From a virus: 64,000 nucleotides of DNA. Position 1 is the first letter of the stretch. Every line of letters begins with the position of its first letter. The notes below the pieces were generated by a model. It saw only the letters and a list, made by a program, of their open reading frames with translations, was not told the DNA's origin and made no database searches. Below are positions 1-64,000 of this stretch, piece by piece. Both the position numbers and the translations under genes were made by a program. The stretch lies in IMG/VR virus record IMGVR_UViG_3300045988_086138. The stretch is one strand, 5' to 3'.

Positions 1-477
1 CTAAAACCACTAACATTCTCTCAAGAAAACAATATTAATCAAATCCCGTTTATGAGTAAAACTCTGGCAATGTATGATTACAGGAAACTCCCTGAAAAGA
101 AAAATCTTACTGTTGCAAAGATACATCGACTCTGGGTTAGAGATTTCAAAGATGAAAAGAAATGGCCAATCAAAACTGCCAAAATGAGTACTCTACCAGG
201 AGTGTATCGATTGGAGTATGATAAACCTCCCTTAACTCTTAGACCTGCAGATAGGCAATTCAGACCTGATGGTTATCCTTTGGGGATTGAGGATTTTAAG
301 GCAATCATGGGATTCCCGAAGAAATTCAAAATTTACCTTCACAAAACTCTGGGTACCTTTGAAGGTGATTTTAAGGATTACCATTACTGGCTTAACAAGG
401 CAAGGTACACAATTGCCAAAGGCTCGGTTTATGAGGTAGGATTATGGTTCAAGGATTGCCTAAAAAAGGTACCTTAA
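1..477 (+). CDS. Partial CDS open to the window edge; the C-terminal region loosely resembles the C-terminus of DNA (cytosine-5) methyltransferases
   Basis: Frame 1 has no stop from nt 1 to the TAA at 475-477, so the ATG at 52 may be internal. The tail 'PLGIEDFKAIMGFPKKFKIY...YTIAKGSVYEVGLWF' resembles the C5-MTase pattern (E-x-x-R-L-Q-G-F-P-D-x-F ... Q-I-G-N-A-V-P). By-eye match only. Confidence 0.3.
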   Translation, partial: LKPLTFSQENNINQIPFMSKTLAMYDYRKLPEKKNLTVAKIHRLWVRDFKDEKKWPIKTAKMSTLPGVYRLEYDKPPLTLRPADRQFRPDGYPLGIEDFKAIMGFPKKFKIYLHKTLGTFEGDFKDYHYWLNKARYTIAKGSVYEVGLWFKDCLKKVP

Positions 478-489
478 TCTCAACGTTTG

Positions 490-507
490 TATAAGCTTTA
501 GCTTATA
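490..507. repeat. Short AT-rich hairpin (TATAAGC / GCTTATA, 4-nt loop)
   Basis: Inverted repeat read directly from the sequence just after the upstream stop codon. Confidence 0.4.
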
Positions 508-520
508 TACGCATGAGCGT

Positions 521-555
521 AATAAGAGTATATACATAGTATATATACTCTTATT
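521..555 (+). terminator. Perfect 14-bp inverted repeat (AATAAGAGTATATA ... TATATACTCTTATT) followed by a T-rich tract; candidate intrinsic terminator or packaging/origin-associated structure
   Basis: Arms at 521-534 and 542-555 are exact reverse complements with a 7-nt loop, followed by TTATTTATAT. Confidence 0.45.
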
Positions 556-634
556 TATATGTACGATATGCTATATGACTGTATATTGTTATACTGTAAT
601 AGGAATATGATATTATCTCACTTCGTTCGATAAA

Positions 635-655
635 GGTAATCGCTTAGCGATTACC
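635..655. repeat. Perfect palindrome GGTAATCGC-TTA-GCGATTACC
   Basis: 9-bp stem and 3-nt loop in the 228-nt non-coding gap upstream of the morphogenesis operon. Confidence 0.5.
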
Positions 656-705
656 AAATAGATAGTATCCTTAGCGTGTACGAACTTTCCTAAAAATTTT
701 GAACC

Positions 706-1317
706 ATGAAGAATTTAAAGAATGCCTTGTTTATTGTACTTCTAGGATTTACTATTTACCTTTGCTTCAGGAATTACAAACTTTCTCGAGAAGTTAATTC
801 ACTGGAACAAGCGGTCAATGAAATCCCAGATACAGTTTACAAAGACAAACCATTCAAACCAGAGAAGAAGTACTCTGAAGGAAATGAACCAGATAGAATC
901 TTAGTTTACGACAATAGGCAGTCAACTCTCTTTCCTGATTCCATGCTAAGGCAGCCAGTTATCAGTAAACAAGATTCACTGGTTCAGATTGTATTGAAGA
1001 AGAATCAGTTGAACTTAAATCTACTCAATCAACAGACTGGAACTTATTCAACTAGACTGTTCAATATCAATCTGGATAAGTACAACTATAACTGGTATGA
1101 AGGTCAATTAACTCGAAAGAAAGTTGCAAGGTTATCACTTAACCCTTATGTTTACAGTAAGTATAGACCTTTCAATAATCTCTTCGATATAGGAGCTGGT
1201 CTTTCAATCAAGACTAAGAGATTTAATTACAAACTCGGAGTCAATGCCTTTTACTATCCGAAGATAAAATCGGGAATTGGTACTGACATCGAATTTCAAA
1301 TAACATATAATTTTTAA
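706..1317 (+). CDS. Membrane-anchored, beta-rich protein of unknown function (N-terminal TM/signal anchor; C-terminus ends in aromatic ...ITYNF)
   Basis: N-terminal hydrophobic stretch 'ALFIVLLGFTIYLCF'. The C-terminal half has alternating-hydrophobic beta-like segments and a terminal Phe, as in outer-membrane beta-barrel signatures. Confidence 0.4.
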   Translation: MKNLKNALFIVLLGFTIYLCFRNYKLSREVNSLEQAVNEIPDTVYKDKPFKPEKKYSEGNEPDRILVYDNRQSTLFPDSMLRQPVISKQDSLVQIVLKKNQLNLNLLNQQTGTYSTRLFNINLDKYNYNWYEGQLTRKKVARLSLNPYVYSKYRPFNNLFDIGAGLSIKTKRFNYKLGVNAFYYPKIKSGIGTDIEFQITYNF

Positions 1318-1319
1318 GT

Positions 1320-2822
1320 ATGGCAAAGACTATCTCAGAAACTAGAACTACTTTAACTCGGGAAGAGCTATCAAACTTATCCCGAGTTTCAGTAGATGTT
1401 TTTTATTTCAGTCTTTTCTGTAATGTGATACACCCAGTAAGGGGTAAGGTAAGATTCGAGTTATACCCATTTCAAAAGTCTGTTTTGTATAACTTTATTG
1501 CTCAACGATTCAATATCATTTTGAAATTTCGTCAAGCAGGTATTACAGAGTTGATTTCTATGTACTGCCTTTGGTTGGCAATGTATCATCCCAACAAGAA
1601 GATAAACATTATCTCAATCAAAGATACAACGGCAAAGAAGGTTCTTAAAAAGATTAAGTTCATGTATAAGAATCTTCCATGGTACCTTCAAACTCCCATA
1701 ATAAACGGTAGAGCTGGTGAATACGGTTCTGCATCAATGATAGAATTTGATAATGGGTCTTTCATAGAATCAATTCCGACATCGTCTGAAGCCGGTCGTT
1801 CGGAATCCCTTTCCCTTTTGGTAATTGACGAGGCAGCAGTAGTTAGATGGGCAGCTCAAATTTGGGCAGCTGCTTTTCCTACTCTTTCCACTGGTGGAGC
1901 TGCCATCGTTAATTCCACTCCTTATGGAGTTGGTAACTTCTATCACTCAACCTGGGTAGATGCAATCGCTGGAGGTAACCCCTTCAATCCAATTCGATTA
2001 TACTGGCAGATGCACCCAGAACGAGATATTAATTGGTATAACCAAATGTCATCTGCTCTGGGTACAAAACGAACAGCACAAGAAATAGATTGTGACTTCT
2101 TATCATCTGGAAATACAGTCTTCGATTTAGCTGATATTAAGGCTATCGAAGACTGCCTTAGTGATTATCCGGTTATTAAGAAAAGGTTTAATGGTCAATA
2201 CAGACAATTCTGTGAACCAGAACCAGACAAGGAATATTTCATTGGTGCTGACGTTGCAACTGGTAGGTCTTCTGACTACTCATCATTTACAGTTATGGAT
2301 AAGCCAGGAGAAGAACAAGCAGTATATAAGGGAAGAATGGCAGTAGGTGCTTATGCTAAATTACTTGGTGATACCGGTATGTTATTTAACCAAGCAACCA
2401 TTGCTCCGGAATCAAATGATGTTGGTTTAGCAGTAACATCTAAACTTCAAGATGAAGGTTATCCCAAACTATACTACTACCAAAAAATGCTCAAGAAAAA
2501 AGGTAAGAGTAGACCTGAAATGGATAAATCTCCAGGTTGGTTAACCACACAAAAGAATCGTTCAGTGATAATAGAAAATTTGGAAGAGGATATCAGAAAT
2601 GATGAAGTAATCATCAAGGACCCATTCTTTGTTCAAGAAGCTTATACTTTCATCTATGATGGTTTAGGTAGACCTGTTGCAATGGGTAAACATAGGGCTA
2701 ATAATTCTACCGTAGATGTAGACCTTGAAGGAGACGTATATGCAGACGATGATATCTTTGGAAAAGCAATATGTAATCACATAAGGAAAGGAAAAACTAA
2801 CGTAATCGTACAACCAAGATGA
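1320..2822 (+). CDS. terL: Terminase large subunit
   Basis: ATPase Walker B 'LLVIDEAA'; Walker A-like 'KFRQAGIT'; nuclease-domain acidic motifs 'FIGADVATG', 'DYSSFTVMD', 'IAPESNDVG'. 500 aa, immediately upstream of the portal with an ATGA overlap. Confidence 0.9.
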   Translation: MAKTISETRTTLTREELSNLSRVSVDVFYFSLFCNVIHPVRGKVRFELYPFQKSVLYNFIAQRFNIILKFRQAGITELISMYCLWLAMYHPNKKINIISIKDTTAKKVLKKIKFMYKNLPWYLQTPIINGRAGEYGSASMIEFDNGSFIESIPTSSEAGRSESLSLLVIDEAAVVRWAAQIWAAAFPTLSTGGAAIVNSTPYGVGNFYHSTWVDAIAGGNPFNPIRLYWQMHPERDINWYNQMSSALGTKRTAQEIDCDFLSSGNTVFDLADIKAIEDCLSDYPVIKKRFNGQYRQFCEPEPDKEYFIGADVATGRSSDYSSFTVMDKPGEEQAVYKGRMAVGAYAKLLGDTGMLFNQATIAPESNDVGLAVTSKLQDEGYPKLYYYQKMLKKKGKSRPEMDKSPGWLTTQKNRSVIIENLEEDIRNDEVIIKDPFFVQEAYTFIYDGLGRPVAMGKHRANNSTVDVDLEGDVYADDDIFGKAICNHIRKGKTNVIVQPR

Positions 2823-4309
2823 AAAAGTACTTCAATTTTAATTGGGGTTGGGGCCGTAAGAAGGACCCACCTCAGAGTAGTACATCCTCTAATAAAGAGG
2901 AAAAGCCTGCTACACCAATCTCACCTGGTAGGGTTTCAGTTGACGATGATAGCGATAACTTAATTACATCATTAAAAGGGTTAACTAAATTAGTTGAACC
3001 CTCTTTTCGTGTTGATGTAATCCCATTAATCCGAGATTTATATAAAGTAAATCCCGATATGGGCATTGCATTACAGGATATGTTTAAGTTAGCTAACACC
3101 TGTCATACAGTAACTTTCCCAAATAATACAGATGCCGAAGCTGCTAAGATGAGGGACCATCTTAAAACAGCAACCAAGAAATGGACCAGATATACTGCCG
3201 GTATAGATGGCCTGGTTAACAAGATGATTGTTCAACTTCTGGTAAGTGGAGCAATATCCGTAGAGGGAGTTCCCAATGATAAGCTTGATGGTTTAGCTAC
3301 TGTATTATTCCTTAAGCCTGAGTATATCAAGTTTAAAAGAGAATTAAATGGGGTGTATTCTCCTTACCAAAAGAACAATAATTTCTGGATGAAGCAAGGA
3401 GATTACATTAAGCTTAACCCAGAAACTTATTTCTATGTTGGTATGTTTAATGATACTGATGAACCTTATGGAGTTCCTCCCTTTATGCCTGCTTTGGATT
3501 CTCTCAAGGGCCAGAATGATATGAAGGTTAACTTCAAACATATCATGGAGATTTGTGGTATGGTTGGTTTTCTTGAAGCTAAGATGCAAAAATCTCCTCA
3601 GAGATCTAACGAAAATATCAAGGCTTATGAATCAAGGCTATACCGAGAACTAGACCTTCTTAAACGTAATGTTAAGGATGGTATGAAGGATGGAGTTGTA
3701 ACTGGTTACATTGATGACCACGAGTTTAAACTCAATTCTACCACTAAAGAACTCGATAATATTGAAAAACCCTGGAATATGAATCAACAATCGGTAGCCA
3801 ATGGCTTGGGTGTTAATGGTTCTATTATTGGGGTATCTGCTACTACTGGTGAAGGTGCAACGGGTATAATGCTGTCTAAGATGATTAGCCAGTTAAAAAA
3901 TATCCAAATGCTTGTAGCTTATGTATTGGACCGACTTTATTCTCTAGAACTGCGTCTGGCAGGCTTTAATAATAAGGGAATGAAGATTGATTGGGGAACT
4001 TCTACAGTTTCTGATGAAGTTAAAATCCAACAAGGTCTTCAGTATAAGATACAGAACCTTGACTTATTGTACAAGGCTGGTATCATTAGCCAAGAGCAGT
4101 ATGCTTGGGCAATGGGTTACGATTCACCAGATGAGGATGAACCAAGAGTTTCACTTGAGGACCAATTTGCTAAAGGTGGTAATACAGATCCTCAGGAGGG
4201 TACTAAGAAGAAGCAAAGGCAGAATGATAAAAACCAATCTGCCCGTAGGTCAAGAGATAAAGCAAATCCGTCTCCTTCTAGAGGGGACCAAAATACTAAA
4301 GCAAGATGA
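2819..4309 (+). CDS. Portal protein
   Basis: 496 aa, translationally coupled between TerL and the protease/scaffold. Basic/acidic disordered C-terminal tail. Assigned from position and size. Confidence 0.7.
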   Translation: MKKYFNFNWGWGRKKDPPQSSTSSNKEEKPATPISPGRVSVDDDSDNLITSLKGLTKLVEPSFRVDVIPLIRDLYKVNPDMGIALQDMFKLANTCHTVTFPNNTDAEAAKMRDHLKTATKKWTRYTAGIDGLVNKMIVQLLVSGAISVEGVPNDKLDGLATVLFLKPEYIKFKRELNGVYSPYQKNNNFWMKQGDYIKLNPETYFYVGMFNDTDEPYGVPPFMPALDSLKGQNDMKVNFKHIMEICGMVGFLEAKMQKSPQRSNENIKAYESRLYRELDLLKRNVKDGMKDGVVTGYIDDHEFKLNSTTKELDNIEKPWNMNQQSVANGLGVNGSIIGVSATTGEGATGIMLSKMISQLKNIQMLVAYVLDRLYSLELRLAGFNNKGMKIDWGTSTVSDEVKIQQGLQYKIQNLDLLYKAGIISQEQYAWAMGYDSPDEDEPRVSLEDQFAKGGNTDPQEGTKKKQRQNDKNQSARRSRDKANPSPSRGDQNTKAR

Positions 4310-5814
4310 GTAAATTTACAAGGAAAAACAAAGAGCATCTTGATTCTATGGTGATAGGTCAAGGCCATACCATCATGGCTGGGTATATCCCAGAAGCGGT
4401 AGGAGCCCAGACTTTTTCAGAGAATTATTATAAATGGAAGAATCCCACACCGGACACCATTGCTCAATTCGGATTTTGGGGAGGAGATATAGATTATAAT
4501 ACCTATTATCCTAACTTGGATAAATCCGAGTTAACTCCCAAAGATGAGGAATTTATAGAACCAATGTTTAGATTACTTTCGGAAACGATTGTGTCTAAGA
4601 ATTGGAATCCTACAGATTTCGGTCATAATGGAGTACTCAAGGCTTCTATGAAAATGTTACTTGGGCAAACCGTAAATTGCGACCATGAAACAAACATTGG
4701 TAATGCTATCGGAGCTGTATCACAAGTAATGTGGCAAGATGCCTATAAGGATGGAAGCTTCACTATACCTGCAGGTATCAATGGTATTCTGAAGATTGAT
4801 GGTAAAGCTAACCCAAGAATTGCTAGAGGCATTCTTATGGAACCTCCTTCAATTCACAGTAACTCAGTTACCGTACAATTCAAATGGGATAAATCACATC
4901 CCGGAATGGAGGATGGGGAATTTTATCAAAAACTGGGTACGTATGATTCCAAGGGTGAGATGGTACGAAGAGTTGTTACTGAAGTAGTTCGTTATATGGA
5001 AACATCTTTGGTATCTCATGGTGCTGATTCATTTGCTCAAAAGATTGGTTCTGATGGTAAAATTATCAATCCTACTTTTGCCAAAAGGACCTGGTCATCC
5101 TATGAGGAATATAGAGATGATAAATCGAAGCAATACTTCTTTACTGATTATAAATCTGACTTATCATCATTTCAAGAAAAGGACGATACTCAGGATTCTT
5201 TTAATGATAATGATGCCAAGGATAATCATTCAAACGAAAATAATATGAACGAATTAGAAAAATTTCTAGCTAGCCTTTTCGGGGATAATCTGCTTACCCT
5301 GGAAGAAGGAAAAGAAATGAATCAGGAAAGTGTCATTTCCTGTATTCAAAATTTGGTATCATCCAAAAATGCTTTGCAAACTTCAGTTGATAACCTTACT
5401 ACAGAGAAAAATTCTCTTACGGAACAGGTTACTAACTTGAATGCAGAAGTAGCTAATCTGAAAGAAATGGCAACAGTAGGAAAGAATCATATTGCTTCTC
5501 TCCGTGAAAATGCCACAGAAACCTACAAAAAGCTGATGGGTGAAAATGCAGATGAGACAATCGTTACAATGCTCAATGCAGAAACAACCGGTATTACTAC
5601 TCTTATTTCCTTGACAAAGGATTACCAAGCTCGCTTGGAAGAGAAGTTCCCTCTCACTTGTTCTAAATGTGGTTCCAAGGATGTTAATCGTGCATCTTCT
5701 GTTCAAGAAAACGATACAGAAGGTAAGAGTGGAACCCAGGACACTACTCAGAACCAAGAACCTTCTTCAACAAACAATGTACTCGAAAGCTTGTACAAGA
5801 AGAAAATCAAATAA
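4306..5814 (+). CDS. Prohead serine protease (S78/HK97-like) fused to a coiled-coil scaffolding-like C-terminal domain
   Basis: 'GQTVNCDHETNIGNAIGAV...GINGILKIDGKANPRIARGIL...SIHSNSVTVQF' fits the S78 pattern (v-x-x-x-H ... iG ... S-v-g-f). The C-terminal roughly 180 aa is heptad-rich ('NLTTEKNSLTEQVTNLNAEVANLKE'). Confidence 0.5.
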   Translation: MSKFTRKNKEHLDSMVIGQGHTIMAGYIPEAVGAQTFSENYYKWKNPTPDTIAQFGFWGGDIDYNTYYPNLDKSELTPKDEEFIEPMFRLLSETIVSKNWNPTDFGHNGVLKASMKMLLGQTVNCDHETNIGNAIGAVSQVMWQDAYKDGSFTIPAGINGILKIDGKANPRIARGILMEPPSIHSNSVTVQFKWDKSHPGMEDGEFYQKLGTYDSKGEMVRRVVTEVVRYMETSLVSHGADSFAQKIGSDGKIINPTFAKRTWSSYEEYRDDKSKQYFFTDYKSDLSSFQEKDDTQDSFNDNDAKDNHSNENNMNELEKFLASLFGDNLLTLEEGKEMNQESVISCIQNLVSSKNALQTSVDNLTTEKNSLTEQVTNLNAEVANLKEMATVGKNHIASLRENATETYKKLMGENADETIVTMLNAETTGITTLISLTKDYQARLEEKFPLTCSKCGSKDVNRASSVQENDTEGKSGTQDTTQNQEPSSTNNVLESLYKKKIK

Positions 5815-5838
5815 GTTATCATTATAAAGATCCTCATT

Positions 5839-6318
5839 ATGGAAACAACAAAAATCGTAAACAATCCTCAGCAAATGACTCTCTTTGGGGAAAGAACTCC
5901 AAGAGCGGTGATTTACAAGAGTGAATCACACAAATTGCATCAGGCTTTTAATGTAAAAGCAGGTGTAAAGATTGTACAGGGCATGCCAGTTGCTTTGGGT
6001 ACCGACGGTTTAATTGAACCGTTTATCCCTGGTGGTGCTGGTAGCCAAGTATATCTGGGTATAGCAGTAACGGATAACATCAATCCGGCGTACCAACCTC
6101 AACGTAATTTTCCTGTAGAAGTAACTGTAGCAGTTCAAGGTTATATGATTTTGAACTGGGTTGCAAAAGAAGCTCTTGATTGCGGTTATATTAACCCGAC
6201 CGAAAACCTTTTGCATGACCGTTTCGTTATTGCAGAGGCTTCTACAGACGAATCTCAGTTCATTGCCATCACTCCTGCAGATGAGGCAAACGATGTGATT
6301 CAAGTACTCATTCGTTAA
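5839..6318 (+). CDS. Head decoration-like protein (DUF2190-like), immediately upstream of the major capsid protein
   Basis: 159 aa, Gly/Val-rich beta pattern 'AGVKIVQGMPVALGTDGLIEP...GIAV'. Position and capsid-type codon usage (CGT/CCG) support the call. Confidence 0.4.
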   Translation: METTKIVNNPQQMTLFGERTPRAVIYKSESHKLHQAFNVKAGVKIVQGMPVALGTDGLIEPFIPGGAGSQVYLGIAVTDNINPAYQPQRNFPVEVTVAVQGYMILNWVAKEALDCGYINPTENLLHDRFVIAEASTDESQFIAITPADEANDVIQVLIR

Positions 6319-6332
6319 ACCAAAGAAAAATT

Positions 6333-7451
6333 ATGGGACAAATTGATATTACAAAATTGAAAGCTCAGGACTTTATGAAAGAGCTTCCGGAAATGGTAAG
6401 AAGCTTGGAAGCTGTACGTTCCGGTTCACAGGATAAGAAGCCTGTAGAAATAACATTGGAAGAATTAATCACAGGTAAGTGGGGAATTACTCAAGATGAA
6501 CTGTTTGAAAAGGTTGGTATTAATCCGAAAGTTGATACCATGCAGAATATCTTCACTATGCCTCAGCAAGACGTTCGTTGGATTGTTCCGGAAATTATCC
6601 GTGCTGCTATCACTTTGGGTATGCGCCAGGCTCCGTTCTATCCGAACATCATTGCATCTGACCAATCTATCAACGGTTTGCAAGCAATCATGCCGATGGT
6701 TAACATGTCTGATGCAGCTCCTGCAAAGATTAACGAAGCAGAAACTATTCCGTTGGGAGATGTTAGCTTCGGACAAAAATCAGTTAGCCTCTTCAAAATC
6801 GGAAAAGGTTTCAAACTTACTGATGAAGTTCGTAACTACGTTTCACTCGATGTCTTGGGAATCTACCTTCGTGATTTTGGTGTTCAGTTGGGTTATGCTC
6901 TTGATACTCTGGCTATGGACGTGGCTATCAATGGTAACAACCCTGATGGCTCTGAGTCTGCACCGGTAATTGGTGTATACGGAACAGCCAACGGTATCAC
7001 TTATAAAGACCTTTTGCATATTTGGGTACGTGCTGCTCGTATGGGCCGTAACTTCCAAACTATGATTGGTGGTGAAGACCAGGCAATCGAAATGCTGAAT
7101 TTACCGGAATTCAAAGACCGTCACTCGGGTACTACTGAAGCTACACTGAATGTGAAGTCTCCTGTACCTAAGAATGCTGACTTCTACATCCATCCGGGTA
7201 CACCTGACCAACAGTTGCTGTTGATTGATACATCGGCTGCCTTGATTAAACTTACTGCTCGTCAGTTAATGTTGGAATCAGAGAGAATCGTTTCCAACCA
7301 AACTCAGGCAATCTATGCAAGTTTGACTACTGGCTTCTCTAAGATGTATCAAGATGCTACTCTGTTGTTGGCTGCAGATAAGAAGTTCTCAGAATTCGGA
7401 TTCCCCGAATTTATGAACGTAGATCCTTATCTGATGGTTAACCTCGAATAA
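6333..7451 (+). CDS. Major capsid protein (HK97-fold type)
   Basis: 372 aa, downstream of portal, protease and decoration genes. Distinct high-expression codon usage (CGT, CCG, CTG) and a strong terminator hairpin directly after it. Confidence 0.7.
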   Translation: MGQIDITKLKAQDFMKELPEMVRSLEAVRSGSQDKKPVEITLEELITGKWGITQDELFEKVGINPKVDTMQNIFTMPQQDVRWIVPEIIRAAITLGMRQAPFYPNIIASDQSINGLQAIMPMVNMSDAAPAKINEAETIPLGDVSFGQKSVSLFKIGKGFKLTDEVRNYVSLDVLGIYLRDFGVQLGYALDTLAMDVAINGNNPDGSESAPVIGVYGTANGITYKDLLHIWVRAARMGRNFQTMIGGEDQAIEMLNLPEFKDRHSGTTEATLNVKSPVPKNADFYIHPGTPDQQLLLIDTSAALIKLTARQLMLESERIVSNQTQAIYASLTTGFSKMYQDATLLLAADKKFSEFGFPEFMNVDPYLMVNLE

Positions 7452-7483
7452 GGTAGTCCCGGTTTCATCTATATAAATTCCCA

Positions 7484-7520
7484 GGGAGGGTAGGTAATTT
7501 AAAAACCTATCCTCTCTTTA
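7484..7520 (+). terminator. Intrinsic terminator/attenuator after the capsid gene
   Basis: Stem GGAGGGTAGG (7485-7494) / CCTATCCTCTC (7506-7516) with G-U pairs and an A-rich loop, followed by TTTAATCATTTTT. Confidence 0.6.
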
Positions 7521-7543
7521 ATCATTTTTAAATCTTAGGAAAT

Positions 7544-7945
7544 ATGGCTAAAGAAAAATATATCGTAACTGTGGGACCAAGAGCTTACAGTTTTCATGAC
7601 CAATCAACGGGTATTACCGTTTGTAAAGGGGAGGATAAGGAACTCTCTCGTCGTCAATATCGTACACAGAAAATCCAAAAAGCAATTGCTGCCGGTCATT
7701 TGATTATCGTTGCAGATAAATCGGATATCGAAAAATATTCCGAATCTGACATCGAAAAGTTGGACAAGAGATTGAATGCTCAGTTTAAGAAGGGCATGAC
7801 CTTGGAAAAACTTTCTAAGGGTTACTCTCTTGAAGAACTGAAGTTGGTGGCAAACTTACACGAAATCGTTGCAGAGAAAAACGACACGGTAGAAACTCTT
7901 CTTCAGGCTTTGCTGGAAGAATTTGAATCCTCTTCTAAAGGGTAG
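7544..7945 (+). CDS. Hypothetical protein (head-associated by position)
   Basis: 133-aa ORF with capsid-like codon usage. No motif recognised. Confidence 0.5.
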   Translation: MAKEKYIVTVGPRAYSFHDQSTGITVCKGEDKELSRRQYRTQKIQKAIAAGHLIIVADKSDIEKYSESDIEKLDKRLNAQFKKGMTLEKLSKGYSLEELKLVANLHEIVAEKNDTVETLLQALLEEFESSSKG

Positions 7946-7974
7946 TCTATGAAAATTACATAAGACAGACTAAT

Positions 7975-8871
7975 ATGAAAGATAATCTAGACTTTTTGTA
8001 CGTTACGTCAGGTCTGGAAGTTTCATTCAGAGTCATATCCAAAGTCCCGGCCAAATCTATTTTTGACTGGGACTTTGGCGATGATAAGGGAGAGGTTTTC
8101 AATGGTGGAAGACATGTTTCCTATTCTTATGAAACTCCCGGTTTCTATACCGTCACCTTACACGTAACTAACTCTGATGGTTTAGACCTCACCGTAGATA
8201 GGACTCTGGTAGTTTGTGATTATGGGCATACGGCATTAGCCGATTCAATATATAACTTAATCGATTACTATATCCCATCAGAAATATCAGATGGGATGAC
8301 CAGGGATGAGAAATCTATCTATATCACTAAGTGGCAATATTATATTGGACCTCTAGTAAACCATACAATTGCTCCCGATAAGTATACGGATGAATTATGG
8401 TATGAAGCACTAGAAAACCAATTAATTATGGAATTGGCAGCATGGGATTTTCTTAATGTGAAGATACTTAATCTTTTAACAAGTACTTCTGAATATTTAA
8501 GTCAACTCACTTCTACCAAAGAGCAAACTGGTGATGGTACTTCTAAACCCGAACTTGCCCGAGGTGATAGAATCAAACAAATCACTACAGGGCCTACTGA
8601 AGTTCAGTATTATGACACCTTAGCAGAATCTGCAAGTTCATTATGGAAAACTCTTTCCCAAGCAATGCAACCTGGTGGATTAATCGATGAGTTGAGAAAA
8701 AACCTTTGTATGTTAGCTTCACGATTGGAAATCTATCTACCATTCTGTGATGAAGTAGTTCGGAATATAGTTCCCAGAGTAGTTAACAAAAGACAACCTG
8801 GGGTATTAGATGGACCTAATCCAAGCTCTCCTGTAAAAGGCGGAAATAAATCAATCCTACATAAGCTATGA
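7975..8871 (+). CDS. PKD-domain-containing virion protein
   Basis: N-terminal 'FDWDFGDDKGEVFNGGRHVSYSYETPGFYTVTLHVTNSDG' matches the PKD signature (WDFGDG...H-x-Y...G-x-Y-x-V-x-L-x-V-x-N). Confidence 0.7.
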   Translation: MKDNLDFLYVTSGLEVSFRVISKVPAKSIFDWDFGDDKGEVFNGGRHVSYSYETPGFYTVTLHVTNSDGLDLTVDRTLVVCDYGHTALADSIYNLIDYYIPSEISDGMTRDEKSIYITKWQYYIGPLVNHTIAPDKYTDELWYEALENQLIMELAAWDFLNVKILNLLTSTSEYLSQLTSTKEQTGDGTSKPELARGDRIKQITTGPTEVQYYDTLAESASSLWKTLSQAMQPGGLIDELRKNLCMLASRLEIYLPFCDEVVRNIVPRVVNKRQPGVLDGPNPSSPVKGGNKSILHKL

Positions 8872-9350
8872 CAAAAGATCACTGGAGAATGGTTAAAAAC
8901 CGTTCATGGGATAGGTATAAAAAGATTATTACCGATTTCTTGGATTGGGATGCGGGAAGACAAACTATAACCTGGGCTAAACATGTTAATCAATTACTTA
9001 GCCATGCAGAGGATAGTATTCCCAAATATTATGATATCCCTATTGAGGCTTTATGTTACTACAATGCTTTCAGAAACTGGCCTATTAATAAGGCTACGAT
9101 TACTGGAGAATTGGATGATGAAAACTTATCAATACTAATTTCTAAATCCTATATAGAGAAGATTGGTTATCTTACACCGGAAGGTTATTGGGATTTTAAT
9201 TGGGAACAAGATAGGTTTGTAATCAATGGTATAACCTATAAACCTTCTGGTGATACTCAAACTGCTCAAGCTAAGGATGAGGCTTTAGTTTTCATGGTTA
9301 TCCTAAAAAGAGACCGTGATACGAATGTAGAATTTGTAGAAAAAGAATAA
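8868..9350 (+). CDS. Hypothetical protein (head-tail connector/neck region by position)
   Basis: 160-aa ORF with an ATGA overlap to the upstream gene. Confidence 0.45.
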   Translation: MTKDHWRMVKNRSWDRYKKIITDFLDWDAGRQTITWAKHVNQLLSHAEDSIPKYYDIPIEALCYYNAFRNWPINKATITGELDDENLSILISKSYIEKIGYLTPEGYWDFNWEQDRFVINGITYKPSGDTQTAQAKDEALVFMVILKRDRDTNVEFVEKE

Positions 9351-9352
9351 GT

Positions 9353-9778
9353 ATGGCAAAGATGTTAGTACTGAGGTGGACACCAATTACTACCAAAAGC
9401 GGAATTTGGTTTGATAGTAATTTGGTTATCCTTAACGGTACCTCTGGAGTTCATATTGAAATGAAGGGTAATGGCAATGATGTAACGGCATTTCAATCGA
9501 TGACCGGAAACAAATTTGTCACTTGTTTTCAAGATTACTTCGGAGATATTTGGGATAAAATAATACCTCATCCTGGTATAGGCCAGGTAATAAAATTCCG
9601 TGTAAATAGACTCCCGGATTATGCTTGCATAAGGGGAGATATTGAAGATGGTGGAGATGTAGACCCAGAAAATCCAGATGTACCAATGAATGCCTTCTGT
9701 GGTTCAGAAGGGGAACCATTCAGGGATATAGATTCAGAATTTTTACTGGGTCGTCAACGTGCAGTAATTAATCCTTAA
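9353..9778 (+). CDS. Hypothetical protein (neck/fibre-attachment region by position)
   Basis: 141-aa ORF, tightly packed. Confidence 0.45.
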   Translation: MAKMLVLRWTPITTKSGIWFDSNLVILNGTSGVHIEMKGNGNDVTAFQSMTGNKFVTCFQDYFGDIWDKIIPHPGIGQVIKFRVNRLPDYACIRGDIEDGGDVDPENPDVPMNAFCGSEGEPFRDIDSEFLLGRQRAVINP

Positions 9779-9789
9779 ATTTTATAAAT

Positions 9790-12700
9790 ATGTATGTAAG
9801 TAAATATTACACCTGCGAAGAAATTGACCAGCGGTTGTTACAAGGTTATTATGATGACTTTGTTCGTGCTGGCTTTGGAGGAACTATTAATGAGTTCTGG
9901 GCCTTCGTACTTTCTATCAAGGATAAGGTAGATAAGAAGGAGGGTTATGACTTATCTAAAAATGACTTTACCGATGAGCTTAAGGCTAAATTGGATGGCA
10001 TTGAAGAAAAAGCAAACTACATTACTAAGGTATCTCAGCTTGAAAATGACTTGAAGTTTCAAACTGACGAAGATGTTAAAAAAGCCATTAGCGATTTGGT
10101 TGATGGTGCAGATGATGCCTTAGACACTCTTAAGGAATTGGCAGAAGCATTGGGTAATGACCCCAACTTTGCTACTACCATTACCAATAAATTAACCGAA
10201 CTTCGCACAGCTTTATCCGAAGAGGTAAACCGTGCTAAGGAGGCAGAAGCTGCTTTAGGTGCAGCAGTAGCAGCAGTTCAAGACAATCTTGAATATGCAG
10301 TAGAACAGCTTATCAATAAGATTGATACTACTAAGGCAGATTTAAAAGCAGATATCGACCGTGTAGAGAAGAAGGCTGATAAGAATGCCGAAGATATCAA
10401 AGACCTCAATGATAAGATAACCGAGAAGAATGATGAACTTGAGAATGAACTCAAGGGACTTATTCAAAAGGAGAAAGATGAACGTATTGCTGCTGACAAT
10501 GAGATTAAGGAAAGTGTAAATGAACTTAAGACTCTTCATATTAATGATAAGGCAGCATTGGAATCGAAGATTGCAGAAGAAGTATCTAATCGTACCAATG
10601 CAGACACAGTACTTGATTCCAAGATTAATGAGGAAATTACCAATCGGCAATCCGATACTCAATCACTTCAAAGTAAGATTGACCAGGAAAAGGTAGACCG
10701 TCATTCAGAGGACCAAGTCCTTCATAATGAGATTTCTAAAGAGGTAGCAGACCGTACAAATGCAGATAATCTTCTTCAAGGCAACATTGATAAAGAAGCA
10801 CAAGCTCGTACTTCAGCTGACCAGGTGTTACAAAATAACATTGATTCAGAAGCTACTACCAGAGCTGCCCAAGATTTAGTACTTGACCATAAAATTGAGG
10901 ATGTAAAATTACAAGGACAAGCAGATAAAGCACAATTACTCGAGGCTATTGCTGCCGAGGCTACTGCTCGTGAAAATGCGGATATCGACCTTGATAATCA
11001 GAAGGTAGATAAACGAGAAGGTTATTCATTAACCAAGAATGACTTCACTGATATACTCAAAGCTAAGTTGGACGGTATTGAAGAGAAGGCAAATTACATT
11101 ACCCATCTTTCCCAGCTAATCAATGATTCAGGTTTCCAAACTGAAGAGGAAGTTGAGGCAGCAATTCAAAAGATTGTAGGCTCTGCCCCAGAAGTACTTG
11201 ATACTCTTAAGGAAATTGCCGATGCTTTAGGCAATGACCCTAATTTTGCTACTACCATTACCAAGAAACTTGCTGCAATAACCGAACAGGTTAATAAGGA
11301 AACTGAAGACCGTATTGCTGGTGATGAGGCAAACAGTGCAGAGGTAGCTACTGAGGTTCAAGCTCGTAAAGATGCAGATGCTGCCCTTGAAGCTAAACTA
11401 AAAGAATACGTTGATAACAAGTCTGCTACTGGTGATGCCGCTATTGGGGTTGTAAGGGATAACCTTAATAAGGAAATCCAGGATAGAAAGGATGCTGATG
11501 CTGCTATCAAGGCTTCTTTAGATAAAGAAATTGCCGATAGAAAGACTGCCGATGATGCTTATAATGTTAGTTTGACTAATGTTAACAAACGTATCTCCGA
11601 ATTGGCTTTGAGCATTCAGGATTCTATCAATACTTTGCGTAATGAACTTACGGCTCAGGTAAATGCAAATACAACTGCAATAGCCACGAATGAACACAAT
11701 ATCGAAAGAAACTCTGAGGCAATCACAAACTTAACTAAGACTGTAGGTGATAACTACAAGGAAGTTAAGGATATGATTAATGAGGAGATTGTAGACCGTA
11801 CCAATGCAGACAGTTCATTGAGTTCTCGTATCGATACACTAAATATCGACCTTAATACAGAAAGAGTAGAAAGAACTGCAGCAGACCAGGTTCTTCAGGT
11901 AAATCTTGATAAAGAAGTAGCAGACCGTACTGCTGCTGATAAATCCTTGAGTACTGAATTTACTGCTAAGTTGGATAATACCAAACAAGCTTTGGAATCT
12001 GAGGTAGATAAACTTAACCTTAAGCTTGACCAAGAGAAGTCAGATAGAATTGCTGGAGATACTGCTTTGGGGGCTCGTATTGATTCTCTAGAGGCAGGTA
12101 ATTCTTCTGCTATGGATGAACTTAAAGCAAAGGTAAGTGCTAATACTACCGCTATCAATACGGAGAAAGACCGAGCTATTGCAAAAGAGACTTCACTTGA
12201 GGCAAAGATTGATGTTAATCTTCAGAATCACAAAGATGATATGGCTGGTATTAACCAGAGTATCCTTACTGAAAGAAATGCCAGATTAGCCGGTGATACA
12301 GAATTGCAGAATAACATTGATAAGGAGGCTACTGAAAGAGCAAATCAAGATACCCTTATTAATAATGCTTTACTTCAAGAGAAGTCTGACCGTATAGCTG
12401 CAAATGCTGCCCTTGATACTAAGAAGGTAGATAAGGTAGATGGTAAAGTACTTTCTTCAAATGACTTTACAGATATCTTATTTGCTAAGCTGAATGACAT
12501 TGAGGACCATGCTAATTACATCACAAAGGTATCAGAGTTACTCAATGATTCTGGATTCCAAACTGAAGAGGAGGTAGAAGCGGCTATTCAAAAGATTATT
12601 GGTTCTGCTCCCGAGGTTCTTGATACATTGGCAGAGATTGCTAAGGCTCTTGGGGATGACCCCAACTTCGCAGCAACTATGACTGCTAAGCTTACGGAAT

Positions 12701-15700
12701 TGGAGAATAAGCTTACTGCCGAAAAGAATCTTCGTGAACAAGGTGATAGTACTTTACAACAGTCTTTCACTAACTTAAGCACTACACTTACCACAACGGT
12801 AAACGATTTGAGAACTTTTGTAAGTGAAACTCGTACAGAGTTATTAACTTCTTTGAATGCAACCAATGCTCTGGTAACTCAGAATACTGCCAATATCCAA
12901 CGTAACTTGGAATTAATACAAGGTATTCAAGATAATATAAATGGTAATTATACTGCTATCACCGATATTCTGAATAATGAGATAGCTGCTCGTAAAGCAG
13001 AAGATATCCGATTGGAGGCAAAGATTGACCAAAATACTTCTGACCTTAACACGGAAACAGAAGAGAGAAAAGCTGCTGATAAAGTTCTTCAAGATAACAT
13101 TGATACAGAGGAAGCTGCTCGTATTGCAGCCGATACAGCATTAGGTAAACGTATCGATAAAGAAATCACGGACCGTATTGCTGCTGATACTGCCCTTGAT
13201 ACTAAGTTTACTGCTATTACCGATGACCATGAGGAAAGACTAGTAGCTGAAGAGGGCACTTCTGATGCTTTACCAGATACTATGGTTACTGATGTAAGTA
13301 CAGTGAGTAGAACTGCTACTCAATTATCATTTAGGGTAAAGACTTCAACTAAGGATAAGTCAAATAACCAATATGGTGAAGAGGTAGAAGCTACTAAGAA
13401 CATCCTTCAGGCAACTCAGACTCTTGCCGGAGTTATGTCAGCTACTGATAAAGTAAAGCTTGATGGTTTAGACCCAAATGCTTTAACTGATATCTCTGCA
13501 GCTTCAGATGCTAATAAGGTAACTGTAACCATAACTAAAGATAATGGTTTAAATGCAGATACTACCGAAACTTTCGACTTGCCACAGGTATCTTCTACTA
13601 AGGCTGGTACTATGACTGCTAAAGATAAAGTAGAGTTAGATAGAATTACTACTGCTAACTTTGCTCTTGGTGCAGTAACTCCAAATGAGACTTCGGTAGG
13701 AATTGCTGCTACTAAAACTGTAATCGAAGATGGTACAGTAGAACAGAATCCTATTACTTTACCAGCTTCTACCGGTGAGAAAGCTGGTGTACAAACAGCA
13801 GCCGATAAGAAATTGTTTGATTCTATACCTGCTGATTTAATTACTTGGATAGATGAGTCTGCAACTGCAGAGAAGGTAACTATTCTTGGACAAATTCATA
13901 GTATAGTAGATGGAGAATATACCTTAGTAAACTCAGTAGAAAAAGATATAGTTGCAGCATCACAAACTGTAGCCGGTGTAATGACTGCAGCTGATAAAGT
14001 GAAACTTGATGTTACTATACCAGGTCAGATTGCACAAGAAATCCAAGATAGAAAGGATGCCATTGAAGCTTTGGATGGTAAGTCAGAGGCAGCCCTTGCT
14101 GAAGAAATTCAGAATCGTAAAGATGCAGATACCGCACTTGATACAAAGTTTACTAAAGCAGTAAATGATGAAGCTACTGCTCGTACTTCTGCAGATACCG
14201 CATTGGGTGCAAGAATTGATAAGGAGATTACGGATAGAACTGCAGCAGACACGGCTCTTGATACTAAACTCCAAAATAATATCAATGCTCTAGAGGCTAA
14301 GCATGATGCTTTTGTAGCAACTAAGGGTAAAGCTAATGGCTTTGCTTCTTTGGATGCTAATGGTACCGTACCTGCAAGCCAATTGCCTTCTTATGTAGAT
14401 GATATTATTGAGGTATATGCAACCTATACGGTAGGGGCAACTGGAGGTTTAACCAATATCCAGTTATATTCTGATTCAGCCCATACTAAACCTATTACAG
14501 GAGAATCTGGTAAAATCTATGTAAATGTTACAAGTGGAGAACCTTCTTATCAATTCCGTTGGTCAGGTAATAAATTTGTAGACAGTAACACCTCATCCCT
14601 TATTATTGGTACGGTTGCTGGTACTGCTTTCGATGGGGCAAGAGGTAAGGAGTTAGAAACCCAAATAGCTTCACTTAAAACTAACGGTGCGTCTCATTTT
14701 GATAATAACACCTATCAGGCTAGTACTGTAAGATTAAACTTTAAGTGTTGGTTTGGGAGTGATAATATCCAAGATCACTATTCTCAAATTAAGGCCGCTA
14801 CCACTACTGAAGCGGGTGTTATGTCAGCTGCAGATAAAGTGAAACTTGATACTACACTACCTAATCAAATTACTACAGAAACAACAAATCGAACAAATGC
14901 TGACAAGGCTATTAATGATTTGTTAGCAACTTTACCTGACCACATGTTGGCTAGAGAGTTGAGTAATGCTGGTAACTTGATTAATCTTACCTCTACGGAT
15001 TCTAAGTTAACCATTAGTTATTGGTGGGCAGAGAAAGGTTCAAATGGTCATTATTCAATTAATGAGACTCAACATACATTTGACATACCAGCAGCTACTG
15101 CTACTAAGGCCGGTGTAATGACTGCAGCTGATAAGACGAATTTGGATAACACAGTAACAGGTTTGGCAAATGAAATCACCAATAGAACCAATGCTATCAA
15201 TTCTCTTAGAACAGAATTGAAGACTTATATTGATAATGCTATTAGTGATACTGGCACTGACTTGACTGCCTTAGAAACTAAAGTAAATAATCACATTGCC
15301 AATAAATCTAATCCTCATGGGGTTACTAAATCTCAAGTGGGATTGGGTAATGCTTCCAATACTTCGGATGCGGATAAACCAGTATCTACTGCTCAGGCTA
15401 CGGCAATTGCCGATGCTAAAGCTGCAGGTACAGCAGCTCAAACTTCTATTAATACTCATGCAGGTAGAAAGGATAATCCTCACGTAGTAACCAGAGCTCA
15501 GTTGAATTTGGCAACTACAGATAATGTAGTATTTGCTAAGACTACGGCTCCTTCCGGCTTCTTCAAGGAATCTTCAGATATTCGACTCAAATCTAATATT
15601 AAAGATTTGAATCATACTCTGGAACAGATTTGCCAGATACCAACTAAATCTTTTGAAATAGCTGGTAAAGAGGATGAAGGAACTATTGCTCAGAATCTGG

Positions 15701-15924
15701 AAGCATTGGGATTTGGCAAATATGTGGATGAGACTCCAGTAGAGAAATCTACTGTACCTAATTCAGATGAATTCGAAACCTTAGAAATCAACGGAGAAGA
15801 ATATGTACTTGTAAAACAAGTAAAATACCATAAGATGTCAACCCTGGCTATCGAAGGTATTAAACTTCTTTATGATGAGGTTAAGGCTTTGAAAGCTGAG
15901 ATTCAAGAACTTAAAAATAAATAA
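9790..15924 (+). CDS. Giant tail/whisker fibre protein (2044 aa) with coiled-coil repeats and a C-terminal peptidase-S74 intramolecular chaperone domain
   Basis: Three copies of a roughly 93-aa module ('LSKNDFTD-LKAKLDGIEEKANYIT...LDTLKE-A-ALG-DPNFA'). Many 18-residue 'DRT-AD--L---ID-E' repeats and six 'T--AGVMTAADKVKLD' motifs. C-terminal 'SSDIRLKSNIKDL...' plus a terminal coiled coil. Confidence 0.85.
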   Translation: MYVSKYYTCEEIDQRLLQGYYDDFVRAGFGGTINEFWAFVLSIKDKVDKKEGYDLSKNDFTDELKAKLDGIEEKANYITKVSQLENDLKFQTDEDVKKAISDLVDGADDALDTLKELAEALGNDPNFATTITNKLTELRTALSEEVNRAKEAEAALGAAVAAVQDNLEYAVEQLINKIDTTKADLKADIDRVEKKADKNAEDIKDLNDKITEKNDELENELKGLIQKEKDERIAADNEIKESVNELKTLHINDKAALESKIAEEVSNRTNADTVLDSKINEEITNRQSDTQSLQSKIDQEKVDRHSEDQVLHNEISKEVADRTNADNLLQGNIDKEAQARTSADQVLQNNIDSEATTRAAQDLVLDHKIEDVKLQGQADKAQLLEAIAAEATARENADIDLDNQKVDKREGYSLTKNDFTDILKAKLDGIEEKANYITHLSQLINDSGFQTEEEVEAAIQKIVGSAPEVLDTLKEIADALGNDPNFATTITKKLAAITEQVNKETEDRIAGDEANSAEVATEVQARKDADAALEAKLKEYVDNKSATGDAAIGVVRDNLNKEIQDRKDADAAIKASLDKEIADRKTADDAYNVSLTNVNKRISELALSIQDSINTLRNELTAQVNANTTAIATNEHNIERNSEAITNLTKTVGDNYKEVKDMINEEIVDRTNADSSLSSRIDTLNIDLNTERVERTAADQVLQVNLDKEVADRTAADKSLSTEFTAKLDNTKQALESEVDKLNLKLDQEKSDRIAGDTALGARIDSLEAGNSSAMDELKAKVSANTTAINTEKDRAIAKETSLEAKIDVNLQNHKDDMAGINQSILTERNARLAGDTELQNNIDKEATERANQDTLINNALLQEKSDRIAANAALDTKKVDKVDGKVLSSNDFTDILFAKLNDIEDHANYITKVSELLNDSGFQTEEEVEAAIQKIIGSAPEVLDTLAEIAKALGDDPNFAATMTAKLTELENKLTAEKNLREQGDSTLQQSFTNLSTTLTTTVNDLRTFVSETRTELLTSLNATNALVTQNTANIQRNLELIQGIQDNINGNYTAITDILNNEIAARKAEDIRLEAKIDQNTSDLNTETEERKAADKVLQDNIDTEEAARIAADTALGKRIDKEITDRIAADTALDTKFTAITDDHEERLVAEEGTSDALPDTMVTDVSTVSRTATQLSFRVKTSTKDKSNNQYGEEVEATKNILQATQTLAGVMSATDKVKLDGLDPNALTDISAASDANKVTVTITKDNGLNADTTETFDLPQVSSTKAGTMTAKDKVELDRITTANFALGAVTPNETSVGIAATKTVIEDGTVEQNPITLPASTGEKAGVQTAADKKLFDSIPADLITWIDESATAEKVTILGQIHSIVDGEYTLVNSVEKDIVAASQTVAGVMTAADKVKLDVTIPGQIAQEIQDRKDAIEALDGKSEAALAEEIQNRKDADTALDTKFTKAVNDEATARTSADTALGARIDKEITDRTAADTALDTKLQNNINALEAKHDAFVATKGKANGFASLDANGTVPASQLPSYVDDIIEVYATYTVGATGGLTNIQLYSDSAHTKPITGESGKIYVNVTSGEPSYQFRWSGNKFVDSNTSSLIIGTVAGTAFDGARGKELETQIASLKTNGASHFDNNTYQASTVRLNFKCWFGSDNIQDHYSQIKAATTTEAGVMSAADKVKLDTTLPNQITTETTNRTNADKAINDLLATLPDHMLARELSNAGNLINLTSTDSKLTISYWWAEKGSNGHYSINETQHTFDIPAATATKAGVMTAADKTNLDNTVTGLANEITNRTNAINSLRTELKTYIDNAISDTGTDLTALETKVNNHIANKSNPHGVTKSQVGLGNASNTSDADKPVSTAQATAIADAKAAGTAAQTSINTHAGRKDNPHVVTRAQLNLATTDNVVFAKTTAPSGFFKESSDIRLKSNIKDLNHTLEQICQIPTKSFEIAGKEDEGTIAQNLEALGFGKYVDETPVEKSTVPNSDEFETLEINGEEYVLVKQVKYHKMSTLAIEGIKLLYDEVKALKAEIQELKNK
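15574..15921 (+). other. Intramolecular chaperone auto-processing (peptidase S74-like) domain of the fibre
   Basis: 'SDIRLKSNI...IPTKSFE...GTIAQNLEAL...' followed by 'LYDEVKALKAEIQELKN', the typical S-D-x-R-x-K signature of endosialidase/T5 L-fibre chaperone domains. Confidence 0.7.
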
Positions 15925-15929
15925 TTGTA

Positions 15930-18461
15930 ATGGGAGAGATAGCAACCTGGAGTGCTGTCAAAACTAAAGTAGGCCTTGGTAAGACTGCAAATGACTGTCC
16001 TACCAAGGCTGAATTGTTAGCACTCTCCCCTACTGGAACAGGGGAAAGTTATGTGGGGTTGGAGCTATCCAATGCCAGTTCCTATAAAGATACAGAATGT
16101 GTTAAACTCGAAGATATTCACAAGGTAACTTGGAAATATACTTTTACTCTTCATACCGATACTCTTAATTTCTCGGCTTTAGGGGGAGAACCTACTAATG
16201 AGAATCCTTGGTTTGGGGCTACTTCTACTAGAACTAAATACTTGGATGGCGTAGCTACCAGTACTGTAGAGAATGTGACATATAATACTTCTGGGTTACC
16301 TTCTTGGGTAACTTGGGCAGAAGGTACAGGTTGGAGAGCTACCGAGAACCTTGAGTTAACTGCCAGGTCTAAAACTGACGGTACTATCATACAACAAGGT
16401 TCAGGTAAAACCTATACTATCAAATGGTATCAGGAAGCGGCTTCTCAATCATGGACTTATGGATTTAGTGTTAATCCTACTTCTTTAAGTTTTGGAGCAA
16501 CTGGAGGTACAAAAACCTTTGCTGTAACTTCTTACAAGCAAGAAGTAAGAAATGGCCATAATTATGGTAATCAAATTACTCTAACTTATACTAGAGCAAA
16601 TTCTGGAAGTGTAAGTGGTACTGGCACTTCTGTAATTATGACGAATAATACATCTACTACTGCAAAGTCTGGTACTATAACTCTTACTCAGGCAGAAACA
16701 GGAAAGAAGTTAACCATATCTTGTTCTCAGTCTGCAGGTTATTTAACCTATAGTGAAATTACCGTAAGTGGAGGTGCAGTAACCGATATACCTGCAAGTG
16801 GAGGTACTAGAAGTTCTTTTACTACTTTGCCAACTTATTCACAAACCTATGGTTGGAATGGTGCTACCAGTGGGGCTGGTACAGTTACCTCAGGTGCTAG
16901 TATTTCTTATGGTACTGCAGTTAGTGCAAATTCTTTGGGAACTACTGCAAAGGCTAGAACCTTAATAGGTAATTTGATAGGTACCTTATCTTTGAACGGT
17001 AAAACTAAATCAGTATCTGTAAATGTATACCAAGCTGAGAATAAGATTACTAGTACTACAGACGGTACCCCAGTAATTAGTTTATCAGCTAATAATTACA
17101 CTATCCCCAATACTGGAGGTAGTGTAAATATATCTGCAAGTGTAAGTATACCAACAACTAACCATTGGAGTTCAGGTTCTACAAGTGCAGGTACGGCTAA
17201 AAGTGCTACACCAACAGTAAGTGTAAGTGGTACTGGTTTTAGTTTAAATGCTGCTAAGACTGTTCTTACAGCTTCTCAAAATACTGGTACTTCAAGTAGA
17301 ACTGGTACAGTAACTGCTACCTATACTGGGGCAACTACTAAAACCATTACCGTTACTCAATCAGCGGCAAGTGTAACTTATAACTATATGTTTACAACTA
17401 GCCCATCTATTCCTGGAACTGATAGTTATACAGTACCTCAATTTACCAACGATGATGGTAGTTTTTCTGTAGAAATGTATAGCTATAAGTCTAAGTATAT
17501 AAATGGAATACATTCTGGTGATACCGTATTAGGTTTTATTATAAAAACCAAGCCTGATTGGGTTATTGATGTTTCTGGTGCGACCGTTATTGATGATACA
17601 TCCTACGATGTATTAATCGAGGTTTCTCAAAATACTGGGGCAGCTAGGTCAGGCACTATAGTAATAGTTCAGGATGAGAGTGGGGAAGAGTTTACTTTTA
17701 ATGTATCTCAGGCAGCAGGCAGTGTATCCTATAATTATTACTTTAGTGTTTCTCCAAGCAGTTTGAGTTTTGGTTCGGCTGGGGCCACTAAATATTTAAC
17801 CGTATCATCCTATCGGAAACAGGTAATTAATGGTGTAGAGCAAAACCAAATACTACCCGTAGATTTTTCAATGTCTGGTACTGTTACAGGGTTTACTACA
17901 ACTCCAGGTATGGGTACTATTACACCTGGAGCAACTGGTGGTTATAATATAACGGTTACTGCATCCAAGAATTCCTCTACATCCTCAAGGGGTTTTACTT
18001 TAGGATTTACTCAAAAGAATTCTAATAAAAAGGTAGACATTATAGTTTCTCAATCCGGGGTAAGTGTAACTTATAATTATTACCTTAGATTTGTTTCTAA
18101 TGGTACCCGGAATTTGGAGAAAATAGTGGTTGCTCTAGCTAATGTTACTGAGAATATAGTTGCAGAAGCTTATACTAGAAGAGTAGTAGATGGGGTTGAG
18201 GAAACTACTAAAAACCCCTCTGGGCTGAGCTTAGTATCTAAACCTTCTTGGGTAAGTAAGGTAACTATAGGTCTTAATGCCGATATAGATGGTACCTATA
18301 ATATAAAGTTAACTGTGGATGAAAATACCAGTTCAACGGCTAGAGAGGGGAAGGTTGTAATAAAACCAGATGATAATGATGATGAGGGATGGATACTTAC
18401 TATCACCGTGAAGCAAAATGCTGCAACAATTACCTATGAATATGTATTCGAAATATTCTAA
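15930..18461 (+). CDS. Multi-repeat BACON/Ig-like domain protein (putative receptor-binding/adhesin fibre component)
   Basis: At least 7 tandem roughly 90-110-aa modules of the form 'Y-x-F-S-V-x-P-x-x-L-x-F...G-x-x-x-x-x-V-x-S-Y-[KR]-x-x-x-x-N-G ... N-T-x-x-x-x-R-x-G-T-[IV]-x-[IV] ... [IV]-x-V-x-Q-x-A'. Confidence 0.65.
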   Translation: MGEIATWSAVKTKVGLGKTANDCPTKAELLALSPTGTGESYVGLELSNASSYKDTECVKLEDIHKVTWKYTFTLHTDTLNFSALGGEPTNENPWFGATSTRTKYLDGVATSTVENVTYNTSGLPSWVTWAEGTGWRATENLELTARSKTDGTIIQQGSGKTYTIKWYQEAASQSWTYGFSVNPTSLSFGATGGTKTFAVTSYKQEVRNGHNYGNQITLTYTRANSGSVSGTGTSVIMTNNTSTTAKSGTITLTQAETGKKLTISCSQSAGYLTYSEITVSGGAVTDIPASGGTRSSFTTLPTYSQTYGWNGATSGAGTVTSGASISYGTAVSANSLGTTAKARTLIGNLIGTLSLNGKTKSVSVNVYQAENKITSTTDGTPVISLSANNYTIPNTGGSVNISASVSIPTTNHWSSGSTSAGTAKSATPTVSVSGTGFSLNAAKTVLTASQNTGTSSRTGTVTATYTGATTKTITVTQSAASVTYNYMFTTSPSIPGTDSYTVPQFTNDDGSFSVEMYSYKSKYINGIHSGDTVLGFIIKTKPDWVIDVSGATVIDDTSYDVLIEVSQNTGAARSGTIVIVQDESGEEFTFNVSQAAGSVSYNYYFSVSPSSLSFGSAGATKYLTVSSYRKQVINGVEQNQILPVDFSMSGTVTGFTTTPGMGTITPGATGGYNITVTASKNSSTSSRGFTLGFTQKNSNKKVDIIVSQSGVSVTYNYYLRFVSNGTRNLEKIVVALANVTENIVAEAYTRRVVDGVEETTKNPSGLSLVSKPSWVSKVTIGLNADIDGTYNIKLTVDENTSSTAREGKVVIKPDDNDDEGWILTITVKQNAATITYEYVFEIF

Positions 18462-18609
18462 GGTTAAATACAACACCAGAATCAAGTAAACCGGCTCCAG
18501 AATTTGAAGAGTTTACTGCTACCGTAAATCAAAGGCTTACCAATCAAGAAACTCTTTTAATGAGGATTGCCCAAGAACTGGGACTGGATAAACCTAAACA
18601 ATAAGAATT

Positions 18610-19167
18610 ATGCCAAGTAAGTCGGTTAATATTACAATATCGACTCCAATTGGTCCTCTAGAAATATACGTAGATAAACGAGAACAAGCTCGTGCAGAAA
18701 GGTTGATTGCTAAAACCCCAAGTATCTTAACCAAAGGATATGCGAAAGGTACAGAAAGGTTTGGCAATCAACTTCTTCGTATAGTAAGACGAAGTTTAAA
18801 TACCGGTATACCTCCAAGAGGTTCTGGGGTATCTTGGCCAAAACATAGTCCGGGTACCATAAAGAAATATGGAGAACATACCCTACTAAACCTTACTGGG
18901 CAGTATGCTCGGTCGGTAACTATAGTAAAAGGTAAGAAACGAACTTTCGTAGGTTTACCAATTGGAATCAAGAAGATTACCTACACTGGTAGTCCTTCAA
19001 GAAGAACGTTGAATCAAATAGCTATTATGCTAGAATATGGTAGTAGAGATGGTAATTTACCACCTCGTCCTCTATGGAATCCTGCATTTAAAGCTGCAGG
19101 TGGAAAGGCAGCTTTACAAAGGGAAATACGAAATGAGATTAGGAAAGAAATAAGGAAAGTTAGATAA
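18610..19167 (+). CDS. HK97-gp10-like / tail-completion (virion morphogenesis) protein
   Basis: 185 aa. 'LLNLTGQYARSVTIVKGKKRTFVGLP' fits the gp10-family l-x-x-T-G-x-L-x-x-S pattern. Low-specificity match. Confidence 0.35.
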   Translation: MPSKSVNITISTPIGPLEIYVDKREQARAERLIAKTPSILTKGYAKGTERFGNQLLRIVRRSLNTGIPPRGSGVSWPKHSPGTIKKYGEHTLLNLTGQYARSVTIVKGKKRTFVGLPIGIKKITYTGSPSRRTLNQIAIMLEYGSRDGNLPPRPLWNPAFKAAGGKAALQREIRNEIRKEIRKVR

Positions 19168-20159
19168 TGGCAGCAGATTTCGAAATATCTTCATTATCGG
19201 GAACCGGTACTGCTACTATTCGTGTAAAACCGAAAGCAGTAAATGAGGATATGGGTAATATAAAAGAACAGGTTCTCAAAGTAGTAGTTCAAGGAGTAGA
19301 AAGGGAAGTAACTCTAGTACAAAAGGCTGCACCCAAGGTAGTAGAGACTTGGGGTACTTACTTTAGTATTACTCCAGAAACTACTGCTCATACCTTTGAT
19401 GGTACGAAGAGTGGTGAAACTTTAGAGGTAGGCGTTTATAGTTATCAACAGAAGTTTATTAACAATGAGCCTCAAGATGAATACCGTGCTGTAGATTGGA
19501 AAGTTGAAAGTACAGTGGATTGGTTAACTGTTACCAAAGAGGCAGGGGAGTTAAATAAATTAGGTAAGGTAACTATAAAAACCAAATCTAATAATACAGA
19601 ATTTACAGGTAATGATGCTGACCCAATCGAAAGAATGGGAGTAATCAAAATTACTCAGAATATAGAAGCAGAGCCTACCAAAGAAATTAACATCACTCAA
19701 GGTAAGGGGGCAGTAAGTTTTCGACTTAAGGTTGATGGTAATGGTACTAATATTGGTGGGTTAATGGTTTATGAGGGTAGTAAGGATGTAGTATTAGACG
19801 TAACTATTGATAAGTGGATTAATAGTAGAACGGTTAAAACCTACCTTAATCCCATGATTAAAATACCTACTCTTGGAGAGAGAAAGACATATTCTGGTAC
19901 TTCTTCTATCGGTGGTACTTCACTTACCTATGAAGGGGAAGGTTGGGTAACTAATACCGGAGGTTTAACAAGTAATTGGTATGGTCATACTACTATCACC
20001 TGTAACTTTAAAGCTAAGAACAACAGTAAGTTTGATGAAACAGTTCAAAGGATAACTGGAGCATATCCAAAGTGGCATATAGAGGTTGACCCAAGTAGAT
20101 TACCACCGGGTTGTTCTTTAAGTGATCTCGGTACTAATGAATTTTACTTTTTTACATAA
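19167..20159 (+). CDS. BACON/Ig-like domain virion protein, related to the repeats of the 15930..18461 product
   Basis: 'GTGTATIRVKP...VTLVQKA', 'YSYQQKFINNEP', 'DWLTVTKEAG...GKVTIKTKSNNTEF...RMGVIKITQN...INITQG' share the neighbouring gene's repeat signature. Confidence 0.55.
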   Translation: MAADFEISSLSGTGTATIRVKPKAVNEDMGNIKEQVLKVVVQGVEREVTLVQKAAPKVVETWGTYFSITPETTAHTFDGTKSGETLEVGVYSYQQKFINNEPQDEYRAVDWKVESTVDWLTVTKEAGELNKLGKVTIKTKSNNTEFTGNDADPIERMGVIKITQNIEAEPTKEINITQGKGAVSFRLKVDGNGTNIGGLMVYEGSKDVVLDVTIDKWINSRTVKTYLNPMIKIPTLGERKTYSGTSSIGGTSLTYEGEGWVTNTGGLTSNWYGHTTITCNFKAKNNSKFDETVQRITGAYPKWHIEVDPSRLPPGCSLSDLGTNEFYFFT

Positions 20160-20161
20160 TT

Positions 20162-20866
20162 ATGGTAAACTCAGAAGAAGTAGTTGAGAGGACTTTTTAT
20201 ATAAGCCTTCTTAGTACAATGTTAGAAATGGGTCTTACTATAAATCCTGATGACTTCTTACCTTTGTCTCAAGAAAACGAGAAAAGGTTTCAAGAAGCCA
20301 TAAAGAATATGAAGAAGTTCATACCTTTATTTGGTATCGGGAATAATCAAGTAAAAGGACCCAAGACTCTCCCTCGAATAACCATTGAATTACAAGGTTA
20401 TTATGCTGGGGATATAGGAGTGAACAAATACATCATTGGTGATAAACTTGAGGACGGTAATTACCAAGCTTCAGAGTTTCCTTATGAAACAAAAGATATT
20501 ACCATAGATGTACACCTCGTTTCTCAAACTCAATCAGATATGAGATTATTGCATACAATCTTATATACTGGTTTGCCTGCTAGAGGATATATAAGACCTT
20601 ACTTTAATGACTTAGATGAATGGAGTAAGGGCAGGCTTGCTCCTACCGGAAATCTTTTCATTGAAGTAGGTAATTACTATGACCACCCCGATGTTGAACA
20701 TGGTATACTTGAAAAGGTATATACCTATGTATGTAAAGATGGTATTCTCCCAGAAAAACTTTTGGAAGAAGGTACACTTACACCAATCAAAGATATCTCA
20801 GTTTTCATTGGGTTGTTAGAACAAGAAGAAAAGGAAATGTTAGAGTTAAAGGTACCAAAACCATAG
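20162..20866 (+). CDS. Hypothetical protein (tail terminator/sheath-proximal by position)
   Basis: 234-aa ORF directly upstream of the sheath gene. Confidence 0.4.
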   Translation: MVNSEEVVERTFYISLLSTMLEMGLTINPDDFLPLSQENEKRFQEAIKNMKKFIPLFGIGNNQVKGPKTLPRITIELQGYYAGDIGVNKYIIGDKLEDGNYQASEFPYETKDITIDVHLVSQTQSDMRLLHTILYTGLPARGYIRPYFNDLDEWSKGRLAPTGNLFIEVGNYYDHPDVEHGILEKVYTYVCKDGILPEKLLEEGTLTPIKDISVFIGLLEQEEKEMLELKVPKP

Positions 20867-20923
20867 GTACAATACTCTAAGGTATAAATTAAACAAGTAA
20901 TTAACTTTAATCACAATAGAATT

Positions 20924-22693
20924 ATGCCAACTTCACCTCATGTTGATTTTAAGTTTAAGAACAATAACGTTCTTCAAACTACTACTATGTTAGGAGTTTC
21001 TTGTGTATTGGCTAGAACTACTAAAGGTCCATACGATGACCCTTCAGAAATCATCTCTACATTCTCTCAGTTCCAAAGAATCTACGGTTCTGAAATTGTA
21101 CCAGATGGTTCTGTATCAAATATCGAAAAGGCTTTGCAGGGTGGTTCTAAGCTTCGTGTTATTCGAGTACTCGGTAAAGGAGCTACTCAAGGTACAGTAG
21201 CTGCAACAGCAGGTAAAGCTAAGACAGTTGCTAAATCAGAAGAAGAGGGGATAGCTCCTGCTTCTGCAGTTCCAGAACCTGCTACACCGGCTGCAATTAT
21301 TACTATTGCTTCTGGTGGAACTACCTACAGTTTGGGATTAGTAACTAAAGGTTACGGTGACCCAATAGGTAGTACCGATACATTCCAAGTAGGTTTTTAT
21401 AAACAGGCTAACACCCTCTATTATAAAATCTATTCAGGTAATGGGCAGGTATTGGAACAGGGTCCGGTAGTAACTTATAAGACTGCCGATGATAACAATA
21501 ATACTTCAGTAGATTACCTTGCTCTTAGTGCTTTTGCTAAGAACTCGGAATATCTTAAACCAGTAGTCGTAGCAGGCTCATCTTTCGAGAACCTAATCAA
21601 ATGGTTAACCGAGAGTGTAGATGGTACCAAAAATGCGGTTACGGTTACTGTAGGTGGGGCTGCTCCTACTGATACCGAGAAAATGTTTACAGGTACTGTG
21701 GGTAGTGCTGGTTCTACTCCAACTGCAGACGAATGGATTGCTTCATTAGACTTGGTAAAGGATTACACTGATTTCTATCAATTATTCATTTCTCATATTT
21801 CTCAACATCTTACGGCTGATGCCGATGTACTTAAGGTATACAAAGCTGCTGGAGATATGGCAAAAGAATTGATGGAATGGGTACTCTATATCGAAGTTCC
21901 AAAACATCTTACCCATTATACTCAAGGTACTCAAGCTAGAGATTACAAAGCTCAAGTAACTTGGGTACAGACTTGCTTGGGTACAGTAGGTAATTCTAAG
22001 TACATTGCCTATTTTGGTGGTGGGCTTAAGTACTACAATGAAAACGGTAATCTTCAGGATTCAGATGTAGTGGGTACCATTGCAGGTTTGGGAGATGCTT
22101 CTGCTACTCAGTATGGGCCTTGGAAATCCTTTGCTGGTATGAACCGAGGAGTAATTGGGGATGCTGTTGGACCAGTATGCCCGAATTATGGTTCTCCTTC
22201 TCGATATAATGAACTGAACATCCTTGCTCAGAATTATATCAATGAGATGGTAATCAAAGATACACCAGATGCTGGTAAACAAACTATGCTCTGGCATTGC
22301 TTCTCCTCTCAAGTAAAACAGGATTCTGAAAGATTCCTTTCAATCGTAAGGTTGAATCTGTATCTGAAGAAATTCCTTCGCCCAGTACTTAACAAGTATT
22401 TGGAAGAACCAAACGTTTGGAGTACTTGGAAGAGAATCTGGTTGGAAGTTAAACCTACTCTGGATTCATTGGTGGATGAAGATGCCATGACAGAATATAC
22501 CTGGATGGGTGACCAAGATGCAACTTCTTGGGATGACCTTTCGGTAAATAACGAAGCAGATGCTCGTCAAGGTAAATATCGTGCTATCCTTAAGTATAAG
22601 GACGTAGTTCCTATGCAAGAGGTAACTATGGAGATTGTAATTGATGCTGCCTCTAAGTCGGTATCAGTTGTAGAAACAAGTAATAACCTATAA
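20924..22693 (+). CDS. Contractile tail sheath protein
   Basis: 589 aa. The C-terminal region 'VVGTIAGLGDASATQYGPWKSFAGMNRGVIGD...LNILAQNYINEMV...MLWHCFS' fits the sheath C-terminal pattern (AG-x-x-A...W-K-x-P-A-N...L-N-x-x-G-x-N). Followed by the tube gene. Confidence 0.8.
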   Translation: MPTSPHVDFKFKNNNVLQTTTMLGVSCVLARTTKGPYDDPSEIISTFSQFQRIYGSEIVPDGSVSNIEKALQGGSKLRVIRVLGKGATQGTVAATAGKAKTVAKSEEEGIAPASAVPEPATPAAIITIASGGTTYSLGLVTKGYGDPIGSTDTFQVGFYKQANTLYYKIYSGNGQVLEQGPVVTYKTADDNNNTSVDYLALSAFAKNSEYLKPVVVAGSSFENLIKWLTESVDGTKNAVTVTVGGAAPTDTEKMFTGTVGSAGSTPTADEWIASLDLVKDYTDFYQLFISHISQHLTADADVLKVYKAAGDMAKELMEWVLYIEVPKHLTHYTQGTQARDYKAQVTWVQTCLGTVGNSKYIAYFGGGLKYYNENGNLQDSDVVGTIAGLGDASATQYGPWKSFAGMNRGVIGDAVGPVCPNYGSPSRYNELNILAQNYINEMVIKDTPDAGKQTMLWHCFSSQVKQDSERFLSIVRLNLYLKKFLRPVLNKYLEEPNVWSTWKRIWLEVKPTLDSLVDEDAMTEYTWMGDQDATSWDDLSVNNEADARQGKYRAILKYKDVVPMQEVTMEIVIDAASKSVSVVETSNNL

Positions 22694-22704
22694 ACATTAT
22701 AACG

Positions 22705-23169
22705 ATGGGAGCAAAAGTAAAAAACCCACGGAAAAAATTCCTGTGGAGTATTATGTTTCCTAAGCACCCTATCAATACCTACCTCTTTCAAACTTGTACT
22801 TTGCCAGATGTAGAAATTGACCAGGTAGCTCATGGGGACGTTAATAGAGACGTTAAAACTGCAGGTAGGGTTACAGTAGGTAATCTAATTGTAGAGAAAC
22901 TTATGACTACTGCAGGTTCAGATACATGGCTTCATGATTGGCTTTATTCTTGCCAGGATATGATTGCTGGTGGAGGATTGGTACCAAGCCAATATTGGGA
23001 AACTGCAATTGTAAATGAACTTGCTGAAGATGGGGTATCAGTTCTTAATACCCATATCTATGAAGAGGTTTGGCCATGTAAGATAACTGGCCTTGACTTG
23101 GACAGAATGGCTTCAGAGAACACCATTGAGTCTATCGAATTCTCAGTAGGTACTGCAGACAAATATTAA
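22705..23169 (+). CDS. Tail tube protein (T4 gp19-like)
   Basis: 154 aa, immediately after the sheath. 'FQTCTLPDVEIDQV...VKTAGRVTVGNLIVEKLM...WLHDWL' matches the gp19-family pattern. Confidence 0.7.
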   Translation: MGAKVKNPRKKFLWSIMFPKHPINTYLFQTCTLPDVEIDQVAHGDVNRDVKTAGRVTVGNLIVEKLMTTAGSDTWLHDWLYSCQDMIAGGGLVPSQYWETAIVNELAEDGVSVLNTHIYEEVWPCKITGLDLDRMASENTIESIEFSVGTADKY

Positions 23170-23201
23170 TTCCTTAGTCTATTTTCACTAAGATTCGGTG
23201 G

Positions 23202-23246
23202 AGGGGTGGGATTCCTGAGATAGGATGTCTCACCCCTTTCTTGTTG
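23202..23246 (+). terminator. Structured element/terminator after the tube gene
   Basis: GC-rich stem AGGGGTG (23202-23208) / CACCCCT (23231-23237) with an internally paired loop, then TTTCTTGTT. A smaller hairpin CTTAGT/ACTAAG lies at 23173-23192. Confidence 0.5.
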
Positions 23247-23292
23247 TTACAGGGAATACTATGAACATTTGTAAACATTAAAATATTAAATT

Positions 23293-24054
23293 ATGGAATT
23301 TAGAACATTTGAATTTACCGGGCCCTCTGGTTATCTTTACGAAATCAGAGAACAGAATGGAGCTGATGAGGATATACTCAGCAACATGTCAGACATGAAG
23401 ACTTTGATGAACCTTACCAAGTTCATTGCAGCCATAGTAATCAGAACCAATGCTACTCTCACTGGTAGGTTAACTGTAGAGGATGCACTTAACCTACCAG
23501 TAAATGACCGCTATGCCATCATATTCAATTCTCGTATTTTCTCACTGGGAGATGAGGTAGAATTTGAATATGATTGGGGTAATGAAAATGGTGGTAAGGT
23601 TACTTATGGCCAAGATCTTCATGAATTCCTTTTCGATTATGGTACAGTACCTACAGAAGAGGAACTTGGTAAAAAACCAGATGCTATACCTTTCTACCCC
23701 GAGGGTGTTAAATTGGTAGACCATGAATACACCCTGACTTCAGGTAAGCATATCAAATTCGATTGCATGACCGGTAAGGGAGAACAAGCTTTCATGAAAC
23801 TCCCTATGGAAAAGCAAACTAAGAATGCCCCTCTTCTTTGCCGTAACCTTTATTTAGAGGTAGATGGGAAATGGGAGAAGGTAGAAAGCTTTATGCCATT
23901 CAGTGCAAAGGATATGGCTGAGATGAGAAAATATATACTATCTATCGACCCAGTATTCAAGGGTGATTCCCATATTACTAATCCAGTTACTGGGGAGGAA
24001 AGAACTTATCCTGTAGTATGGGCACCTAATTTTTTCTACCTGACGGAAGAGTAA
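23293..24054 (+). CDS. Tail assembly chaperone (gpG-like, zero-frame product)
   Basis: Lies between tube and tape measure. Carries a T_TTT_TTC slippery heptamer 18 nt before its stop. Confidence 0.65.
   Translation: MEFRTFEFTGPSGYLYEIREQNGADEDILSNMSDMKTLMNLTKFIAAIVIRTNATLTGRLTVEDALNLPVNDRYAIIFNSRIFSLGDEVEFEYDWGNENGGKVTYGQDLHEFLFDYGTVPTEEELGKKPDAIPFYPEGVKLVDHEYTLTSGKHIKFDCMTGKGEQAFMKLPMEKQTKNAPLLCRNLYLEVDGKWEKVESFMPFSAKDMAEMRKYILSIDPVFKGDSHITNPVTGEERTYPVVWAPNFFYLTEE
24030..24036 (+). promoter_or_regulatory. -1 programmed ribosomal frameshift slippery heptamer T TTT TTC
   Basis: Zero-frame codons AAT TTT TTC. The -1 frame has a TAA at 24027-24029 and is then open from 24030 to TGA at 24198-24200. 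Confidence 0.7.
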
Positions 24055-24200
24055 CTTTAGAGGGTGATTTTGTTTATATTACCAGAGCCGAGATAACCTT
24101 AGATTATTTCGGCTTTTTACATCTTCCGTATAGGATAAGGAAAATATTCAAGGATATGGCCGAGCAATATTATAAACAATTAAAGAAGAAAACAAGATGA
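24030..24200 (+). CDS. -1 frame extension of the tail assembly chaperone (gpGT-like product: 23293..24036 joined to 24036..24200)
   Basis: The -1 frame translated by hand gives 'FFLPDGRVTLEGDFVYITRAEITLDYFGFLHLPYRIRKIFKDMAEQYYKQLKKKTR*'. It fills the otherwise non-coding 142-nt gap and ends in an ATGA overlap with the tape measure start. Confidence 0.65.
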   Translation, partial: FFLPDGRVTLEGDFVYITRAEITLDYFGFLHLPYRIRKIFKDMAEQYYKQLKKKTR

Positions 24201-26140
24201 TAAATACCAGTAGGAGTGTAATAGAGGTCGGTGTTGCCATGGTTTTAAGAGACCGATTCTCTCAGGAAGCAGGTAAGATATCTGGGTCATTTAGAACTAT
24301 GATGAATGACATGACTACCTGGAATAGAGGTATTCAGATGTCAGCTTCCAATACAATGGACTTCGGGATGCAACTTGTGGGGGGAATGGCAAGGGCCTAT
24401 AAATACTCTGCGGGTGTTCAGAATGAAGTTTGGACTGCTTCGAAGATTGCTGGTGCTACCATTGCAGAACAAAGAGAAATGTTACAATTGGCAAAGGATG
24501 TCAATGAGATAACCCCTCTTACTGCTTCAGATGTTGCATCAGGACAAAGATACTTGGCTATGGCCGGTAATAAATTCGATGCTATTAAGGAAATGATTGG
24601 GCCAGCCTCTAAGCTGGCTTCAATCTTTACTATGCCAGTGGGACAGAAAGGTGGTGTAGCTGACTTGATGACTAACATTATGTCAATGTACCAAATCCCA
24701 ATGACAGAAGCCGCTAGAGTAACCGATGATTTATATACTGCTGTTACTAATGCAAATATATCTTTAACAGACTTAGCCCAGTCCATATCCTATGCAGGAG
24801 CAGATATGGCAACTGCTGGAGTAGACCTTCGGCAAACGGCTGCTGCTATTGGTGTATTAGGTGATATGGGTATACAAGGTTCTATGGCAGGTACTTCACT
24901 GGCTAATATGATACGTTATTTACAACTATCCCTTGTTAACCAAAAAAAGAAAGGCTATAACGCTTTAGCAGACTTAGGCTTAAGTCCCGATGAATTCTTC
25001 GATGCTAAAGGTAACCTTATAGACCTTTACACTATCTATCAGAAGTTTGCTAAGGCTGCAGTAGATTTGCCTTCACGAATTGAAACCCCAACATTCTTCA
25101 ATATCTTTGGAGTTCGTGGTAATAGAGGTATGCTCCCAGTACTTAGGGATATTGCTTCTGGTAGAGATAAGATGGGTAAGATACTTGCAACCTATAATCA
25201 GAATATGGGTGCAGTAAATAGACTCAATGAAGAAAGACTTAAAACTGATGCCGGTGTAATCGACCAATGGCAATCCGGTCTAGAGAACTTAACAGTTACT
25301 GCAGGTGCAGCACTTGGTAGAGTATTTACACCAGTACTTCAATTTGGTACCCGGTTAGTCGATATAATTAACTCAGTATCAGAAACTTGGGCAGGAGGGT
25401 TTGCTCTTAGAGTTGTAGCAACTGGTGTAGTAGTGGGTACTATAGTAGCAGGTTTTAAAACTCTAAGAGGTATAATGCAAATGACCTCTTACCTTCAAAC
25501 TTTAACTACCAGAGAATCCAATGGTATGTCAGCAGCGGCCATAAAGACCAATACCCAATTTGCCATCATGGAAGCACACATGGTAAGTATGGTTAACCTT
25601 ATGAGAACTATGGTACAACTACAGATGATGATGGGTGGTGTTGGTATGAACAGTAAGGGTAGATTCTATAATTCAAAAACTGGTAGATTTGTTAAGACTC
25701 CTAATCCTGGTGTACCTTTAGCTACTACTATGGGTGCTAGTTTAATTGGTGGAGCAGTAGGTCAAAATATGGCAAACACTGGAGGTCAGATAATTAGACA
25801 AGGAACTGCAAAAGGGCTAGCTTCAATTGGTGGTCGTCTTTTGGGATTCTTAGGTGGACCTATTGGAATTGGTATTACAGTACTTCTTCCTTTATTAATC
25901 GAGGGTATTAGTTATCTTAGCAATTCGGTAGATAGGAATACTGATGCTCAAAATAATAAAGAAGATGACCCATTAACTATGAGGGCTCAGAATGAGGAAA
26001 GATTCCTTAATGCCATGAGAGCTGCCATTAGAGATGGTTTAAGAGATGGTAAGATTGGTATCACAATCGATGGTCAATCTGCTGGAGATTATACCCTTGG
26101 TAGTCAACAGGATTATACTGGAGTAGTATTAGGATTATAA
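24197..26140 (+). CDS. Tail tape measure protein
   Basis: 647 aa, directly after the chaperone frameshift pair. Helical N-terminal part and Gly/Met/Ala-rich hydrophobic C-terminal segments. Confidence 0.8.
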   Translation: MINTSRSVIEVGVAMVLRDRFSQEAGKISGSFRTMMNDMTTWNRGIQMSASNTMDFGMQLVGGMARAYKYSAGVQNEVWTASKIAGATIAEQREMLQLAKDVNEITPLTASDVASGQRYLAMAGNKFDAIKEMIGPASKLASIFTMPVGQKGGVADLMTNIMSMYQIPMTEAARVTDDLYTAVTNANISLTDLAQSISYAGADMATAGVDLRQTAAAIGVLGDMGIQGSMAGTSLANMIRYLQLSLVNQKKKGYNALADLGLSPDEFFDAKGNLIDLYTIYQKFAKAAVDLPSRIETPTFFNIFGVRGNRGMLPVLRDIASGRDKMGKILATYNQNMGAVNRLNEERLKTDAGVIDQWQSGLENLTVTAGAALGRVFTPVLQFGTRLVDIINSVSETWAGGFALRVVATGVVVGTIVAGFKTLRGIMQMTSYLQTLTTRESNGMSAAAIKTNTQFAIMEAHMVSMVNLMRTMVQLQMMMGGVGMNSKGRFYNSKTGRFVKTPNPGVPLATTMGASLIGGAVGQNMANTGGQIIRQGTAKGLASIGGRLLGFLGGPIGIGITVLLPLLIEGISYLSNSVDRNTDAQNNKEDDPLTMRAQNEERFLNAMRAAIRDGLRDGKIGITIDGQSAGDYTLGSQQDYTGVVLGL

Positions 26141-26151
26141 ACTAAAATATT

Positions 26152-27069
26152 ATGGCTAGAGTATTAAATAAAGCAACAGGTAAGGTTGTTGAAAAGTACA
26201 ATGATCTTACACGAGATACTTCTGGTGTTCTTACTGGCCCATTAAATAAATTATGGAGAGCTCGAATATTATTAAATCGAGCTATATCCACTCTCCCCAA
26301 AGATGATGCTTTAAAAGGTAAAGCCTATGACCCTAATGGGGTTTTAGGGGAATCTCAGATATCATCTAAGAACCCCATCTTAAATAAACAACTCCAGGCT
26401 AAATGGAGAATGGAATTGCAATTCCCAAGGATGGAGGAAGGAGAAGGTATAGACCCAGCAAAGGGCAATAAGAATACTACTAATTATCGAAACTTCGAGG
26501 TAAAGGCAGATATTAGATATCAGAATGAAGTACGGATATATAATATGTCTGCTAATCCAACTCAATATATTACTTTACAGAATAGACCTCCAGAATTGGA
26601 TTTCAGAGGGGAAACTACATGGGCAACCATTAAATCTATGGGACGTAATACACCCATGTATCACTTTACTGGTGCCGAAGATATTATTCAATTTAATGTA
26701 TCTTGGTACTGCAATGACCCAGAGAATCCCGAAGAGGTAGTAAATAAATGCAGGTTACTAGAGGCATGGACTAAGGCAAACGGTTATCAGACTGCTCCAC
26801 CGATTATTCAAATCGAATGGGGAGAATCAGGTTTATTCGAGAACCATTACTACATCCTTACTTCTGCAACCTATACTCTGAAGAATTTCCAGAACGGTTA
26901 TAGGATAAGGGTTCCTGGTAAACCTGCTACATTTGGTAATGGTAAGTTATTACCTGCAGCTGCTACTCAAGAATTAATTTTCAAGAGAGTAAGTGCATAC
27001 AACTTATCCTATGGAGATTTTATAAATTCTGATTCACTTAAAAAGACGGAGGGCATTAAATATGATTGA
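26152..27069 (+). CDS. Baseplate-proximal tail protein (possible tube-initiator/tube-like fold)
   Basis: 305 aa, between the tape measure and the LysM protein. No specific motif; positional assignment. Confidence 0.3.
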   Translation: MARVLNKATGKVVEKYNDLTRDTSGVLTGPLNKLWRARILLNRAISTLPKDDALKGKAYDPNGVLGESQISSKNPILNKQLQAKWRMELQFPRMEEGEGIDPAKGNKNTTNYRNFEVKADIRYQNEVRIYNMSANPTQYITLQNRPPELDFRGETTWATIKSMGRNTPMYHFTGAEDIIQFNVSWYCNDPENPEEVVNKCRLLEAWTKANGYQTAPPIIQIEWGESGLFENHYYILTSATYTLKNFQNGYRIRVPGKPATFGNGKLLPAAATQELIFKRVSAYNLSYGDFINSDSLKKTEGIKYD

Positions 27070-27352
27070 TACAACTCAGTATTTAGTAGGTGCGAGTCCC
27101 TATAACCAAGCCTACGTTTTAAACTATGGCGATGGCGATTATTCTTTAGAGGCTGTTCAAACCTCAGTACCTTCATCATCCGATGATATACAACATACGG
27201 TAAAGGATGGAGAGACTCTACAGAATATTGCTTATAGGTATTATGGTGATTCTGGTAAGTGGTATCTTATAGCTGAGGCTAATGGTATACTAAATCCATT
27301 TAAGGAATTAGAAAGTGGAACCCTTATAAAAATCCCAGTATATGCCGGCTAA
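27062..27352 (+). CDS. LysM-domain tail protein (P2 gpX-like)
   Basis: 'HTVKDGETLQNIAYRYYGDSGKWYLIAEANGILNPFKELESGTLIKIP' is a clear LysM motif. 96 aa, in the P2 gpX position. Confidence 0.8.
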   Translation: MIDTTQYLVGASPYNQAYVLNYGDGDYSLEAVQTSVPSSSDDIQHTVKDGETLQNIAYRYYGDSGKWYLIAEANGILNPFKELESGTLIKIPVYAG

Positions 27353-27833
27353 ACAAAAACCCATATTATATAATGGAATGGGCCAACCATATTTGGCTCT
27401 TTTCGATTTTAAAGGAATGTCCATTAAGAATCCTCTTACGGGCATTCCTCTTGGAGCGTATATAAGTACCTGGAGTTATAGATATGATGAAGAGAAAGAG
27501 AATTTAGCAACCATTACTTTTGATACTGGTAATCCTGATACCGTAGATATAGAGGCTTTACAAGAAGGGCAGAATATATGCCTTCAGTGGGGTTACATAT
27601 ATCCAGACGGTTCATTTGTTTCTGGTCCAATTAAAGTAATCAAAGTAAGAGATTTCGATGCTAAGTTTGATTCTACTGGTACTCATATAACTATAAAGTG
27701 TATTGATTCTACGGGGGATTTAAGGTATCAACCATCTTATAATTTTTCTGAGATGGAGGGATATAAGTTATCTACCTTCTTAGACAATGGCTGTGATAAT
27801 TCTGTAGGTGTAATCATAGAAATATTTCAATAA
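27342..27833 (+). CDS. Baseplate hub-associated protein (possibly the N-terminal portion of a split gpD/gp27-like hub)
   Basis: 163 aa, overlapping both neighbours. Positional assignment. Confidence 0.3.
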   Translation: MPAKQKPILYNGMGQPYLALFDFKGMSIKNPLTGIPLGAYISTWSYRYDEEKENLATITFDTGNPDTVDIEALQEGQNICLQWGYIYPDGSFVSGPIKVIKVRDFDAKFDSTGTHITIKCIDSTGDLRYQPSYNFSEMEGYKLSTFLDNGCDNSVGVIIEIFQ

Positions 27834-29734
27834 TGGAACAACAGATTATAAGTAATAAAGTATATGAGTCACTACAAGTACCTACTGAGAATACCAGAAC
27901 TACTACTGGTAAAGTACTTTATGCGAATAGATACAGTGGAGTAGCTAGTGTGGCTATGCCCGAAGATTTAAAAGCTCTAATAGATAGTGACTTTGGATTA
28001 GTAGGCAAGAATATATTGGTTCAGCTTGAACAGAAGATGAAGGGTTATACTAATGGCCCATGGTATGTAGATTCTAGAGATGGGGTTATCTATATACATA
28101 ATCGAAAGTTTAATGAGGAACCAGTACATACTTATACCTATCAGGGAGAGAATGGTGAAGTACTCAGCGTATCTTTTACCATGCAGAATATAACTAAAAA
28201 AGTTAAAGCTACATTGGCCCCAGTAATCAATCCTGAGAGTAAAGATTTAAATGTATTTACTACTGGTATAAAAGAACCAGATGAGAATAATTTACCTCAG
28301 GTAATGCCCAATGAAGCTAATGGGGTATATTATAAAAATTGGAATACTTCAGTAGGTAAATATGGTGCTGAGAATAACCCGGATGATATTTGGAAAGTTA
28401 AAAGTATTCAAATAGAAAATGCCCTTGCAAATGATATGAACTTTAAAGCTGCCGTAGCAGCCGAGAAGGAAATGAACCATAAATGGAATAGTGATGTAGC
28501 TGAATACAAAGCTACCAATCCTGCAGAAGCTTATAGAGCGGGTAAACAAAAACATCTTGATGATCTTGAATTAAGTGAATTGAAAGCAAATATCAATCAG
28601 GCCATATCTAATTTACCCAGTGACCGTAGAGCTGCTGTTCAACAAGCTTTACGTAATTCAAAAACTGGTAAAGAGTTAGAAGCTAATCTTTATAAGATAC
28701 TAAAGAATGAACGGTACTTATTTGAAGGGGATGACCAAATGATGTATATGACTATAGAGGATGTAGACCCAAGAGATTATGACCCACAACATGCTAATAA
28801 GGGTGGGGCTACTGCTTGGGGCTCAGAGGATATGGCCAGTGTAAATCGAGGTATTCAAGCTTTGAAGGATGGGCCTTATACCATTGTGGTAGATGATACT
28901 CCGGTGATAAAATATAAGAACCCCTTAAATCAAAGCTTGGGTATTTATAGTATCAGTGTTAAGGTACAGCATTGGAAAAAAGCCAACATGGATGTACCTA
29001 TCTATAAGCTCTATCATAACCTATTTAGTAGATACGGTGGGGCAGATAAGTATGCTTGGGCTGCTAATGCTAATGCCAATGGTGGGTTAAAACATACTGA
29101 GAAAAGGTTAGTATGTCAAATGCAGGTAATAGGTAGACCTTCTCTTGCCTCATCTCAAATAATTAATATTGAGAACGTAGGTAAACGTTGGTCAGGGCCT
29201 TGGTATATCAAACAATGTACTCACTCTATGGATGCTGGTCAAGGCTATATAACCAATTTGGAGTTAGTAAAGAATTTAGGTAAGTCTGGTTCTGTTACTT
29301 CTCAATCTGGTCTATCTACTCAGGATATAGTAGCAAATGATGCTAAGTCTAACAGTAAAACAAGTAAAGGTAAAGATAAGAAATCCCTTAGCAATGTAAA
29401 CGAATTAATACTTGACTTCACTTACAATGAAGTAGTATACTTCGTGGAAACTTTCTTAGATAAAAATGGGGAAGTTAAAGATAGAAAGGGAGCAGAGGAA
29501 TTCCTTCGTAAGAGGGCTTACTATACCGAAGTACTTGCTAAAGACCCAATCGAAAAAGCAGAAGGAATAGTAATTACTGAAGGTAATCTTACTACCTCTA
29601 CTGGTAAGTATATACCAGGAAAGATAACTATTAAGGACGTACAAGTTCCTGATGATTACTGGGTTAAGTTTGATTATATGGCAGTAGCCATGAGGAATTA
29701 CAAAGAATATTTGAAAAAGAATAAAATAAAATAA
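27833..29734 (+). CDS. Baseplate hub protein (P2 gpD / gp27-like) with a large insertion
   Basis: 'QVIGRPSLASSQIINIENVGKRWSGPWYIKQCTHSMDAGQGYITNLELV' fits the late-control-D/VgrG hub pattern (G-x-P-x-L-x-x-G...f-s-G-x-y-x-v-x-x-v-x-H...G-Y-x-T). Confidence 0.6.
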   Translation: MEQQIISNKVYESLQVPTENTRTTTGKVLYANRYSGVASVAMPEDLKALIDSDFGLVGKNILVQLEQKMKGYTNGPWYVDSRDGVIYIHNRKFNEEPVHTYTYQGENGEVLSVSFTMQNITKKVKATLAPVINPESKDLNVFTTGIKEPDENNLPQVMPNEANGVYYKNWNTSVGKYGAENNPDDIWKVKSIQIENALANDMNFKAAVAAEKEMNHKWNSDVAEYKATNPAEAYRAGKQKHLDDLELSELKANINQAISNLPSDRRAAVQQALRNSKTGKELEANLYKILKNERYLFEGDDQMMYMTIEDVDPRDYDPQHANKGGATAWGSEDMASVNRGIQALKDGPYTIVVDDTPVIKYKNPLNQSLGIYSISVKVQHWKKANMDVPIYKLYHNLFSRYGGADKYAWAANANANGGLKHTEKRLVCQMQVIGRPSLASSQIINIENVGKRWSGPWYIKQCTHSMDAGQGYITNLELVKNLGKSGSVTSQSGLSTQDIVANDAKSNSKTSKGKDKKSLSNVNELILDFTYNEVVYFVETFLDKNGEVKDRKGAEEFLRKRAYYTEVLAKDPIEKAEGIVITEGNLTTSTGKYIPGKITIKDVQVPDDYWVKFDYMAVAMRNYKEYLKKNKIK

Positions 29735-29736
29735 TT

Positions 29737-30459
29737 ATGGGATACGAAACTGCACAGATTATTACCGAGGAAGGCCTAGAAGGTCTCGGTAGATATTATT
29801 CAGTCTATCGAGGTATAGTTGTAGATAACAATGATACCGAGAAGAATATGAATAGGGTAAAGGTATGTATTCCAGAAGTAATGGGTGGTACTTTTACTTG
29901 GGCTATCCCTAAAGGTCAACATGGTTCTATAAGTAGTGGTTTTAAATATTTAGCCCCGAAGGTTGGAGACATAGTATTTATTACTTTCGAATTTGGTGAC
30001 CCAACAAAGCCTTTATGGGAATACCATGGTTGGGGATTACAACAAATACCTCAACCCCTTAATGGTCCGAATAAAATGGGCTTAGTTACACCTGAGGGTA
30101 ACTTAATTGTGATTGATGATGATGAAGGAACCTTGAACCTATATTTTAATGGCTCTGTATCTTTATATTCAGAAAGTGATGTAGTGATAGCCTCTAAGAA
30201 AAGTATAGGTATAAATTCTGGGGATTCAGTAGTACTTAATACCGGAGAGAATAGAGGAATCATTAATATTGAACAGTTAACCGAGAAACTAAATCAAACT
30301 GTTAAAGAGTTAGAACAACTTCGCAGTTTGTTTAATTCTCATGTACACTCAGGTGTAACTACCGGACCAGGTTCTTCTGGTCCAACAGTAACTCAAGTAA
30401 CTAAACCTTTCTCACAATTCGTTATAGACGATTATGAGGATAAATCTTGCATACACTAA
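29737..30459 (+). CDS. Baseplate central spike protein (gpV / gp5 OB-fold type)
   Basis: 'YRGIVVDNNDTEKNMNRVKVCIPEVMG...WAIP...PKVGDIVFITFEFGDPTKPLW' is the typical gpV/gp5 N-terminal OB-fold signature. Confidence 0.7.
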   Translation: MGYETAQIITEEGLEGLGRYYSVYRGIVVDNNDTEKNMNRVKVCIPEVMGGTFTWAIPKGQHGSISSGFKYLAPKVGDIVFITFEFGDPTKPLWEYHGWGLQQIPQPLNGPNKMGLVTPEGNLIVIDDDEGTLNLYFNGSVSLYSESDVVIASKKSIGINSGDSVVLNTGENRGIINIEQLTEKLNQTVKELEQLRSLFNSHVHSGVTTGPGSSGPTVTQVTKPFSQFVIDDYEDKSCIH

Positions 30460-30884
30460 TGGAAAAGAATTACTTTACAGATCTAGTTGGTATAGGTGTA
30501 ACATATCCTATTCAGCTTACTCAGAATGAAAAGGGTGAAAGAGGTTGGTACCCAGTTAATGGGGATTTTAAACTTATCCGAAATAATATAAGTTCGATAT
30601 TATATTATATGATAGGTCAGAGGTTTCGACAAGAAAACTTTGGTAGTAAACTATGGCAATGTATTGAGGAACCAAACTCACAAGCCCTGAGTTTTATAAT
30701 TAAAGAGTTTTTAAAACAAGCCATAGGTGCTTGGGAACAAAGAATAACCTTCCAAAGTATCACAGTTACTAGAGTTGATGCAAAAATACACATAGAAGTA
30801 GCTTATGTAGTAAATGGAACAAATTCTAGTCAGTACCTTGATATCACCTATGACAGTTCGGATAATTCATTAAATACACAATAA
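30459..30884 (+). CDS. Baseplate wedge protein, GPW/gp25 family
   Basis: 'LIRNNISSILYYMIGQRFRQENFGSKLWQCIEEPN...IKEFLKQAIGAWEQRI' fits the gp25 pattern. An ATG at 30459 (TAATG overlap) is preferred to the TTG at 30447. Confidence 0.75.
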   Translation: MEKNYFTDLVGIGVTYPIQLTQNEKGERGWYPVNGDFKLIRNNISSILYYMIGQRFRQENFGSKLWQCIEEPNSQALSFIIKEFLKQAIGAWEQRITFQSITVTRVDAKIHIEVAYVVNGTNSSQYLDITYDSSDNSLNTQ

Positions 30885-30885
30885 T

Positions 30886-32607
30886 ATGGGAATCACTAAT
30901 AAATGGCTTAACCCATACCAGAGGTCATATCAACAGATTAAGGCTAAACTGGTAGAATCCCTTATGGGGCTAAAAGACTCTCAAGGTCAGAAACTCATAA
31001 CGGATTATTCGGAGGGGAATATCTTAATTATTATCCTCTCATTGTTTGCGGCAATTGCCGAAGTACTCCATTACTATGTAGATAACATGGCAAGGGAAAC
31101 TTTCCTATCTACTGCAAGAAGGTATGATTCGGTAGTTAAACATGGAGCATTGGTAGATTACCATGCTCGAGCAGCAATCGCAGCTACTGTAGATGTAATC
31201 TTATCTAGAAGTATTACTGGTAATTCTATCGGAGCCAAATTAACTATACCTCAAAGTACTGTATTTACAGACTCTAATGGTAATTCTTGGTTATCTGCCA
31301 GAGATGTAATATGGTATTCAAATGTAACTACCTGTAAAGTACCTCTTATACAGCATGAGAAATATACTTCGAGTGCTCTTAATAATATGGTAATACCCAG
31401 TGGGGATAGAGTAATACTTAACCTTGGTACATTACCAAACGGTAAATACTATGAACAAGGTTCTATGTCTTTACAGATAGGTGGAGAATCCTGGGTATTA
31501 GTAGATACTTTTGCAAAATCCAAACCTACAGATAAACATTTCATGGTATCAGTAGATGAAGCTCTCAACCCTTATATAATGTTTGGAGATGGTACTTTTG
31601 GTAAGAAGCCTGCTGCTGGTGCAAAGATAACTAATGTAGTATTCTACTTAACCAACGGTTCTCAGGGAAATGTAAAGAGTAATACCATTACTTCTATACC
31701 CTCAGTAATATCTTCATCAATTACCGATGCTACAGTAAGTAATGCTTATGATGCTGCAGGAGGTTCAAACTACGAAAACTTTACAATGCTCAAGGAACAT
31801 ATACCTTTGAGTGTAAAAACCTTGGGAGTAGCAATTACCAAAGAGGACTTCGAAAGTTTGGCCATGTTAGTAGATGGGGTAAACAAAGCTAAGGCAGATT
31901 ATGAATGTGGTAGAAAGCTTACCGTATATATTAGCCCAGATGGTGGAGCAGTTGCATCTTCAGAATTAATAAACAGAGTATACAACCTATTATCTCAAAG
32001 AGCTCCCATGACTACCTGGCTTAAGGTTAAGTCTGCAGGCAAGGTTCAGATAATCCTAGAAATGGATGTTACTGGTAAGAAATCTTATAAAACTGCAGAG
32101 ATACAAACTCAGATACTTACCGCATTATATAATGCCTATTCTCCGGAACAAGCCCAGATAGGTGGTGATGTAAGAATATCTGATATCTATGCTTTGATAG
32201 ATAACCTTTCTACCGTAGACTATCTACATCTTACTAAGTTCTACATTAAACCTTGGCCTATCACCATTTACGGTAATAAAGAATTAAGCTTGGGACAATT
32301 TAAGTTAAACAAAGCTACTGGGTCAATGACCTATTATATAACCTTCAATTCTTCAACTACATTTACTGTACGTTCGGTATCTAATGGTTATGTAACTACA
32401 GGGACAGTAGGTAACTCTATCCAGATAATCGATAAAGCAAATGGTTTTGATTTCTCTTTGGACATTCAGAATAACAGCTATCAATCTGGGTATAGGTATT
32501 CTATTACGGTATCAGAACCTAATCACGATTATGAAGACCCAGGGTTTAACTTACCCGTATTCGAAAATGCTTCACAACTAACACTAACCGTAAAAGAGAT
32601 AGTATAA
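30886..32607 (+). CDS. Baseplate J-like (gp6/gpJ) wedge protein
   Basis: 573 aa, directly after the gp25-like gene, in conserved W-J-I order. Confidence 0.6.
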   Translation: MGITNKWLNPYQRSYQQIKAKLVESLMGLKDSQGQKLITDYSEGNILIIILSLFAAIAEVLHYYVDNMARETFLSTARRYDSVVKHGALVDYHARAAIAATVDVILSRSITGNSIGAKLTIPQSTVFTDSNGNSWLSARDVIWYSNVTTCKVPLIQHEKYTSSALNNMVIPSGDRVILNLGTLPNGKYYEQGSMSLQIGGESWVLVDTFAKSKPTDKHFMVSVDEALNPYIMFGDGTFGKKPAAGAKITNVVFYLTNGSQGNVKSNTITSIPSVISSSITDATVSNAYDAAGGSNYENFTMLKEHIPLSVKTLGVAITKEDFESLAMLVDGVNKAKADYECGRKLTVYISPDGGAVASSELINRVYNLLSQRAPMTTWLKVKSAGKVQIILEMDVTGKKSYKTAEIQTQILTALYNAYSPEQAQIGGDVRISDIYALIDNLSTVDYLHLTKFYIKPWPITIYGNKELSLGQFKLNKATGSMTYYITFNSSTTFTVRSVSNGYVTTGTVGNSIQIIDKANGFDFSLDIQNNSYQSGYRYSITVSEPNHDYEDPGFNLPVFENASQLTLTVKEIV

Positions 32608-35069
32608 TGATAAACCTAAAAAATCTAATCGATTTTTTACCATTCGAATATAAGGACCAAGATACTTATAAGGTAAATGGTAAAGGCATCTTAGAAAGGT
32701 TTCTAGAAATTTGCGGAGAGCATTTTGAAGATTATATTACTAAGGACATTGAGAATATTCTGGATATTATCGATATAGATAAAACCCCAGATATGTACCT
32801 TAACTTCCTTTGGCAATTTCTCGGAGAAATGCCCTTTGCTTATGGGAATACCATAGATGCTCAAAAATGGTCAGAGTACTTTAATGGGTTCTATTCTGAT
32901 AGTAAACTCCAAGAGCTATCAAAGCTTTGGATAATTCCAAAGGAAGGCCCATTTACTTTAACAAGTACTCAAGTAAGAAACATACTGAAGTACTCAGTAT
33001 CACTTTTCAAAATACGAGGGACTTCCGAGTTCTTCGAAATTATGATGAGGTTATATGGGTTAACCTGTACAGTAACTGACCCAGCTAAGGCAGACTCTTA
33101 TGATGGTTGGGTAAAGAGCAACCCGAGGTTTGACCAGTACTATCAGTACGATGATAAGTATACCTATGATAATACTTTTGATTGTTCTCAATGTATACCC
33201 GTAACTTTTAGACTTACCGGTCATGGGTATACTTCTAATTCTGAAAGCTTTAAAAGATTTAGAGAAGCAGTAGAAAGTTTCTTTAAAAGATTCATACCCT
33301 ACCATGTATCATTTATTATACAATATGGGTTTACCATAAACGATGGGTATACTATTAAGGCAGAGTTAGTAAACCCAGAACAACCTAACCTTATTACTTC
33401 AGAAGTATACGAGGTACCAGTAAGGGTAATAGTAACTGCTGATTGGATAAATGCCGATTTGAGATATCAAATATCAAGTGATGGTGTTAATTGGGGATAT
33501 ACTAAACATGCAAGTGGTTCCGTATTTTATATACCAAGAGCTGGTACATATTACTTCAGAAGTGTAGGTGATAATTCTAAGGTGACCCAAATCACGGTAA
33601 ATCAGGAATCCTATAATAGGGTATACTCTATTACTTGTGAACCAATCTCTGAAAAGATAACTCCCAGTAAGTTAAAAGTTAGTACTGTAGTAAGGGCTAA
33701 TGTATCTTATAAAGGTACCGTTAAGATTTGTAATGTAAGGTTATCTGGTACTGACCAAGTAAAAGGCTTAGGCTCAACTTGGGAATTTACAGAGCCAGGT
33801 ACTTATATTTTTGAGATAGTAGAGTTTCCTGTAAAACAAACTTCTTTTGTAGTAACTCGAGAAGAGATTACTTATAAGGTAAGATGTACACCTTCTGAAT
33901 TTAGAGTAGGTGATAAACAGAGTATTAGGGATGCAGTTACTACTCTAACTATAGAATCGAATTATCCAGAATCATTTACTGGTGATTTATACTGTAGGCT
34001 AATAGGTGATACCAAGTTGTTTAAGAATGGGGATAAGTTTACTGCTAGTAGTTACGGTACTTACAAATTCAAATGTACACTGGATAAAAGGGAAACAGAT
34101 GAAGGGGTAGGTATCTTCGAAGTAACCTCTGGTAAAACTGCAATATATCGAATAAGTATTAACCCACCAACTTCTACTCTATTCAATGGCTCAGCTAAAA
34201 CTACGGTAAACATCCAACGTATCTCGGGTAATGGTGATGATTATAGGGTAAGGGTAGTAGAGACTGGGGAAACATTTAATGCAGCAAGTGGGTATGTATA
34301 TACTACTAATCGAGCAGGAACATATACTTTCCAATCAGTAGCTTATCCTACTGCTAAGACAGCTTGGGTTGTTAATAACTCACCAACTGTATATCAGAAT
34401 AAACTTAAAATCGTCCCTTCGGATGCTACTGATTCAAAATGGAAGGAACCAAATTGGTCACTACCAGAAGACCAGATTGATGACACTTATGCCATATACC
34501 AATTGTTGGATGAGGCTTCTGCTTGTAAGTTCCATCTTGAAGAAATGAAGAATGGGGTTAATGTAAGTGGTACTGCAACTTGTAATGAAACAGGCGAAAC
34601 GTATAACCTTGAATCAGAGATTATTTTAACTAAGGCTGGTACTTATACTTTTACTGCCGATGATGGTTCTTCTTTAAGGTGTCAAGTAATACTCGAAGAT
34701 TATCCAACTGTTATCGAAATTTCTTGTACTCCGGAGTATGCAGAATTAAAAGGTACAGTTAAGCAGGTTTCTACTTTAATTAAGTGTACCTCTAACAAAC
34801 CGGATTTCGATAGTAGGGTTAGGGAAGTTGGTAAAGTAAATACTTATGATGCCGGAGGTGCTGGATACGAATTTATAACGGCTACTGCTGGGGAATATAT
34901 TTTCGAATCTGTAGCAGATACTTCAAAGAGAACTAAATTTACGGTAGTAGATGCAGACCTTTTAAGTGTCAGTCCTCAGGTATTGGAATGGGAACATGAT
35001 GACCTATCCGAGAAAACCTTTACTATTACAACATACAGTAATCAATCTTGGCAAATAGTAGAACAATGA
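32607..35069 (+). CDS. Baseplate protein with a gpI-like N-terminus and six C-terminal beta-sandwich-like repeats
   Basis: N-terminus 'YLNFLWQFLGEMP...RNILKYSVSLFKIRGTSEFFEIMMRLYG' fits the P2 gpI pattern (k-R-x-x-i...k-G-T). Six modules each end in 'aGtYxFxsV...t.f.V'. Confidence 0.55.
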   Translation: MINLKNLIDFLPFEYKDQDTYKVNGKGILERFLEICGEHFEDYITKDIENILDIIDIDKTPDMYLNFLWQFLGEMPFAYGNTIDAQKWSEYFNGFYSDSKLQELSKLWIIPKEGPFTLTSTQVRNILKYSVSLFKIRGTSEFFEIMMRLYGLTCTVTDPAKADSYDGWVKSNPRFDQYYQYDDKYTYDNTFDCSQCIPVTFRLTGHGYTSNSESFKRFREAVESFFKRFIPYHVSFIIQYGFTINDGYTIKAELVNPEQPNLITSEVYEVPVRVIVTADWINADLRYQISSDGVNWGYTKHASGSVFYIPRAGTYYFRSVGDNSKVTQITVNQESYNRVYSITCEPISEKITPSKLKVSTVVRANVSYKGTVKICNVRLSGTDQVKGLGSTWEFTEPGTYIFEIVEFPVKQTSFVVTREEITYKVRCTPSEFRVGDKQSIRDAVTTLTIESNYPESFTGDLYCRLIGDTKLFKNGDKFTASSYGTYKFKCTLDKRETDEGVGIFEVTSGKTAIYRISINPPTSTLFNGSAKTTVNIQRISGNGDDYRVRVVETGETFNAASGYVYTTNRAGTYTFQSVAYPTAKTAWVVNNSPTVYQNKLKIVPSDATDSKWKEPNWSLPEDQIDDTYAIYQLLDEASACKFHLEEMKNGVNVSGTATCNETGETYNLESEIILTKAGTYTFTADDGSSLRCQVILEDYPTVIEISCTPEYAELKGTVKQVSTLIKCTSNKPDFDSRVREVGKVNTYDAGGAGYEFITATAGEYIFESVADTSKRTKFTVVDADLLSVSPQVLEWEHDDLSEKTFTITTYSNQSWQIVEQ

Positions 35070-35596
35070 TAAATACCATTGATAGAATCACAGAGACCAC
35101 GACTCAGTCTTTATTTAAGACATTTACCGTGGGAATATTGGGAGAGTGTACACAAATCTTATACGATTTAAGGTGGATGATAATACTTGCAATAATCTTA
35201 ATCCTATCCGATTTATGGTTTGGGTTATCTGCAAGCAGGCTTCAACATATAGAGATTCGAAAATCCCGAGCTGGAAGAAGAACTCTAAATAAGATAGTAG
35301 ATTATATTTGCTATGTTTTACTTGGAGCTGTACTTGGTAAAGCCATAGGAGAACCCTATGGAATGAATCCTATAGTTGTATCTATAACCGTTATGGTATT
35401 ATGTTATTGTTTCGAAGTAGATAGTATATATGGGCATATCTGCGAAATACATGGTATTAAGAAACGGTATAGTATATGGAGAATTCTCTTTAAGCTATTA
35501 ACCTTTAGGTTCAAGGATTTAGGTGAAGCATTTAAAGAGATGGCAGAACAAAAAAATAACTTTAAAAATACTAAGGATAATGAAGACGTACTTTAA
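35066..35596 (+). CDS. Holin (Phage_holin_4-like, multi-TM)
   Basis: TM segments 'WMIILAIILILSDLWFGL', 'YICYVLLGAVLG', 'IVVSITVMVLCYCF'. 'SDLWFGLSASRL...RKSRAGRRTLNKI' fits the D-x-x-T-G...S-x-x-x-x-G-x-x-K-K holin pattern. The ATG at 35066 (ATGA overlap) is preferred to the TTG at 35048. Confidence 0.55.
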   Translation: MINTIDRITETTTQSLFKTFTVGILGECTQILYDLRWMIILAIILILSDLWFGLSASRLQHIEIRKSRAGRRTLNKIVDYICYVLLGAVLGKAIGEPYGMNPIVVSITVMVLCYCFEVDSIYGHICEIHGIKKRYSIWRILFKLLTFRFKDLGEAFKEMAEQKNNFKNTKDNEDVL

Positions 35597-36935
35597 GTAT
35601 GAAGGTATTATTAAATCGAAGGAAGCAGCAGAAGCAATTGCTGCTCCTTCCGGTTTAGGACCATTCTGTGGATTTGGCTCAGCTACCATAAATGGTAATA
35701 AATTAATGGTATCTCCTCAGGGAGTTTCTGGAAGTAAATATGCTAATGTGATTAAGGATAGAATCCTTGCAAGGTACATGGCAAAAGATTCTGAGGATGG
35801 GGAATTACCAGATGTGAACTTCGGATGTATTTCAAGAGATGGGTATGTATTCATTTCCGATGAGCAAACTCTTACGATTGAAAACATCCAAGGTACTCAA
35901 GGCTCAACAGAAGAGGTATTACTATTTGCAGTACATACTCCTATACCGGAGCCAGTAGATAACCCAGTTGATTTTGTAGCATACTGGAATGAATCATCCG
36001 AAAGCTTTTACACTTTATTCAAAAAGTCTCAGGATATTTACTACCCCATTGCTGAGGATAATCGTACTCCGGATATACTTAATAATGATGTATATTCCGA
36101 TTATGATATGACGTTTAGCAATCTTCTAGAGATGGCAGAGAGTGCTTGCCCCTATTACTCCAATAATAAGAATTCAGTTGTTCTTATTGGAGTATATGGT
36201 AAGGGTACAGATGCCATGACCAAGAGAAATGAGAACTTTGCTATCGTACCTTATCAAGGCAAATTTCAAGAAATCCCATACACTACTGCCGCTCACAGTA
36301 TGGTGAAGGAATCGGTAAAAAGGGTAGAAGATATTAATAAGGGCTTCCCAGTAGTAGATGAATCCGGGAACAAGTTTAATATTAAACAGTATATCGATAA
36401 TCAGATTGAGGCAATTCGAAAAGAATTTGCTGACCAGCTGAGTACTGCAAATCTTCCCATTGGTTCTATAATCTTATGGGAAACCGATGTAATACCCGAT
36501 GGCTGGGCAGAATATACCAAAGCAGCCGGTAGAATAGTTATCGGTTATCAAGCTGGAGGTATTCAAATTGGTAATGATGTAATGTTACAAAATGTTGGTG
36601 ATTACTATACACCTACTCAAGGTAACTTCATTATAACTCTTAAGGGGGATGACTTACCTAAACACAGGCATGCTCTTGGTGTATCTAAAGGTAAACAAGA
36701 TAATGCCAATAACTGGGAGAATGTTAGACCTCAGTCTTTCTTTAATAGGGAGACGGGTTTAAATGGAGACTTCGGTAGAGGAACTCCCACCAAAGGTATT
36801 CAAGATGGTGCTATTGTAGTAAGTTGGAACTTGATAGGGGAGTCTTTCTTACAAGAGACTTCGGTAGATACTTTGAATATCGAAAAATTACCACCGACTA
36901 TTACTTTAAGATATATCCAAAAGATATCATCATAA
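35580..36935 (+). CDS. Tail fibre protein with a C-terminal phage tail-collar domain
   Basis: 'LPIGSIILWETDVIPDGWAEYTKAAGRIVIGY...GDDLPKHRHALG' fits the collar-domain pattern (vG-x-I...P-x-G-W...LP-x-H-x-H). An ATG at 35580 is likelier than the one at 35523, which lies inside the holin gene. Confidence 0.65.
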   Translation: MKTYFKYEGIIKSKEAAEAIAAPSGLGPFCGFGSATINGNKLMVSPQGVSGSKYANVIKDRILARYMAKDSEDGELPDVNFGCISRDGYVFISDEQTLTIENIQGTQGSTEEVLLFAVHTPIPEPVDNPVDFVAYWNESSESFYTLFKKSQDIYYPIAEDNRTPDILNNDVYSDYDMTFSNLLEMAESACPYYSNNKNSVVLIGVYGKGTDAMTKRNENFAIVPYQGKFQEIPYTTAAHSMVKESVKRVEDINKGFPVVDESGNKFNIKQYIDNQIEAIRKEFADQLSTANLPIGSIILWETDVIPDGWAEYTKAAGRIVIGYQAGGIQIGNDVMLQNVGDYYTPTQGNFIITLKGDDLPKHRHALGVSKGKQDNANNWENVRPQSFFNRETGLNGDFGRGTPTKGIQDGAIVVSWNLIGESFLQETSVDTLNIEKLPPTITLRYIQKISS

Positions 36936-37007
36936 TCGTAGTAAACACTCATGTATTAGTTGTATTGTTAGTATGTAAACAAATCTAAGTTTTGCATAAT
37001 TACTTTA

Positions 37008-37042
37008 AGGGAAGGGACGTTGGGAAACGCCCCTTTTCTTTT
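37008..37042. terminator. Bidirectional intrinsic terminator between convergent genes
   Basis: GGGACG (37014-37019) / CGCCCC (37028-37033) stem, flanked by an A-rich 5' side (AAGGGAA) and a 3' TTTTCTTTT run. Confidence 0.6.
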
Positions 37043-37046
37043 GTGT

Positions 37047-37700
37047 TTAATATTTGAGTTCTTCCTTAGCTCTATCTTCCCAATATTGTATATCTTGTCT
37101 GAGTTCTGAGATATATCTCATGGAATCATTAGTCTTAGGCATTTCGAAAAATTCTATTAGCATTATATTAGTAATTCGAGTGCTATTCCCAAGTTTCTCT
37201 TTAATGAAAGGTGGAGGAGTGATTAATACTTCGAAAAGTAAATAAGCATCAGAAGAAAGGTTAGCCTTCATATATTTATACATCATATCAATCATTTCTG
37301 ATTTGGCTTTTTCTTCTTCACTATCATCCTCTAATTCCTTATCATTATCAAATAAATCATCAAGCTTAAAAAGGCTTTGATTATACTCGGCTTGTTCTCC
37401 ATAAGCAGAACGAAGTAATTTATTCTTGAATGTACTAAGAGATGCAAGGATTCTTGCTTTAAGATGTTCTTCAGTACACTCACCATAGTATTTGTTGAAA
37501 ACAAATAACATCTTATCCCAGAAATATGATTGAATAATATCCGGTGTAAGATTAAACCGTTTATAATCAATCTGACGGGTAAGATTCTTGATTACCGGCT
37601 TACAGACTTTATAAAGTCTGTTAAATGTAGCTTCATCATAATCCCTCATAGGTTTTAATCTGTGAAGCTCAGAGCCATTATTTCCTTTACTTTTTCCCAT
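37047..37700 (-). CDS. Sigma-70/ECF-like transcription factor candidate (the only convincing minus-strand gene)
   Basis: 'EATFNRLYKVCKPVIKNLTRQI...TPDIIQSYFWDKMLFVFNKYY...LKARILASLSTFKNKLLRS' resembles sigma region 2. The C-terminal 'LSSDAYLLFEVL...ITNIMLIEFFEMPKTNDSMRYISELR' resembles region 4. By-eye, weak. Confidence 0.35.
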   Translation of the reverse strand: MGKSKGNNGSELHRLKPMRDYDEATFNRLYKVCKPVIKNLTRQIDYKRFNLTPDIIQSYFWDKMLFVFNKYYGECTEEHLKARILASLSTFKNKLLRSAYGEQAEYNQSLFKLDDLFDNDKELEDDSEEEKAKSEMIDMMYKYMKANLSSDAYLLFEVLITPPPFIKEKLGNSTRITNIMLIEFFEMPKTNDSMRYISELRQDIQYWEDRAKEELKY

Positions 37701-37720
37701 TGTTATAAATATTCGTTATG

Positions 37721-37728
37721 CAAATATA
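37721..37728 (-). promoter_or_regulatory. Bacteroidota-type -7 promoter box TAtaTTTG (TAnnTTTG) upstream of the sigma-like gene
   Basis: The minus strand reads CTTATATTTGCATAACGAAT, 21-28 nt upstream of the ATG. A near-identical block occurs at 60779-60797. Confidence 0.55.
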
Positions 37729-37874
37729 AGTCTTTTTTCTTATATAAAATAATAATATTAAAAATACTTGAGCTTAAGGTAGTGGATTAGGGAGTTTCTA
37801 GATAGTTGTCAACACCTTCAGAACTATCTCGGTACTATCAAAATCTATTAGTTTATAAATATTGCAATATAGAT

Positions 37875-39314
37875 ATGAAGAAGTTTAAAGAGAAAATTAA
37901 ATTTAGTTTCACACCGGATTTCCAATTGGAGATACTCCGGTTTATCCTAAGGGATAAAGAGGGAGGCTTAGTTTTAAAAAGGCTTAAATCTAATTACCTG
38001 GTTTTAATTGAGCATTCCCTAATATTTGAGGGTATCACTAAATACTTTAAGAAGCAAGGCAAGATGCCTTCCGAGAATATTCTAAAGGAGGTATTAAAAG
38101 AATTGCTAGAATCCAAGGCATACGTGGATTTGGTAACTAAGGAAGATATCCCAAGTATTAATAAAATAATCAGTAATCTTTATCACATACCCTTATCAGA
38201 TGCTGATTATATAAAAGAAAAAATATACCAGTTCTCTACCTATGTTGAGATGAAGAACTTAAATGATTCTTTCGATTTGGATAACTTTGAACAATATGAA
38301 GAATATTCAAGGAAAGTTGAAAAGGTACTTCAGAAAAGTAAACCTAAGAAAGAAGATGAACCTTTGTACATGATTCGGGATATTGTTGAAAGACAATTCA
38401 AAAGACAGTCAGAACCATCGGTATTACCTTGCCCATTTAGGCAATTGAATGACCTAACAAATGCAGGAGGTTACCCTGAACATTCAATCAATGTGATATT
38501 GGATAAACCCAAAGCAAAGAAAACATTCTTCATGGTAAACCTTGCAAGAGGTTACTTGAGAATGAAGAAATCAGTATTATATATTGATACCGAGAATGGT
38601 CAAGAACAAATCATGGACCGTTTCATTCAATCCAGTATTAATAAAACCAAAAAGGAATTATATTCTGGTGAGTACGATAAACTTGAGGCAAAGCATTTAA
38701 GGAAACTTGCCAGGTTTGGAGTTGAATTAGTAGTTGAAAGGGTACCTGCAATGATTACTAATGCCACTTATATAAGAGAAAAGATAATTCAACTGCGTAA
38801 CCAAGGGATTGATATTAAGGTACTGATGGTCGATTATGCAGGTAAACTTGCATCAATAGCTGGAGACCGAGAAGATTTTGAAAGGATATCAAATGTATAT
38901 ATCGATTTACAGAACCTGGCAGAAGAATTACACCTTGATATTGTATGGACTGCTCATCATATTACTCGTGATGGTAAAAAGCATAGGACTACCCGATATG
39001 ATGAGAATGATATCTCTGGTTCTATTGCAATCGTTCGCAATGCTCAGGTTATTGTAGGTCTTAACTCTACTGAACAAGAAGAGAAAGATAATATCCTTCG
39101 AGTTGAAATGGTAGTACAAAGGGATGGTCTTTCCTCTGGTAGAGCTTTATTCAAATGTGATGTTGAAAGGCAAAGATGTACAGAATTTACAAAGGAACAA
39201 CGTAAACAATATGATGAAGTATATGGAAAAAAGTTGGATGAATCGTTTAAGAAGAATGGCAGCAATCCTGATGCAGATTCTAAGAAAAGGGAAAGAACTA
39301 CTGGAGATATCTAA
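37875..39314 (+). CDS. DnaB-like replicative DNA helicase
   Basis: N-terminal 'FTPDFQLEILRFILRDKEG' (DnaB-like N-domain). RecA-type core with 'DKPKAKKTFFMVNLA' (Walker A-like) and 'KVLMVDYAG' (Walker B). ATG at 37875 preferred; a TTG at 37806 is the alternative. Confidence 0.6.
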   Translation: MKKFKEKIKFSFTPDFQLEILRFILRDKEGGLVLKRLKSNYLVLIEHSLIFEGITKYFKKQGKMPSENILKEVLKELLESKAYVDLVTKEDIPSINKIISNLYHIPLSDADYIKEKIYQFSTYVEMKNLNDSFDLDNFEQYEEYSRKVEKVLQKSKPKKEDEPLYMIRDIVERQFKRQSEPSVLPCPFRQLNDLTNAGGYPEHSINVILDKPKAKKTFFMVNLARGYLRMKKSVLYIDTENGQEQIMDRFIQSSINKTKKELYSGEYDKLEAKHLRKLARFGVELVVERVPAMITNATYIREKIIQLRNQGIDIKVLMVDYAGKLASIAGDREDFERISNVYIDLQNLAEELHLDIVWTAHHITRDGKKHRTTRYDENDISGSIAIVRNAQVIVGLNSTEQEEKDNILRVEMVVQRDGLSSGRALFKCDVERQRCTEFTKEQRKQYDEVYGKKLDESFKKNGSNPDADSKKRERTTGDI

Positions 39315-39519
39315 ATGTAAGTTAGGTATACATAAGTGGGTACATGAGTTTTGGTATGAGTATAGGGTAAAACCTAGAAAAGCTATCTTTTCAAAGAAAG
39401 GTGGTAGAAAGAGGGCTCAGTATTATACCAAAAATTGTTCGAGGATTTATTGTGAAAGATGTGGTAAGAAACGAAAGAATAGATATGAAAACAAAAAGGA
39501 TAGCTATCACAAAAGATAA
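39271..39519 (+). CDS. Small basic zinc-ribbon protein (C-x-x-G-x-H-K-W ... C-x-R-C-G type)
   Basis: 'CKLGIHKWVHEFW...CERCGKKRKN'. Overlaps the helicase 3' end in another frame. The start codon is uncertain (ORF open from 39124). Confidence 0.45.
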   Translation: MQILRKGKELLEISKCKLGIHKWVHEFWYEYRVKPRKAIFSKKGGRKRAQYYTKNCSRIYCERCGKKRKNRYENKKDSYHKR

Positions 39520-39664
39520 ATATGAGGATGGGTTATCTTTAGAGATATCTCATAACGGTTATCAAACAACCTCTATCGGTAATTTAGATTTAGAGGATTT
39601 AAAGAAGTTAAGGAAAGTAGTTAGGGAAGCAATACGAGAATATGAAAATAACAAACCAGTTTAA
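39485..39664 (+). CDS. Small hypothetical protein
   Basis: 'MKTKRIAITKDKYEDGLSLEISHNGY...'. An internal ATG of ORF 39401..39664 fits the packing better. Confidence 0.4.
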   Translation: MKTKRIAITKDKYEDGLSLEISHNGYQTTSIGNLDLEDLKKLRKVVREAIREYENNKPV

Positions 39665-40595
39665 ATCTAGACTACGAACTTATTTCGTTAAAAGATTAGG
39701 TGGATATGATTATAGGCATGGCTGGATGAGAATACCTACTTGCCCATATTGCGGGAGAGAACATAAGTTAGGTGTTAACCTATCTATGTATCGAACCAAT
39801 TGTTTTCGATGTAATGCTCATCCATCCCCTACCCAATTAATAATGGATATAGAGGGATTCACTGAATATAATGAATTAATAAACTTTTTGAACAATGGAC
39901 AATTTGATGAACTTCAATTTAAGGAGGAGAAACTCGAACTTGCCGAGAGTAAGCCTCTGTATCTGCCCGAGGGATTTAGAAATATTTCGCTTGGAGACAG
40001 CCAACTTGCAAAAAGTATTAGAGGCTATGTCAAGAAACGCGGTTTCAGTATCGAACAGTTTTCAAGATGTGGTATCGGCTATGGCACAATGGGGGAAACT
40101 TACGGGTACCTTATTATCCCCTTCTATTATCAGGGGCAACTTAAATACTACAATGCTAGAAACGTTATCGGAAAAGGTCCCAGGTATAATAACCCAGACA
40201 AAGATATCACAGGCCTTGGAAAACAGTTTATCATCTTTAATCATGACGCATTGGAGATGTACAGGTCGGTATTCGTTTGCGAAGGAGCACTTAATGCTCT
40301 CACCATGGGGGATAGAGGCATTGCCACAATGGGCAAAGCTATTAGTCAGTACCAAGTCAATGAGTTACTTAAATCCCAATGCGAAAGATATATTATACTC
40401 TTGGACCCAGATGCAAAAGAATACGCAATCAATCTGGCGCTCAAACTTGTTGCCTATAAAAAGGTCAAGGTGGTGTTTCTACCAGAAGGAAAAGATTGCA
40501 ATGACCTCGGGAGAAAAGAAGTCTTAAAGTTAGTGTACTCTATTAGGTACCAAAGTTATCAAGAATTGATATCAATCAGAAACTCATTGAAATAG
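39642..40595 (+). CDS. DNA primase (zinc-finger + TOPRIM)
   Basis: Zn finger 'CPYCGREHKLGVN...CFRCNAH'. TOPRIM 'VFVCEGALNALTM' and 'IILLDPDAKE'. Confidence 0.8.
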   Translation: MKITNQFKSRLRTYFVKRLGGYDYRHGWMRIPTCPYCGREHKLGVNLSMYRTNCFRCNAHPSPTQLIMDIEGFTEYNELINFLNNGQFDELQFKEEKLELAESKPLYLPEGFRNISLGDSQLAKSIRGYVKKRGFSIEQFSRCGIGYGTMGETYGYLIIPFYYQGQLKYYNARNVIGKGPRYNNPDKDITGLGKQFIIFNHDALEMYRSVFVCEGALNALTMGDRGIATMGKAISQYQVNELLKSQCERYIILLDPDAKEYAINLALKLVAYKKVKVVFLPEGKDCNDLGRKEVLKLVYSIRYQSYQELISIRNSLK

Positions 40596-40635
40596 GGAGT
40601 TCCTATTATATTATATAACTTAAAAATATAAAACT

Positions 40636-40782
40636 ATGGGCAATGTAATTATAACTTCCGTAAGTGGGAAAGAGCATGAACTTTCCGATTCTGAACAAGA
40701 ATTTTATAATGACCTAACTGAATTAGGTGAAGAAGAGATATTAGAGGTTTGGTTGAAGAATTTAACTTTATATGATTCATGA
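40636..40782 (+). CDS. Small acidic hypothetical protein (48 aa, below the ORF-track threshold)
   Basis: Hand translation: MGNVIITSVSGKEHELSDSEQEFYNDLTELGEEEILEVWLKNLTLYDS*. It fills an otherwise empty 176-nt gap and overlaps the next start. Confidence 0.35.
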   Translation: MGNVIITSVSGKEHELSDSEQEFYNDLTELGEEEILEVWLKNLTLYDS

Positions 40783-40981
40783 TATGAAACAGTTTATTAA
40801 AGAATGGTGTAGAAATATGGTTATAGCTATTGCTATTCTCTTTTATATAGCCATATTTATGGGTGGTATCTATTTTTTAGATGATGGTACATTAAAAGGT
40901 TTTATATATGTAGGTTTATGGGTTTTGTTTGTATCTATAACTACAATAACCTCGTATATCCAATATAATAAAGAGAAATGA
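40772..40981 (+). CDS. Small membrane protein (2 TM)
   Basis: 'MVIAIAILFYIAIFMGGIYF' and 'FIYVGLWVLFVSITTITSYI'. Confidence 0.5.
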   Translation: MIHDMKQFIKEWCRNMVIAIAILFYIAIFMGGIYFLDDGTLKGFIYVGLWVLFVSITTITSYIQYNKEK

Positions 40982-41799
40982 GAGAACCAAGTATTCATAT
41001 AACTAAGTCTCAATTTGAGGAAATATTAAATACCTTAGAGGTAGATAACTTCCCAGTTGAGGCTTTTTTTGTTATTGCACGAAAAGAGGCAATAAATCAT
41101 AGAGCAGTCTTAGTTTCTAATAATAAGAATACTAAGCGAGTTAATAACATATTACTAGCATCTAAGGGGGATGCTGCCCTTGTTGCTGATATTTTGTATG
41201 CAACCCGTATAAAATTAAAACATAGGGGAGTTCGGAAAATAAACGAGAGTAATTCTCGAGAATGGGCAAATTGTAAAAAGCTTGCTGAAATATGTAATAC
41301 TTTTTGTGAGGATTTTAAATTTGATACTCGTGAAGGCTTTATCAAATATATAGAGACTGGATTAAAAAGGATGACTGATTATCGTAATGTTATGCAAAGG
41401 TTGATATCCATGCAGGATAACATTACTAATCAAACTGAGGCTGAGATTAAATTACAATCAGCAGATTTGGAACTCACTGCTAAGGTACATGATTATTTTG
41501 TAAGTAAGATTGCTAAGGCAACTGGTATATATGAATCTTATGAAAATCAACCAGAGGAGTATGTACATTTTGCTTATGTAGCAGCATTCTTAGAGGAAGA
41601 AGGTTGGGATTATGAGGATTTCATAGATGCTCAGTTTGAATCTCTGGCATGGTGTAATGGGTTACCAGATATTGCTCAATTATATACTGATAAAGCAGTA
41701 GAAAGATACAATAAGTATTTATATAAGAATAAGAATAAACAATTACTTGAAGATGAACCTACAGTAGAGGGGAGTCTTTGGGATAAAATCCAAAAATAA
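40978..41799 (+). CDS. Hypothetical protein
   Basis: 273-aa ORF, ATGA-coupled. No motif recognised. Confidence 0.5.
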   Translation: MREPSIHITKSQFEEILNTLEVDNFPVEAFFVIARKEAINHRAVLVSNNKNTKRVNNILLASKGDAALVADILYATRIKLKHRGVRKINESNSREWANCKKLAEICNTFCEDFKFDTREGFIKYIETGLKRMTDYRNVMQRLISMQDNITNQTEAEIKLQSADLELTAKVHDYFVSKIAKATGIYESYENQPEEYVHFAYVAAFLEEEGWDYEDFIDAQFESLAWCNGLPDIAQLYTDKAVERYNKYLYKNKNKQLLEDEPTVEGSLWDKIQK

Positions 41800-41800
41800 T

Positions 41801-42388
41801 ATGAAAGGTTTACAATTTTTAGGGAACAGAGTAGAGGATGCAGCTAATGCTTTTATTGATGTCCTCAAGTATTCAGACCAATCAGTAGAGTATCCCGATT
41901 TTAAGGATATCGAACCTTGGCCTGATGAGATAGTTAATATGTTCTATGTAATTTGGAAGAATGCTAAATTCTCAGAACTAAGTGCAATCATTATGTATAC
42001 TCAGCAGTCATCCCAATTTAAAGAGATTTCGGAATTGATGCTGGGTATTGGGTTAGTAGAAATGAGGCATCTTGATAAGATATCCGATTTCATACAGTTA
42101 GCAGACCCCTATGAAAATTACTCTGTAATCAACATTAACCCTACAATTGAAATAGGTCCTACTTGGGAACAGGCTTTGAAGATTGCCTGGGATTCTGAGA
42201 TAGAAACCATAGGTCACTATAAGAAGATTCAAAAGGCAATCGGTCAATACAAAGAACGACCCGATTATGATGATGTGAATTATTTCCTTGAGAAACTTAT
42301 GGCAGATGAGGAACATCATATCAAACTTCTCAAGGAAGCTTTGGGAGTAGATAAGGGTACTAAAGGTGTAACTGTAATCATCAAGTGA
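41801..42388 (+). CDS. Ferritin-like / rubrerythrin-like di-iron carboxylate protein
   Basis: Two E-x-x-H motifs in predicted helices ('LVEMRHLDKI' and 'MADEEHHIKLL') plus additional Glu ('DSEIETIGHY'). Confidence 0.5.
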   Translation: MKGLQFLGNRVEDAANAFIDVLKYSDQSVEYPDFKDIEPWPDEIVNMFYVIWKNAKFSELSAIIMYTQQSSQFKEISELMLGIGLVEMRHLDKISDFIQLADPYENYSVININPTIEIGPTWEQALKIAWDSEIETIGHYKKIQKAIGQYKERPDYDDVNYFLEKLMADEEHHIKLLKEALGVDKGTKGVTVIIK

Positions 42389-43872
42389 GTAAGATAATTA
42401 TTCAGAATGGTAATATGTGCGAACTGGACTTACCTCTTAAGTTCGCACAGAAACTTTATAATGAGTTTGCCATTCGACACCCGAATGCTTTCTACTTACG
42501 TACAAGGCAAAGAGGTATGCAGAATTGGGATGGTAAGATTCACTACATCACCAAGACTGGGCAATTTAAAATAGGTTTACTCCCAAAGGTATATGAAAGA
42601 TGTATTGAGATGGGGATTAAACCTAAAGTTGTAGATATGCGTCAACCTTTACCTAAAGTCAGTAAAGTTGTTACGAAGATAGGCAAATATAAACTAAGAC
42701 CAGAACAAGAGAAAGCAGTCAAGGCTGTAATCAATAATACCATTGGAGGTAAACCATTTCATATCGGAGTATTGGATTACACGGTTAATGCAGGTAAAAC
42801 TCTTATTATGTCGTCTTTATATTTATCCTATAAGAAGCAGTTAAAGACTTTGCTAATAACTAATGACTCTGATTGGTTAAACCAGGCTAGAGAAGAATTT
42901 AAGCAATATCTCCCGGGAGAAGATATCACCTTTGTTCAAGGTAAAGTTTTAAACTGGAGTAACTTCACTATTGGTATGGTTCAATCTATTTCTCGTAATA
43001 TGAGATTCTATCAGAAGGAATTATCTCAAGTAGATATGGTACTTATTGATGAGGCTGACCAAGGAGGTAGTAAGCAATATCAGAATGTAATTACTCGGTT
43101 ATTTAATACTCGTATTCGTATAGGATTATCTGGTACAATTTATATGAGTAAGCTTGCTAAGGATAAGGTTAAGAATATGAACCTTGAATGTTTCTTTGGT
43201 AAGGTAATCGCTGAGTTCAAACTTAAGGATTCTATTAAGAAGGGTTACTCAACTAAAACAATCGTAAAGATGGTACCTGGTAAACCTTGGTATGGTAATT
43301 GGGAATCAGATTGTATATCTTATAAGGAAATATATGATGATTCTATTACTGATAATAACACTGCCTGGACTATGGCTTGGGATAGATTAAGGTGGAATTT
43401 AAGGCAAGGTAGATTTCCTGCACTTGTAGTATGTAAGCATATTGCACATTGTGAAAATCTATATGAGTTCTTTAAAAATAGACTGGGTGATGCCTATAAT
43501 ATTGCCTATGTGCATGTTAATACTCCCACTAAATTAAGACAACAAATAATGAAGGATTTTAGAGAAGGTAAGATTGATATCCTGGTATCAACTACAATCA
43601 TAGCTCGAGGTAAAAACTTTCCTAAGCTTAGGTATTTATTAAATACTGCCAGTATGGATAGCCAAGAAAAATCTATTCAGTTCCTTGGACGTTTGGTAAG
43701 AACCGATGAATCCAAAAAGAAAGTATACCTTGATGACCTTCATTATCCCGGTAATTATTTGAATAGGCATGGTAAACATAGGAAGCAATATTATCAGAGA
43801 CAAGAATTGAAGGTCATATTATTAGATAAGCTTTGGAAGAATCATACTAACCATAGCCTTAATCAGAGTTAA
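42385..43872 (+). CDS. Superfamily-2 DNA helicase (DEAD-like; UvsW/type III res-like)
   Basis: Motif I 'NAGKTLIM', motif II 'LIDEADQG', motif III 'LSGT', motif VI 'QFLGRLVR'. Confidence 0.8.
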   Translation: MSKIIIQNGNMCELDLPLKFAQKLYNEFAIRHPNAFYLRTRQRGMQNWDGKIHYITKTGQFKIGLLPKVYERCIEMGIKPKVVDMRQPLPKVSKVVTKIGKYKLRPEQEKAVKAVINNTIGGKPFHIGVLDYTVNAGKTLIMSSLYLSYKKQLKTLLITNDSDWLNQAREEFKQYLPGEDITFVQGKVLNWSNFTIGMVQSISRNMRFYQKELSQVDMVLIDEADQGGSKQYQNVITRLFNTRIRIGLSGTIYMSKLAKDKVKNMNLECFFGKVIAEFKLKDSIKKGYSTKTIVKMVPGKPWYGNWESDCISYKEIYDDSITDNNTAWTMAWDRLRWNLRQGRFPALVVCKHIAHCENLYEFFKNRLGDAYNIAYVHVNTPTKLRQQIMKDFREGKIDILVSTTIIARGKNFPKLRYLLNTASMDSQEKSIQFLGRLVRTDESKKKVYLDDLHYPGNYLNRHGKHRKQYYQRQELKVILLDKLWKNHTNHSLNQS

Positions 43873-43887
43873 CTAGAAGTACTATGA

Positions 43888-43921
43888 GTAATTACTTTTC
43901 TCCGTAGGAGGAAATAATTAC
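43888..43921 (+). terminator. Strong hairpin after the helicase gene (15-bp stem with one bulge, GTA loop)
   Basis: GTAATTACTTTTCTCC / GGAGGAAATAATTAC pair fully apart from one bulged C and one G-U. No clear U-tract. Confidence 0.45.
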
Positions 43922-43944
43922 ATCCTAATAAGCATACGGGCATT

Positions 43945-44166
43945 ATGAATAATGATAAGTTAATATGTATCAGAGAAGAGGATGATAGTAAACTAACCCA
44001 ATTACAATCAGAAGGTTATAGGATAATCCAAATCTCTGCCTCAGGTATCTACTGTTGGGTACTACTAAGGAAACCAAATTTTACTAAAAAAGACATAAAA
44101 GGATTTTTCAATGAAAACACTAAGCCAAATATTAAACCAGGTGAAGGCATTATTAAAAGGACCTGA
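43945..44166 (+). CDS. Hypothetical protein
   Basis: 73-aa ORF. Confidence 0.4.
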   Translation: MNNDKLICIREEDDSKLTQLQSEGYRIIQISASGIYCWVLLRKPNFTKKDIKGFFNENTKPNIKPGEGIIKRT

Positions 44167-44458
44167 ACCTAATCCTCAACATGTATTTAATTGTAGGGAT
44201 ATTGCATGGATAACCGATATTAAATCTACTCGGTTCTCACCAGATAAGTATATTAAGTATTTTTTCTTGTATTTCAATTCTGGGTTGGAAGTAAAGATCT
44301 GTCAAGATACTCAAGATGAAAACTGCCCAGAACTTGAAGAACTTAGGAAACTATTTATTAATAGCATCGGATATTCCTATGTCAGTATAGACTACCCATC
44401 TACTCAAGATAAGGAAGATGGTGGTATATACATTATGTCTCATCGAAAAAAGAATTAG
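44111..44458 (+). CDS. Hypothetical protein
   Basis: 115-aa ORF. Start uncertain (56-nt overlap with the upstream ORF). Confidence 0.4.
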   Translation: MKTLSQILNQVKALLKGPEPNPQHVFNCRDIAWITDIKSTRFSPDKYIKYFFLYFNSGLEVKICQDTQDENCPELEELRKLFINSIGYSYVSIDYPSTQDKEDGGIYIMSHRKKN

Positions 44459-44461
44459 TAT

Positions 44462-44851
44462 ATGAGTAAGAAAAAGAAACAACTTCCCGATTTATCAAAG
44501 CAAGATATACTGACACCAATAGATGTCAGTACTCTTGGTACTAATGGGGACCCATGTTTTGGTATTGGGTATGATTTATCAACTAAAGAATGTAAATTAT
44601 GCGGAGACTCAGAATTGTGTGCATTCAAGATGTCCCAGAATTTGAACATTACAAGGAAAGAATTAGAACAGAAGAATCAATACAAAGATTTGGATGTATT
44701 GGAAGACACGGTTGGTATCAAGAAATACATCCGAGGCTTGATTCGGAAAGGGAAAGACAGAAAAGAAATTATCTCAAAGACAGTTGAGAAATTCGAAGTA
44801 CCTAAGAAACGTATTAGAGAACTTTATAGAGAATGCAATGCAAAAGATTGA
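44462..44851 (+). CDS. Hypothetical Cys-rich protein
   Basis: 'GDPCFGIGYDLSTKECKLCGDSELC' cluster followed by a basic helical tail. Confidence 0.45.
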   Translation: MSKKKKQLPDLSKQDILTPIDVSTLGTNGDPCFGIGYDLSTKECKLCGDSELCAFKMSQNLNITRKELEQKNQYKDLDVLEDTVGIKKYIRGLIRKGKDRKEIISKTVEKFEVPKKRIRELYRECNAKD

Positions 44852-45038
44852 TATGATATGGGCAATGTTTAAGTTATATCTTAACAACCCAAATTATTAT
44901 GTACGGCAAGATGATGTTCTTGCTGATTTGTTTATGCAGGGTGAATATGACGTAGAAAGATTCTGTCATTCACTCGGAGTAACTCCTCAACGAGGATTAA
45001 CCTTTGGACAACTTTTAAAACAGTGTAATATATTATGA
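44838..45038 (+). CDS. Small hypothetical protein
   Basis: The in-frame ATG at 44838 minimises overlap with the upstream gene (ORF track: 44784). Confidence 0.4.
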   Translation: MQKIDMIWAMFKLYLNNPNYYVRQDDVLADLFMQGEYDVERFCHSLGVTPQRGLTFGQLLKQCNIL

Positions 45039-45574
45039 ACAGATTCAGATTTATCAAAGTAAGGGAGGTAGTATCTCCAAACAGAGCAAACCCAAATGAT
45101 GCTGGGTTAGATTTTTATGTACCAACCGATTTATATCCAGAGCATATTCATTCTAAAAATGAATTAGACTCAGAAGGTTATGATTTAGATGTTCCTTTTG
45201 GTGAAGCCTTTGTAAGGCATATAGCTTTAAAACCTGGACATCGTATACTTATCCCATCTGGTATTAGGGGATTGCTTGAACCACCTGCCTCTATGTTAAT
45301 GGCTGCTAATAAGTCCGGTATAGTTACTAAGCAAGGTTTACTCTTTACAGCTGAGATAGTAGATTCCCCTTATGTAGGAGAGATACATATCGGAGTATAT
45401 AATGCTTCTGATAAGTCTCAAGTTATCGAATGTGGCAAGAAGCTTATACAGTTCATACATGTTCCTATCTACATCACAGAGCCAGAAGAGATTCAACAAG
45501 AAGAATTCTATACTGAGTCTCAAATGTGGGGAAGTAGAGGAGATAAGGGATTTGGTTCATCTCAAAATAAATAA
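45035..45574 (+). CDS. dut: dUTPase-fold deoxynucleotide pyrophosphatase (dUTPase)
   Basis: All five trimeric dUTPase motifs: 'NDAGLDFYVP', 'IPSGI', 'ANKSGIVTKQGL', 'IVDSPYVGEIHIGVYN', 'RGDKGFGSS'. Confidence 0.85.
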   Translation: MNRFRFIKVREVVSPNRANPNDAGLDFYVPTDLYPEHIHSKNELDSEGYDLDVPFGEAFVRHIALKPGHRILIPSGIRGLLEPPASMLMAANKSGIVTKQGLLFTAEIVDSPYVGEIHIGVYNASDKSQVIECGKKLIQFIHVPIYITEPEEIQQEEFYTESQMWGSRGDKGFGSSQNK

Positions 45575-45579
45575 ACATC

Positions 45580-46419
45580 ATGGATGTAAGAAACATAAGA
45601 GAAGAGGTGCCCAATATAAAAGAAACAGAGGTACTTCCACAGATGTATATCTTAGGGTTAGAACAATTAAATGGGTATAGACAAATAGAATCACTACCAG
45701 AGTATCCCTTAGATATAAATAACCCTAAGAGCCAAGTTATACTTAAGGATTTTATTGGTAGGGTAATCGAAGAATTAACTGAAGGCTTTGAATCTACAGA
45801 TTTCGTGGTAGCTATATACCAAAAACATGGGTGGAATAATGATTGCTTAACTGAGGAAGAATATACCGAAGTACTTAATCATCTAGCAAATGCAAATGAA
45901 GAACAAGCAGATGCTTTAGGATTCTTCTTTACTTTGCTTATATATTCCAATATATTGCCAGAGGATATACTTGCATACAATAATGCAAAAAACCTATTTG
46001 AGGTAATGGCTATCGGGGTAAAGGAATTAATAACTAAGTACCCGGATTATCATATAAAGAAATATCCCATATTAAATCCAGAGGACTATGTAGGTGATGT
46101 GGACCAACCAGACTGGGACAAGCTAGTTTCATATACACCAGGCTTTCATAATATGAGTGACTTATCTCATGAAACTGAGAAGTTATATCTATGGGAAGTT
46201 ATATACGAACTGAATAAGGCAAGGAATTTCCTTAAATGCCGTCCTTGGAAACAAACTTCGGTAATGACTAAAGAGATAGAATTTCAGGAGTCATTAGTAA
46301 AATCATTATATATATATATGGGATTCCTTGCATTAAACGGGTTCACTACTCAGGGTTTATTTGGATTATTCTTTAAAAAACAACGCCTCAACTTATGGAG
46401 GCAACAAACTAATTATTAA
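45580..46419 (+). CDS. MazG-like (all-alpha) nucleoside triphosphate pyrophosphohydrolase candidate
   Basis: 'RVIEELTEGFES' (E-E-x-x-E) and 'ANEEQADALGFFFTLLIYSNI' (E-E-x-x-D) in the spacing typical of MazG/dimeric-dUTPase metal-binding helices. Confidence 0.45.
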   Translation: MDVRNIREEVPNIKETEVLPQMYILGLEQLNGYRQIESLPEYPLDINNPKSQVILKDFIGRVIEELTEGFESTDFVVAIYQKHGWNNDCLTEEEYTEVLNHLANANEEQADALGFFFTLLIYSNILPEDILAYNNAKNLFEVMAIGVKELITKYPDYHIKKYPILNPEDYVGDVDQPDWDKLVSYTPGFHNMSDLSHETEKLYLWEVIYELNKARNFLKCRPWKQTSVMTKEIEFQESLVKSLYIYMGFLALNGFTTQGLFGLFFKKQRLNLWRQQTNY

Positions 46420-47332
46420 CGTGTCAGGATGGAATAAAAAATTAGAGGGACTTCAACTAAATACGGAGGAGTCCCTCCATTCGTTAGAATTTGCTACTTC
46501 ACAAGAAGCTTGGGAAAAACTCAATGAGGGATTCTTAAGATTAGACCCAATCCTATTTGGGAAAGGAGCTATGGCTAATAGTGGGGTAGCAGTAGTGTAT
46601 AATGTATTTATAAAAATACGTAAAGCATGGGTAGACCCAGAATTTGATTATGGAAGATGTTTCAATTACAAAGAAACTAAGTGGACTAGCTTATTGAATA
46701 ACTACATAGATTTTAATAAGCTTGACTTATTGCGTAGTAAACTGAGAGTACTGAGAAATAAGTACAATCAGAATTACAATATAACCTATATGTTTAACAA
46801 TCATCATGATAATGGGAAACAATGTCTAATAGCAGCGACTTTTTCAAAACGATTCGGGGAGGACATCCCAGTTATTACAATGGTAGTTCGGGCTTCGGAG
46901 ATTACCAAGAGGTTAATATTCGATTTCCTATTAATTCAACGAATGTCAGAGTACGTATATGGTCCGGACCAGTCAGTACAAATCAATCTATTTGCGACTC
47001 AAATGTACGGAAATGTGGAGACTCTTCTAATGTATCATACCCATAAACCTTTGAAGAAGGTACTAAAGGGAGCAGAAGAGAATTCATGGAATAAGAGGGT
47101 GAAGGAAATATGGAAGAAATTTCAAAATGGTACGGAGAAAGATTTCTCTTCATTCAAGGTATTCTTTAGAAGTTTTAAAGTACTCAGACCAGATTTATAT
47201 GAGGAAACATATAAATCAATGAAAGCAAAAGAATTACTTCTTGAATATGAGGATATTGAATATCCCGAGAATGTAATCTCTTACTCTCAACGTAAAGCAT
47301 ATAAGAAGAAACTTTTAAAACAGAAGAAATGA
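46361..47332 (+). CDS. Divergent thymidylate-synthase-fold paralogue with altered catalytic motifs
   Basis: 'FDYGRCFNY', 'GKQCLIAATF', 'MVVRASEITKRLIFDFLLIQRMSEYV' and 'LFATQMYGN' are collinear with the Y-G, P-C-H, Q-R-S-x-D...N/D and H-x-Y blocks of ThyA-fold enzymes. There is no in-frame ATG near the 5' end (TTG 46361 or GTG 46421). Confidence 0.4.
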   Translation: MDYSLKNNASTYGGNKLIINVSGWNKKLEGLQLNTEESLHSLEFATSQEAWEKLNEGFLRLDPILFGKGAMANSGVAVVYNVFIKIRKAWVDPEFDYGRCFNYKETKWTSLLNNYIDFNKLDLLRSKLRVLRNKYNQNYNITYMFNNHHDNGKQCLIAATFSKRFGEDIPVITMVVRASEITKRLIFDFLLIQRMSEYVYGPDQSVQINLFATQMYGNVETLLMYHTHKPLKKVLKGAEENSWNKRVKEIWKKFQNGTEKDFSSFKVFFRSFKVLRPDLYEETYKSMKAKELLLEYEDIEYPENVISYSQRKAYKKKLLKQKK

Positions 47333-48066
47333 GGATATATTCTAACAGCTTTGAGTTAATGTCAGAACTTGGCAGAGAACTCAACAGTTATGGTCAAACT
47401 GTAAAACCAAAGACCTATCAGAATCAAGTAATTGAAGGTAATGAGGATTTTATAACAAAGGAACTCATTTGCCAACAATATTGCTTAACTTCACTTGGAG
47501 ACCCAATATGGTTATTTGTATTCTCTCATTCAAAAGAATGGGCAGATGCAGAATTTAAAGAGAGAGTATCTAATGATTGGATTAATCCCGGAGATGCTTG
47601 GGAATTAAGGAAAGATTTATGGGAACAGTTTTTAGTAGATGGTCAATTTGATTATACCTATAATGAAAGAATGGCCTGGGTATTACCAAATTTGGTAGAC
47701 CTTTTAAAAGAAGACCAAGATACTCGTAAAGCTATTCTTCCTATATTTAATGGTAGAGGTGAAATAGATACTGATTATTATGATGGAAGTCAACGTATCC
47801 CATGTTCTATGTATTATGATTTTTTAATCAGGGCGAACGGTAAAGGAGAGAAGGTATTACATATTTGTTATCACCAAAGAAGTTCAGATTTTGTTACTCA
47901 CTTTGGTAATGATGTATACCTTGCATGGAGACTTATGGAATATGTAGCTAAAGAGGTTGGTGTTAAACCAGGCTATTTATATCATACTATAGATTCTCTT
48001 CATGCTTATAAGAAGGATTGGTTAGCATTATCATCCAATCTGGAAGATTTACAAGAGAAATATTAA
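47329..48066 (+). CDS. ThyA-fold pyrimidine deoxynucleotide C5-transferase, more similar to dCMP/dUMP hydroxymethylases than to canonical ThyA
   Basis: 'DTRKAILPIFN', catalytic 'RIPCSMYYDFLIR', 'CYHQRSSDFVTHFGNDVYLAW' and 'HTIDSLHAY'. Compare T4 gp42 'DFMCTNTVQYLIRD', 'NMRSNDVVFGFRNDYAW', 'VGSLHVY'. 245 aa against 246 aa for gp42. Confidence 0.7.
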   Translation: MRIYSNSFELMSELGRELNSYGQTVKPKTYQNQVIEGNEDFITKELICQQYCLTSLGDPIWLFVFSHSKEWADAEFKERVSNDWINPGDAWELRKDLWEQFLVDGQFDYTYNERMAWVLPNLVDLLKEDQDTRKAILPIFNGRGEIDTDYYDGSQRIPCSMYYDFLIRANGKGEKVLHICYHQRSSDFVTHFGNDVYLAWRLMEYVAKEVGVKPGYLYHTIDSLHAYKKDWLALSSNLEDLQEKY

Positions 48067-48072
48067 TAATGA

Positions 48073-48108
48073 GGGATGTATCTACTACTGGTGGGTATGT
48101 CCCTTTTT
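48073..48108 (+). terminator. Intrinsic terminator after the nucleotide-metabolism cassette
   Basis: GGGATGTAT (48073-48081) / GTATGTCCC (48095-48103) stem with G-U pairs, then TTTTTCTATTTT. Confidence 0.55.
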
Positions 48109-48120
48109 CTATTTTAAAAT

Positions 48121-50412
48121 ATGGAGACACGGTATACAATAATAAAAAACAAGAAAGAGCTTAAAAAACTTATTGCTTGTTGTAAAGCTACAGGTTATGC
48201 TTGCTGTGACTACGAAACAAATGCAGAACCTATATACAACAAAAGTTTTAAGCCAACTATACTCTCAGTATCCTGGATGCCAGGATTTGGTGCTTCCATA
48301 CCTCTAGACCATTTTGAAACAAAGGATTATACTTCACCTGGATGGAATTGGAAAAAGATGTTAAGGAAATTTGGGGAAGAGGTTATTGAAAATCCAGAGA
48401 TAACTAAGGTTGCATGGAACTGGAAATTTGATGATCAGATTAATCAGAAGTACTTCATATTTTATAGAGGTACATGCTTAGATGGGATGCTTGCAAAATA
48501 TGTTCTCAATGAGGAAAAACCTCATGGGCTAAAGGATATGGTTAGAAGGTATCTACCAGAATATGGTGATTACGAAAAGCAAGATAAGTTCGATAAGATA
48601 CCATGGGGTAAAAAGGAATTAGACCCATTATGCAAATACGGTTGTCAAGATACTGACTTTACATTACGATTAATGATATTCTTTGAGAAGAAGTTAATTG
48701 ATTTAAAGATGTATTCTGTATTCCGTAACCTATTCATGTGTAATTCACGGGTATTAACCTCTGTAGAGAAAGAAGGTTTATACCTAGATACTGAGTTCAA
48801 TAAAAAGCTTTTGGAAGAATATAAACCAAAAATAGATGCTGCTAGACAAGCAATATACGACTTGCCAAAAGTAAAGAAGTTCGAAAAGAAGTACAACCAA
48901 GAAAAGATTGATAAGTACATTGAATCTATTAAAGCTGAACTTGAGGAGTTGGATTATGATGACCCAAAAGACCATCGTAAGATTGTATCAAGGGAACAGA
49001 AAATATCTAATATCAAGGCAGGTATATTCACTACTAAAAAAGAACAAGAACTTATAAGACCCATTAATCTTGGTAGTCCAGTTGATTTACCTAAATTAAT
49101 GTATTCAGAAGATGGGTTTAATTTCGATGTAATCAAGGATAATGAATCTGGTAAGCCAAGTACAGATGAAGAAACTCTTACTAATTTAAGGCTGACGGTT
49201 AAAAAACCTGATTCACCAAAAGCAATATTTCTTGATAAGCTTCTTGAATTGAGAGGGTTAGAAAAAATGTATAAGACCTATATTTATGGTTGGTGGGAAA
49301 AAGTCCAGGATGATTCTCGATTACATGGTAGGTATAATATACATGGTACTGATTCTAACCGGTTTAGTTCTGCAGACCCAAATATGCAGCAGATACCTAA
49401 GACATCTGTAGACCCTAATATCAAGAAACAATTGATTGCTCCTCCTGGTTACTTATATATGGCATTCGACTACTCTCAGGCAGAGCTGAGAATGATGGCT
49501 CACTTATCAGGTGATGAAACCTATCTGGAAGCATTTGCTAAGGGAGTAGACCCTCATCTTGGTATAGCAGCAGCAAAATATGGAGTACCAATTGAAGAAG
49601 CAAGTAAAATATATGAAGACGAAAGTCATCCCGATTATAAACTATGGAAGGTAAGGAGAAAGCAAGCTAAACAAATTGCATTTGGACTTATCTATGGTAT
49701 TGGGGATGCTTTACTAGCAGTAAAATTATCAGACCCCAAAGCTGGTATTATAGTTACCAAGGAAGAAGCTCGTAAGGAAATGGATGAGTTCTTTAAGAAA
49801 CATCCTAAGATACTTAAGTTTAAAGAGAAGCAAGAGAAATTCTTACGTAAGCATGGGTATTATACCCAGTTATTTGGTACTAAACGAAGACTCCCACAAA
49901 TATATTCAAATGATAAGCAAGAAGTTGCTTATGCTATTCGTTTAGGACTTAATTTCCCATGTCAAGGTGCTGCAGCAAATATGACTAACTTTGGAGCTAT
50001 CCTTGTTTATTGGTTAATGAGACAAGGTAAATTACCAATGATGAAAGAAGCTTGTACTGTCCATGATGCAGTATATATGTATTCTAAACCAAAAGATATA
50101 AATACCTGGACAGTATATACTATTTGGAATATTCTACGTAATCCAAGTACTAAGAAGTATTTCGGATTTCAAGTTGATGATGTAGATATGGATATGGACT
50201 TTACTATTGGTAGGTCAATGGCAGAAGAATTACCATTTATCCCAGGGTATGATTATAATAAAATGCTCCAACCAGATTTCTCAGTAGAGGAGTATATGGA
50301 AGAGCATAAGAAGTATAAGCATATCCACATCAAACAATTTAAGGAAAGGTTTAACAAACAGATTAAGAAATATGAAAAAGATTTTGAACGGACCCACAGT
50401 ATGGCGAGCTAA
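48121..50412 (+). CDS. Family A DNA polymerase (Pol I-like) with an N-terminal 3'-5' exonuclease domain
   Basis: Exo 'CCDYETN' and 'YGCQDTDF'. Pol motif A 'DYSQAELRMMAHLSGDE', motif B 'RRKQAKQIAFGLIYG', motif C 'CTVHDAV'. Confidence 0.95.
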   Translation: METRYTIIKNKKELKKLIACCKATGYACCDYETNAEPIYNKSFKPTILSVSWMPGFGASIPLDHFETKDYTSPGWNWKKMLRKFGEEVIENPEITKVAWNWKFDDQINQKYFIFYRGTCLDGMLAKYVLNEEKPHGLKDMVRRYLPEYGDYEKQDKFDKIPWGKKELDPLCKYGCQDTDFTLRLMIFFEKKLIDLKMYSVFRNLFMCNSRVLTSVEKEGLYLDTEFNKKLLEEYKPKIDAARQAIYDLPKVKKFEKKYNQEKIDKYIESIKAELEELDYDDPKDHRKIVSREQKISNIKAGIFTTKKEQELIRPINLGSPVDLPKLMYSEDGFNFDVIKDNESGKPSTDEETLTNLRLTVKKPDSPKAIFLDKLLELRGLEKMYKTYIYGWWEKVQDDSRLHGRYNIHGTDSNRFSSADPNMQQIPKTSVDPNIKKQLIAPPGYLYMAFDYSQAELRMMAHLSGDETYLEAFAKGVDPHLGIAAAKYGVPIEEASKIYEDESHPDYKLWKVRRKQAKQIAFGLIYGIGDALLAVKLSDPKAGIIVTKEEARKEMDEFFKKHPKILKFKEKQEKFLRKHGYYTQLFGTKRRLPQIYSNDKQEVAYAIRLGLNFPCQGAAANMTNFGAILVYWLMRQGKLPMMKEACTVHDAVYMYSKPKDINTWTVYTIWNILRNPSTKKYFGFQVDDVDMDMDFTIGRSMAEELPFIPGYDYNKMLQPDFSVEEYMEEHKKYKHIHIKQFKERFNKQIKKYEKDFERTHSMAS

Positions 50413-50581
50413 ATGCCCTTACTGTGATTGTGAATTTGAATATGATTATTCAGAAGTGGATTCACATACTTTTGCTGATTGTAAATTGGTTAAATGCCCA
50501 GGTTGCAATAGATATCTTCATCATAAAGACAATGCTAAATCTACTACAGAAGCGAAAAGAGAGGATACTATGTCTACATAA
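50372..50581 (+). CDS. Small zinc-ribbon protein
   Basis: 'CPYCDC...CPGCNRY' (two C-x-x-C pairs). Overlaps the polymerase 3' end by 41 nt. Confidence 0.45.
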   Translation: MKKILNGPTVWRAKCPYCDCEFEYDYSEVDSHTFADCKLVKCPGCNRYLHHKDNAKSTTEAKREDTMST

Positions 50582-50602
50582 ATAAAATAAATTTATGAAA
50601 CA

Positions 50603-51124
50603 ATGGCAACACAGAAAGAGATTGATAATGCAAGTAAATTAACCGCCCTCACTTATATGGTTGCAGGATGTTTAGGTTATTCTATCGAAAACCTATTTGC
50701 ATATTTAGATGCTGCTAACTTAAAGTTGAGTGGACAAGAGAAAATGTTATTCAACCGATTAAAGACCCAGTTATCTCAAGTACAAACTAACTTAAGTACT
50801 TTAGAGGGGTTGGCTTTTAAGGTAATGGCTACTGATGACGATGGTAAGCTTGCCTATGAAGATGCTACTCATATTTATTGGGCTGCATTTTTGGCATTAC
50901 TAGATAGAGGAGGAACCGATAACCTATGCGACTTAAGGTTGATGGCTTTAGTAGATAAGTTAAGTGTGTATAAATCTCTTCTTAATTTGCCTGGTATGAA
51001 ATTAGCTTATCAAATGGCTTTTGCTCAAGTGAGTAAAGCTATAGGTAATGGTGAATTTAATAAAGAAGACTTTAAAAACCTATTAGAAGTTTATGAAGAC
51101 AGAACTGAAAAAACTAAAGGTTAA
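50603..51124 (+). CDS. Hypothetical protein
   Basis: 173-aa helical ORF. Confidence 0.5.
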   Translation: MATQKEIDNASKLTALTYMVAGCLGYSIENLFAYLDAANLKLSGQEKMLFNRLKTQLSQVQTNLSTLEGLAFKVMATDDDGKLAYEDATHIYWAAFLALLDRGGTDNLCDLRLMALVDKLSVYKSLLNLPGMKLAYQMAFAQVSKAIGNGEFNKEDFKNLLEVYEDRTEKTKG

Positions 51125-51509
51125 GTTTGAAGGTAAGGTTCTCGAAATAGATATTCAAAAAGAATTATCTATTAATGAAAATATTATTAATTCTCAGCTA
51201 CGAGAATCTCCTTCTAGTTATTATGTACTTTGTTCTTTAAGAGATAAGTATATAAAAGAAAGAGATTTACTAGCAAGGGAAAAGGATGAAGCTTATTCTA
51301 ATGCTTGGGTATATTATAAGGATGCTAATGAAAGATGGAATAATGAGTACGTATCTCATAAGGCAAACCTTAACAAGAAATACTCTTCTATCAATGAAAG
51401 GTATTTAAAAGCAGTAGAAAAAGCAAATAAGTTCATAACAATTTGTAGATGTTATGAGTCTAGAGAAAACATCCTAAGAACTATTAATGCAAACCTAAGA
51501 AAAGGTTAA
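51093..51509 (+). CDS. Hypothetical coiled-coil protein
   Basis: 138-aa ORF. Confidence 0.45.
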   Translation: MKTELKKLKVKFEGKVLEIDIQKELSINENIINSQLRESPSSYYVLCSLRDKYIKERDLLAREKDEAYSNAWVYYKDANERWNNEYVSHKANLNKKYSSINERYLKAVEKANKFITICRCYESRENILRTINANLRKG

Positions 51510-51557
51510 CATATTGAACTATAATAGATTACTAACTTTTAAAAACAGTATTAGAAT

Positions 51558-51950
51558 ATGAATTATTCAATGTCATTTATCTCACCTCTTGTAGCTGAGA
51601 AATTTAATCAAGAATTACCCGGATGTCCAACAGAAAACCGAGTACTTATTTTATCCCCAAAGGAAGTAAATGCAACTATGTCTGGTATTATTATTCCAAG
51701 CCAAGTAAAAGAGGGTATACCCCGTAAAGGAGTAGTAGTAAAGAGTGGTATAATCACTGAAGATTACAAAACTTATAGAGAGTTGGTTGAAATAGGTAGA
51801 GTAGTTACCTATGGATTGTATGCAGGCAAGGAATTGGAATTTGAAACAGACAAATTATCACCTGCTCTTCAACAATTGCTTGAGAAAAACGTTCTTACTG
51901 TACTTAGTATGAACGAGATAGTTTATTCAGAGCCGAATAATCAAAATTAA
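51558..51950 (+). CDS. GroES/Cpn10-like co-chaperonin (T4 gp31 analogue)
   Basis: 'NRVLILSPKEVNATMSGIIIPSQVKEGIPRKGVVVKSG...GRVVTYGLYAGKELEF...LTVLSMNEIV' is collinear with GroES '[37 protein letters not shown]...GDIVIF...GVKSEKI...VLIMSESDIL'. Confidence 0.6.
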   Translation: MNYSMSFISPLVAEKFNQELPGCPTENRVLILSPKEVNATMSGIIIPSQVKEGIPRKGVVVKSGIITEDYKTYRELVEIGRVVTYGLYAGKELEFETDKLSPALQQLLEKNVLTVLSMNEIVYSEPNNQN

Positions 51951-51956
51951 AACATT

Positions 51957-52754
51957 ATGATAAAAGACAAAAAGAAAAAGAAGGTTTCATCTGAGGGGCT
52001 TTCTACTAAAGAAAAGATGATGGCTAGGAAGAAACAGCTTGAATCTAAGGGAAATGGGAGTGGGTTGGTATTCCCAAAAGAAGGTACACTTCGAATGAGA
52101 ATCAAATCTCCAGGTGATGACCAAGAATTGGGTATAGAGATTATTCAATTCTATTTGGGAGGTAATTTAGGTGGAGTAATATCTCCTGCTACTTTCGATG
52201 AACCTTGCCCATTTATGGAAAAGTATCAAGAACTGAAAAATTCCAAAGATGAGGATGACAAGGAGCTTGCAAAAAACCTGGTACCAAGGAGAAGATATGT
52301 TATTGGTGGACCGGTATATGCCGATGAGAAAGGTACTAAGTTTGATTATGATGGTAAGGATAAGGGAGTTTTGGTACCTCGTTCTGTATACCAAGATATT
52401 ATCGACTTATATCTTGATGAGGATGAAGCTGGTGATATGACAGACCCAAGAACAGGATACGATATCAAAATTATTCGTTCTGGTTCTGGTAAGCTTGATA
52501 CAACCTATTCTGCTCGTGCTTGTAAGCCAACTAAGTTGGACAAGAAATATCAAGGTAATGTAGACCTTGAAGGTATAGTTCGTTCTCAAATCAAATCCTA
52601 TGATGAGTTGGAAGAGTTACTTGCTAAGTATTTGAATGAAGACCATGGAGATGATGAGGATGAAAAACCCAAGAAGAAAAAGAAAAAAGGTATTCACAAG
52701 GACCATTACATGGTTGAAAAACCCAAGAAGAAAAAATATAAGTCGGACATTTAA
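51957..52754 (+). CDS. Candidate single-stranded DNA-binding protein
   Basis: Lies between the chaperonin and the recombinase, is followed by a strong terminator, and has charged low-complexity termini. No diagnostic motif. Confidence 0.3.
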   Translation: MIKDKKKKKVSSEGLSTKEKMMARKKQLESKGNGSGLVFPKEGTLRMRIKSPGDDQELGIEIIQFYLGGNLGGVISPATFDEPCPFMEKYQELKNSKDEDDKELAKNLVPRRRYVIGGPVYADEKGTKFDYDGKDKGVLVPRSVYQDIIDLYLDEDEAGDMTDPRTGYDIKIIRSGSGKLDTTYSARACKPTKLDKKYQGNVDLEGIVRSQIKSYDELEELLAKYLNEDHGDDEDEKPKKKKKKGIHKDHYMVEKPKKKKYKSDI

Positions 52755-52777
52755 GGGTTAGTAAATATGGTTTCATT

Positions 52778-52822
52778 AGAAGGTGGTAATTAGATTCGTT
52801 CTGTTATCACCTTCTTTAGTTT
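52778..52822 (+). terminator. Intrinsic terminator (12-bp stem)
   Basis: AGAAGGTGGTAA (52778-52789) / TTATCACCTTCT (52804-52815) with one G-U, then TTAGTTT. Confidence 0.55.
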
Positions 52823-52836
52823 AAAGACATTACATT

Positions 52837-53247
52837 ATGGTATCAAAAGAATATTGGGCAAGCTTATCGGACGAAGATAAGTCAAAGATCATAAGGGAGT
52901 TTTGTAAAATTAATAATATTGGACCAGAATTTGATTATGCAAAGGTAAGAGCTTTTTCGGAAAGGATTAAGCAGATATATAAGGAAGCAGGTATAATCCA
53001 ATTTAATAAGGTTTGTGAACACCCAGTTATAGTATTAAAATTGGTAGATCCTCTTATGGCAGAGATGATATTTTCATGGATGTATACTAGAGTAAAATTA
53101 CCAAATGGTAACCAATCAGAAGTACCATTCATGGGATATCATCTAGTAGAATATGTGTTCGATAAGGGCAGTCTCATGGAGTTTACGGATGAAGAGAAAG
53201 ATGTATTGAATCATGCAGTGAACATTTTAAAATCAAAAGGAGTTTAA
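52837..53247 (+). CDS. Hypothetical protein
   Basis: 136-aa ORF. Confidence 0.5.
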   Translation: MVSKEYWASLSDEDKSKIIREFCKINNIGPEFDYAKVRAFSERIKQIYKEAGIIQFNKVCEHPVIVLKLVDPLMAEMIFSWMYTRVKLPNGNQSEVPFMGYHLVEYVFDKGSLMEFTDEEKDVLNHAVNILKSKGV

Positions 53248-53248
53248 T

Positions 53249-54394
53249 ATGGCAAAGAAATCTAAGGTTGGTTTAAAAGTACCAACAGCAAATGAGATGG
53301 CAAAGAAATATGGGAGTATGATAAAATTAGCTTCAGAAGTTACTGATACTGATTTATATATACCATCAACCTTCTTTGCTTTGAATTACCTATTCGGTAA
53401 AGGAATCCCCTATGGTAAGTCAGTAGAAATTGCAGGAGAAGAATCTTCGGGTAAATCCCTGGTAGCTTATAATTTTGCTTATGCTACTCAACAATTGGGA
53501 GGTCATGTAATATGGGTAGATGCAGAACAATCATGGATGAACTCATGGGCAGAGATTAATGGGGTAGACCCAGCAAAGGTAACTATTGTTAATGATACTC
53601 GTATCGAGTATATTGCAGATGTAGTAGCAGACTTAGCAATATATTTACGTTCTCAATTAACTCATAATGAACCGATACTCTTAGTAATCGACTCTATTGC
53701 AGCTACAGATTGTACAGACAATATTGATGCTAAGATGGTTGATGGTAAGGCAGAGATGGGAGGTAGAGCAAAGGCTCTCTATAAGTATTTCCGTATCAGA
53801 AGTGAACTATTCTACAAGCTGGGAGTATCTCAGATTTATATTAACCAATTAAGAACTGCTCTAAATGTTGGATTTGGAAAAGATAATACAACTACAACGG
53901 GAGGCGCTGCACTTAAGTTCTACGCTTCAATCCGAGCTGCTTTCTATTCAGGAAGGTCTGTTACAATCAAACAAAATGGAAAAGAAAGGAAAGCTGGTAA
54001 GCTTGTCACAATCAGACTTATTAAAAATAAGGTTGCCCCTCCTCGACCTACCATCAGTAAATGCCCAGTATATTTTAACCCTAAATTCCATGAAGTTGGG
54101 TTTGATAGATGCTATGGTTTAGAGGATGTATTAGTAGATACAGACGTAATAGAGAAAACTTCTGGTGGGTATAAACTAAAGGGTAAAACACTTGCAAGAG
54201 GGGAAGAGAAATTCCAAAAGCTTTTGGAAGAAGATGATGAACTTCGTAGAAAACTTTTACGAAAAGCCGGAGTAAATACCATAGGTACTACTAAAAAACA
54301 ACTGGGGAAGATAGAAACTAATCTCTTCCCGGTTGATGGTGTAGAATACGAAAATTATGCAGACTCAGATGAAGAGGAGGAAGAAGATGAGTAA
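53249..54394 (+). CDS. RecA/UvsX-like recombinase
   Basis: Walker A 'GEESSGKSLVA', Walker B 'ILLVIDSIAA', 'INQLR', and an acidic C-terminal tail 'DSDEEEEEDE'. Confidence 0.85.
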   Translation: MAKKSKVGLKVPTANEMAKKYGSMIKLASEVTDTDLYIPSTFFALNYLFGKGIPYGKSVEIAGEESSGKSLVAYNFAYATQQLGGHVIWVDAEQSWMNSWAEINGVDPAKVTIVNDTRIEYIADVVADLAIYLRSQLTHNEPILLVIDSIAATDCTDNIDAKMVDGKAEMGGRAKALYKYFRIRSELFYKLGVSQIYINQLRTALNVGFGKDNTTTTGGAALKFYASIRAAFYSGRSVTIKQNGKERKAGKLVTIRLIKNKVAPPRPTISKCPVYFNPKFHEVGFDRCYGLEDVLVDTDVIEKTSGGYKLKGKTLARGEEKFQKLLEEDDELRRKLLRKAGVNTIGTTKKQLGKIETNLFPVDGVEYENYADSDEEEEEDE

Positions 54395-55259
54395 GAAAAC
54401 AATATTATTGATTGATGGGGAGAATATTCTCCATCAGTCTTTTCATAAGTTCGAAAAACTTAAATCTACGGATGGCAAACCAAGTGGAGCAATATTCGGA
54501 TTTTTTAAATCACTACACATGTACCTTACAAGGTTTGAACCAGATGAGGTTTATATCTCATTTGATAATGGGCATTCTCCGGTAAGGATGAAGTTATTGC
54601 CTAACTATAAGGGGCATAGAAAAAATATCTCAGTAGATTATGAATCATTGCAAAAACAAAAGGCAGTGATAATGAAAATACTGGGTATGCTAAGAATTAA
54701 TTATATATTCGATAAAAAGAAATCCACAGTATATGAGGGTGATGATTTCTTAGCATACCTTGCAATTAAAAAATTCCAATCTGAAAAAATGATATTAATA
54801 TCTTCAGACAAGGACTTTAATCAATTGTTATCAAACAATCTAAGGATATATAATCCGAGAAAGGATGAGATGATAAGGATGGATAACTGTAAAGAGTTAT
54901 TCGGATATCATTCTCATGAGACGGTAGAATATCTTGCAATGGTTGGGGATACTTCCGATGATATCCCAGGGTTCCCAGGAATAGGTCCAGTAAAAGCAAG
55001 GAAAATTCTTGATGAGGGTAGGATTGAAAAATTCATTGCTCACAGTAAGAACAAAGAATATCTTCAGATTTGGAAAAGGAATGAGCAATTGATTGACCTT
55101 TTCTGGTTTGTAAGACATAACCCTTTGAAGGAATTGCCCTTAAAAACAAAAAGGGAGTTTAAATATGAGAAATTCAAGAAAGTATGTATCGAATACTCTT
55201 TAGCATCTTTCTTGACAAATGAATTTATAAAACCATTTAAAGCATTACACCATGACTAA
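54387..55259 (+). CDS. Flap endonuclease / 5'-3' exonuclease (T4 RNase H-like)
   Basis: PIN-like 'ILLIDGENILHQSFH', 'EGDDFLA', 'SSDKDFNQL'. H3TH 'GDTSDDIPGFPGIGPVKARKIL'. ATG at 54387 preferred. Confidence 0.85.
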   Translation: MSKKTILLIDGENILHQSFHKFEKLKSTDGKPSGAIFGFFKSLHMYLTRFEPDEVYISFDNGHSPVRMKLLPNYKGHRKNISVDYESLQKQKAVIMKILGMLRINYIFDKKKSTVYEGDDFLAYLAIKKFQSEKMILISSDKDFNQLLSNNLRIYNPRKDEMIRMDNCKELFGYHSHETVEYLAMVGDTSDDIPGFPGIGPVKARKILDEGRIEKFIAHSKNKEYLQIWKRNEQLIDLFWFVRHNPLKELPLKTKREFKYEKFKKVCIEYSLASFLTNEFIKPFKALHHD

Positions 55260-55839
55260 AAGAATAATGTTTGTAGGTCCCTCTGGGATAGGTAAAACCA
55301 CTTTAGCACAATACGTGGCTAAATCACAAAACATACCTTTTGTATCAGGTAGTATGTCGGATTTATTACCGGCTATGAAAGATTTATCTCATAATGAGGT
55401 ATTATCACTCGGTTCTCAGGCAATGCAAACGGCAGATTATCAACTCCTTAGTTTAAGAAACAGACTCTTTAGAGGTAAAGAGGAATTTGTTACAGATAGG
55501 AGTTATGCTGACCTGGCTGCATATTTTTGGTATAAACAATCTAGAACTATTCCGGAATGCGAATTAGAACACTTTATAGGTTGTTGTAAAGCATCAATGG
55601 AAGACCAATGTGATTTAGCAATCTTCCTTCCTCTAAACCTTTGTAATTATTCTGATTGGGCAATGGAAGATAATAAGAAGAGAATTACGAATAGATTCTT
55701 TCAGATTCAGATATCATCGTTGATGGGAGAACTTCTTGCAGATTGGGAAATATCCACATTATGTTTATCAAGTCTGGATTTGGAAGAAAGAAAAGAACAA
55801 ATAGACTATCATATAAACCGGATATGGGGAAAGAAGTAG
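55252..55839 (+). CDS. P-loop nucleotide/nucleoside (or DNA-base) kinase-like protein
   Basis: Walker A 'GPSGIGKTT'. The 'VTDRSYADLAAYF' motif resembles the E/D-R-S motif of dNK/dNMP kinases. Confidence 0.4.
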   Translation: MTKRIMFVGPSGIGKTTLAQYVAKSQNIPFVSGSMSDLLPAMKDLSHNEVLSLGSQAMQTADYQLLSLRNRLFRGKEEFVTDRSYADLAAYFWYKQSRTIPECELEHFIGCCKASMEDQCDLAIFLPLNLCNYSDWAMEDNKKRITNRFFQIQISSLMGELLADWEISTLCLSSLDLEERKEQIDYHINRIWGKK

Positions 55840-56792
55840 TATTTATAGCATTCTCGGATTTGCACATAAACTTATGGGCAAAGTTTAATGAGAACAATAG
55901 TAGGACCTTGAACTCTTTCAAGGTCCTGTCTATTATTGCCTCTAAATGTGAAAAGTATAAATGTCCTGCTTTATTTTGTGGTGATCTGTTTCATAAACCC
56001 GAGTCAATAGATCAGGATTTGGCCTTAATCGTAGAAGAAGAGTTTGAAAAGCTTACTAAATATAAATGGAATCTGATATACATAAATGGCAATCATGATT
56101 TGAAAGGTATTAATCGAATTGATAATATACGAAAAGGATGGCCATATATATTTTGGAAACCCTTTATGATATGCGTTGATGGTAATAGGTATAAACATGC
56201 TTCTTATGGGGATTACCATATATATGGTGTACCGTACATTGATAATAATGTGGGTCTAAGTGAATATCTTAAGAAACTCAAATTAGATAAGAATGTAAAG
56301 AACATTTTACTTCTTCATACTGATTACCCGGGAGCAAGAGATACTGATGGCAGGGAGGTTGATTCTGTAGAAAATCTGAATGTGAATACTCTAAACAAAT
56401 TTGACTTGGTATTATGTGGACATATACATAAACCCCAAAGACTGTCAAAGAAGGTTTATATGATAGGTGCACCTAATCACCAAAGAAGAACTGATAGAGG
56501 TTGTAAATTAGGGTATTGGGAGATATATTCAGATTTATCCATGAAGTTCATCCCTTTAAAAGAGTTTCCGAAATTTATTGATGTAGAAAAGGAGGATGAT
56601 ATTAAAGATGATGGCAATTATTATACTGTAATTCCCCCAAAAGCTAGTAATCCAGTTAATAATAAACATAAGATTACTAAGCAACTTTCTAAGAAAACTC
56701 TAGCAAAGAGATACTTAAAAGAGAAAGGTATAAAAGATGAGGTTAAAACCAATCTTTTAATTGAAACACTTAAAAAAGCTGAATCATGTTAA
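55824..56792 (+). CDS. Mre11/SbcD-like nuclease (T4 gp47 analogue)
   Basis: Calcineurin-like phosphoesterase motifs 'FSDLHINLW', 'CGDLFH', 'INGNHD', 'LLHTDYPGA', 'CGHIHKPQ'. Confidence 0.85.
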   Translation: MGKEVVFIAFSDLHINLWAKFNENNSRTLNSFKVLSIIASKCEKYKCPALFCGDLFHKPESIDQDLALIVEEEFEKLTKYKWNLIYINGNHDLKGINRIDNIRKGWPYIFWKPFMICVDGNRYKHASYGDYHIYGVPYIDNNVGLSEYLKKLKLDKNVKNILLLHTDYPGARDTDGREVDSVENLNVNTLNKFDLVLCGHIHKPQRLSKKVYMIGAPNHQRRTDRGCKLGYWEIYSDLSMKFIPLKEFPKFIDVEKEDDIKDDGNYYTVIPPKASNPVNNKHKITKQLSKKTLAKRYLKEKGIKDEVKTNLLIETLKKAESC

Positions 56793-58498
56793 CATTTCTA
56801 AGTATGGATGCAGAGGGATTCTGTTCAATAGAATCCCTACATTTGTTATTGAATACTCAATGTACCATACTAATCAAAGCTCCGAATGGCAAAGGGAAAT
56901 CCACTATCCTTTCAGCTTTGGTATGGGCAATATATGGGAAGAATCTAAAGGGAGTTTCTGAGGTAAATACCTGGAAACAAGTAAGACCTAAAGATTATAA
57001 AGGTACAAAGGTACAAGTATACTTCCAAAAAGACTCACATACTTATAAGATACTAAGGTGTCAAAAATATGAAGGAGTAATCGATGATGGGGCTAAAGGT
57101 AAAGACAGACTTATATTTATCAAGGATGGAGATGTAATTGATATAAAAGGGAAAGGTAAGATACAGGATGCCATAAACAGAGAAATAGGTTTGTCATATA
57201 CTTTGTTTATGAATTCAATTATGTTTGGCCAGGGTATAAGGAGGCTTATACAAGAGTCTAATTCAGACAAGAAAAAGATATTTGAAGAAGTATTTGATTT
57301 AGAGTTCTTAAACCTTGCTAAGGGCATTGCATTGCAGGATAAGAATAACCTTATATCTCAGATAAATGAAGTAGAGCATGAGTCTCAAATGCTGAAGAAA
57401 GAATTAGAGGCTAATAAAGAGGCTTACTTTGATATGAGAGATAGGGAAAAATCTTTCAAACAAAAGATTAGGGAAGAAAGGAAAGAACTAAAACAAGATA
57501 GGGAGAAGCTAACTAAGTTACTGATTGAAAAACAAAAACAGATTAAAGATGAAGTAGATGCCTCACTTCAGATAAAGATTAAGAAACAAAACAAATTAAT
57601 CCTTGATTTAAGGGGTAAGATAAAAGATGCTAAGAGTTTATCCAATGTACCTCTCAAGACGGTAATTAAGGAATTAGTAATACAGTTAGAGGCAGGCCAC
57701 TACAAACGTGCATTACGTGATGCTAAATCAATATATAAAGCGTTCTCTGACCTTGATAAATATGATAAAGAGTATCAAGAGGCTTTAGAAAGGTTAGAAG
57801 AACTTGGTAGTGTAAATGATAAGTATAGGAAATTAAAATCTGATTGTGATGATATTGCTTCTGATATTGCTTCTGTTGATGAGGATTTGGCTAAGCTCAA
57901 ACAGGAAAAACTTAAAGTCATGTCTCCCAAGTATAAACAGAAACTTAAAGAGATTAGGAAAAAATTACGGAAGGTTGATGAGGATTTTCACAACAAAGAA
58001 TTAGAGCTTGAGAATTACAATTGGTTAATCAATGACCCATTGGGAAATAATGGGATTAAAGCTTATTTATTCGATTCCTCTCTTGAGTTCTTGAACAAAT
58101 GTTTAGAAAAATATTCAGAAGTATTAGGATTTAGGATTGAATTTAATATCGATTTGGGTACTGCTAGAAAAGAGTTTGTTACTCTTATAGAAAGAGATGG
58201 GCAAATAATTGATTATGATGAACTTAGTGGAGGAGAAAAACAATTATGTAATGTTGCAATGGCATTTGCAATGAATGAAGCTCTTACTGCTTCTAAAGGT
58301 ATCAATTTAGCATTCCTTGATGAGGTATTCGAATCTTTAAGTTCGGATAATGTTGAAATAGTTACATCACTAATACGACACATATTCAAAGAAAAAACCT
58401 TATTCTTAATAACCCATCTAGATTCACTTCCATTGGGTAATACTAAAATCCTGCAAGTGGAAAAGACCCAAGGCCTGAGTAGGTACCAATTACTATAA
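56786..58498 (+). CDS. Rad50/SbcC-like ATPase (T4 gp46 analogue)
   Basis: Walker A 'APNGKGKSTILSAL', a long central coiled coil, signature 'LSGGEKQL', Walker B 'LAFLDEVFESL'. Confidence 0.85.
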   Translation: MLTFLSMDAEGFCSIESLHLLLNTQCTILIKAPNGKGKSTILSALVWAIYGKNLKGVSEVNTWKQVRPKDYKGTKVQVYFQKDSHTYKILRCQKYEGVIDDGAKGKDRLIFIKDGDVIDIKGKGKIQDAINREIGLSYTLFMNSIMFGQGIRRLIQESNSDKKKIFEEVFDLEFLNLAKGIALQDKNNLISQINEVEHESQMLKKELEANKEAYFDMRDREKSFKQKIREERKELKQDREKLTKLLIEKQKQIKDEVDASLQIKIKKQNKLILDLRGKIKDAKSLSNVPLKTVIKELVIQLEAGHYKRALRDAKSIYKAFSDLDKYDKEYQEALERLEELGSVNDKYRKLKSDCDDIASDIASVDEDLAKLKQEKLKVMSPKYKQKLKEIRKKLRKVDEDFHNKELELENYNWLINDPLGNNGIKAYLFDSSLEFLNKCLEKYSEVLGFRIEFNIDLGTARKEFVTLIERDGQIIDYDELSGGEKQLCNVAMAFAMNEALTASKGINLAFLDEVFESLSSDNVEIVTSLIRHIFKEKTLFLITHLDSLPLGNTKILQVEKTQGLSRYQLL

Positions 58499-58529
58499 TG
58501 GTATATAAAATACAATACACCATTATATT

Positions 58530-59045
58530 ATGAACTCTAAGAATAAGGGAAATAGATTTGAAAGAAAAATAGGGGCCTGGTTCACCAAGTGGACCGGGTT
58601 TAAGTTTGAAAGGAATCGAGCAGGCTCAGGAGCTTGGCATACGAATAAAGATTCCACTTCAGATTTAACGTGTACAGATGAAAAACATGCTCATAGGTGT
58701 AAGATATCTATTGAGTGTAAAAATTACAAAGACATCAAGTTTGAACATATACTACTTGGCAATAAAAACTGTGATATCCTAAGATTTTGGGAACAAGCAA
58801 GCAAGGATGCTAAAAGGGCAAATAAAGTACCTATTCTATGTATGAGGTATAATTCTATGCCTGCAAATGAATTTTTCTTCGTAGTTGGAGTAAAACTGGG
58901 AGATATTATTGCAGAATATGTTACTAAAGTAATGTATATTCAAGTACCCGGGAATACTCTTATGGTATTTATGGCTAGTGAGGTTTTAAATGTACCTTAT
59001 AAGTTAATTCATAAGCAAGCTAAGTTAATTCTTAAAAACTCCTAA
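58530..59045 (+). CDS. PD-(D/E)xK nuclease, Holliday-junction-resolvase-like (Hjc/RecU type)
   Basis: N-terminal 'KGNRFERKIGAWF', then 'SDLTC' ... 'ISIECKNY' (D ... E-x-K). Confidence 0.5.
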   Translation: MNSKNKGNRFERKIGAWFTKWTGFKFERNRAGSGAWHTNKDSTSDLTCTDEKHAHRCKISIECKNYKDIKFEHILLGNKNCDILRFWEQASKDAKRANKVPILCMRYNSMPANEFFFVVGVKLGDIIAEYVTKVMYIQVPGNTLMVFMASEVLNVPYKLIHKQAKLILKNS

Positions 59046-59049
59046 ACTC

Positions 59050-59766
59050 ATGAAAAAGCATACCCCATATTCATATTGCATATTCTATATTGAAAGAAAG
59101 TACTGTGACAGAATTAATAAAGAACTGAAAGAGAAGGGGTATAACCAAGTAAAAGCAATTATACCTACAGTAAACGTATTAAGGAAAACCATAAAAGGTA
59201 AAATGGTATTTGAAGAAGTACCAGTACTGTTTAATTATGGCTTTATGAGAATGCCCACTGAATTAGCTTTTTCTAGGCCTTTTTTGAATAAACTGAAGAG
59301 AAGTATATCCGGTATTAGAAGTTGGTTACGGAATACGGAAACCATGCACCAGAGAAAGAAAAAGGCAAGAATAGATAATTCAGAGGATTTCGATGACTTT
59401 TCATTGGTAGCTACATGCAGTAGGAAAGAAGTAAGGAGATTTAAGAGACTTGCAAAAGAGAACAAGAGGTTTTCAGTTGAGGATTTGGTTAAAGTAAATC
59501 CTGGTGATTACTTAGTATTAAGAGGTTATCCTTATGAGGGGATAGATGCTACGGTATTAGAGGTTGACCATTTATGTAAAAGGGTAAAAGTACTAATATA
59601 CCCAGAAATGGGTAAGATGGAAGTATGGTTACCCTTTGACAATGTTATATATAGCGTATATTTGAACCATGACCCAGATAGGCTTTATGCTAATCAGGGA
59701 GAATTCGACCCAAATCAGATTACCGGTGAAGCAATAGATACTATTATGAATTTTAGAAGAAGTTAA
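59050..59766 (+). CDS. NusG/RfaH/UpxY-like transcription elongation (antitermination) factor
   Basis: NGN-like 'YCIFYIERKYCDRINKELKEKG...IIPTVNVLRKTIKGKMVFEEVPVLFNYGFMRM'. KOW 'VNPGDYLVLRGYPYEGIDATVLEVDHLCKRVKVLIYPEMGKMEVWLPFDNV'. Confidence 0.65.
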   Translation: MKKHTPYSYCIFYIERKYCDRINKELKEKGYNQVKAIIPTVNVLRKTIKGKMVFEEVPVLFNYGFMRMPTELAFSRPFLNKLKRSISGIRSWLRNTETMHQRKKKARIDNSEDFDDFSLVATCSRKEVRRFKRLAKENKRFSVEDLVKVNPGDYLVLRGYPYEGIDATVLEVDHLCKRVKVLIYPEMGKMEVWLPFDNVIYSVYLNHDPDRLYANQGEFDPNQITGEAIDTIMNFRRS

Positions 59767-59767
59767 C

Positions 59768-60751
59768 ATGATGAACGAGGCTCAACAAAAAGCATGGAGT
59801 TGTTTAATTGACAAAGAACAACAATCATTATTCCTTCAACTATCAGAAAGTAAATCTTCATGGGAAGCTGGTGAAATTTTAAAGTTATCTCATTATAAAT
59901 ATCTTGAAATCCGAGAAAGGTCTGAGAAGTTTTTTAGGCTTTTCTCGGATTTTTTTGAGAAACACACTTCTATCTTTCGACCAGATTGCCCATGTGAGAG
60001 GAACTTCCAAGATTATATTGAAGGATGTTTAGAGAAACGTCTAAAGAGAAAGGAAGCCAGTTTATATACTGGAGATTCTGCTCAATTACTCCCAAAAGTA
60101 AACTCTAAGAACATAGAGAGGAACATGAAGAGGTTAAAAGACTCCGAAGATGAATGGGATTTAGATACTCTAAGATTAATTCTTGAGTTTGATAGGTGGA
60201 ATAATTTTAGAATACTTCCAAGAATGCTACAACAGCCTTCTGCATTTAAGAGAAGGTCTAATAAAAAAGATAAGATATACATAAAATATCTACTTAATAG
60301 AGTGCCAGATTGGATGCACACTAAACTCAGAGAAAGGTTTAGGTATAAAGTAAAACCTGGTAAGAAGAAATATTGGGTAGCTTTAATATCAGAGGAATTA
60401 TATACTGATGGTTACTTACTATTACCAATAAGACCATTGGAAGAGGTAGTTAGTGAATTTAGTAGATTTTATATGTATGTATTCGAAACTAAAGATGATG
60501 CCGATACTTTTGGTTTTATGGTATCTAAGTTTATGATTAAAACTGGTACGGTAAAGCTTGGGCAAAAATTCTGGCCAGAGTACAGATGCTGTGTGGAAAA
60601 AGCAGTAAACTATAATCAAGTGAATAACATAGAATTCAATATCAAGAAATTGGATATGGCCTATAACATTCATACACACCGAAAACCAAGGAAACCTAAA
60701 TCTACTGCCGTAGAACGGGCAAAAACCTCGGCTTTTTATAAAAATAAATAG
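59768..60751 (+). CDS. Hypothetical protein with an N-terminal sigma-region-4-like HTH
   Basis: 'LIDKEQQSLFLQLSESKSSWEAGEILKLSHYKYLEIRERSEKFF' resembles L-x-x-x-x-r-x-v-f-x-L ... s-x-x-E-i-a-x-x-L-x-i-s. Coupled to the NusG-like gene by a 1-nt spacer. Confidence 0.35.
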   Translation: MMNEAQQKAWSCLIDKEQQSLFLQLSESKSSWEAGEILKLSHYKYLEIRERSEKFFRLFSDFFEKHTSIFRPDCPCERNFQDYIEGCLEKRLKRKEASLYTGDSAQLLPKVNSKNIERNMKRLKDSEDEWDLDTLRLILEFDRWNNFRILPRMLQQPSAFKRRSNKKDKIYIKYLLNRVPDWMHTKLRERFRYKVKPGKKKYWVALISEELYTDGYLLLPIRPLEEVVSEFSRFYMYVFETKDDADTFGFMVSKFMIKTGTVKLGQKFWPEYRCCVEKAVNYNQVNNIEFNIKKLDMAYNIHTHRKPRKPKSTAVERAKTSAFYKNK

Positions 60752-60780
60752 AAATAGATATTTAATTAAAATATTATTCT

Positions 60781-60788
60781 TATATTTG
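60781..60788 (+). promoter_or_regulatory. Bacteroidota-type -7 promoter box TAtaTTTG
   Basis: Part of CTTATATTTGCATACGAAT (60779-60797), about 38 nt upstream of the ATG at 60826 in a 74-nt AT-rich gap. Near-identical to the block at 37711-37730 (minus strand). Confidence 0.55.
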
Positions 60789-60825
60789 CATACGAATTAA
60801 TGAATACTTAAATAATATAATAGAT

Positions 60826-61407
60826 ATGGCAAAAAAGAGCAAAAAAGACATGAAAGCCCCATCCAAAGAGAAATCAAGTTTCTTGGGTGCATCAGGGAGA
60901 AACATGACTTACAAGGATTTAAAGAGAAAGGCTATCATATTGGGTATGCCTTTTCCAGATGCTTGTTCTGCCGGAGTTTTTGATTTACTACATTACATTC
61001 AATCATCAGAAGAAAAACCTGATAAATCATTGATTGATAAATATGATGATTGGATGGATAAGCAACTTGAAAACATTGGCTATTCAAAAGAAGACCCATT
61101 AAGAAATTCAAGATTAAGGCTTGGGTTTCTTGGAGAAGAAGGGGATAATGGGAAAAGAAAAACAAAAAGAGTCCCTGGAATAAAGAAACCTCGAGAAAAA
61201 AAGCCACCAAGAGAAAGGGACGAATTTAATCTTATCAAGGGAACTAAGAAATCCTACGTATGGGAATTAACTGCAAAGGGTTTTGAACTTGATAGGATTA
61301 TTCGGAGAATGAAGAAGAAATTCCCTGAAGCAAACGAGAAATCTATTAATCTTTGGTATAGAATGGCAAAGAGGACTATCAATGGTAAAGCTAAAGGAAG
61401 GAAATAA
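60826..61407 (+). CDS. Hypothetical basic protein (possible DNA-binding)
   Basis: 193 aa, Lys/Arg-rich linkers 'GKRKTKRVPGIKKPREKKPPRER'. Confidence 0.5.
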   Translation: MAKKSKKDMKAPSKEKSSFLGASGRNMTYKDLKRKAIILGMPFPDACSAGVFDLLHYIQSSEEKPDKSLIDKYDDWMDKQLENIGYSKEDPLRNSRLRLGFLGEEGDNGKRKTKRVPGIKKPREKKPPRERDEFNLIKGTKKSYVWELTAKGFELDRIIRRMKKKFPEANEKSINLWYRMAKRTINGKAKGRK

Positions 61408-61945
61408 TGGACCAATAAGACCAGATAGGTATTATATATGGACATGGAGACCAGATACCACTAATAAGTATGTAACTGAGAAAAGTTTATACAGGAAACA
61501 TTTAACCGGTATACCCTATTTCTCTAGACATCATATTAAGGTTACCTTAGTTTATATTTATGGGGTAGATGTCTTACGGTATATCCATATTATATCTGGA
61601 AGGAAACTAATAAGGCAAGGTATTAGAGAATTATCCGACATGAATGGTAACCGATTCAAATGGGGTTACACTAAATTCTGGTATAAGGGTAAATTCGTAA
61701 AAGCGAAGAAATTCATAATACCCGATGAATATCATATAGATAAACATAGGAGGCGAAGATTCATGGTTCAAATGCACCGGGTCTTTAAATCTAAAGGAAG
61801 AAAGGAATTCGATGAAAGGTACTCAATTAAACTCTATGGACAACGGCAGGGCATATCTACCGAGCATCTCCACAAAAAGAGATTACAGGTCCGTCTTGTT
61901 ATCCTACAGGATTTACAACAGGCTGAATCAAGAGGAGAAGAATAA
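61382..61945 (+). CDS. Hypothetical highly basic, Trp/Tyr-rich protein
   Basis: 187-aa ORF. Its 3' end overlaps the next ORF by up to 134 nt. Confidence 0.45.
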   Translation: MVKLKEGNNGPIRPDRYYIWTWRPDTTNKYVTEKSLYRKHLTGIPYFSRHHIKVTLVYIYGVDVLRYIHIISGRKLIRQGIRELSDMNGNRFKWGYTKFWYKGKFVKAKKFIIPDEYHIDKHRRRRFMVQMHRVFKSKGRKEFDERYSIKLYGQRQGISTEHLHKKRLQVRLVILQDLQQAESRGEE

Positions 61946-62357
61946 GTTTAATCTTCTATTCTTACAGTACCCTCCATTGGTAAGTTCACTAGCTTTATAT
62001 TTAAGAAAGAAAATGAACATCCCAATACAGAAGGTACTATTTATCAAAGCACAAAGGGATATGCTTGATATATTCGATGAGGCATCACTTAAATTTATGG
62101 GGTATTTGCCAAAAGAAAGGTTCATCAAGAAATCACTTTTGTTCCAAGGGTTTATATCATTGGAGGGTATTAAGCTTAGAAGTTCTTATGCTTATATAAT
62201 GACTAATAGGATGATAGAAAATAAGATATGGGTATACCCAATTCGACTATCAGATAACTATAAATCAATACAAAAGGGGAAATACAAATTCTATACCGAA
62301 GTATTTGGTAAGGTTGGTATTCCCGGAATAACTAAAATTAGGTATAGCAATGAATGA
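61812..62357 (+). CDS. Hypothetical protein with a sigma-region-4-like segment; start uncertain
   Basis: 'YNRLNQEEKNKFNLLFLQYPPLVSSLALYLRKKMNIPIQKVLFIKAQRDML'. In-frame ATGs lie at 61812, 61836 and about 62014. Confidence 0.4.
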   Translation: MKGTQLNSMDNGRAYLPSISTKRDYRSVLLSYRIYNRLNQEEKNKFNLLFLQYPPLVSSLALYLRKKMNIPIQKVLFIKAQRDMLDIFDEASLKFMGYLPKERFIKKSLLFQGFISLEGIKLRSSYAYIMTNRMIENKIWVYPIRLSDNYKSIQKGKYKFYTEVFGKVGIPGITKIRYSNE

Positions 62358-62583
62358 TAAATTATCAAAGGTAGGGTTAGTAACACATGGACCCATTAAC
62401 CCTTTCATAGGTAAGACCTTTAAAAAGGTAACCTACGATAAACACCATAAGGAGGTTAAATCCGAAATGGTAACTATAGAATCCCAGATAGAATTGAAAA
62501 CAACTCTAGATGAGATTAAACAATTTAACAGTGATAACGAAAATCCCGGAAACGGTAATTATCAGAAACTTATAACAGAGTGA
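62350..62583 (+). CDS. Small hypothetical protein
   Basis: 77-aa ORF with an ATGA-type overlap. Confidence 0.45.
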   Translation: MNDKLSKVGLVTHGPINPFIGKTFKKVTYDKHHKEVKSEMVTIESQIELKTTLDEIKQFNSDNENPGNGNYQKLITE

Positions 62584-62623
62584 TATATTTATTAATTTAT
62601 TAACCAACTTAAACATTACGAAA

Positions 62624-63109
62624 ATGGCTAAGAAGAAAAAAGAAGTGGAACTGAAAGAAGTTTCCAGAACAGAAATCAATGGTGCAATTATCATTAAGTA
62701 CGAAGATGGCTCAGTAAAAATCATCCCGGCTCCCATTACCTTGACTGCCGAAGAAGCTGAAGAACTCTTTGGTTCTGAATCCGAAGAGGAAGAAGAGGAA
62801 GAAGAGGAAGAAGAGGAAGAAGAGGAAGAAGAGGAAGAGGAAGAGGAAGAAGAGGAAGAAGAGGAAGAAGAGGAAGAGGAAGAGGAAGAAGAGGAAGAAG
62901 AGGAAGAGGAACTGACCGGTGAAGACCTTGCCGAAATGGACTTCGAAGAACTCGAAGATGTCTGCGATGACAAAGAACTCGAAACCGATCCGGACGATTA
63001 CGAAGAAGACGACATCGAAAAACTTCGTAAGGCAATCGCCAAAGAATTGGGTCTCAAACTTCCGGCAAAGAAAGAAGCCAAGGGAAAGGGCAAAAAGGGA
63101 AAAAAGTAA
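62624..63109 (+). CDS. Hyper-acidic protein with 43 consecutive glutamates and a Lys-rich C-terminal tail
   Basis: The ORF reads through a GAA/GAG repeat. Non-repeat parts ('EINGAIIIKYEDGSVKIIPAPITL', 'LRKAIAKELGLKLPAKK') look like genuine protein. CCG/CGT codon usage matches the capsid genes. Confidence 0.65.
   Translation: MAKKKKEVELKEVSRTEINGAIIIKYEDGSVKIIPAPITLTAEEAEELFGSESEEEEEEEEEEEEEEEEEEEEEEEEEEEEEEEEEEEEEEEEEEELTGEDLAEMDFEELEDVCDDKELETDPDDYEEDDIEKLRKAIAKELGLKLPAKKEAKGKGKKGKK
62783..62911 (+). repeat. Imperfect (GAAGAAGAG)n/(GAAGAG)n purine microsatellite, 129 nt
   Basis: Read directly: 43 in-frame GAA/GAG codons with no interruption. Confidence 0.95.
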
Positions 63110-63136
63110 GAGACTATGAGGGAAGGAAATATTACT

Positions 63137-63172
63137 GGGAAGGAGACGACCCAAGGGATGACCTTCCCTTTT
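63137..63172 (+). terminator. Intrinsic terminator after the poly-Glu gene
   Basis: GGGAAGG (63137-63143) / CCTTCCC (63162-63168), then TTTTAAAA. Confidence 0.5.
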
Positions 63173-63211
63173 AAAACTATTTAGTAACATAACATTTAAA
63201 AATTAAAAGAA

Positions 63212-63592
63212 ATGGCAACAAAGAAAGCTGACACCAAGAAAAAAGGTGACAAAGAAAAGGATGCTGAAAAAGAAGCAAAACGTAAAGCTCGTCAAGAGGC
63301 TCTAAAAAACAGACCCGCTGAACAACGTCCTAACAGTAAGCAAATTGATATCATTGCAATCAACGACAAATCCAAGGTAATGAACTTTGGTTATGCCGTA
63401 AAAAACAAAGAAGGTTATCAGGGCGTAGTAGTTACTTCAGTTTTGGTTACCGATGGTAAACCGGTATCTACTTCAGTGGCATTCGTTCCCGGAAACTTGA
63501 CAGTGAAGTCAAAGAAAGGTCATGGCGTTATCTGTTCTCCGAAAAACAAGAAGAACAAAGAAGGTGATGCCGAAGAGGAAGCTGAAGATTAA
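63212..63592 (+). CDS. Hypothetical protein with a Lys-rich N-terminus, a beta-rich core and an acidic C-terminal tip
   Basis: 126 aa. 'MATKKADTKKKGDKEKDAEKEAKRKARQ...'. High-expression-type codons (CGT, CCG). Confidence 0.55.
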   Translation: MATKKADTKKKGDKEKDAEKEAKRKARQEALKNRPAEQRPNSKQIDIIAINDKSKVMNFGYAVKNKEGYQGVVVTSVLVTDGKPVSTSVAFVPGNLTVKSKKGHGVICSPKNKKNKEGDAEEEAED

Positions 63593-63684
63593 TTCACGCT
63601 AATACAGCGAGTAATGTATCTGCTAAAGTTTAGTTAATTCATAGTTAGCAAACATCCTACACTTAGGACGTTGTTCACTCAAAA

Positions 63685-63714
63685 GCTCATTGCCTGTGAA
63701 GGTAGTGGGCTTTT
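63685..63714 (+). terminator. Intrinsic terminator
   Basis: GCTCATTGCC / GGTAGTGGGC stem (10 bp including 3 G-U), loop TGTGAA, then TTTTAATCTTT. Confidence 0.5.
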
Positions 63715-63735
63715 AATCTTTAAAAGGGATACTTT

Positions 63736-63957
63736 ATGGACAAGGAACAATTAGCAATTCGAAAGAATATTCGAATACTTGCATTAGATAATTTAATAAA
63801 TACTTATACTGATGCACTAGAAGATAAACAATTAAACCTGGAACCCGATGAAAGGGAACTTGCTTTAGATATAATAAATGAAGCAAGAATAATGCTATCA
63901 GAAGAAACCCAGGAAGTAGTTAACCCAGTAATACAAAGGCCCAAATGGAAGAAGTAA
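63736..63957 (+). CDS. Small hypothetical protein
   Basis: 73-aa helical ORF. Confidence 0.45.
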   Translation: MDKEQLAIRKNIRILALDNLINTYTDALEDKQLNLEPDERELALDIINEARIMLSEETQEVVNPVIQRPKWKK

Positions 63958-64000
63958 ATATAAGAACTCTCTTATCAAGTATTAAGATAACCAGAAATGA

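Follow-up and report, generated by a model that had tools for sequence, protein, structure and literature searches.

A four-gene cassette upstream of a family A DNA polymerase

Four genes, hereafter called g1–g4, occupy positions 45035–48066 (plus strand) of the window, a 64,000-nucleotide stretch of viral DNA (IMG/VR record IMGVR_UViG_3300045988_086138). As originally predicted, all are present on the same strand and coupled: g1 overlaps the upstream open reading frame (ORF) by 4 nt, g3 starts one base past the g2 stop, and the g3 stop and g4 start overlap as ATGA. The terminator anticipated between cassette and DNA polymerase was also found, as a terminator-like hairpin and T-run that closes the cassette (48071–48115, plus strand; stem 48071–48105 with 16 pairs, 5 of them G-C; loop of 3; T-run tail TTTCTATTTT). 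Beyond it lies the gene for a family A DNA polymerase (PolA) with a 3'-5' exonuclease (48121–50412, plus strand; phrog_17, E = 4.2e-101); an identical gene in contigs matches both PF01612 and PF00476.

The first gene, g1 (45035–45574, plus strand; 179 aa), encodes a trimeric dUTPase that scores above the PF00692 gathering score (E = 4.8e-13; 49.4 bits, cutoff 22) and matches phrog_135 (1.1e-19) and, under the equivalog cutoff, TIGR00576 (3.4e-17). The complete set of five motifs claimed for it is readable in the translation (AGLDFY, PSGI, IVDSPYVGEI, LIQF and RGDKGFGSS). No thymidylate synthase (TS) of its own was found in the source phage; g1 would supply dUMP and keep the dUTP pool low, independently of any cytosine pathway.

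The second gene, g2 (45580–46419, plus strand; 279 aa), encodes an all-alpha NTP pyrophosphohydrolase of the dimeric dUTPase/T4 gp56 dCTPase type. It matches phrog_12184 (7.5e-18), PF08761 below its gathering score (1.1e-3; 19.7 bits against 22.9) and the Campylobacter jejuni dimeric dUTPase 1w2y (E = 0.082). Its family is invariant at E64 E65 xx E68 and E107 E108 xx D111, which form the metal-binding motifs EExxE...EExxD, at PWKQ, and at a C-terminal KK..N..R....Y. Comparison of the family with T4 gp56 by hhalign gave a probability of 77.5% (E = 1.9e-5) over the C-terminal 49 residues only. The all-alpha pyrophosphatase fold proposed earlier thus stands, while its MazG-like label gives way to the dimeric dUTPase/dCTPase branch, which had been missed. 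We regard g2 as a candidate dCTPase that would make dCMP and remove dCTP.

The third gene, g3 (46421–47332, plus strand; 303 aa, GTG start), encodes an uncharacterised TS-fold paralog. A mechanically called TTG start at 46361 was rejected, as the N-terminus of homologs reads MSGWN and independent gene calls predict a 303-aa protein. No match to g3 was found in Pfam or NCBIfam, its PHROG match (phrog_34294) is labelled 'unknown function', and its nearest BFVD matches are 'uncharacterized protein' throughout. Searching its AlphaFold2 (AF2) model (alignment A4; pLDDT 81.3, pTM 0.80) against the PDB with Foldseek returned the dCMP hydroxylase AfhB (9iqu; 1.1e-5), MilA (1.3e-5) and T4 dCMP hydroxymethylase (dCH; 1.9e-4), followed by ThyA entries. 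TS-superfamily enzymes account for all PDB matches at E <= 1e-3 and for almost all of the top 50. g3 retains equivalents of Cys146, Arg166, Asp169 (as Glu), Asn177 (as Asp), Trp80 and Tyr94, and lacks the Arg126/Arg127 pair. Its hhalign match to the g4 family (E = 2.4e-4, probability 44%) pairs C135 with C159, R157 with R184, E160 with D187 and D168 with D195.

The last gene, g4 (47329–48066, plus strand; 245 aa), encodes a TS-family enzyme (PF00303, 3e-11) with Asp at the pyrimidine-specificity position; every NCBIfam TS equivalog scores far under its cutoff. Two ThyA-fold proteins are therefore present, as had been proposed, g3 by modelled fold and g4 by family.

Specificity and signature residues of g4

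The sequence strings singled out in the original prediction (RIPCS, RSSD and FGNDVYLAW) all occur in g4, and alignment places Asp rather than Asn at the specificity site. Asp195 falls in the same alignment column as Asn177 of E. coli, Asp179 of T4 and the introduced Asp of the N229D mutant of L. casei. It is invariant in 64 diverse relatives (33–65% identity), together with E45, W98, Y109, Y111, R133, R156, C159, R184, S185 and H225, and D187 is kept in at least 90% of them. The Asn-to-Asp change switches TS to dCMP (PMC8670742; PMC13326640), and TS homologs with Asp177 are enriched on cytosine-modified viral contigs (PMC8670742). Consistent with this, the solved structures nearest g4 act on dCMP or CMP: AfhB of HY126, its best PDB sequence match, with dCMP (9iqu/9iqc; 1.7e-19), and MilA.

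In the T4 5-hydroxymethylcytosine (hmC) pathway, gp56 (dCTPase/dUTPase), gp42 (dCMP hydroxymethylase) and gp1 (dNMP kinase) follow the same logic with the same protein types. The g4 family (A2) matches gp42 by hhalign (probability 98.1%, E = 1.3e-13), and the two share the TS fold, the catalytic Cys, Asp179-type specificity and the lack of a C-terminal tail, a stated dCH feature (PMC6400193): g4 ends 18 residues after H-x-Y, where E. coli ThyA and the TS of phage PaMx74 continue for about 55. However, the published dCH signature consists of Asp/Glu at Cys-3 and Ser/Thr at Tyr-2, and in T4 the D145N change already abolishes 5hm-dCMP formation (PMC6400193). Where gp42 has the water-activating pair Asp145/Ser94, g4 has the invariant Arg156 at Cys-3 and Tyr109 at Tyr-2. 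These residues speak against the gp42-type label originally given to g4; its nearest solved relative is AfhB, and gp42 lies outside its best 60 PDB matches. g4 also lacks the D169N signature of 5-hydroxy-dCMP synthases, as well as the TS C-terminal tail. Neither g4 nor g3 fits any of the three types of enzyme that have been characterised, and current rules do not assign the g4 product. Because g4 falls outside both the gp42 and the AfhB signatures, a hydroxymethyl product is only the favoured guess, and a 5-methyl product is a real rival.

Recurrence in related phages and the surrounding genome

We counted gene linkage across 80 diverse IMG/VR loci related to the module. Its order is kinase, g2, g3, g4, in some cases a deaminase or ThyX gene, and then PolA. 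g2 is present in 78 loci, a small kinase in 69 and g3 in 60, and PolA follows the TS gene in 59. Of 9 metagenome-assembled genome (MAG) contigs, 8 keep the kinase-to-PolA order, as do cultured Clostridium perfringens phages. A dCMP-deaminase-family gene accompanies the module at 41 of the 80 loci and ThyX at 10, but the two never occur together (0 loci), suggesting that they provide alternative dTMP routes. The presence of ThyX beside the module in several lineages implies that the Asp-type TS is not there for dTMP. Some loci carry two copies of g3; in several lineages ThyX, deaminase, HNH or Cpn10 genes lie between g3 and g4, and at 20 of the 80 loci the same TS signature occurs with no g3 within 6 kb. 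DHFR was found in neither the window nor its flanks, and at only one of the 80 loci. IspD and LicD adjoin the same TS clade in one human-faeces relative, and in relative L183 the genes against it encode GT1, LicD, cytidylyltransferase, sulfotransferase-like and Asn-synthase-like proteins. The LicD, cytidylyltransferase and glycosyltransferase genes favour a hydroxyl-bearing product such as 5hmC.

The source phage is abundant in the human gut and of Bacteroides type. In genome form and layout it matches "Flandersviridae" as published (Benler et al. 2021, PMC8008677), of which it is a putative member: the genome is circular, about 85.7 kb and from the human gut, with DnaB, primase and PolA placed after a structural block and ahead of about 20 kb of unknown ORFs. 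Some members have ispD/licD inserted into the replication module, genes interpreted as serving isoprenoid or teichoic-acid functions (PMC8008677); the terms 'thymidylate', 'dUTPase', 'hydroxymethyl' and 'modification' have zero occurrences in the main text of that paper.

No group-transferase was detectable across about 84 kb of this 85.7-kb genome, in agreement with the original prediction, and no deaminase was found in the phage. The P-loop gene noted earlier does exist (55252–55839, plus strand), but its kinase character is weak: the product matches phrog_2107 'thymidylate kinase' (2.6e-8) and PF13521 AAA_28 (1.7e-7), and within NCBIfam gives P-loop-level matches only (adenylate kinase, about 1e-3). 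It shares no similarity with the small kinase at the head of the module in Firmicutes-type phages; a homolog occurs in locus L100, 6 kb downstream of the module. Two further features had been missed. One is a phage-encoded C5 DNA methyltransferase, the 3' end of whose gene is window positions 1–477; the other is that GATC is about 13-fold under-represented in the genome. CATATG and ATGCAT are absent altogether, while the C-rich 4-mer palindromes CCGG, GCGC, ACGT, TCGA and AGCT show no avoidance. These depletions indicate that the DNA is evidently still open to restriction at some sites, and, with the methyltransferase, they weaken the case for a complete, fully protective cytosine replacement.

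A proposed route to modified deoxycytidine and its rivals

From the folds, families, residue identities and gene linkage observed here, we infer substrates, products and incorporation into DNA as follows. The conserved gene set very probably makes a chemically changed cytosine building block for the phage DNA. We tentatively favour the reading that the cassette is a pre-replicative pathway feeding a C5-substituted deoxycytidine nucleotide, preferably 5hmC, to the phage PolA. The gp56-like g2 would convert dCTP to dCMP. Cys159 of g4 would attack C6 of dCMP, with Asp195 reading the N3/N4 face of cytosine, and a one-carbon unit would pass from methylene-tetrahydrofolate to C5, g4 retaining the folate-binding Asp169 equivalent as Asp187. 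Water would most likely capture the exocyclic methylene intermediate to give 5-hydroxymethyl-dCMP, since g4 lacks the site-sealing C-terminal tail and has polar Arg156/Tyr109 in place of T4 Asp145/Ser94. A kinase (possibly the 55252–55839 product, otherwise one from the host) and host NDP kinase would then yield the triphosphate for incorporation by PolA. As a second catalytically equipped TS-fold enzyme, g3 would act on a cytosine ring within the same pathway, whether paired with g4 or at a later stage.

This hydroxymethylation route shares with T4 a gp56-like all-alpha pyrophosphatase, a kinase and a phage DNA polymerase; unlike T4, the cassette adds the paralog g3 and a separate trimeric dUTPase, and the genome has a C5 DNA methyltransferase and no glucosyltransferase. 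A hydroxymethylase gives back THF and needs no DHFR (PMC6400193), so the absence of DHFR counts in its favour, as does the lack of avoidance of C-rich palindromes. Against it stand the unmatched dCH signature, the site avoidance, the weak kinase assignment and the methyltransferase, which needs unsubstituted cytosine in DNA.

Less likely in our view, though a serious rival, is that g4 is a dCMP methyltransferase (5-methyl-dCMP synthase) placing 5mC in phage DNA; relatives with an adjacent deaminase would then also obtain dTMP through deamination of 5-methyl-dC nucleotides, a route put forward for Xp12-type phages. The exclusivity of deaminase and ThyX fits that route and tells against hydroxymethylation, as does the non-acidic Cys-3 residue that g4 shares with the TS of PaMx74 (Asn), a phage with reported complete replacement of C by 5mC; Asp at position 177 and the retained Asp169 also agree with 5-methylation. 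Xp12/PaMx74-type modules combine a pyrophosphatase, an Asp177 TS, a dCMP-family deaminase and DHFR, a neighbourhood logic shared by the many module relatives with a deaminase beside TS and PolA. Moreover, 5 of 7 deaminase-linked Asp177 TS homologs are reported to make 5mdCMP, and these sit in TS/deaminase/pyrophosphatase/PolA neighbourhoods (preprint 10.1101/2024.12.05.627091). Yet the PaMx74 TS (298 aa) has the full tail that seals the TS site for hydride transfer, whereas g4 does not, and the site-drying W83 and L143 are replaced in g4 by Phe101 and Arg156. PaMx74 has a MazG/PRA-PH type pyrophosphatase, typical of 5mC systems, and an adjacent DHFR; here the pyrophosphatase is of dUTPase_2 type, and both deaminase and DHFR are missing from the window. 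The transferase genes abutting the same TS clade would, in addition, need a hydroxyl acceptor.

It is more doubtful that g3 and g4 jointly make an undescribed cytosine C5 adduct. For example, g4 might form a methylene or hydroxymethyl intermediate that g3 re-opens via its Cys at C6 and hands to another nucleophile; alternatively, g3 might supply the missing sealing or reducing function. g4 lies outside all three published signatures, and g3 has a full catalytic-type residue set, no annotated relatives, frequent linkage to g4, sometimes in two copies, and translational coupling here. The Arg126/Arg127 pair, contributed by one TS subunit to the site of the other, is absent in g3 while g4 keeps Arg133, so a g3/g4 heterodimer would complete only the g3 site. 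The 20 loci without nearby g3, the genes inserted between g3 and g4, and the weak profile link of g3 to the TS family argue against such joint action. We consider it improbable that the cassette merely reshapes nucleotide pools, as a host dCTP drain or inhibitor, leaving virion DNA canonical save for site-specific methylation. The methyltransferase and the avoided sites are typical of methylation/site-avoidance phages, and such genomes are routinely assembled from ordinary metagenomes, although this says little because 5mC and 5hmC are no hindrance to sequencing. But the module sits directly 5' of PolA in most lineages with a dedicated kinase, and the enrichment of Asp177 homologs on modification-positive viral contigs is empirical (PMC8670742). 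Least probable of all is that g4 belongs with the flavin-dependent 5-hydroxy-dCMP synthases such as HY126 AfhB and RB69 gp48. Among solved structures this group, which also includes DLP3 gp80, comes closest to g4 in sequence and to g3 in fold; AfhB-type enzymes are likewise short, tail-less Asp177 TS homologs and bind dCMP, and a 5-hydroxyl handle would also suit the relatives' transferases. However, all verified 5hodCMP synthases carry D169N, with Glu at Cys-3 and use of flavin and O2 (PMC13326640), where g4 has Asp and Arg.

The broader original prediction of a C5-modified pyrimidine pathway is supported by the TS folds, Asp195, the gp56-type g2 and the recurrence of the module beside PolA. 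A C5-modified dCMP pathway is a sensible reading of these sequences, with PolA, the constant downstream neighbour of the module, as the presumed consumer of the modified dNTP.

Organization of the cassette and its two pyrophosphatase genes

Four co-directional genes on the plus strand lie directly upstream of the family A DNA polymerase (PolA, 48121–50412) and form a real, non-random cassette, most plausibly a pathway that modifies dCMP at C5 and supplies PolA. The first gene, g1 (45035–45574), encodes a trimeric dUTPase and overlaps the upstream ORF by 4 nt. It is followed by g2 (45580–46419), an all-alpha pyrophosphatase gene whose TAA stop was read directly at 46417–46419, and by g3, a thymidylate synthase (TS)-fold gene that starts with a GTG at 46421, one base past the g2 stop. 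The last gene, g4 (47329–48066), encodes a TS-family enzyme, and its ATG overlaps the g3 stop. We assign the GTG as the g3 start because homolog N-termini and independent gene calls agree: homologs all begin MSGWN where the window reads VSGWN, and contigs carrying the identical gene give a protein of 303 aa. A 16-pair hairpin with a T-run occupies 48071–48105, upstream of PolA, in a region with 8 terminator-like sites versus 2.0 ± 1.6 in shuffles. The ORFs, their overlaps and this hairpin confirm the original prediction of four coupled genes closed off by a terminator before the polymerase. Among 50,697 phage records, megablast found no match to the cassette.

g1 matches PF00692 (4.8e-13) and phrog_135 (1.1e-19), which bears out its earlier naming as a dUTPase, and its sequence identifies it as an ordinary trimeric enzyme. 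g2 had been called MazG-like, a label that stands in the superfamily sense only; by sequence, its actual branch appears to be that of the dimeric dUTPases/dCTPases. The g2 protein matches a PHROG pyrophosphohydrolase family (7.5e-18), while its match to Pfam dUTPase_2 (PF08761; 1.1e-3) scores 19.7 bits, under the cutoff of 22.9, and covers residues 187–279 only. A PDB sequence search with the single g2 sequence gave no match, but its C-terminal part aligns with T4 gp56 dCTPase/dUTPase (hhalign 77.5%, E 1.9e-5) and faintly with the Campylobacter dimeric dUTPase. Ten members from very different phages share the invariants EExxE, EExxD, PWKQ and a C-terminal KK..N..R....Y. By analogy with T4, and given the separate trimeric dUTPase, g2 would be a dCTPase.

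Two thymidylate synthase-fold proteins and their active sites

The distal enzyme, g4, is a divergent member of the TS family. It matches PF00303 (3e-11) yet falls far under every curated TS cutoff, the best NCBIfam TS model scoring 47 bits against a cutoff of 174. An alignment of the g4 family matches T4 gp42, the dCMP hydroxymethylase (dCH), at 98.1% in hhalign, pairing Cys159 with Cys148. Searching 1.84 billion cluster representatives turned up 1538 clusters related to g4. Close relatives run to over a thousand proteins and to 463 IMG/VR loci; scanning viral contigs with single, distant TS proteins gave almost no matches. Among 64 full-length relatives at 33–65% identity, E45, W98, Y109, Y111, R133, R156, C159, R184, S185, D195 and H225 never vary, and D187 (of RSSD) is kept in at least 90%.

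The residue register of g4 is the same in three independent alignments. Catalytic Cys159 corresponds to Cys146 of E. coli ThyA and Cys148 of T4 gp42, Arg184-Ser185 to Arg166-Ser167 and the Arg-Ser of gp42 RSND, Asp187 to Asp169 and Asp171, and Tyr111 to Tyr94 and Tyr96. The E. coli Asn177 position is occupied by Asp, not Asn: Asp195 aligns with Asp179 of gp42, so that the by-eye alignment in the original prediction was right. The g4 profile also retrieves the L. casei N229D mutant, with the mutant Asp aligned to Asp195. An Asp at this position switches TS to dCMP, and no marker of cytosine-modified viral contigs is stronger than Asp177 TS homologs (PMC8670742; PMC13326640).

Beyond this Asp, the residues of g4 appear to match none of the three literature signatures, namely those of dCH, 5-hydroxy-dCMP synthase and methyl-forming TS. 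dCH forms 5-hydroxymethyl-dCMP and releases THF, not DHF. Its signature comprises Asp/Glu three residues before the catalytic Cys (Cys-3), Ser/Thr two before Tyr and no C-terminal tail, and D145N abolishes T4 dCH activity (PMC6400193). g4 resembles dCH in TS fold and family, catalytic Cys, Asp at the Asn177 position and lack of a TS-type tail, but has invariant Arg156 at Cys-3 in place of Asp/Glu and invariant Tyr109 (Tyr109-Thr110-Tyr111) where T4 has Ser94-x-Tyr96. These two residues break the signature, and the earlier gp42-type hydroxymethylase label for g4 falls with it. In T4, the two signature residues contact each other. Because both contacting positions changed together, the Arg/Tyr pair of g4 could replace the function of Asp/Ser.

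D169N is diagnostic in all verified 5-hydroxy-dCMP synthases (PMC13326640). g4 keeps Asp187 at this position, in contrast to synthases of the AfhB/RB69 gp48 type, which bind flavin and hydroxylate with O2, although no solved structure matches g4 better than AfhB of phage HY126. Methyl-forming TS depends on Trp83, on Leu143 as a hydrophobic residue and on a C-terminal tail that seals the site. Where canonical ThyA has these features and Asn177, g4 has Arg156, Phe101, no tail and Asp195; together with its scores under the curated cutoffs, this led us to reject g4 as a canonical thymidylate synthase. Only 18 residues follow the H-x-Y motif in g4, compared with 26 in gp42 and about 55 in E. coli ThyA, and the median in 82 relatives is 8. 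Phage PaMx74 is reported to replace C entirely with 5mC, and its TS ends in a tail of 54 residues and carries Asn at Cys-3, unlike the 18 residues and Arg of g4. The 5-methyl-dCMP synthase (Xp12/PaMx74) type combines Asp177 with a full-length TS architecture capable of hydride transfer and has DHFR and a deaminase alongside. Against this type g4 gives a mixed picture: Asp177 is present, the tail is absent, and neither DHFR nor a deaminase was found in the window or its flanks.

The cassette also carries an additional, unstudied partner, g3, which is predicted from its structural model and profile register to be a TS-fold protein with the cytosine-type Asp. g3 matches nothing in Pfam or NCBIfam, its PHROG is one of unknown function, and PDB sequence-profile searches with its family returned no matches. 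A first AF2 model from 21 near-identical sequences had a pLDDT of 47, and its Foldseek matches (RavZ, glutaminyl cyclase) were discarded as meaningless. After 11 distant homologs from the C. perfringens-phage branch were added, the model reached a pLDDT of 81 and a pTM of 0.80. A Foldseek search of the PDB with this model ranked AfhB (1.1e-5), MilA (1.3e-5) and T4 dCH (1.9e-4) highest, with ThyA entries next. Twelve PDB matches had E ≤ 1e-3, every one a dCMP/CMP-modifying TS homolog, and the TS superfamily accounted for almost the whole of the top 50; near matches among predicted viral structures were all named "uncharacterized protein". The original prediction of two ThyA-fold proteins therefore holds, for g4 by PF00303 and for g3 by AF2 and Foldseek, both with the cytosine-type Asp.

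Profile-profile comparison of the g3 and g4 families is weak (E 2.4e-4, probability 44%). Its register pairs C135 with C159, R157 with R184, E160 with D187, D168 with D195, W88 with W98 and Y95 with Y111. Across the g3 family, C135, R157, D168, W88 and Y95 do not vary; E160 is replaced by Asp in a single distant paralog. The Arg126/Arg127 pair is missing from g3, which reads NQNY at the site of TRKA in g4 and has a helical C-terminal extension of ~100 residues. In many relatives there are two g3 paralogs, a long form of about 330 aa and a short form of about 250 aa, as in the related loci L002 (8001–8993 and 9863–10600), L003 (6989–7978 and 7971–8756), L096, L097 and L102, and in some cases a ThyX or HNH gene is placed between the two or behind them. 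Of the TS 'SRR' motif, the short paralog retains one Arg, which g3 of the window lacks.

Linkage of the module in other phages

The g2–g3–g4 module recurs next to PolA in distant phages. Cultured C. perfringens phages encode, in order, a small P-loop kinase, homologs of g2, g3 and g4, and, further on, PolA. In one of them, Clostridium phage CPAS-15, the segment at 4616–6582 was deposited with the products 'shikimate kinase', 'dUTPase' and 'colanic acid biosynthesis glycosyltransferase WcaC'. We found no similarity supporting these names, and WcaC, on the g3-type TS-fold protein, looks like a mis-annotation. Among nine MAG contigs binned with Lachnospiraceae, Bacilli, Fusobacteriaceae, Saccharibacteria and others, eight have g2, one or two copies of g3, and g4 in that order. 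Papers on C. perfringens phages CPAS-15, Clo-PEP-1, CPD4 and CP3 deal, by their titles, with an endolysin and with inhibition; a PMBT14 paper makes no statement on DNA modification, and papers and supplements searched for active-site strings and the PDB codes 9IQU and 9IQC held nothing relevant.

We extended this comparison to 80 diverse IMG/VR loci, selected via a Firmicutes-type member of the TS clade and not phylogenetically independent. g2 is present in 78, the kinase in 69, g3 in 60, PolA in 59, a dCMP-deaminase family protein in 41, ThyX in 10 and DHFR in one, and the commonest order is kinase, g2, g3, TS, deaminase, PolA. Whether g3 is present or not, the TS signature is the same: Cys-3 is Arg, Cys+1 is Ser/Thr, Asp169 and Asp177 are kept, and the tail is short. 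Since ThyX adjoins the module, the Asp-type TS is not there for dTMP. Deaminase and ThyX never co-occur, which hints, in loci that are not independent, that the two are alternatives. g3 co-occurs with each of them, and we rejected it as a stand-in for either; absent from 20 of the 80 loci with the TS signature unchanged, it is not obligatory for g4. In one locus (L100), a Cpn10 gene lies between g3 and the TS.

Some relatives place group-transfer genes beside the same TS clade. MT121964 (MT121964.1, locus L003), from human faeces and with a g4 65% identical to ours, has an IspD-family cytidylyltransferase (10143–10898; 1.4e-26) and a LicD-family transferase (10891–11763; 8e-39) exactly between the Asp-type TS gene and PolA. 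An unrelated 115-kb viral contig (L183; IMGVR_UViG_3300023210_000014) has a dense island around the TS at 1401–10147. The island encodes a GT1 glycosyltransferase, an HD protein, GIY-YIG, LicD, a sulfotransferase-like protein, a cytidylyltransferase (2.4e-24), g2, the TS, an Asn-synthase-like amidotransferase (4.6e-34), an N6/N4 DNA methylase and ThyX, and looks like an undescribed base-hypermodification cluster. Group-transfer enzymes such as LicD and glycosyltransferases need a hydroxyl on the base. From their position, the ispD/licD genes of MT121964 may decorate a DNA base; the ispD/licD insertion has been read as serving isoprenoid or teichoic-acid functions (PMC8008677).

The phage, its genome and the product of the pathway

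The window phage likely belongs to the "Flandersviridae", a candidate family with reported hosts in Bacteroides and Parabacteroides that is defined by a ~85-kb genome, a contractile-tail structural block, and TerL and PolA monophyly (PMC8008677). What points to this family is the genome size, the arrangement of the genes and the ispD/licD variant. An exact copy of the g4 protein occurs on circular-size human-gut contigs of ~85.7 kb, alike in size to the family. As in Flandersviridae, DnaB, primase and PolA come after a structural block and lead into ~20 kb of unknown ORFs. The family's ispD/licD variant of the replication module matches a relative of the window phage, and a search with a further alignment (A3) returned near-identical Flandersviridae loci only. 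The words 'thymidylate', 'dUTPase', 'hydroxymethyl' and 'modification' do not occur in the main text of the family's description (Benler et al. 2021; PMC8008677), and full-text matches to 'Flandersviridae' with 'DNA modification' had titles on other subjects only.

Several neighboring genes merit mention. The replication module also encodes ferritin/rubrerythrin-like (41801–42388), Cpn10 (GroES-like) co-chaperonin (51558–51950), gp32-like ssDNA-binding (51957–52754) and UvsX/RecA-like (53249–54394) proteins and an SbcCD-like nuclease pair (55743–58498). PolA has 763 aa in the window versus 1092–1421 aa in relatives (L002, 12260–16525; L003, 11884–15162; L098, 7829–11149), whose insert resembles, by eye, an intein or homing endonuclease. 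Its nearest cultured-phage relatives (27–29% identity) include Bacillus SP-10, SPO1-like phages and several Lysinibacillus, Pseudomonas and Gordonia phages; SP-10 and SPO1-like phages are hydroxymethyluracil-type. The P-loop protein at 55252–55839, pointed out earlier as kinase-like, remains only a candidate kinase by sequence, and it shares no similarity with the Firmicutes-phage module kinase, of which we rejected it as an ortholog.

By walking 10 kb off each window end on matching contigs, we covered about 84 of the 85.7 kb. Beyond the cassette, precomputed Pfam and phmmer detected no glycosyltransferase, IspD, LicD, DHFR, dCMP deaminase, ThyX or second TS in this ~84 kb, a search of limited sensitivity because most ORFs have no detectable family; within that sensitivity, the original statement that no group-transferase was recognised extends to nearly the whole phage. 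The first 477 nt of the window (plus strand) are the 3' end of a gene that runs in from just upstream and is complete on matching contigs (L012, 8729–9772). The 158 codons match, with 100% identity, the C-terminal end of a 347-aa homolog of C5 cytosine DNA methyltransferases (PF00145 1.4e-13; TIGR00675 5.3e-8; motifs AGQG, PDC, ENL and SRKR). Its catalytic motif is SPDCG, not the usual PC.

In the 64-kb window, GATC occurs 18 times versus 241 expected, CATATG 0 versus 18 and ATGCAT 0 versus 13; CTAG and CATG are also depleted, and CCGG, GCGC, ACGT, TCGA and AGCT are at expectation. This pattern is as expected if C5 modification blocks C-sensitive enzymes but not all, and does not prove modification. 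The methyltransferase and GATC avoidance argue against T4-like complete replacement in this phage. The CpG odds ratio is 0.49, and with TpG/CpA at 0.98, not raised, we rejected CpG depletion as a footprint of 5mC deamination.

Taken together, the cassette would work like the T4 system while its defining residues place it outside the gp42, AfhB and Xp12-type families. 5hmC in DNA is our leading, still tentative, candidate for its product, ranked first despite the failed dCH signature because the relatives' transferases need a hydroxyl. 5mC is somewhat unlikely: its best argument, itself only a hint, is that mutual exclusion of deaminase and ThyX fits a route from 5-methyl-dC to dT, and a deaminase stands in 41 of 80 related modules, yet g4 has no sealing tail, carries Arg156 and Phe101 at the Leu143 and Trp83 positions, and has neither DHFR nor a deaminase near it in the window and flanks.

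That g3 takes part in forming a new adduct is unlikely, given the 20 of 80 loci that keep the TS signature and lack g3. We think it very improbable that the cassette serves nucleotide pools only, with no modification of DNA. 5hoC, to which the AfhB match points, is the least probable product, as g4 keeps Asp187 and lacks the D169N change. Broader and bolder, though unlikely, is a reading in which the widespread module of kinase, gp56-like pyrophosphatase, g3 and Arg-type TS makes a C5 modification outside 5mC, 5hmC and 5hoC, g3 would be a new catalytic branch of the TS superfamily, and in some lineages LicD and the cytidylyltransferase would add a phospho-alcohol (teichoic-acid-like) group to the base.

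The Arg/Tyr active-site pair of this TS clade breaks current residue rules for the products of TS homologs, and g3 represents a TS-fold family that carries no annotation in any of the libraries searched. With the same module present in cultured C. perfringens phages, testing either one would be cheap, and such enzymes are sources of epigenetic-sequencing tools. If the bolder reading is true, the 'isoprenoid/teichoic acid' genes of Flandersviridae are DNA-hypermodification genes. In the human gut, phages of this type are reported to be detected at a frequency similar to that of crAss-like phages, and a modified cytosine would affect their host range, their escape from restriction and CRISPR, and modification-sensitive virome methods.
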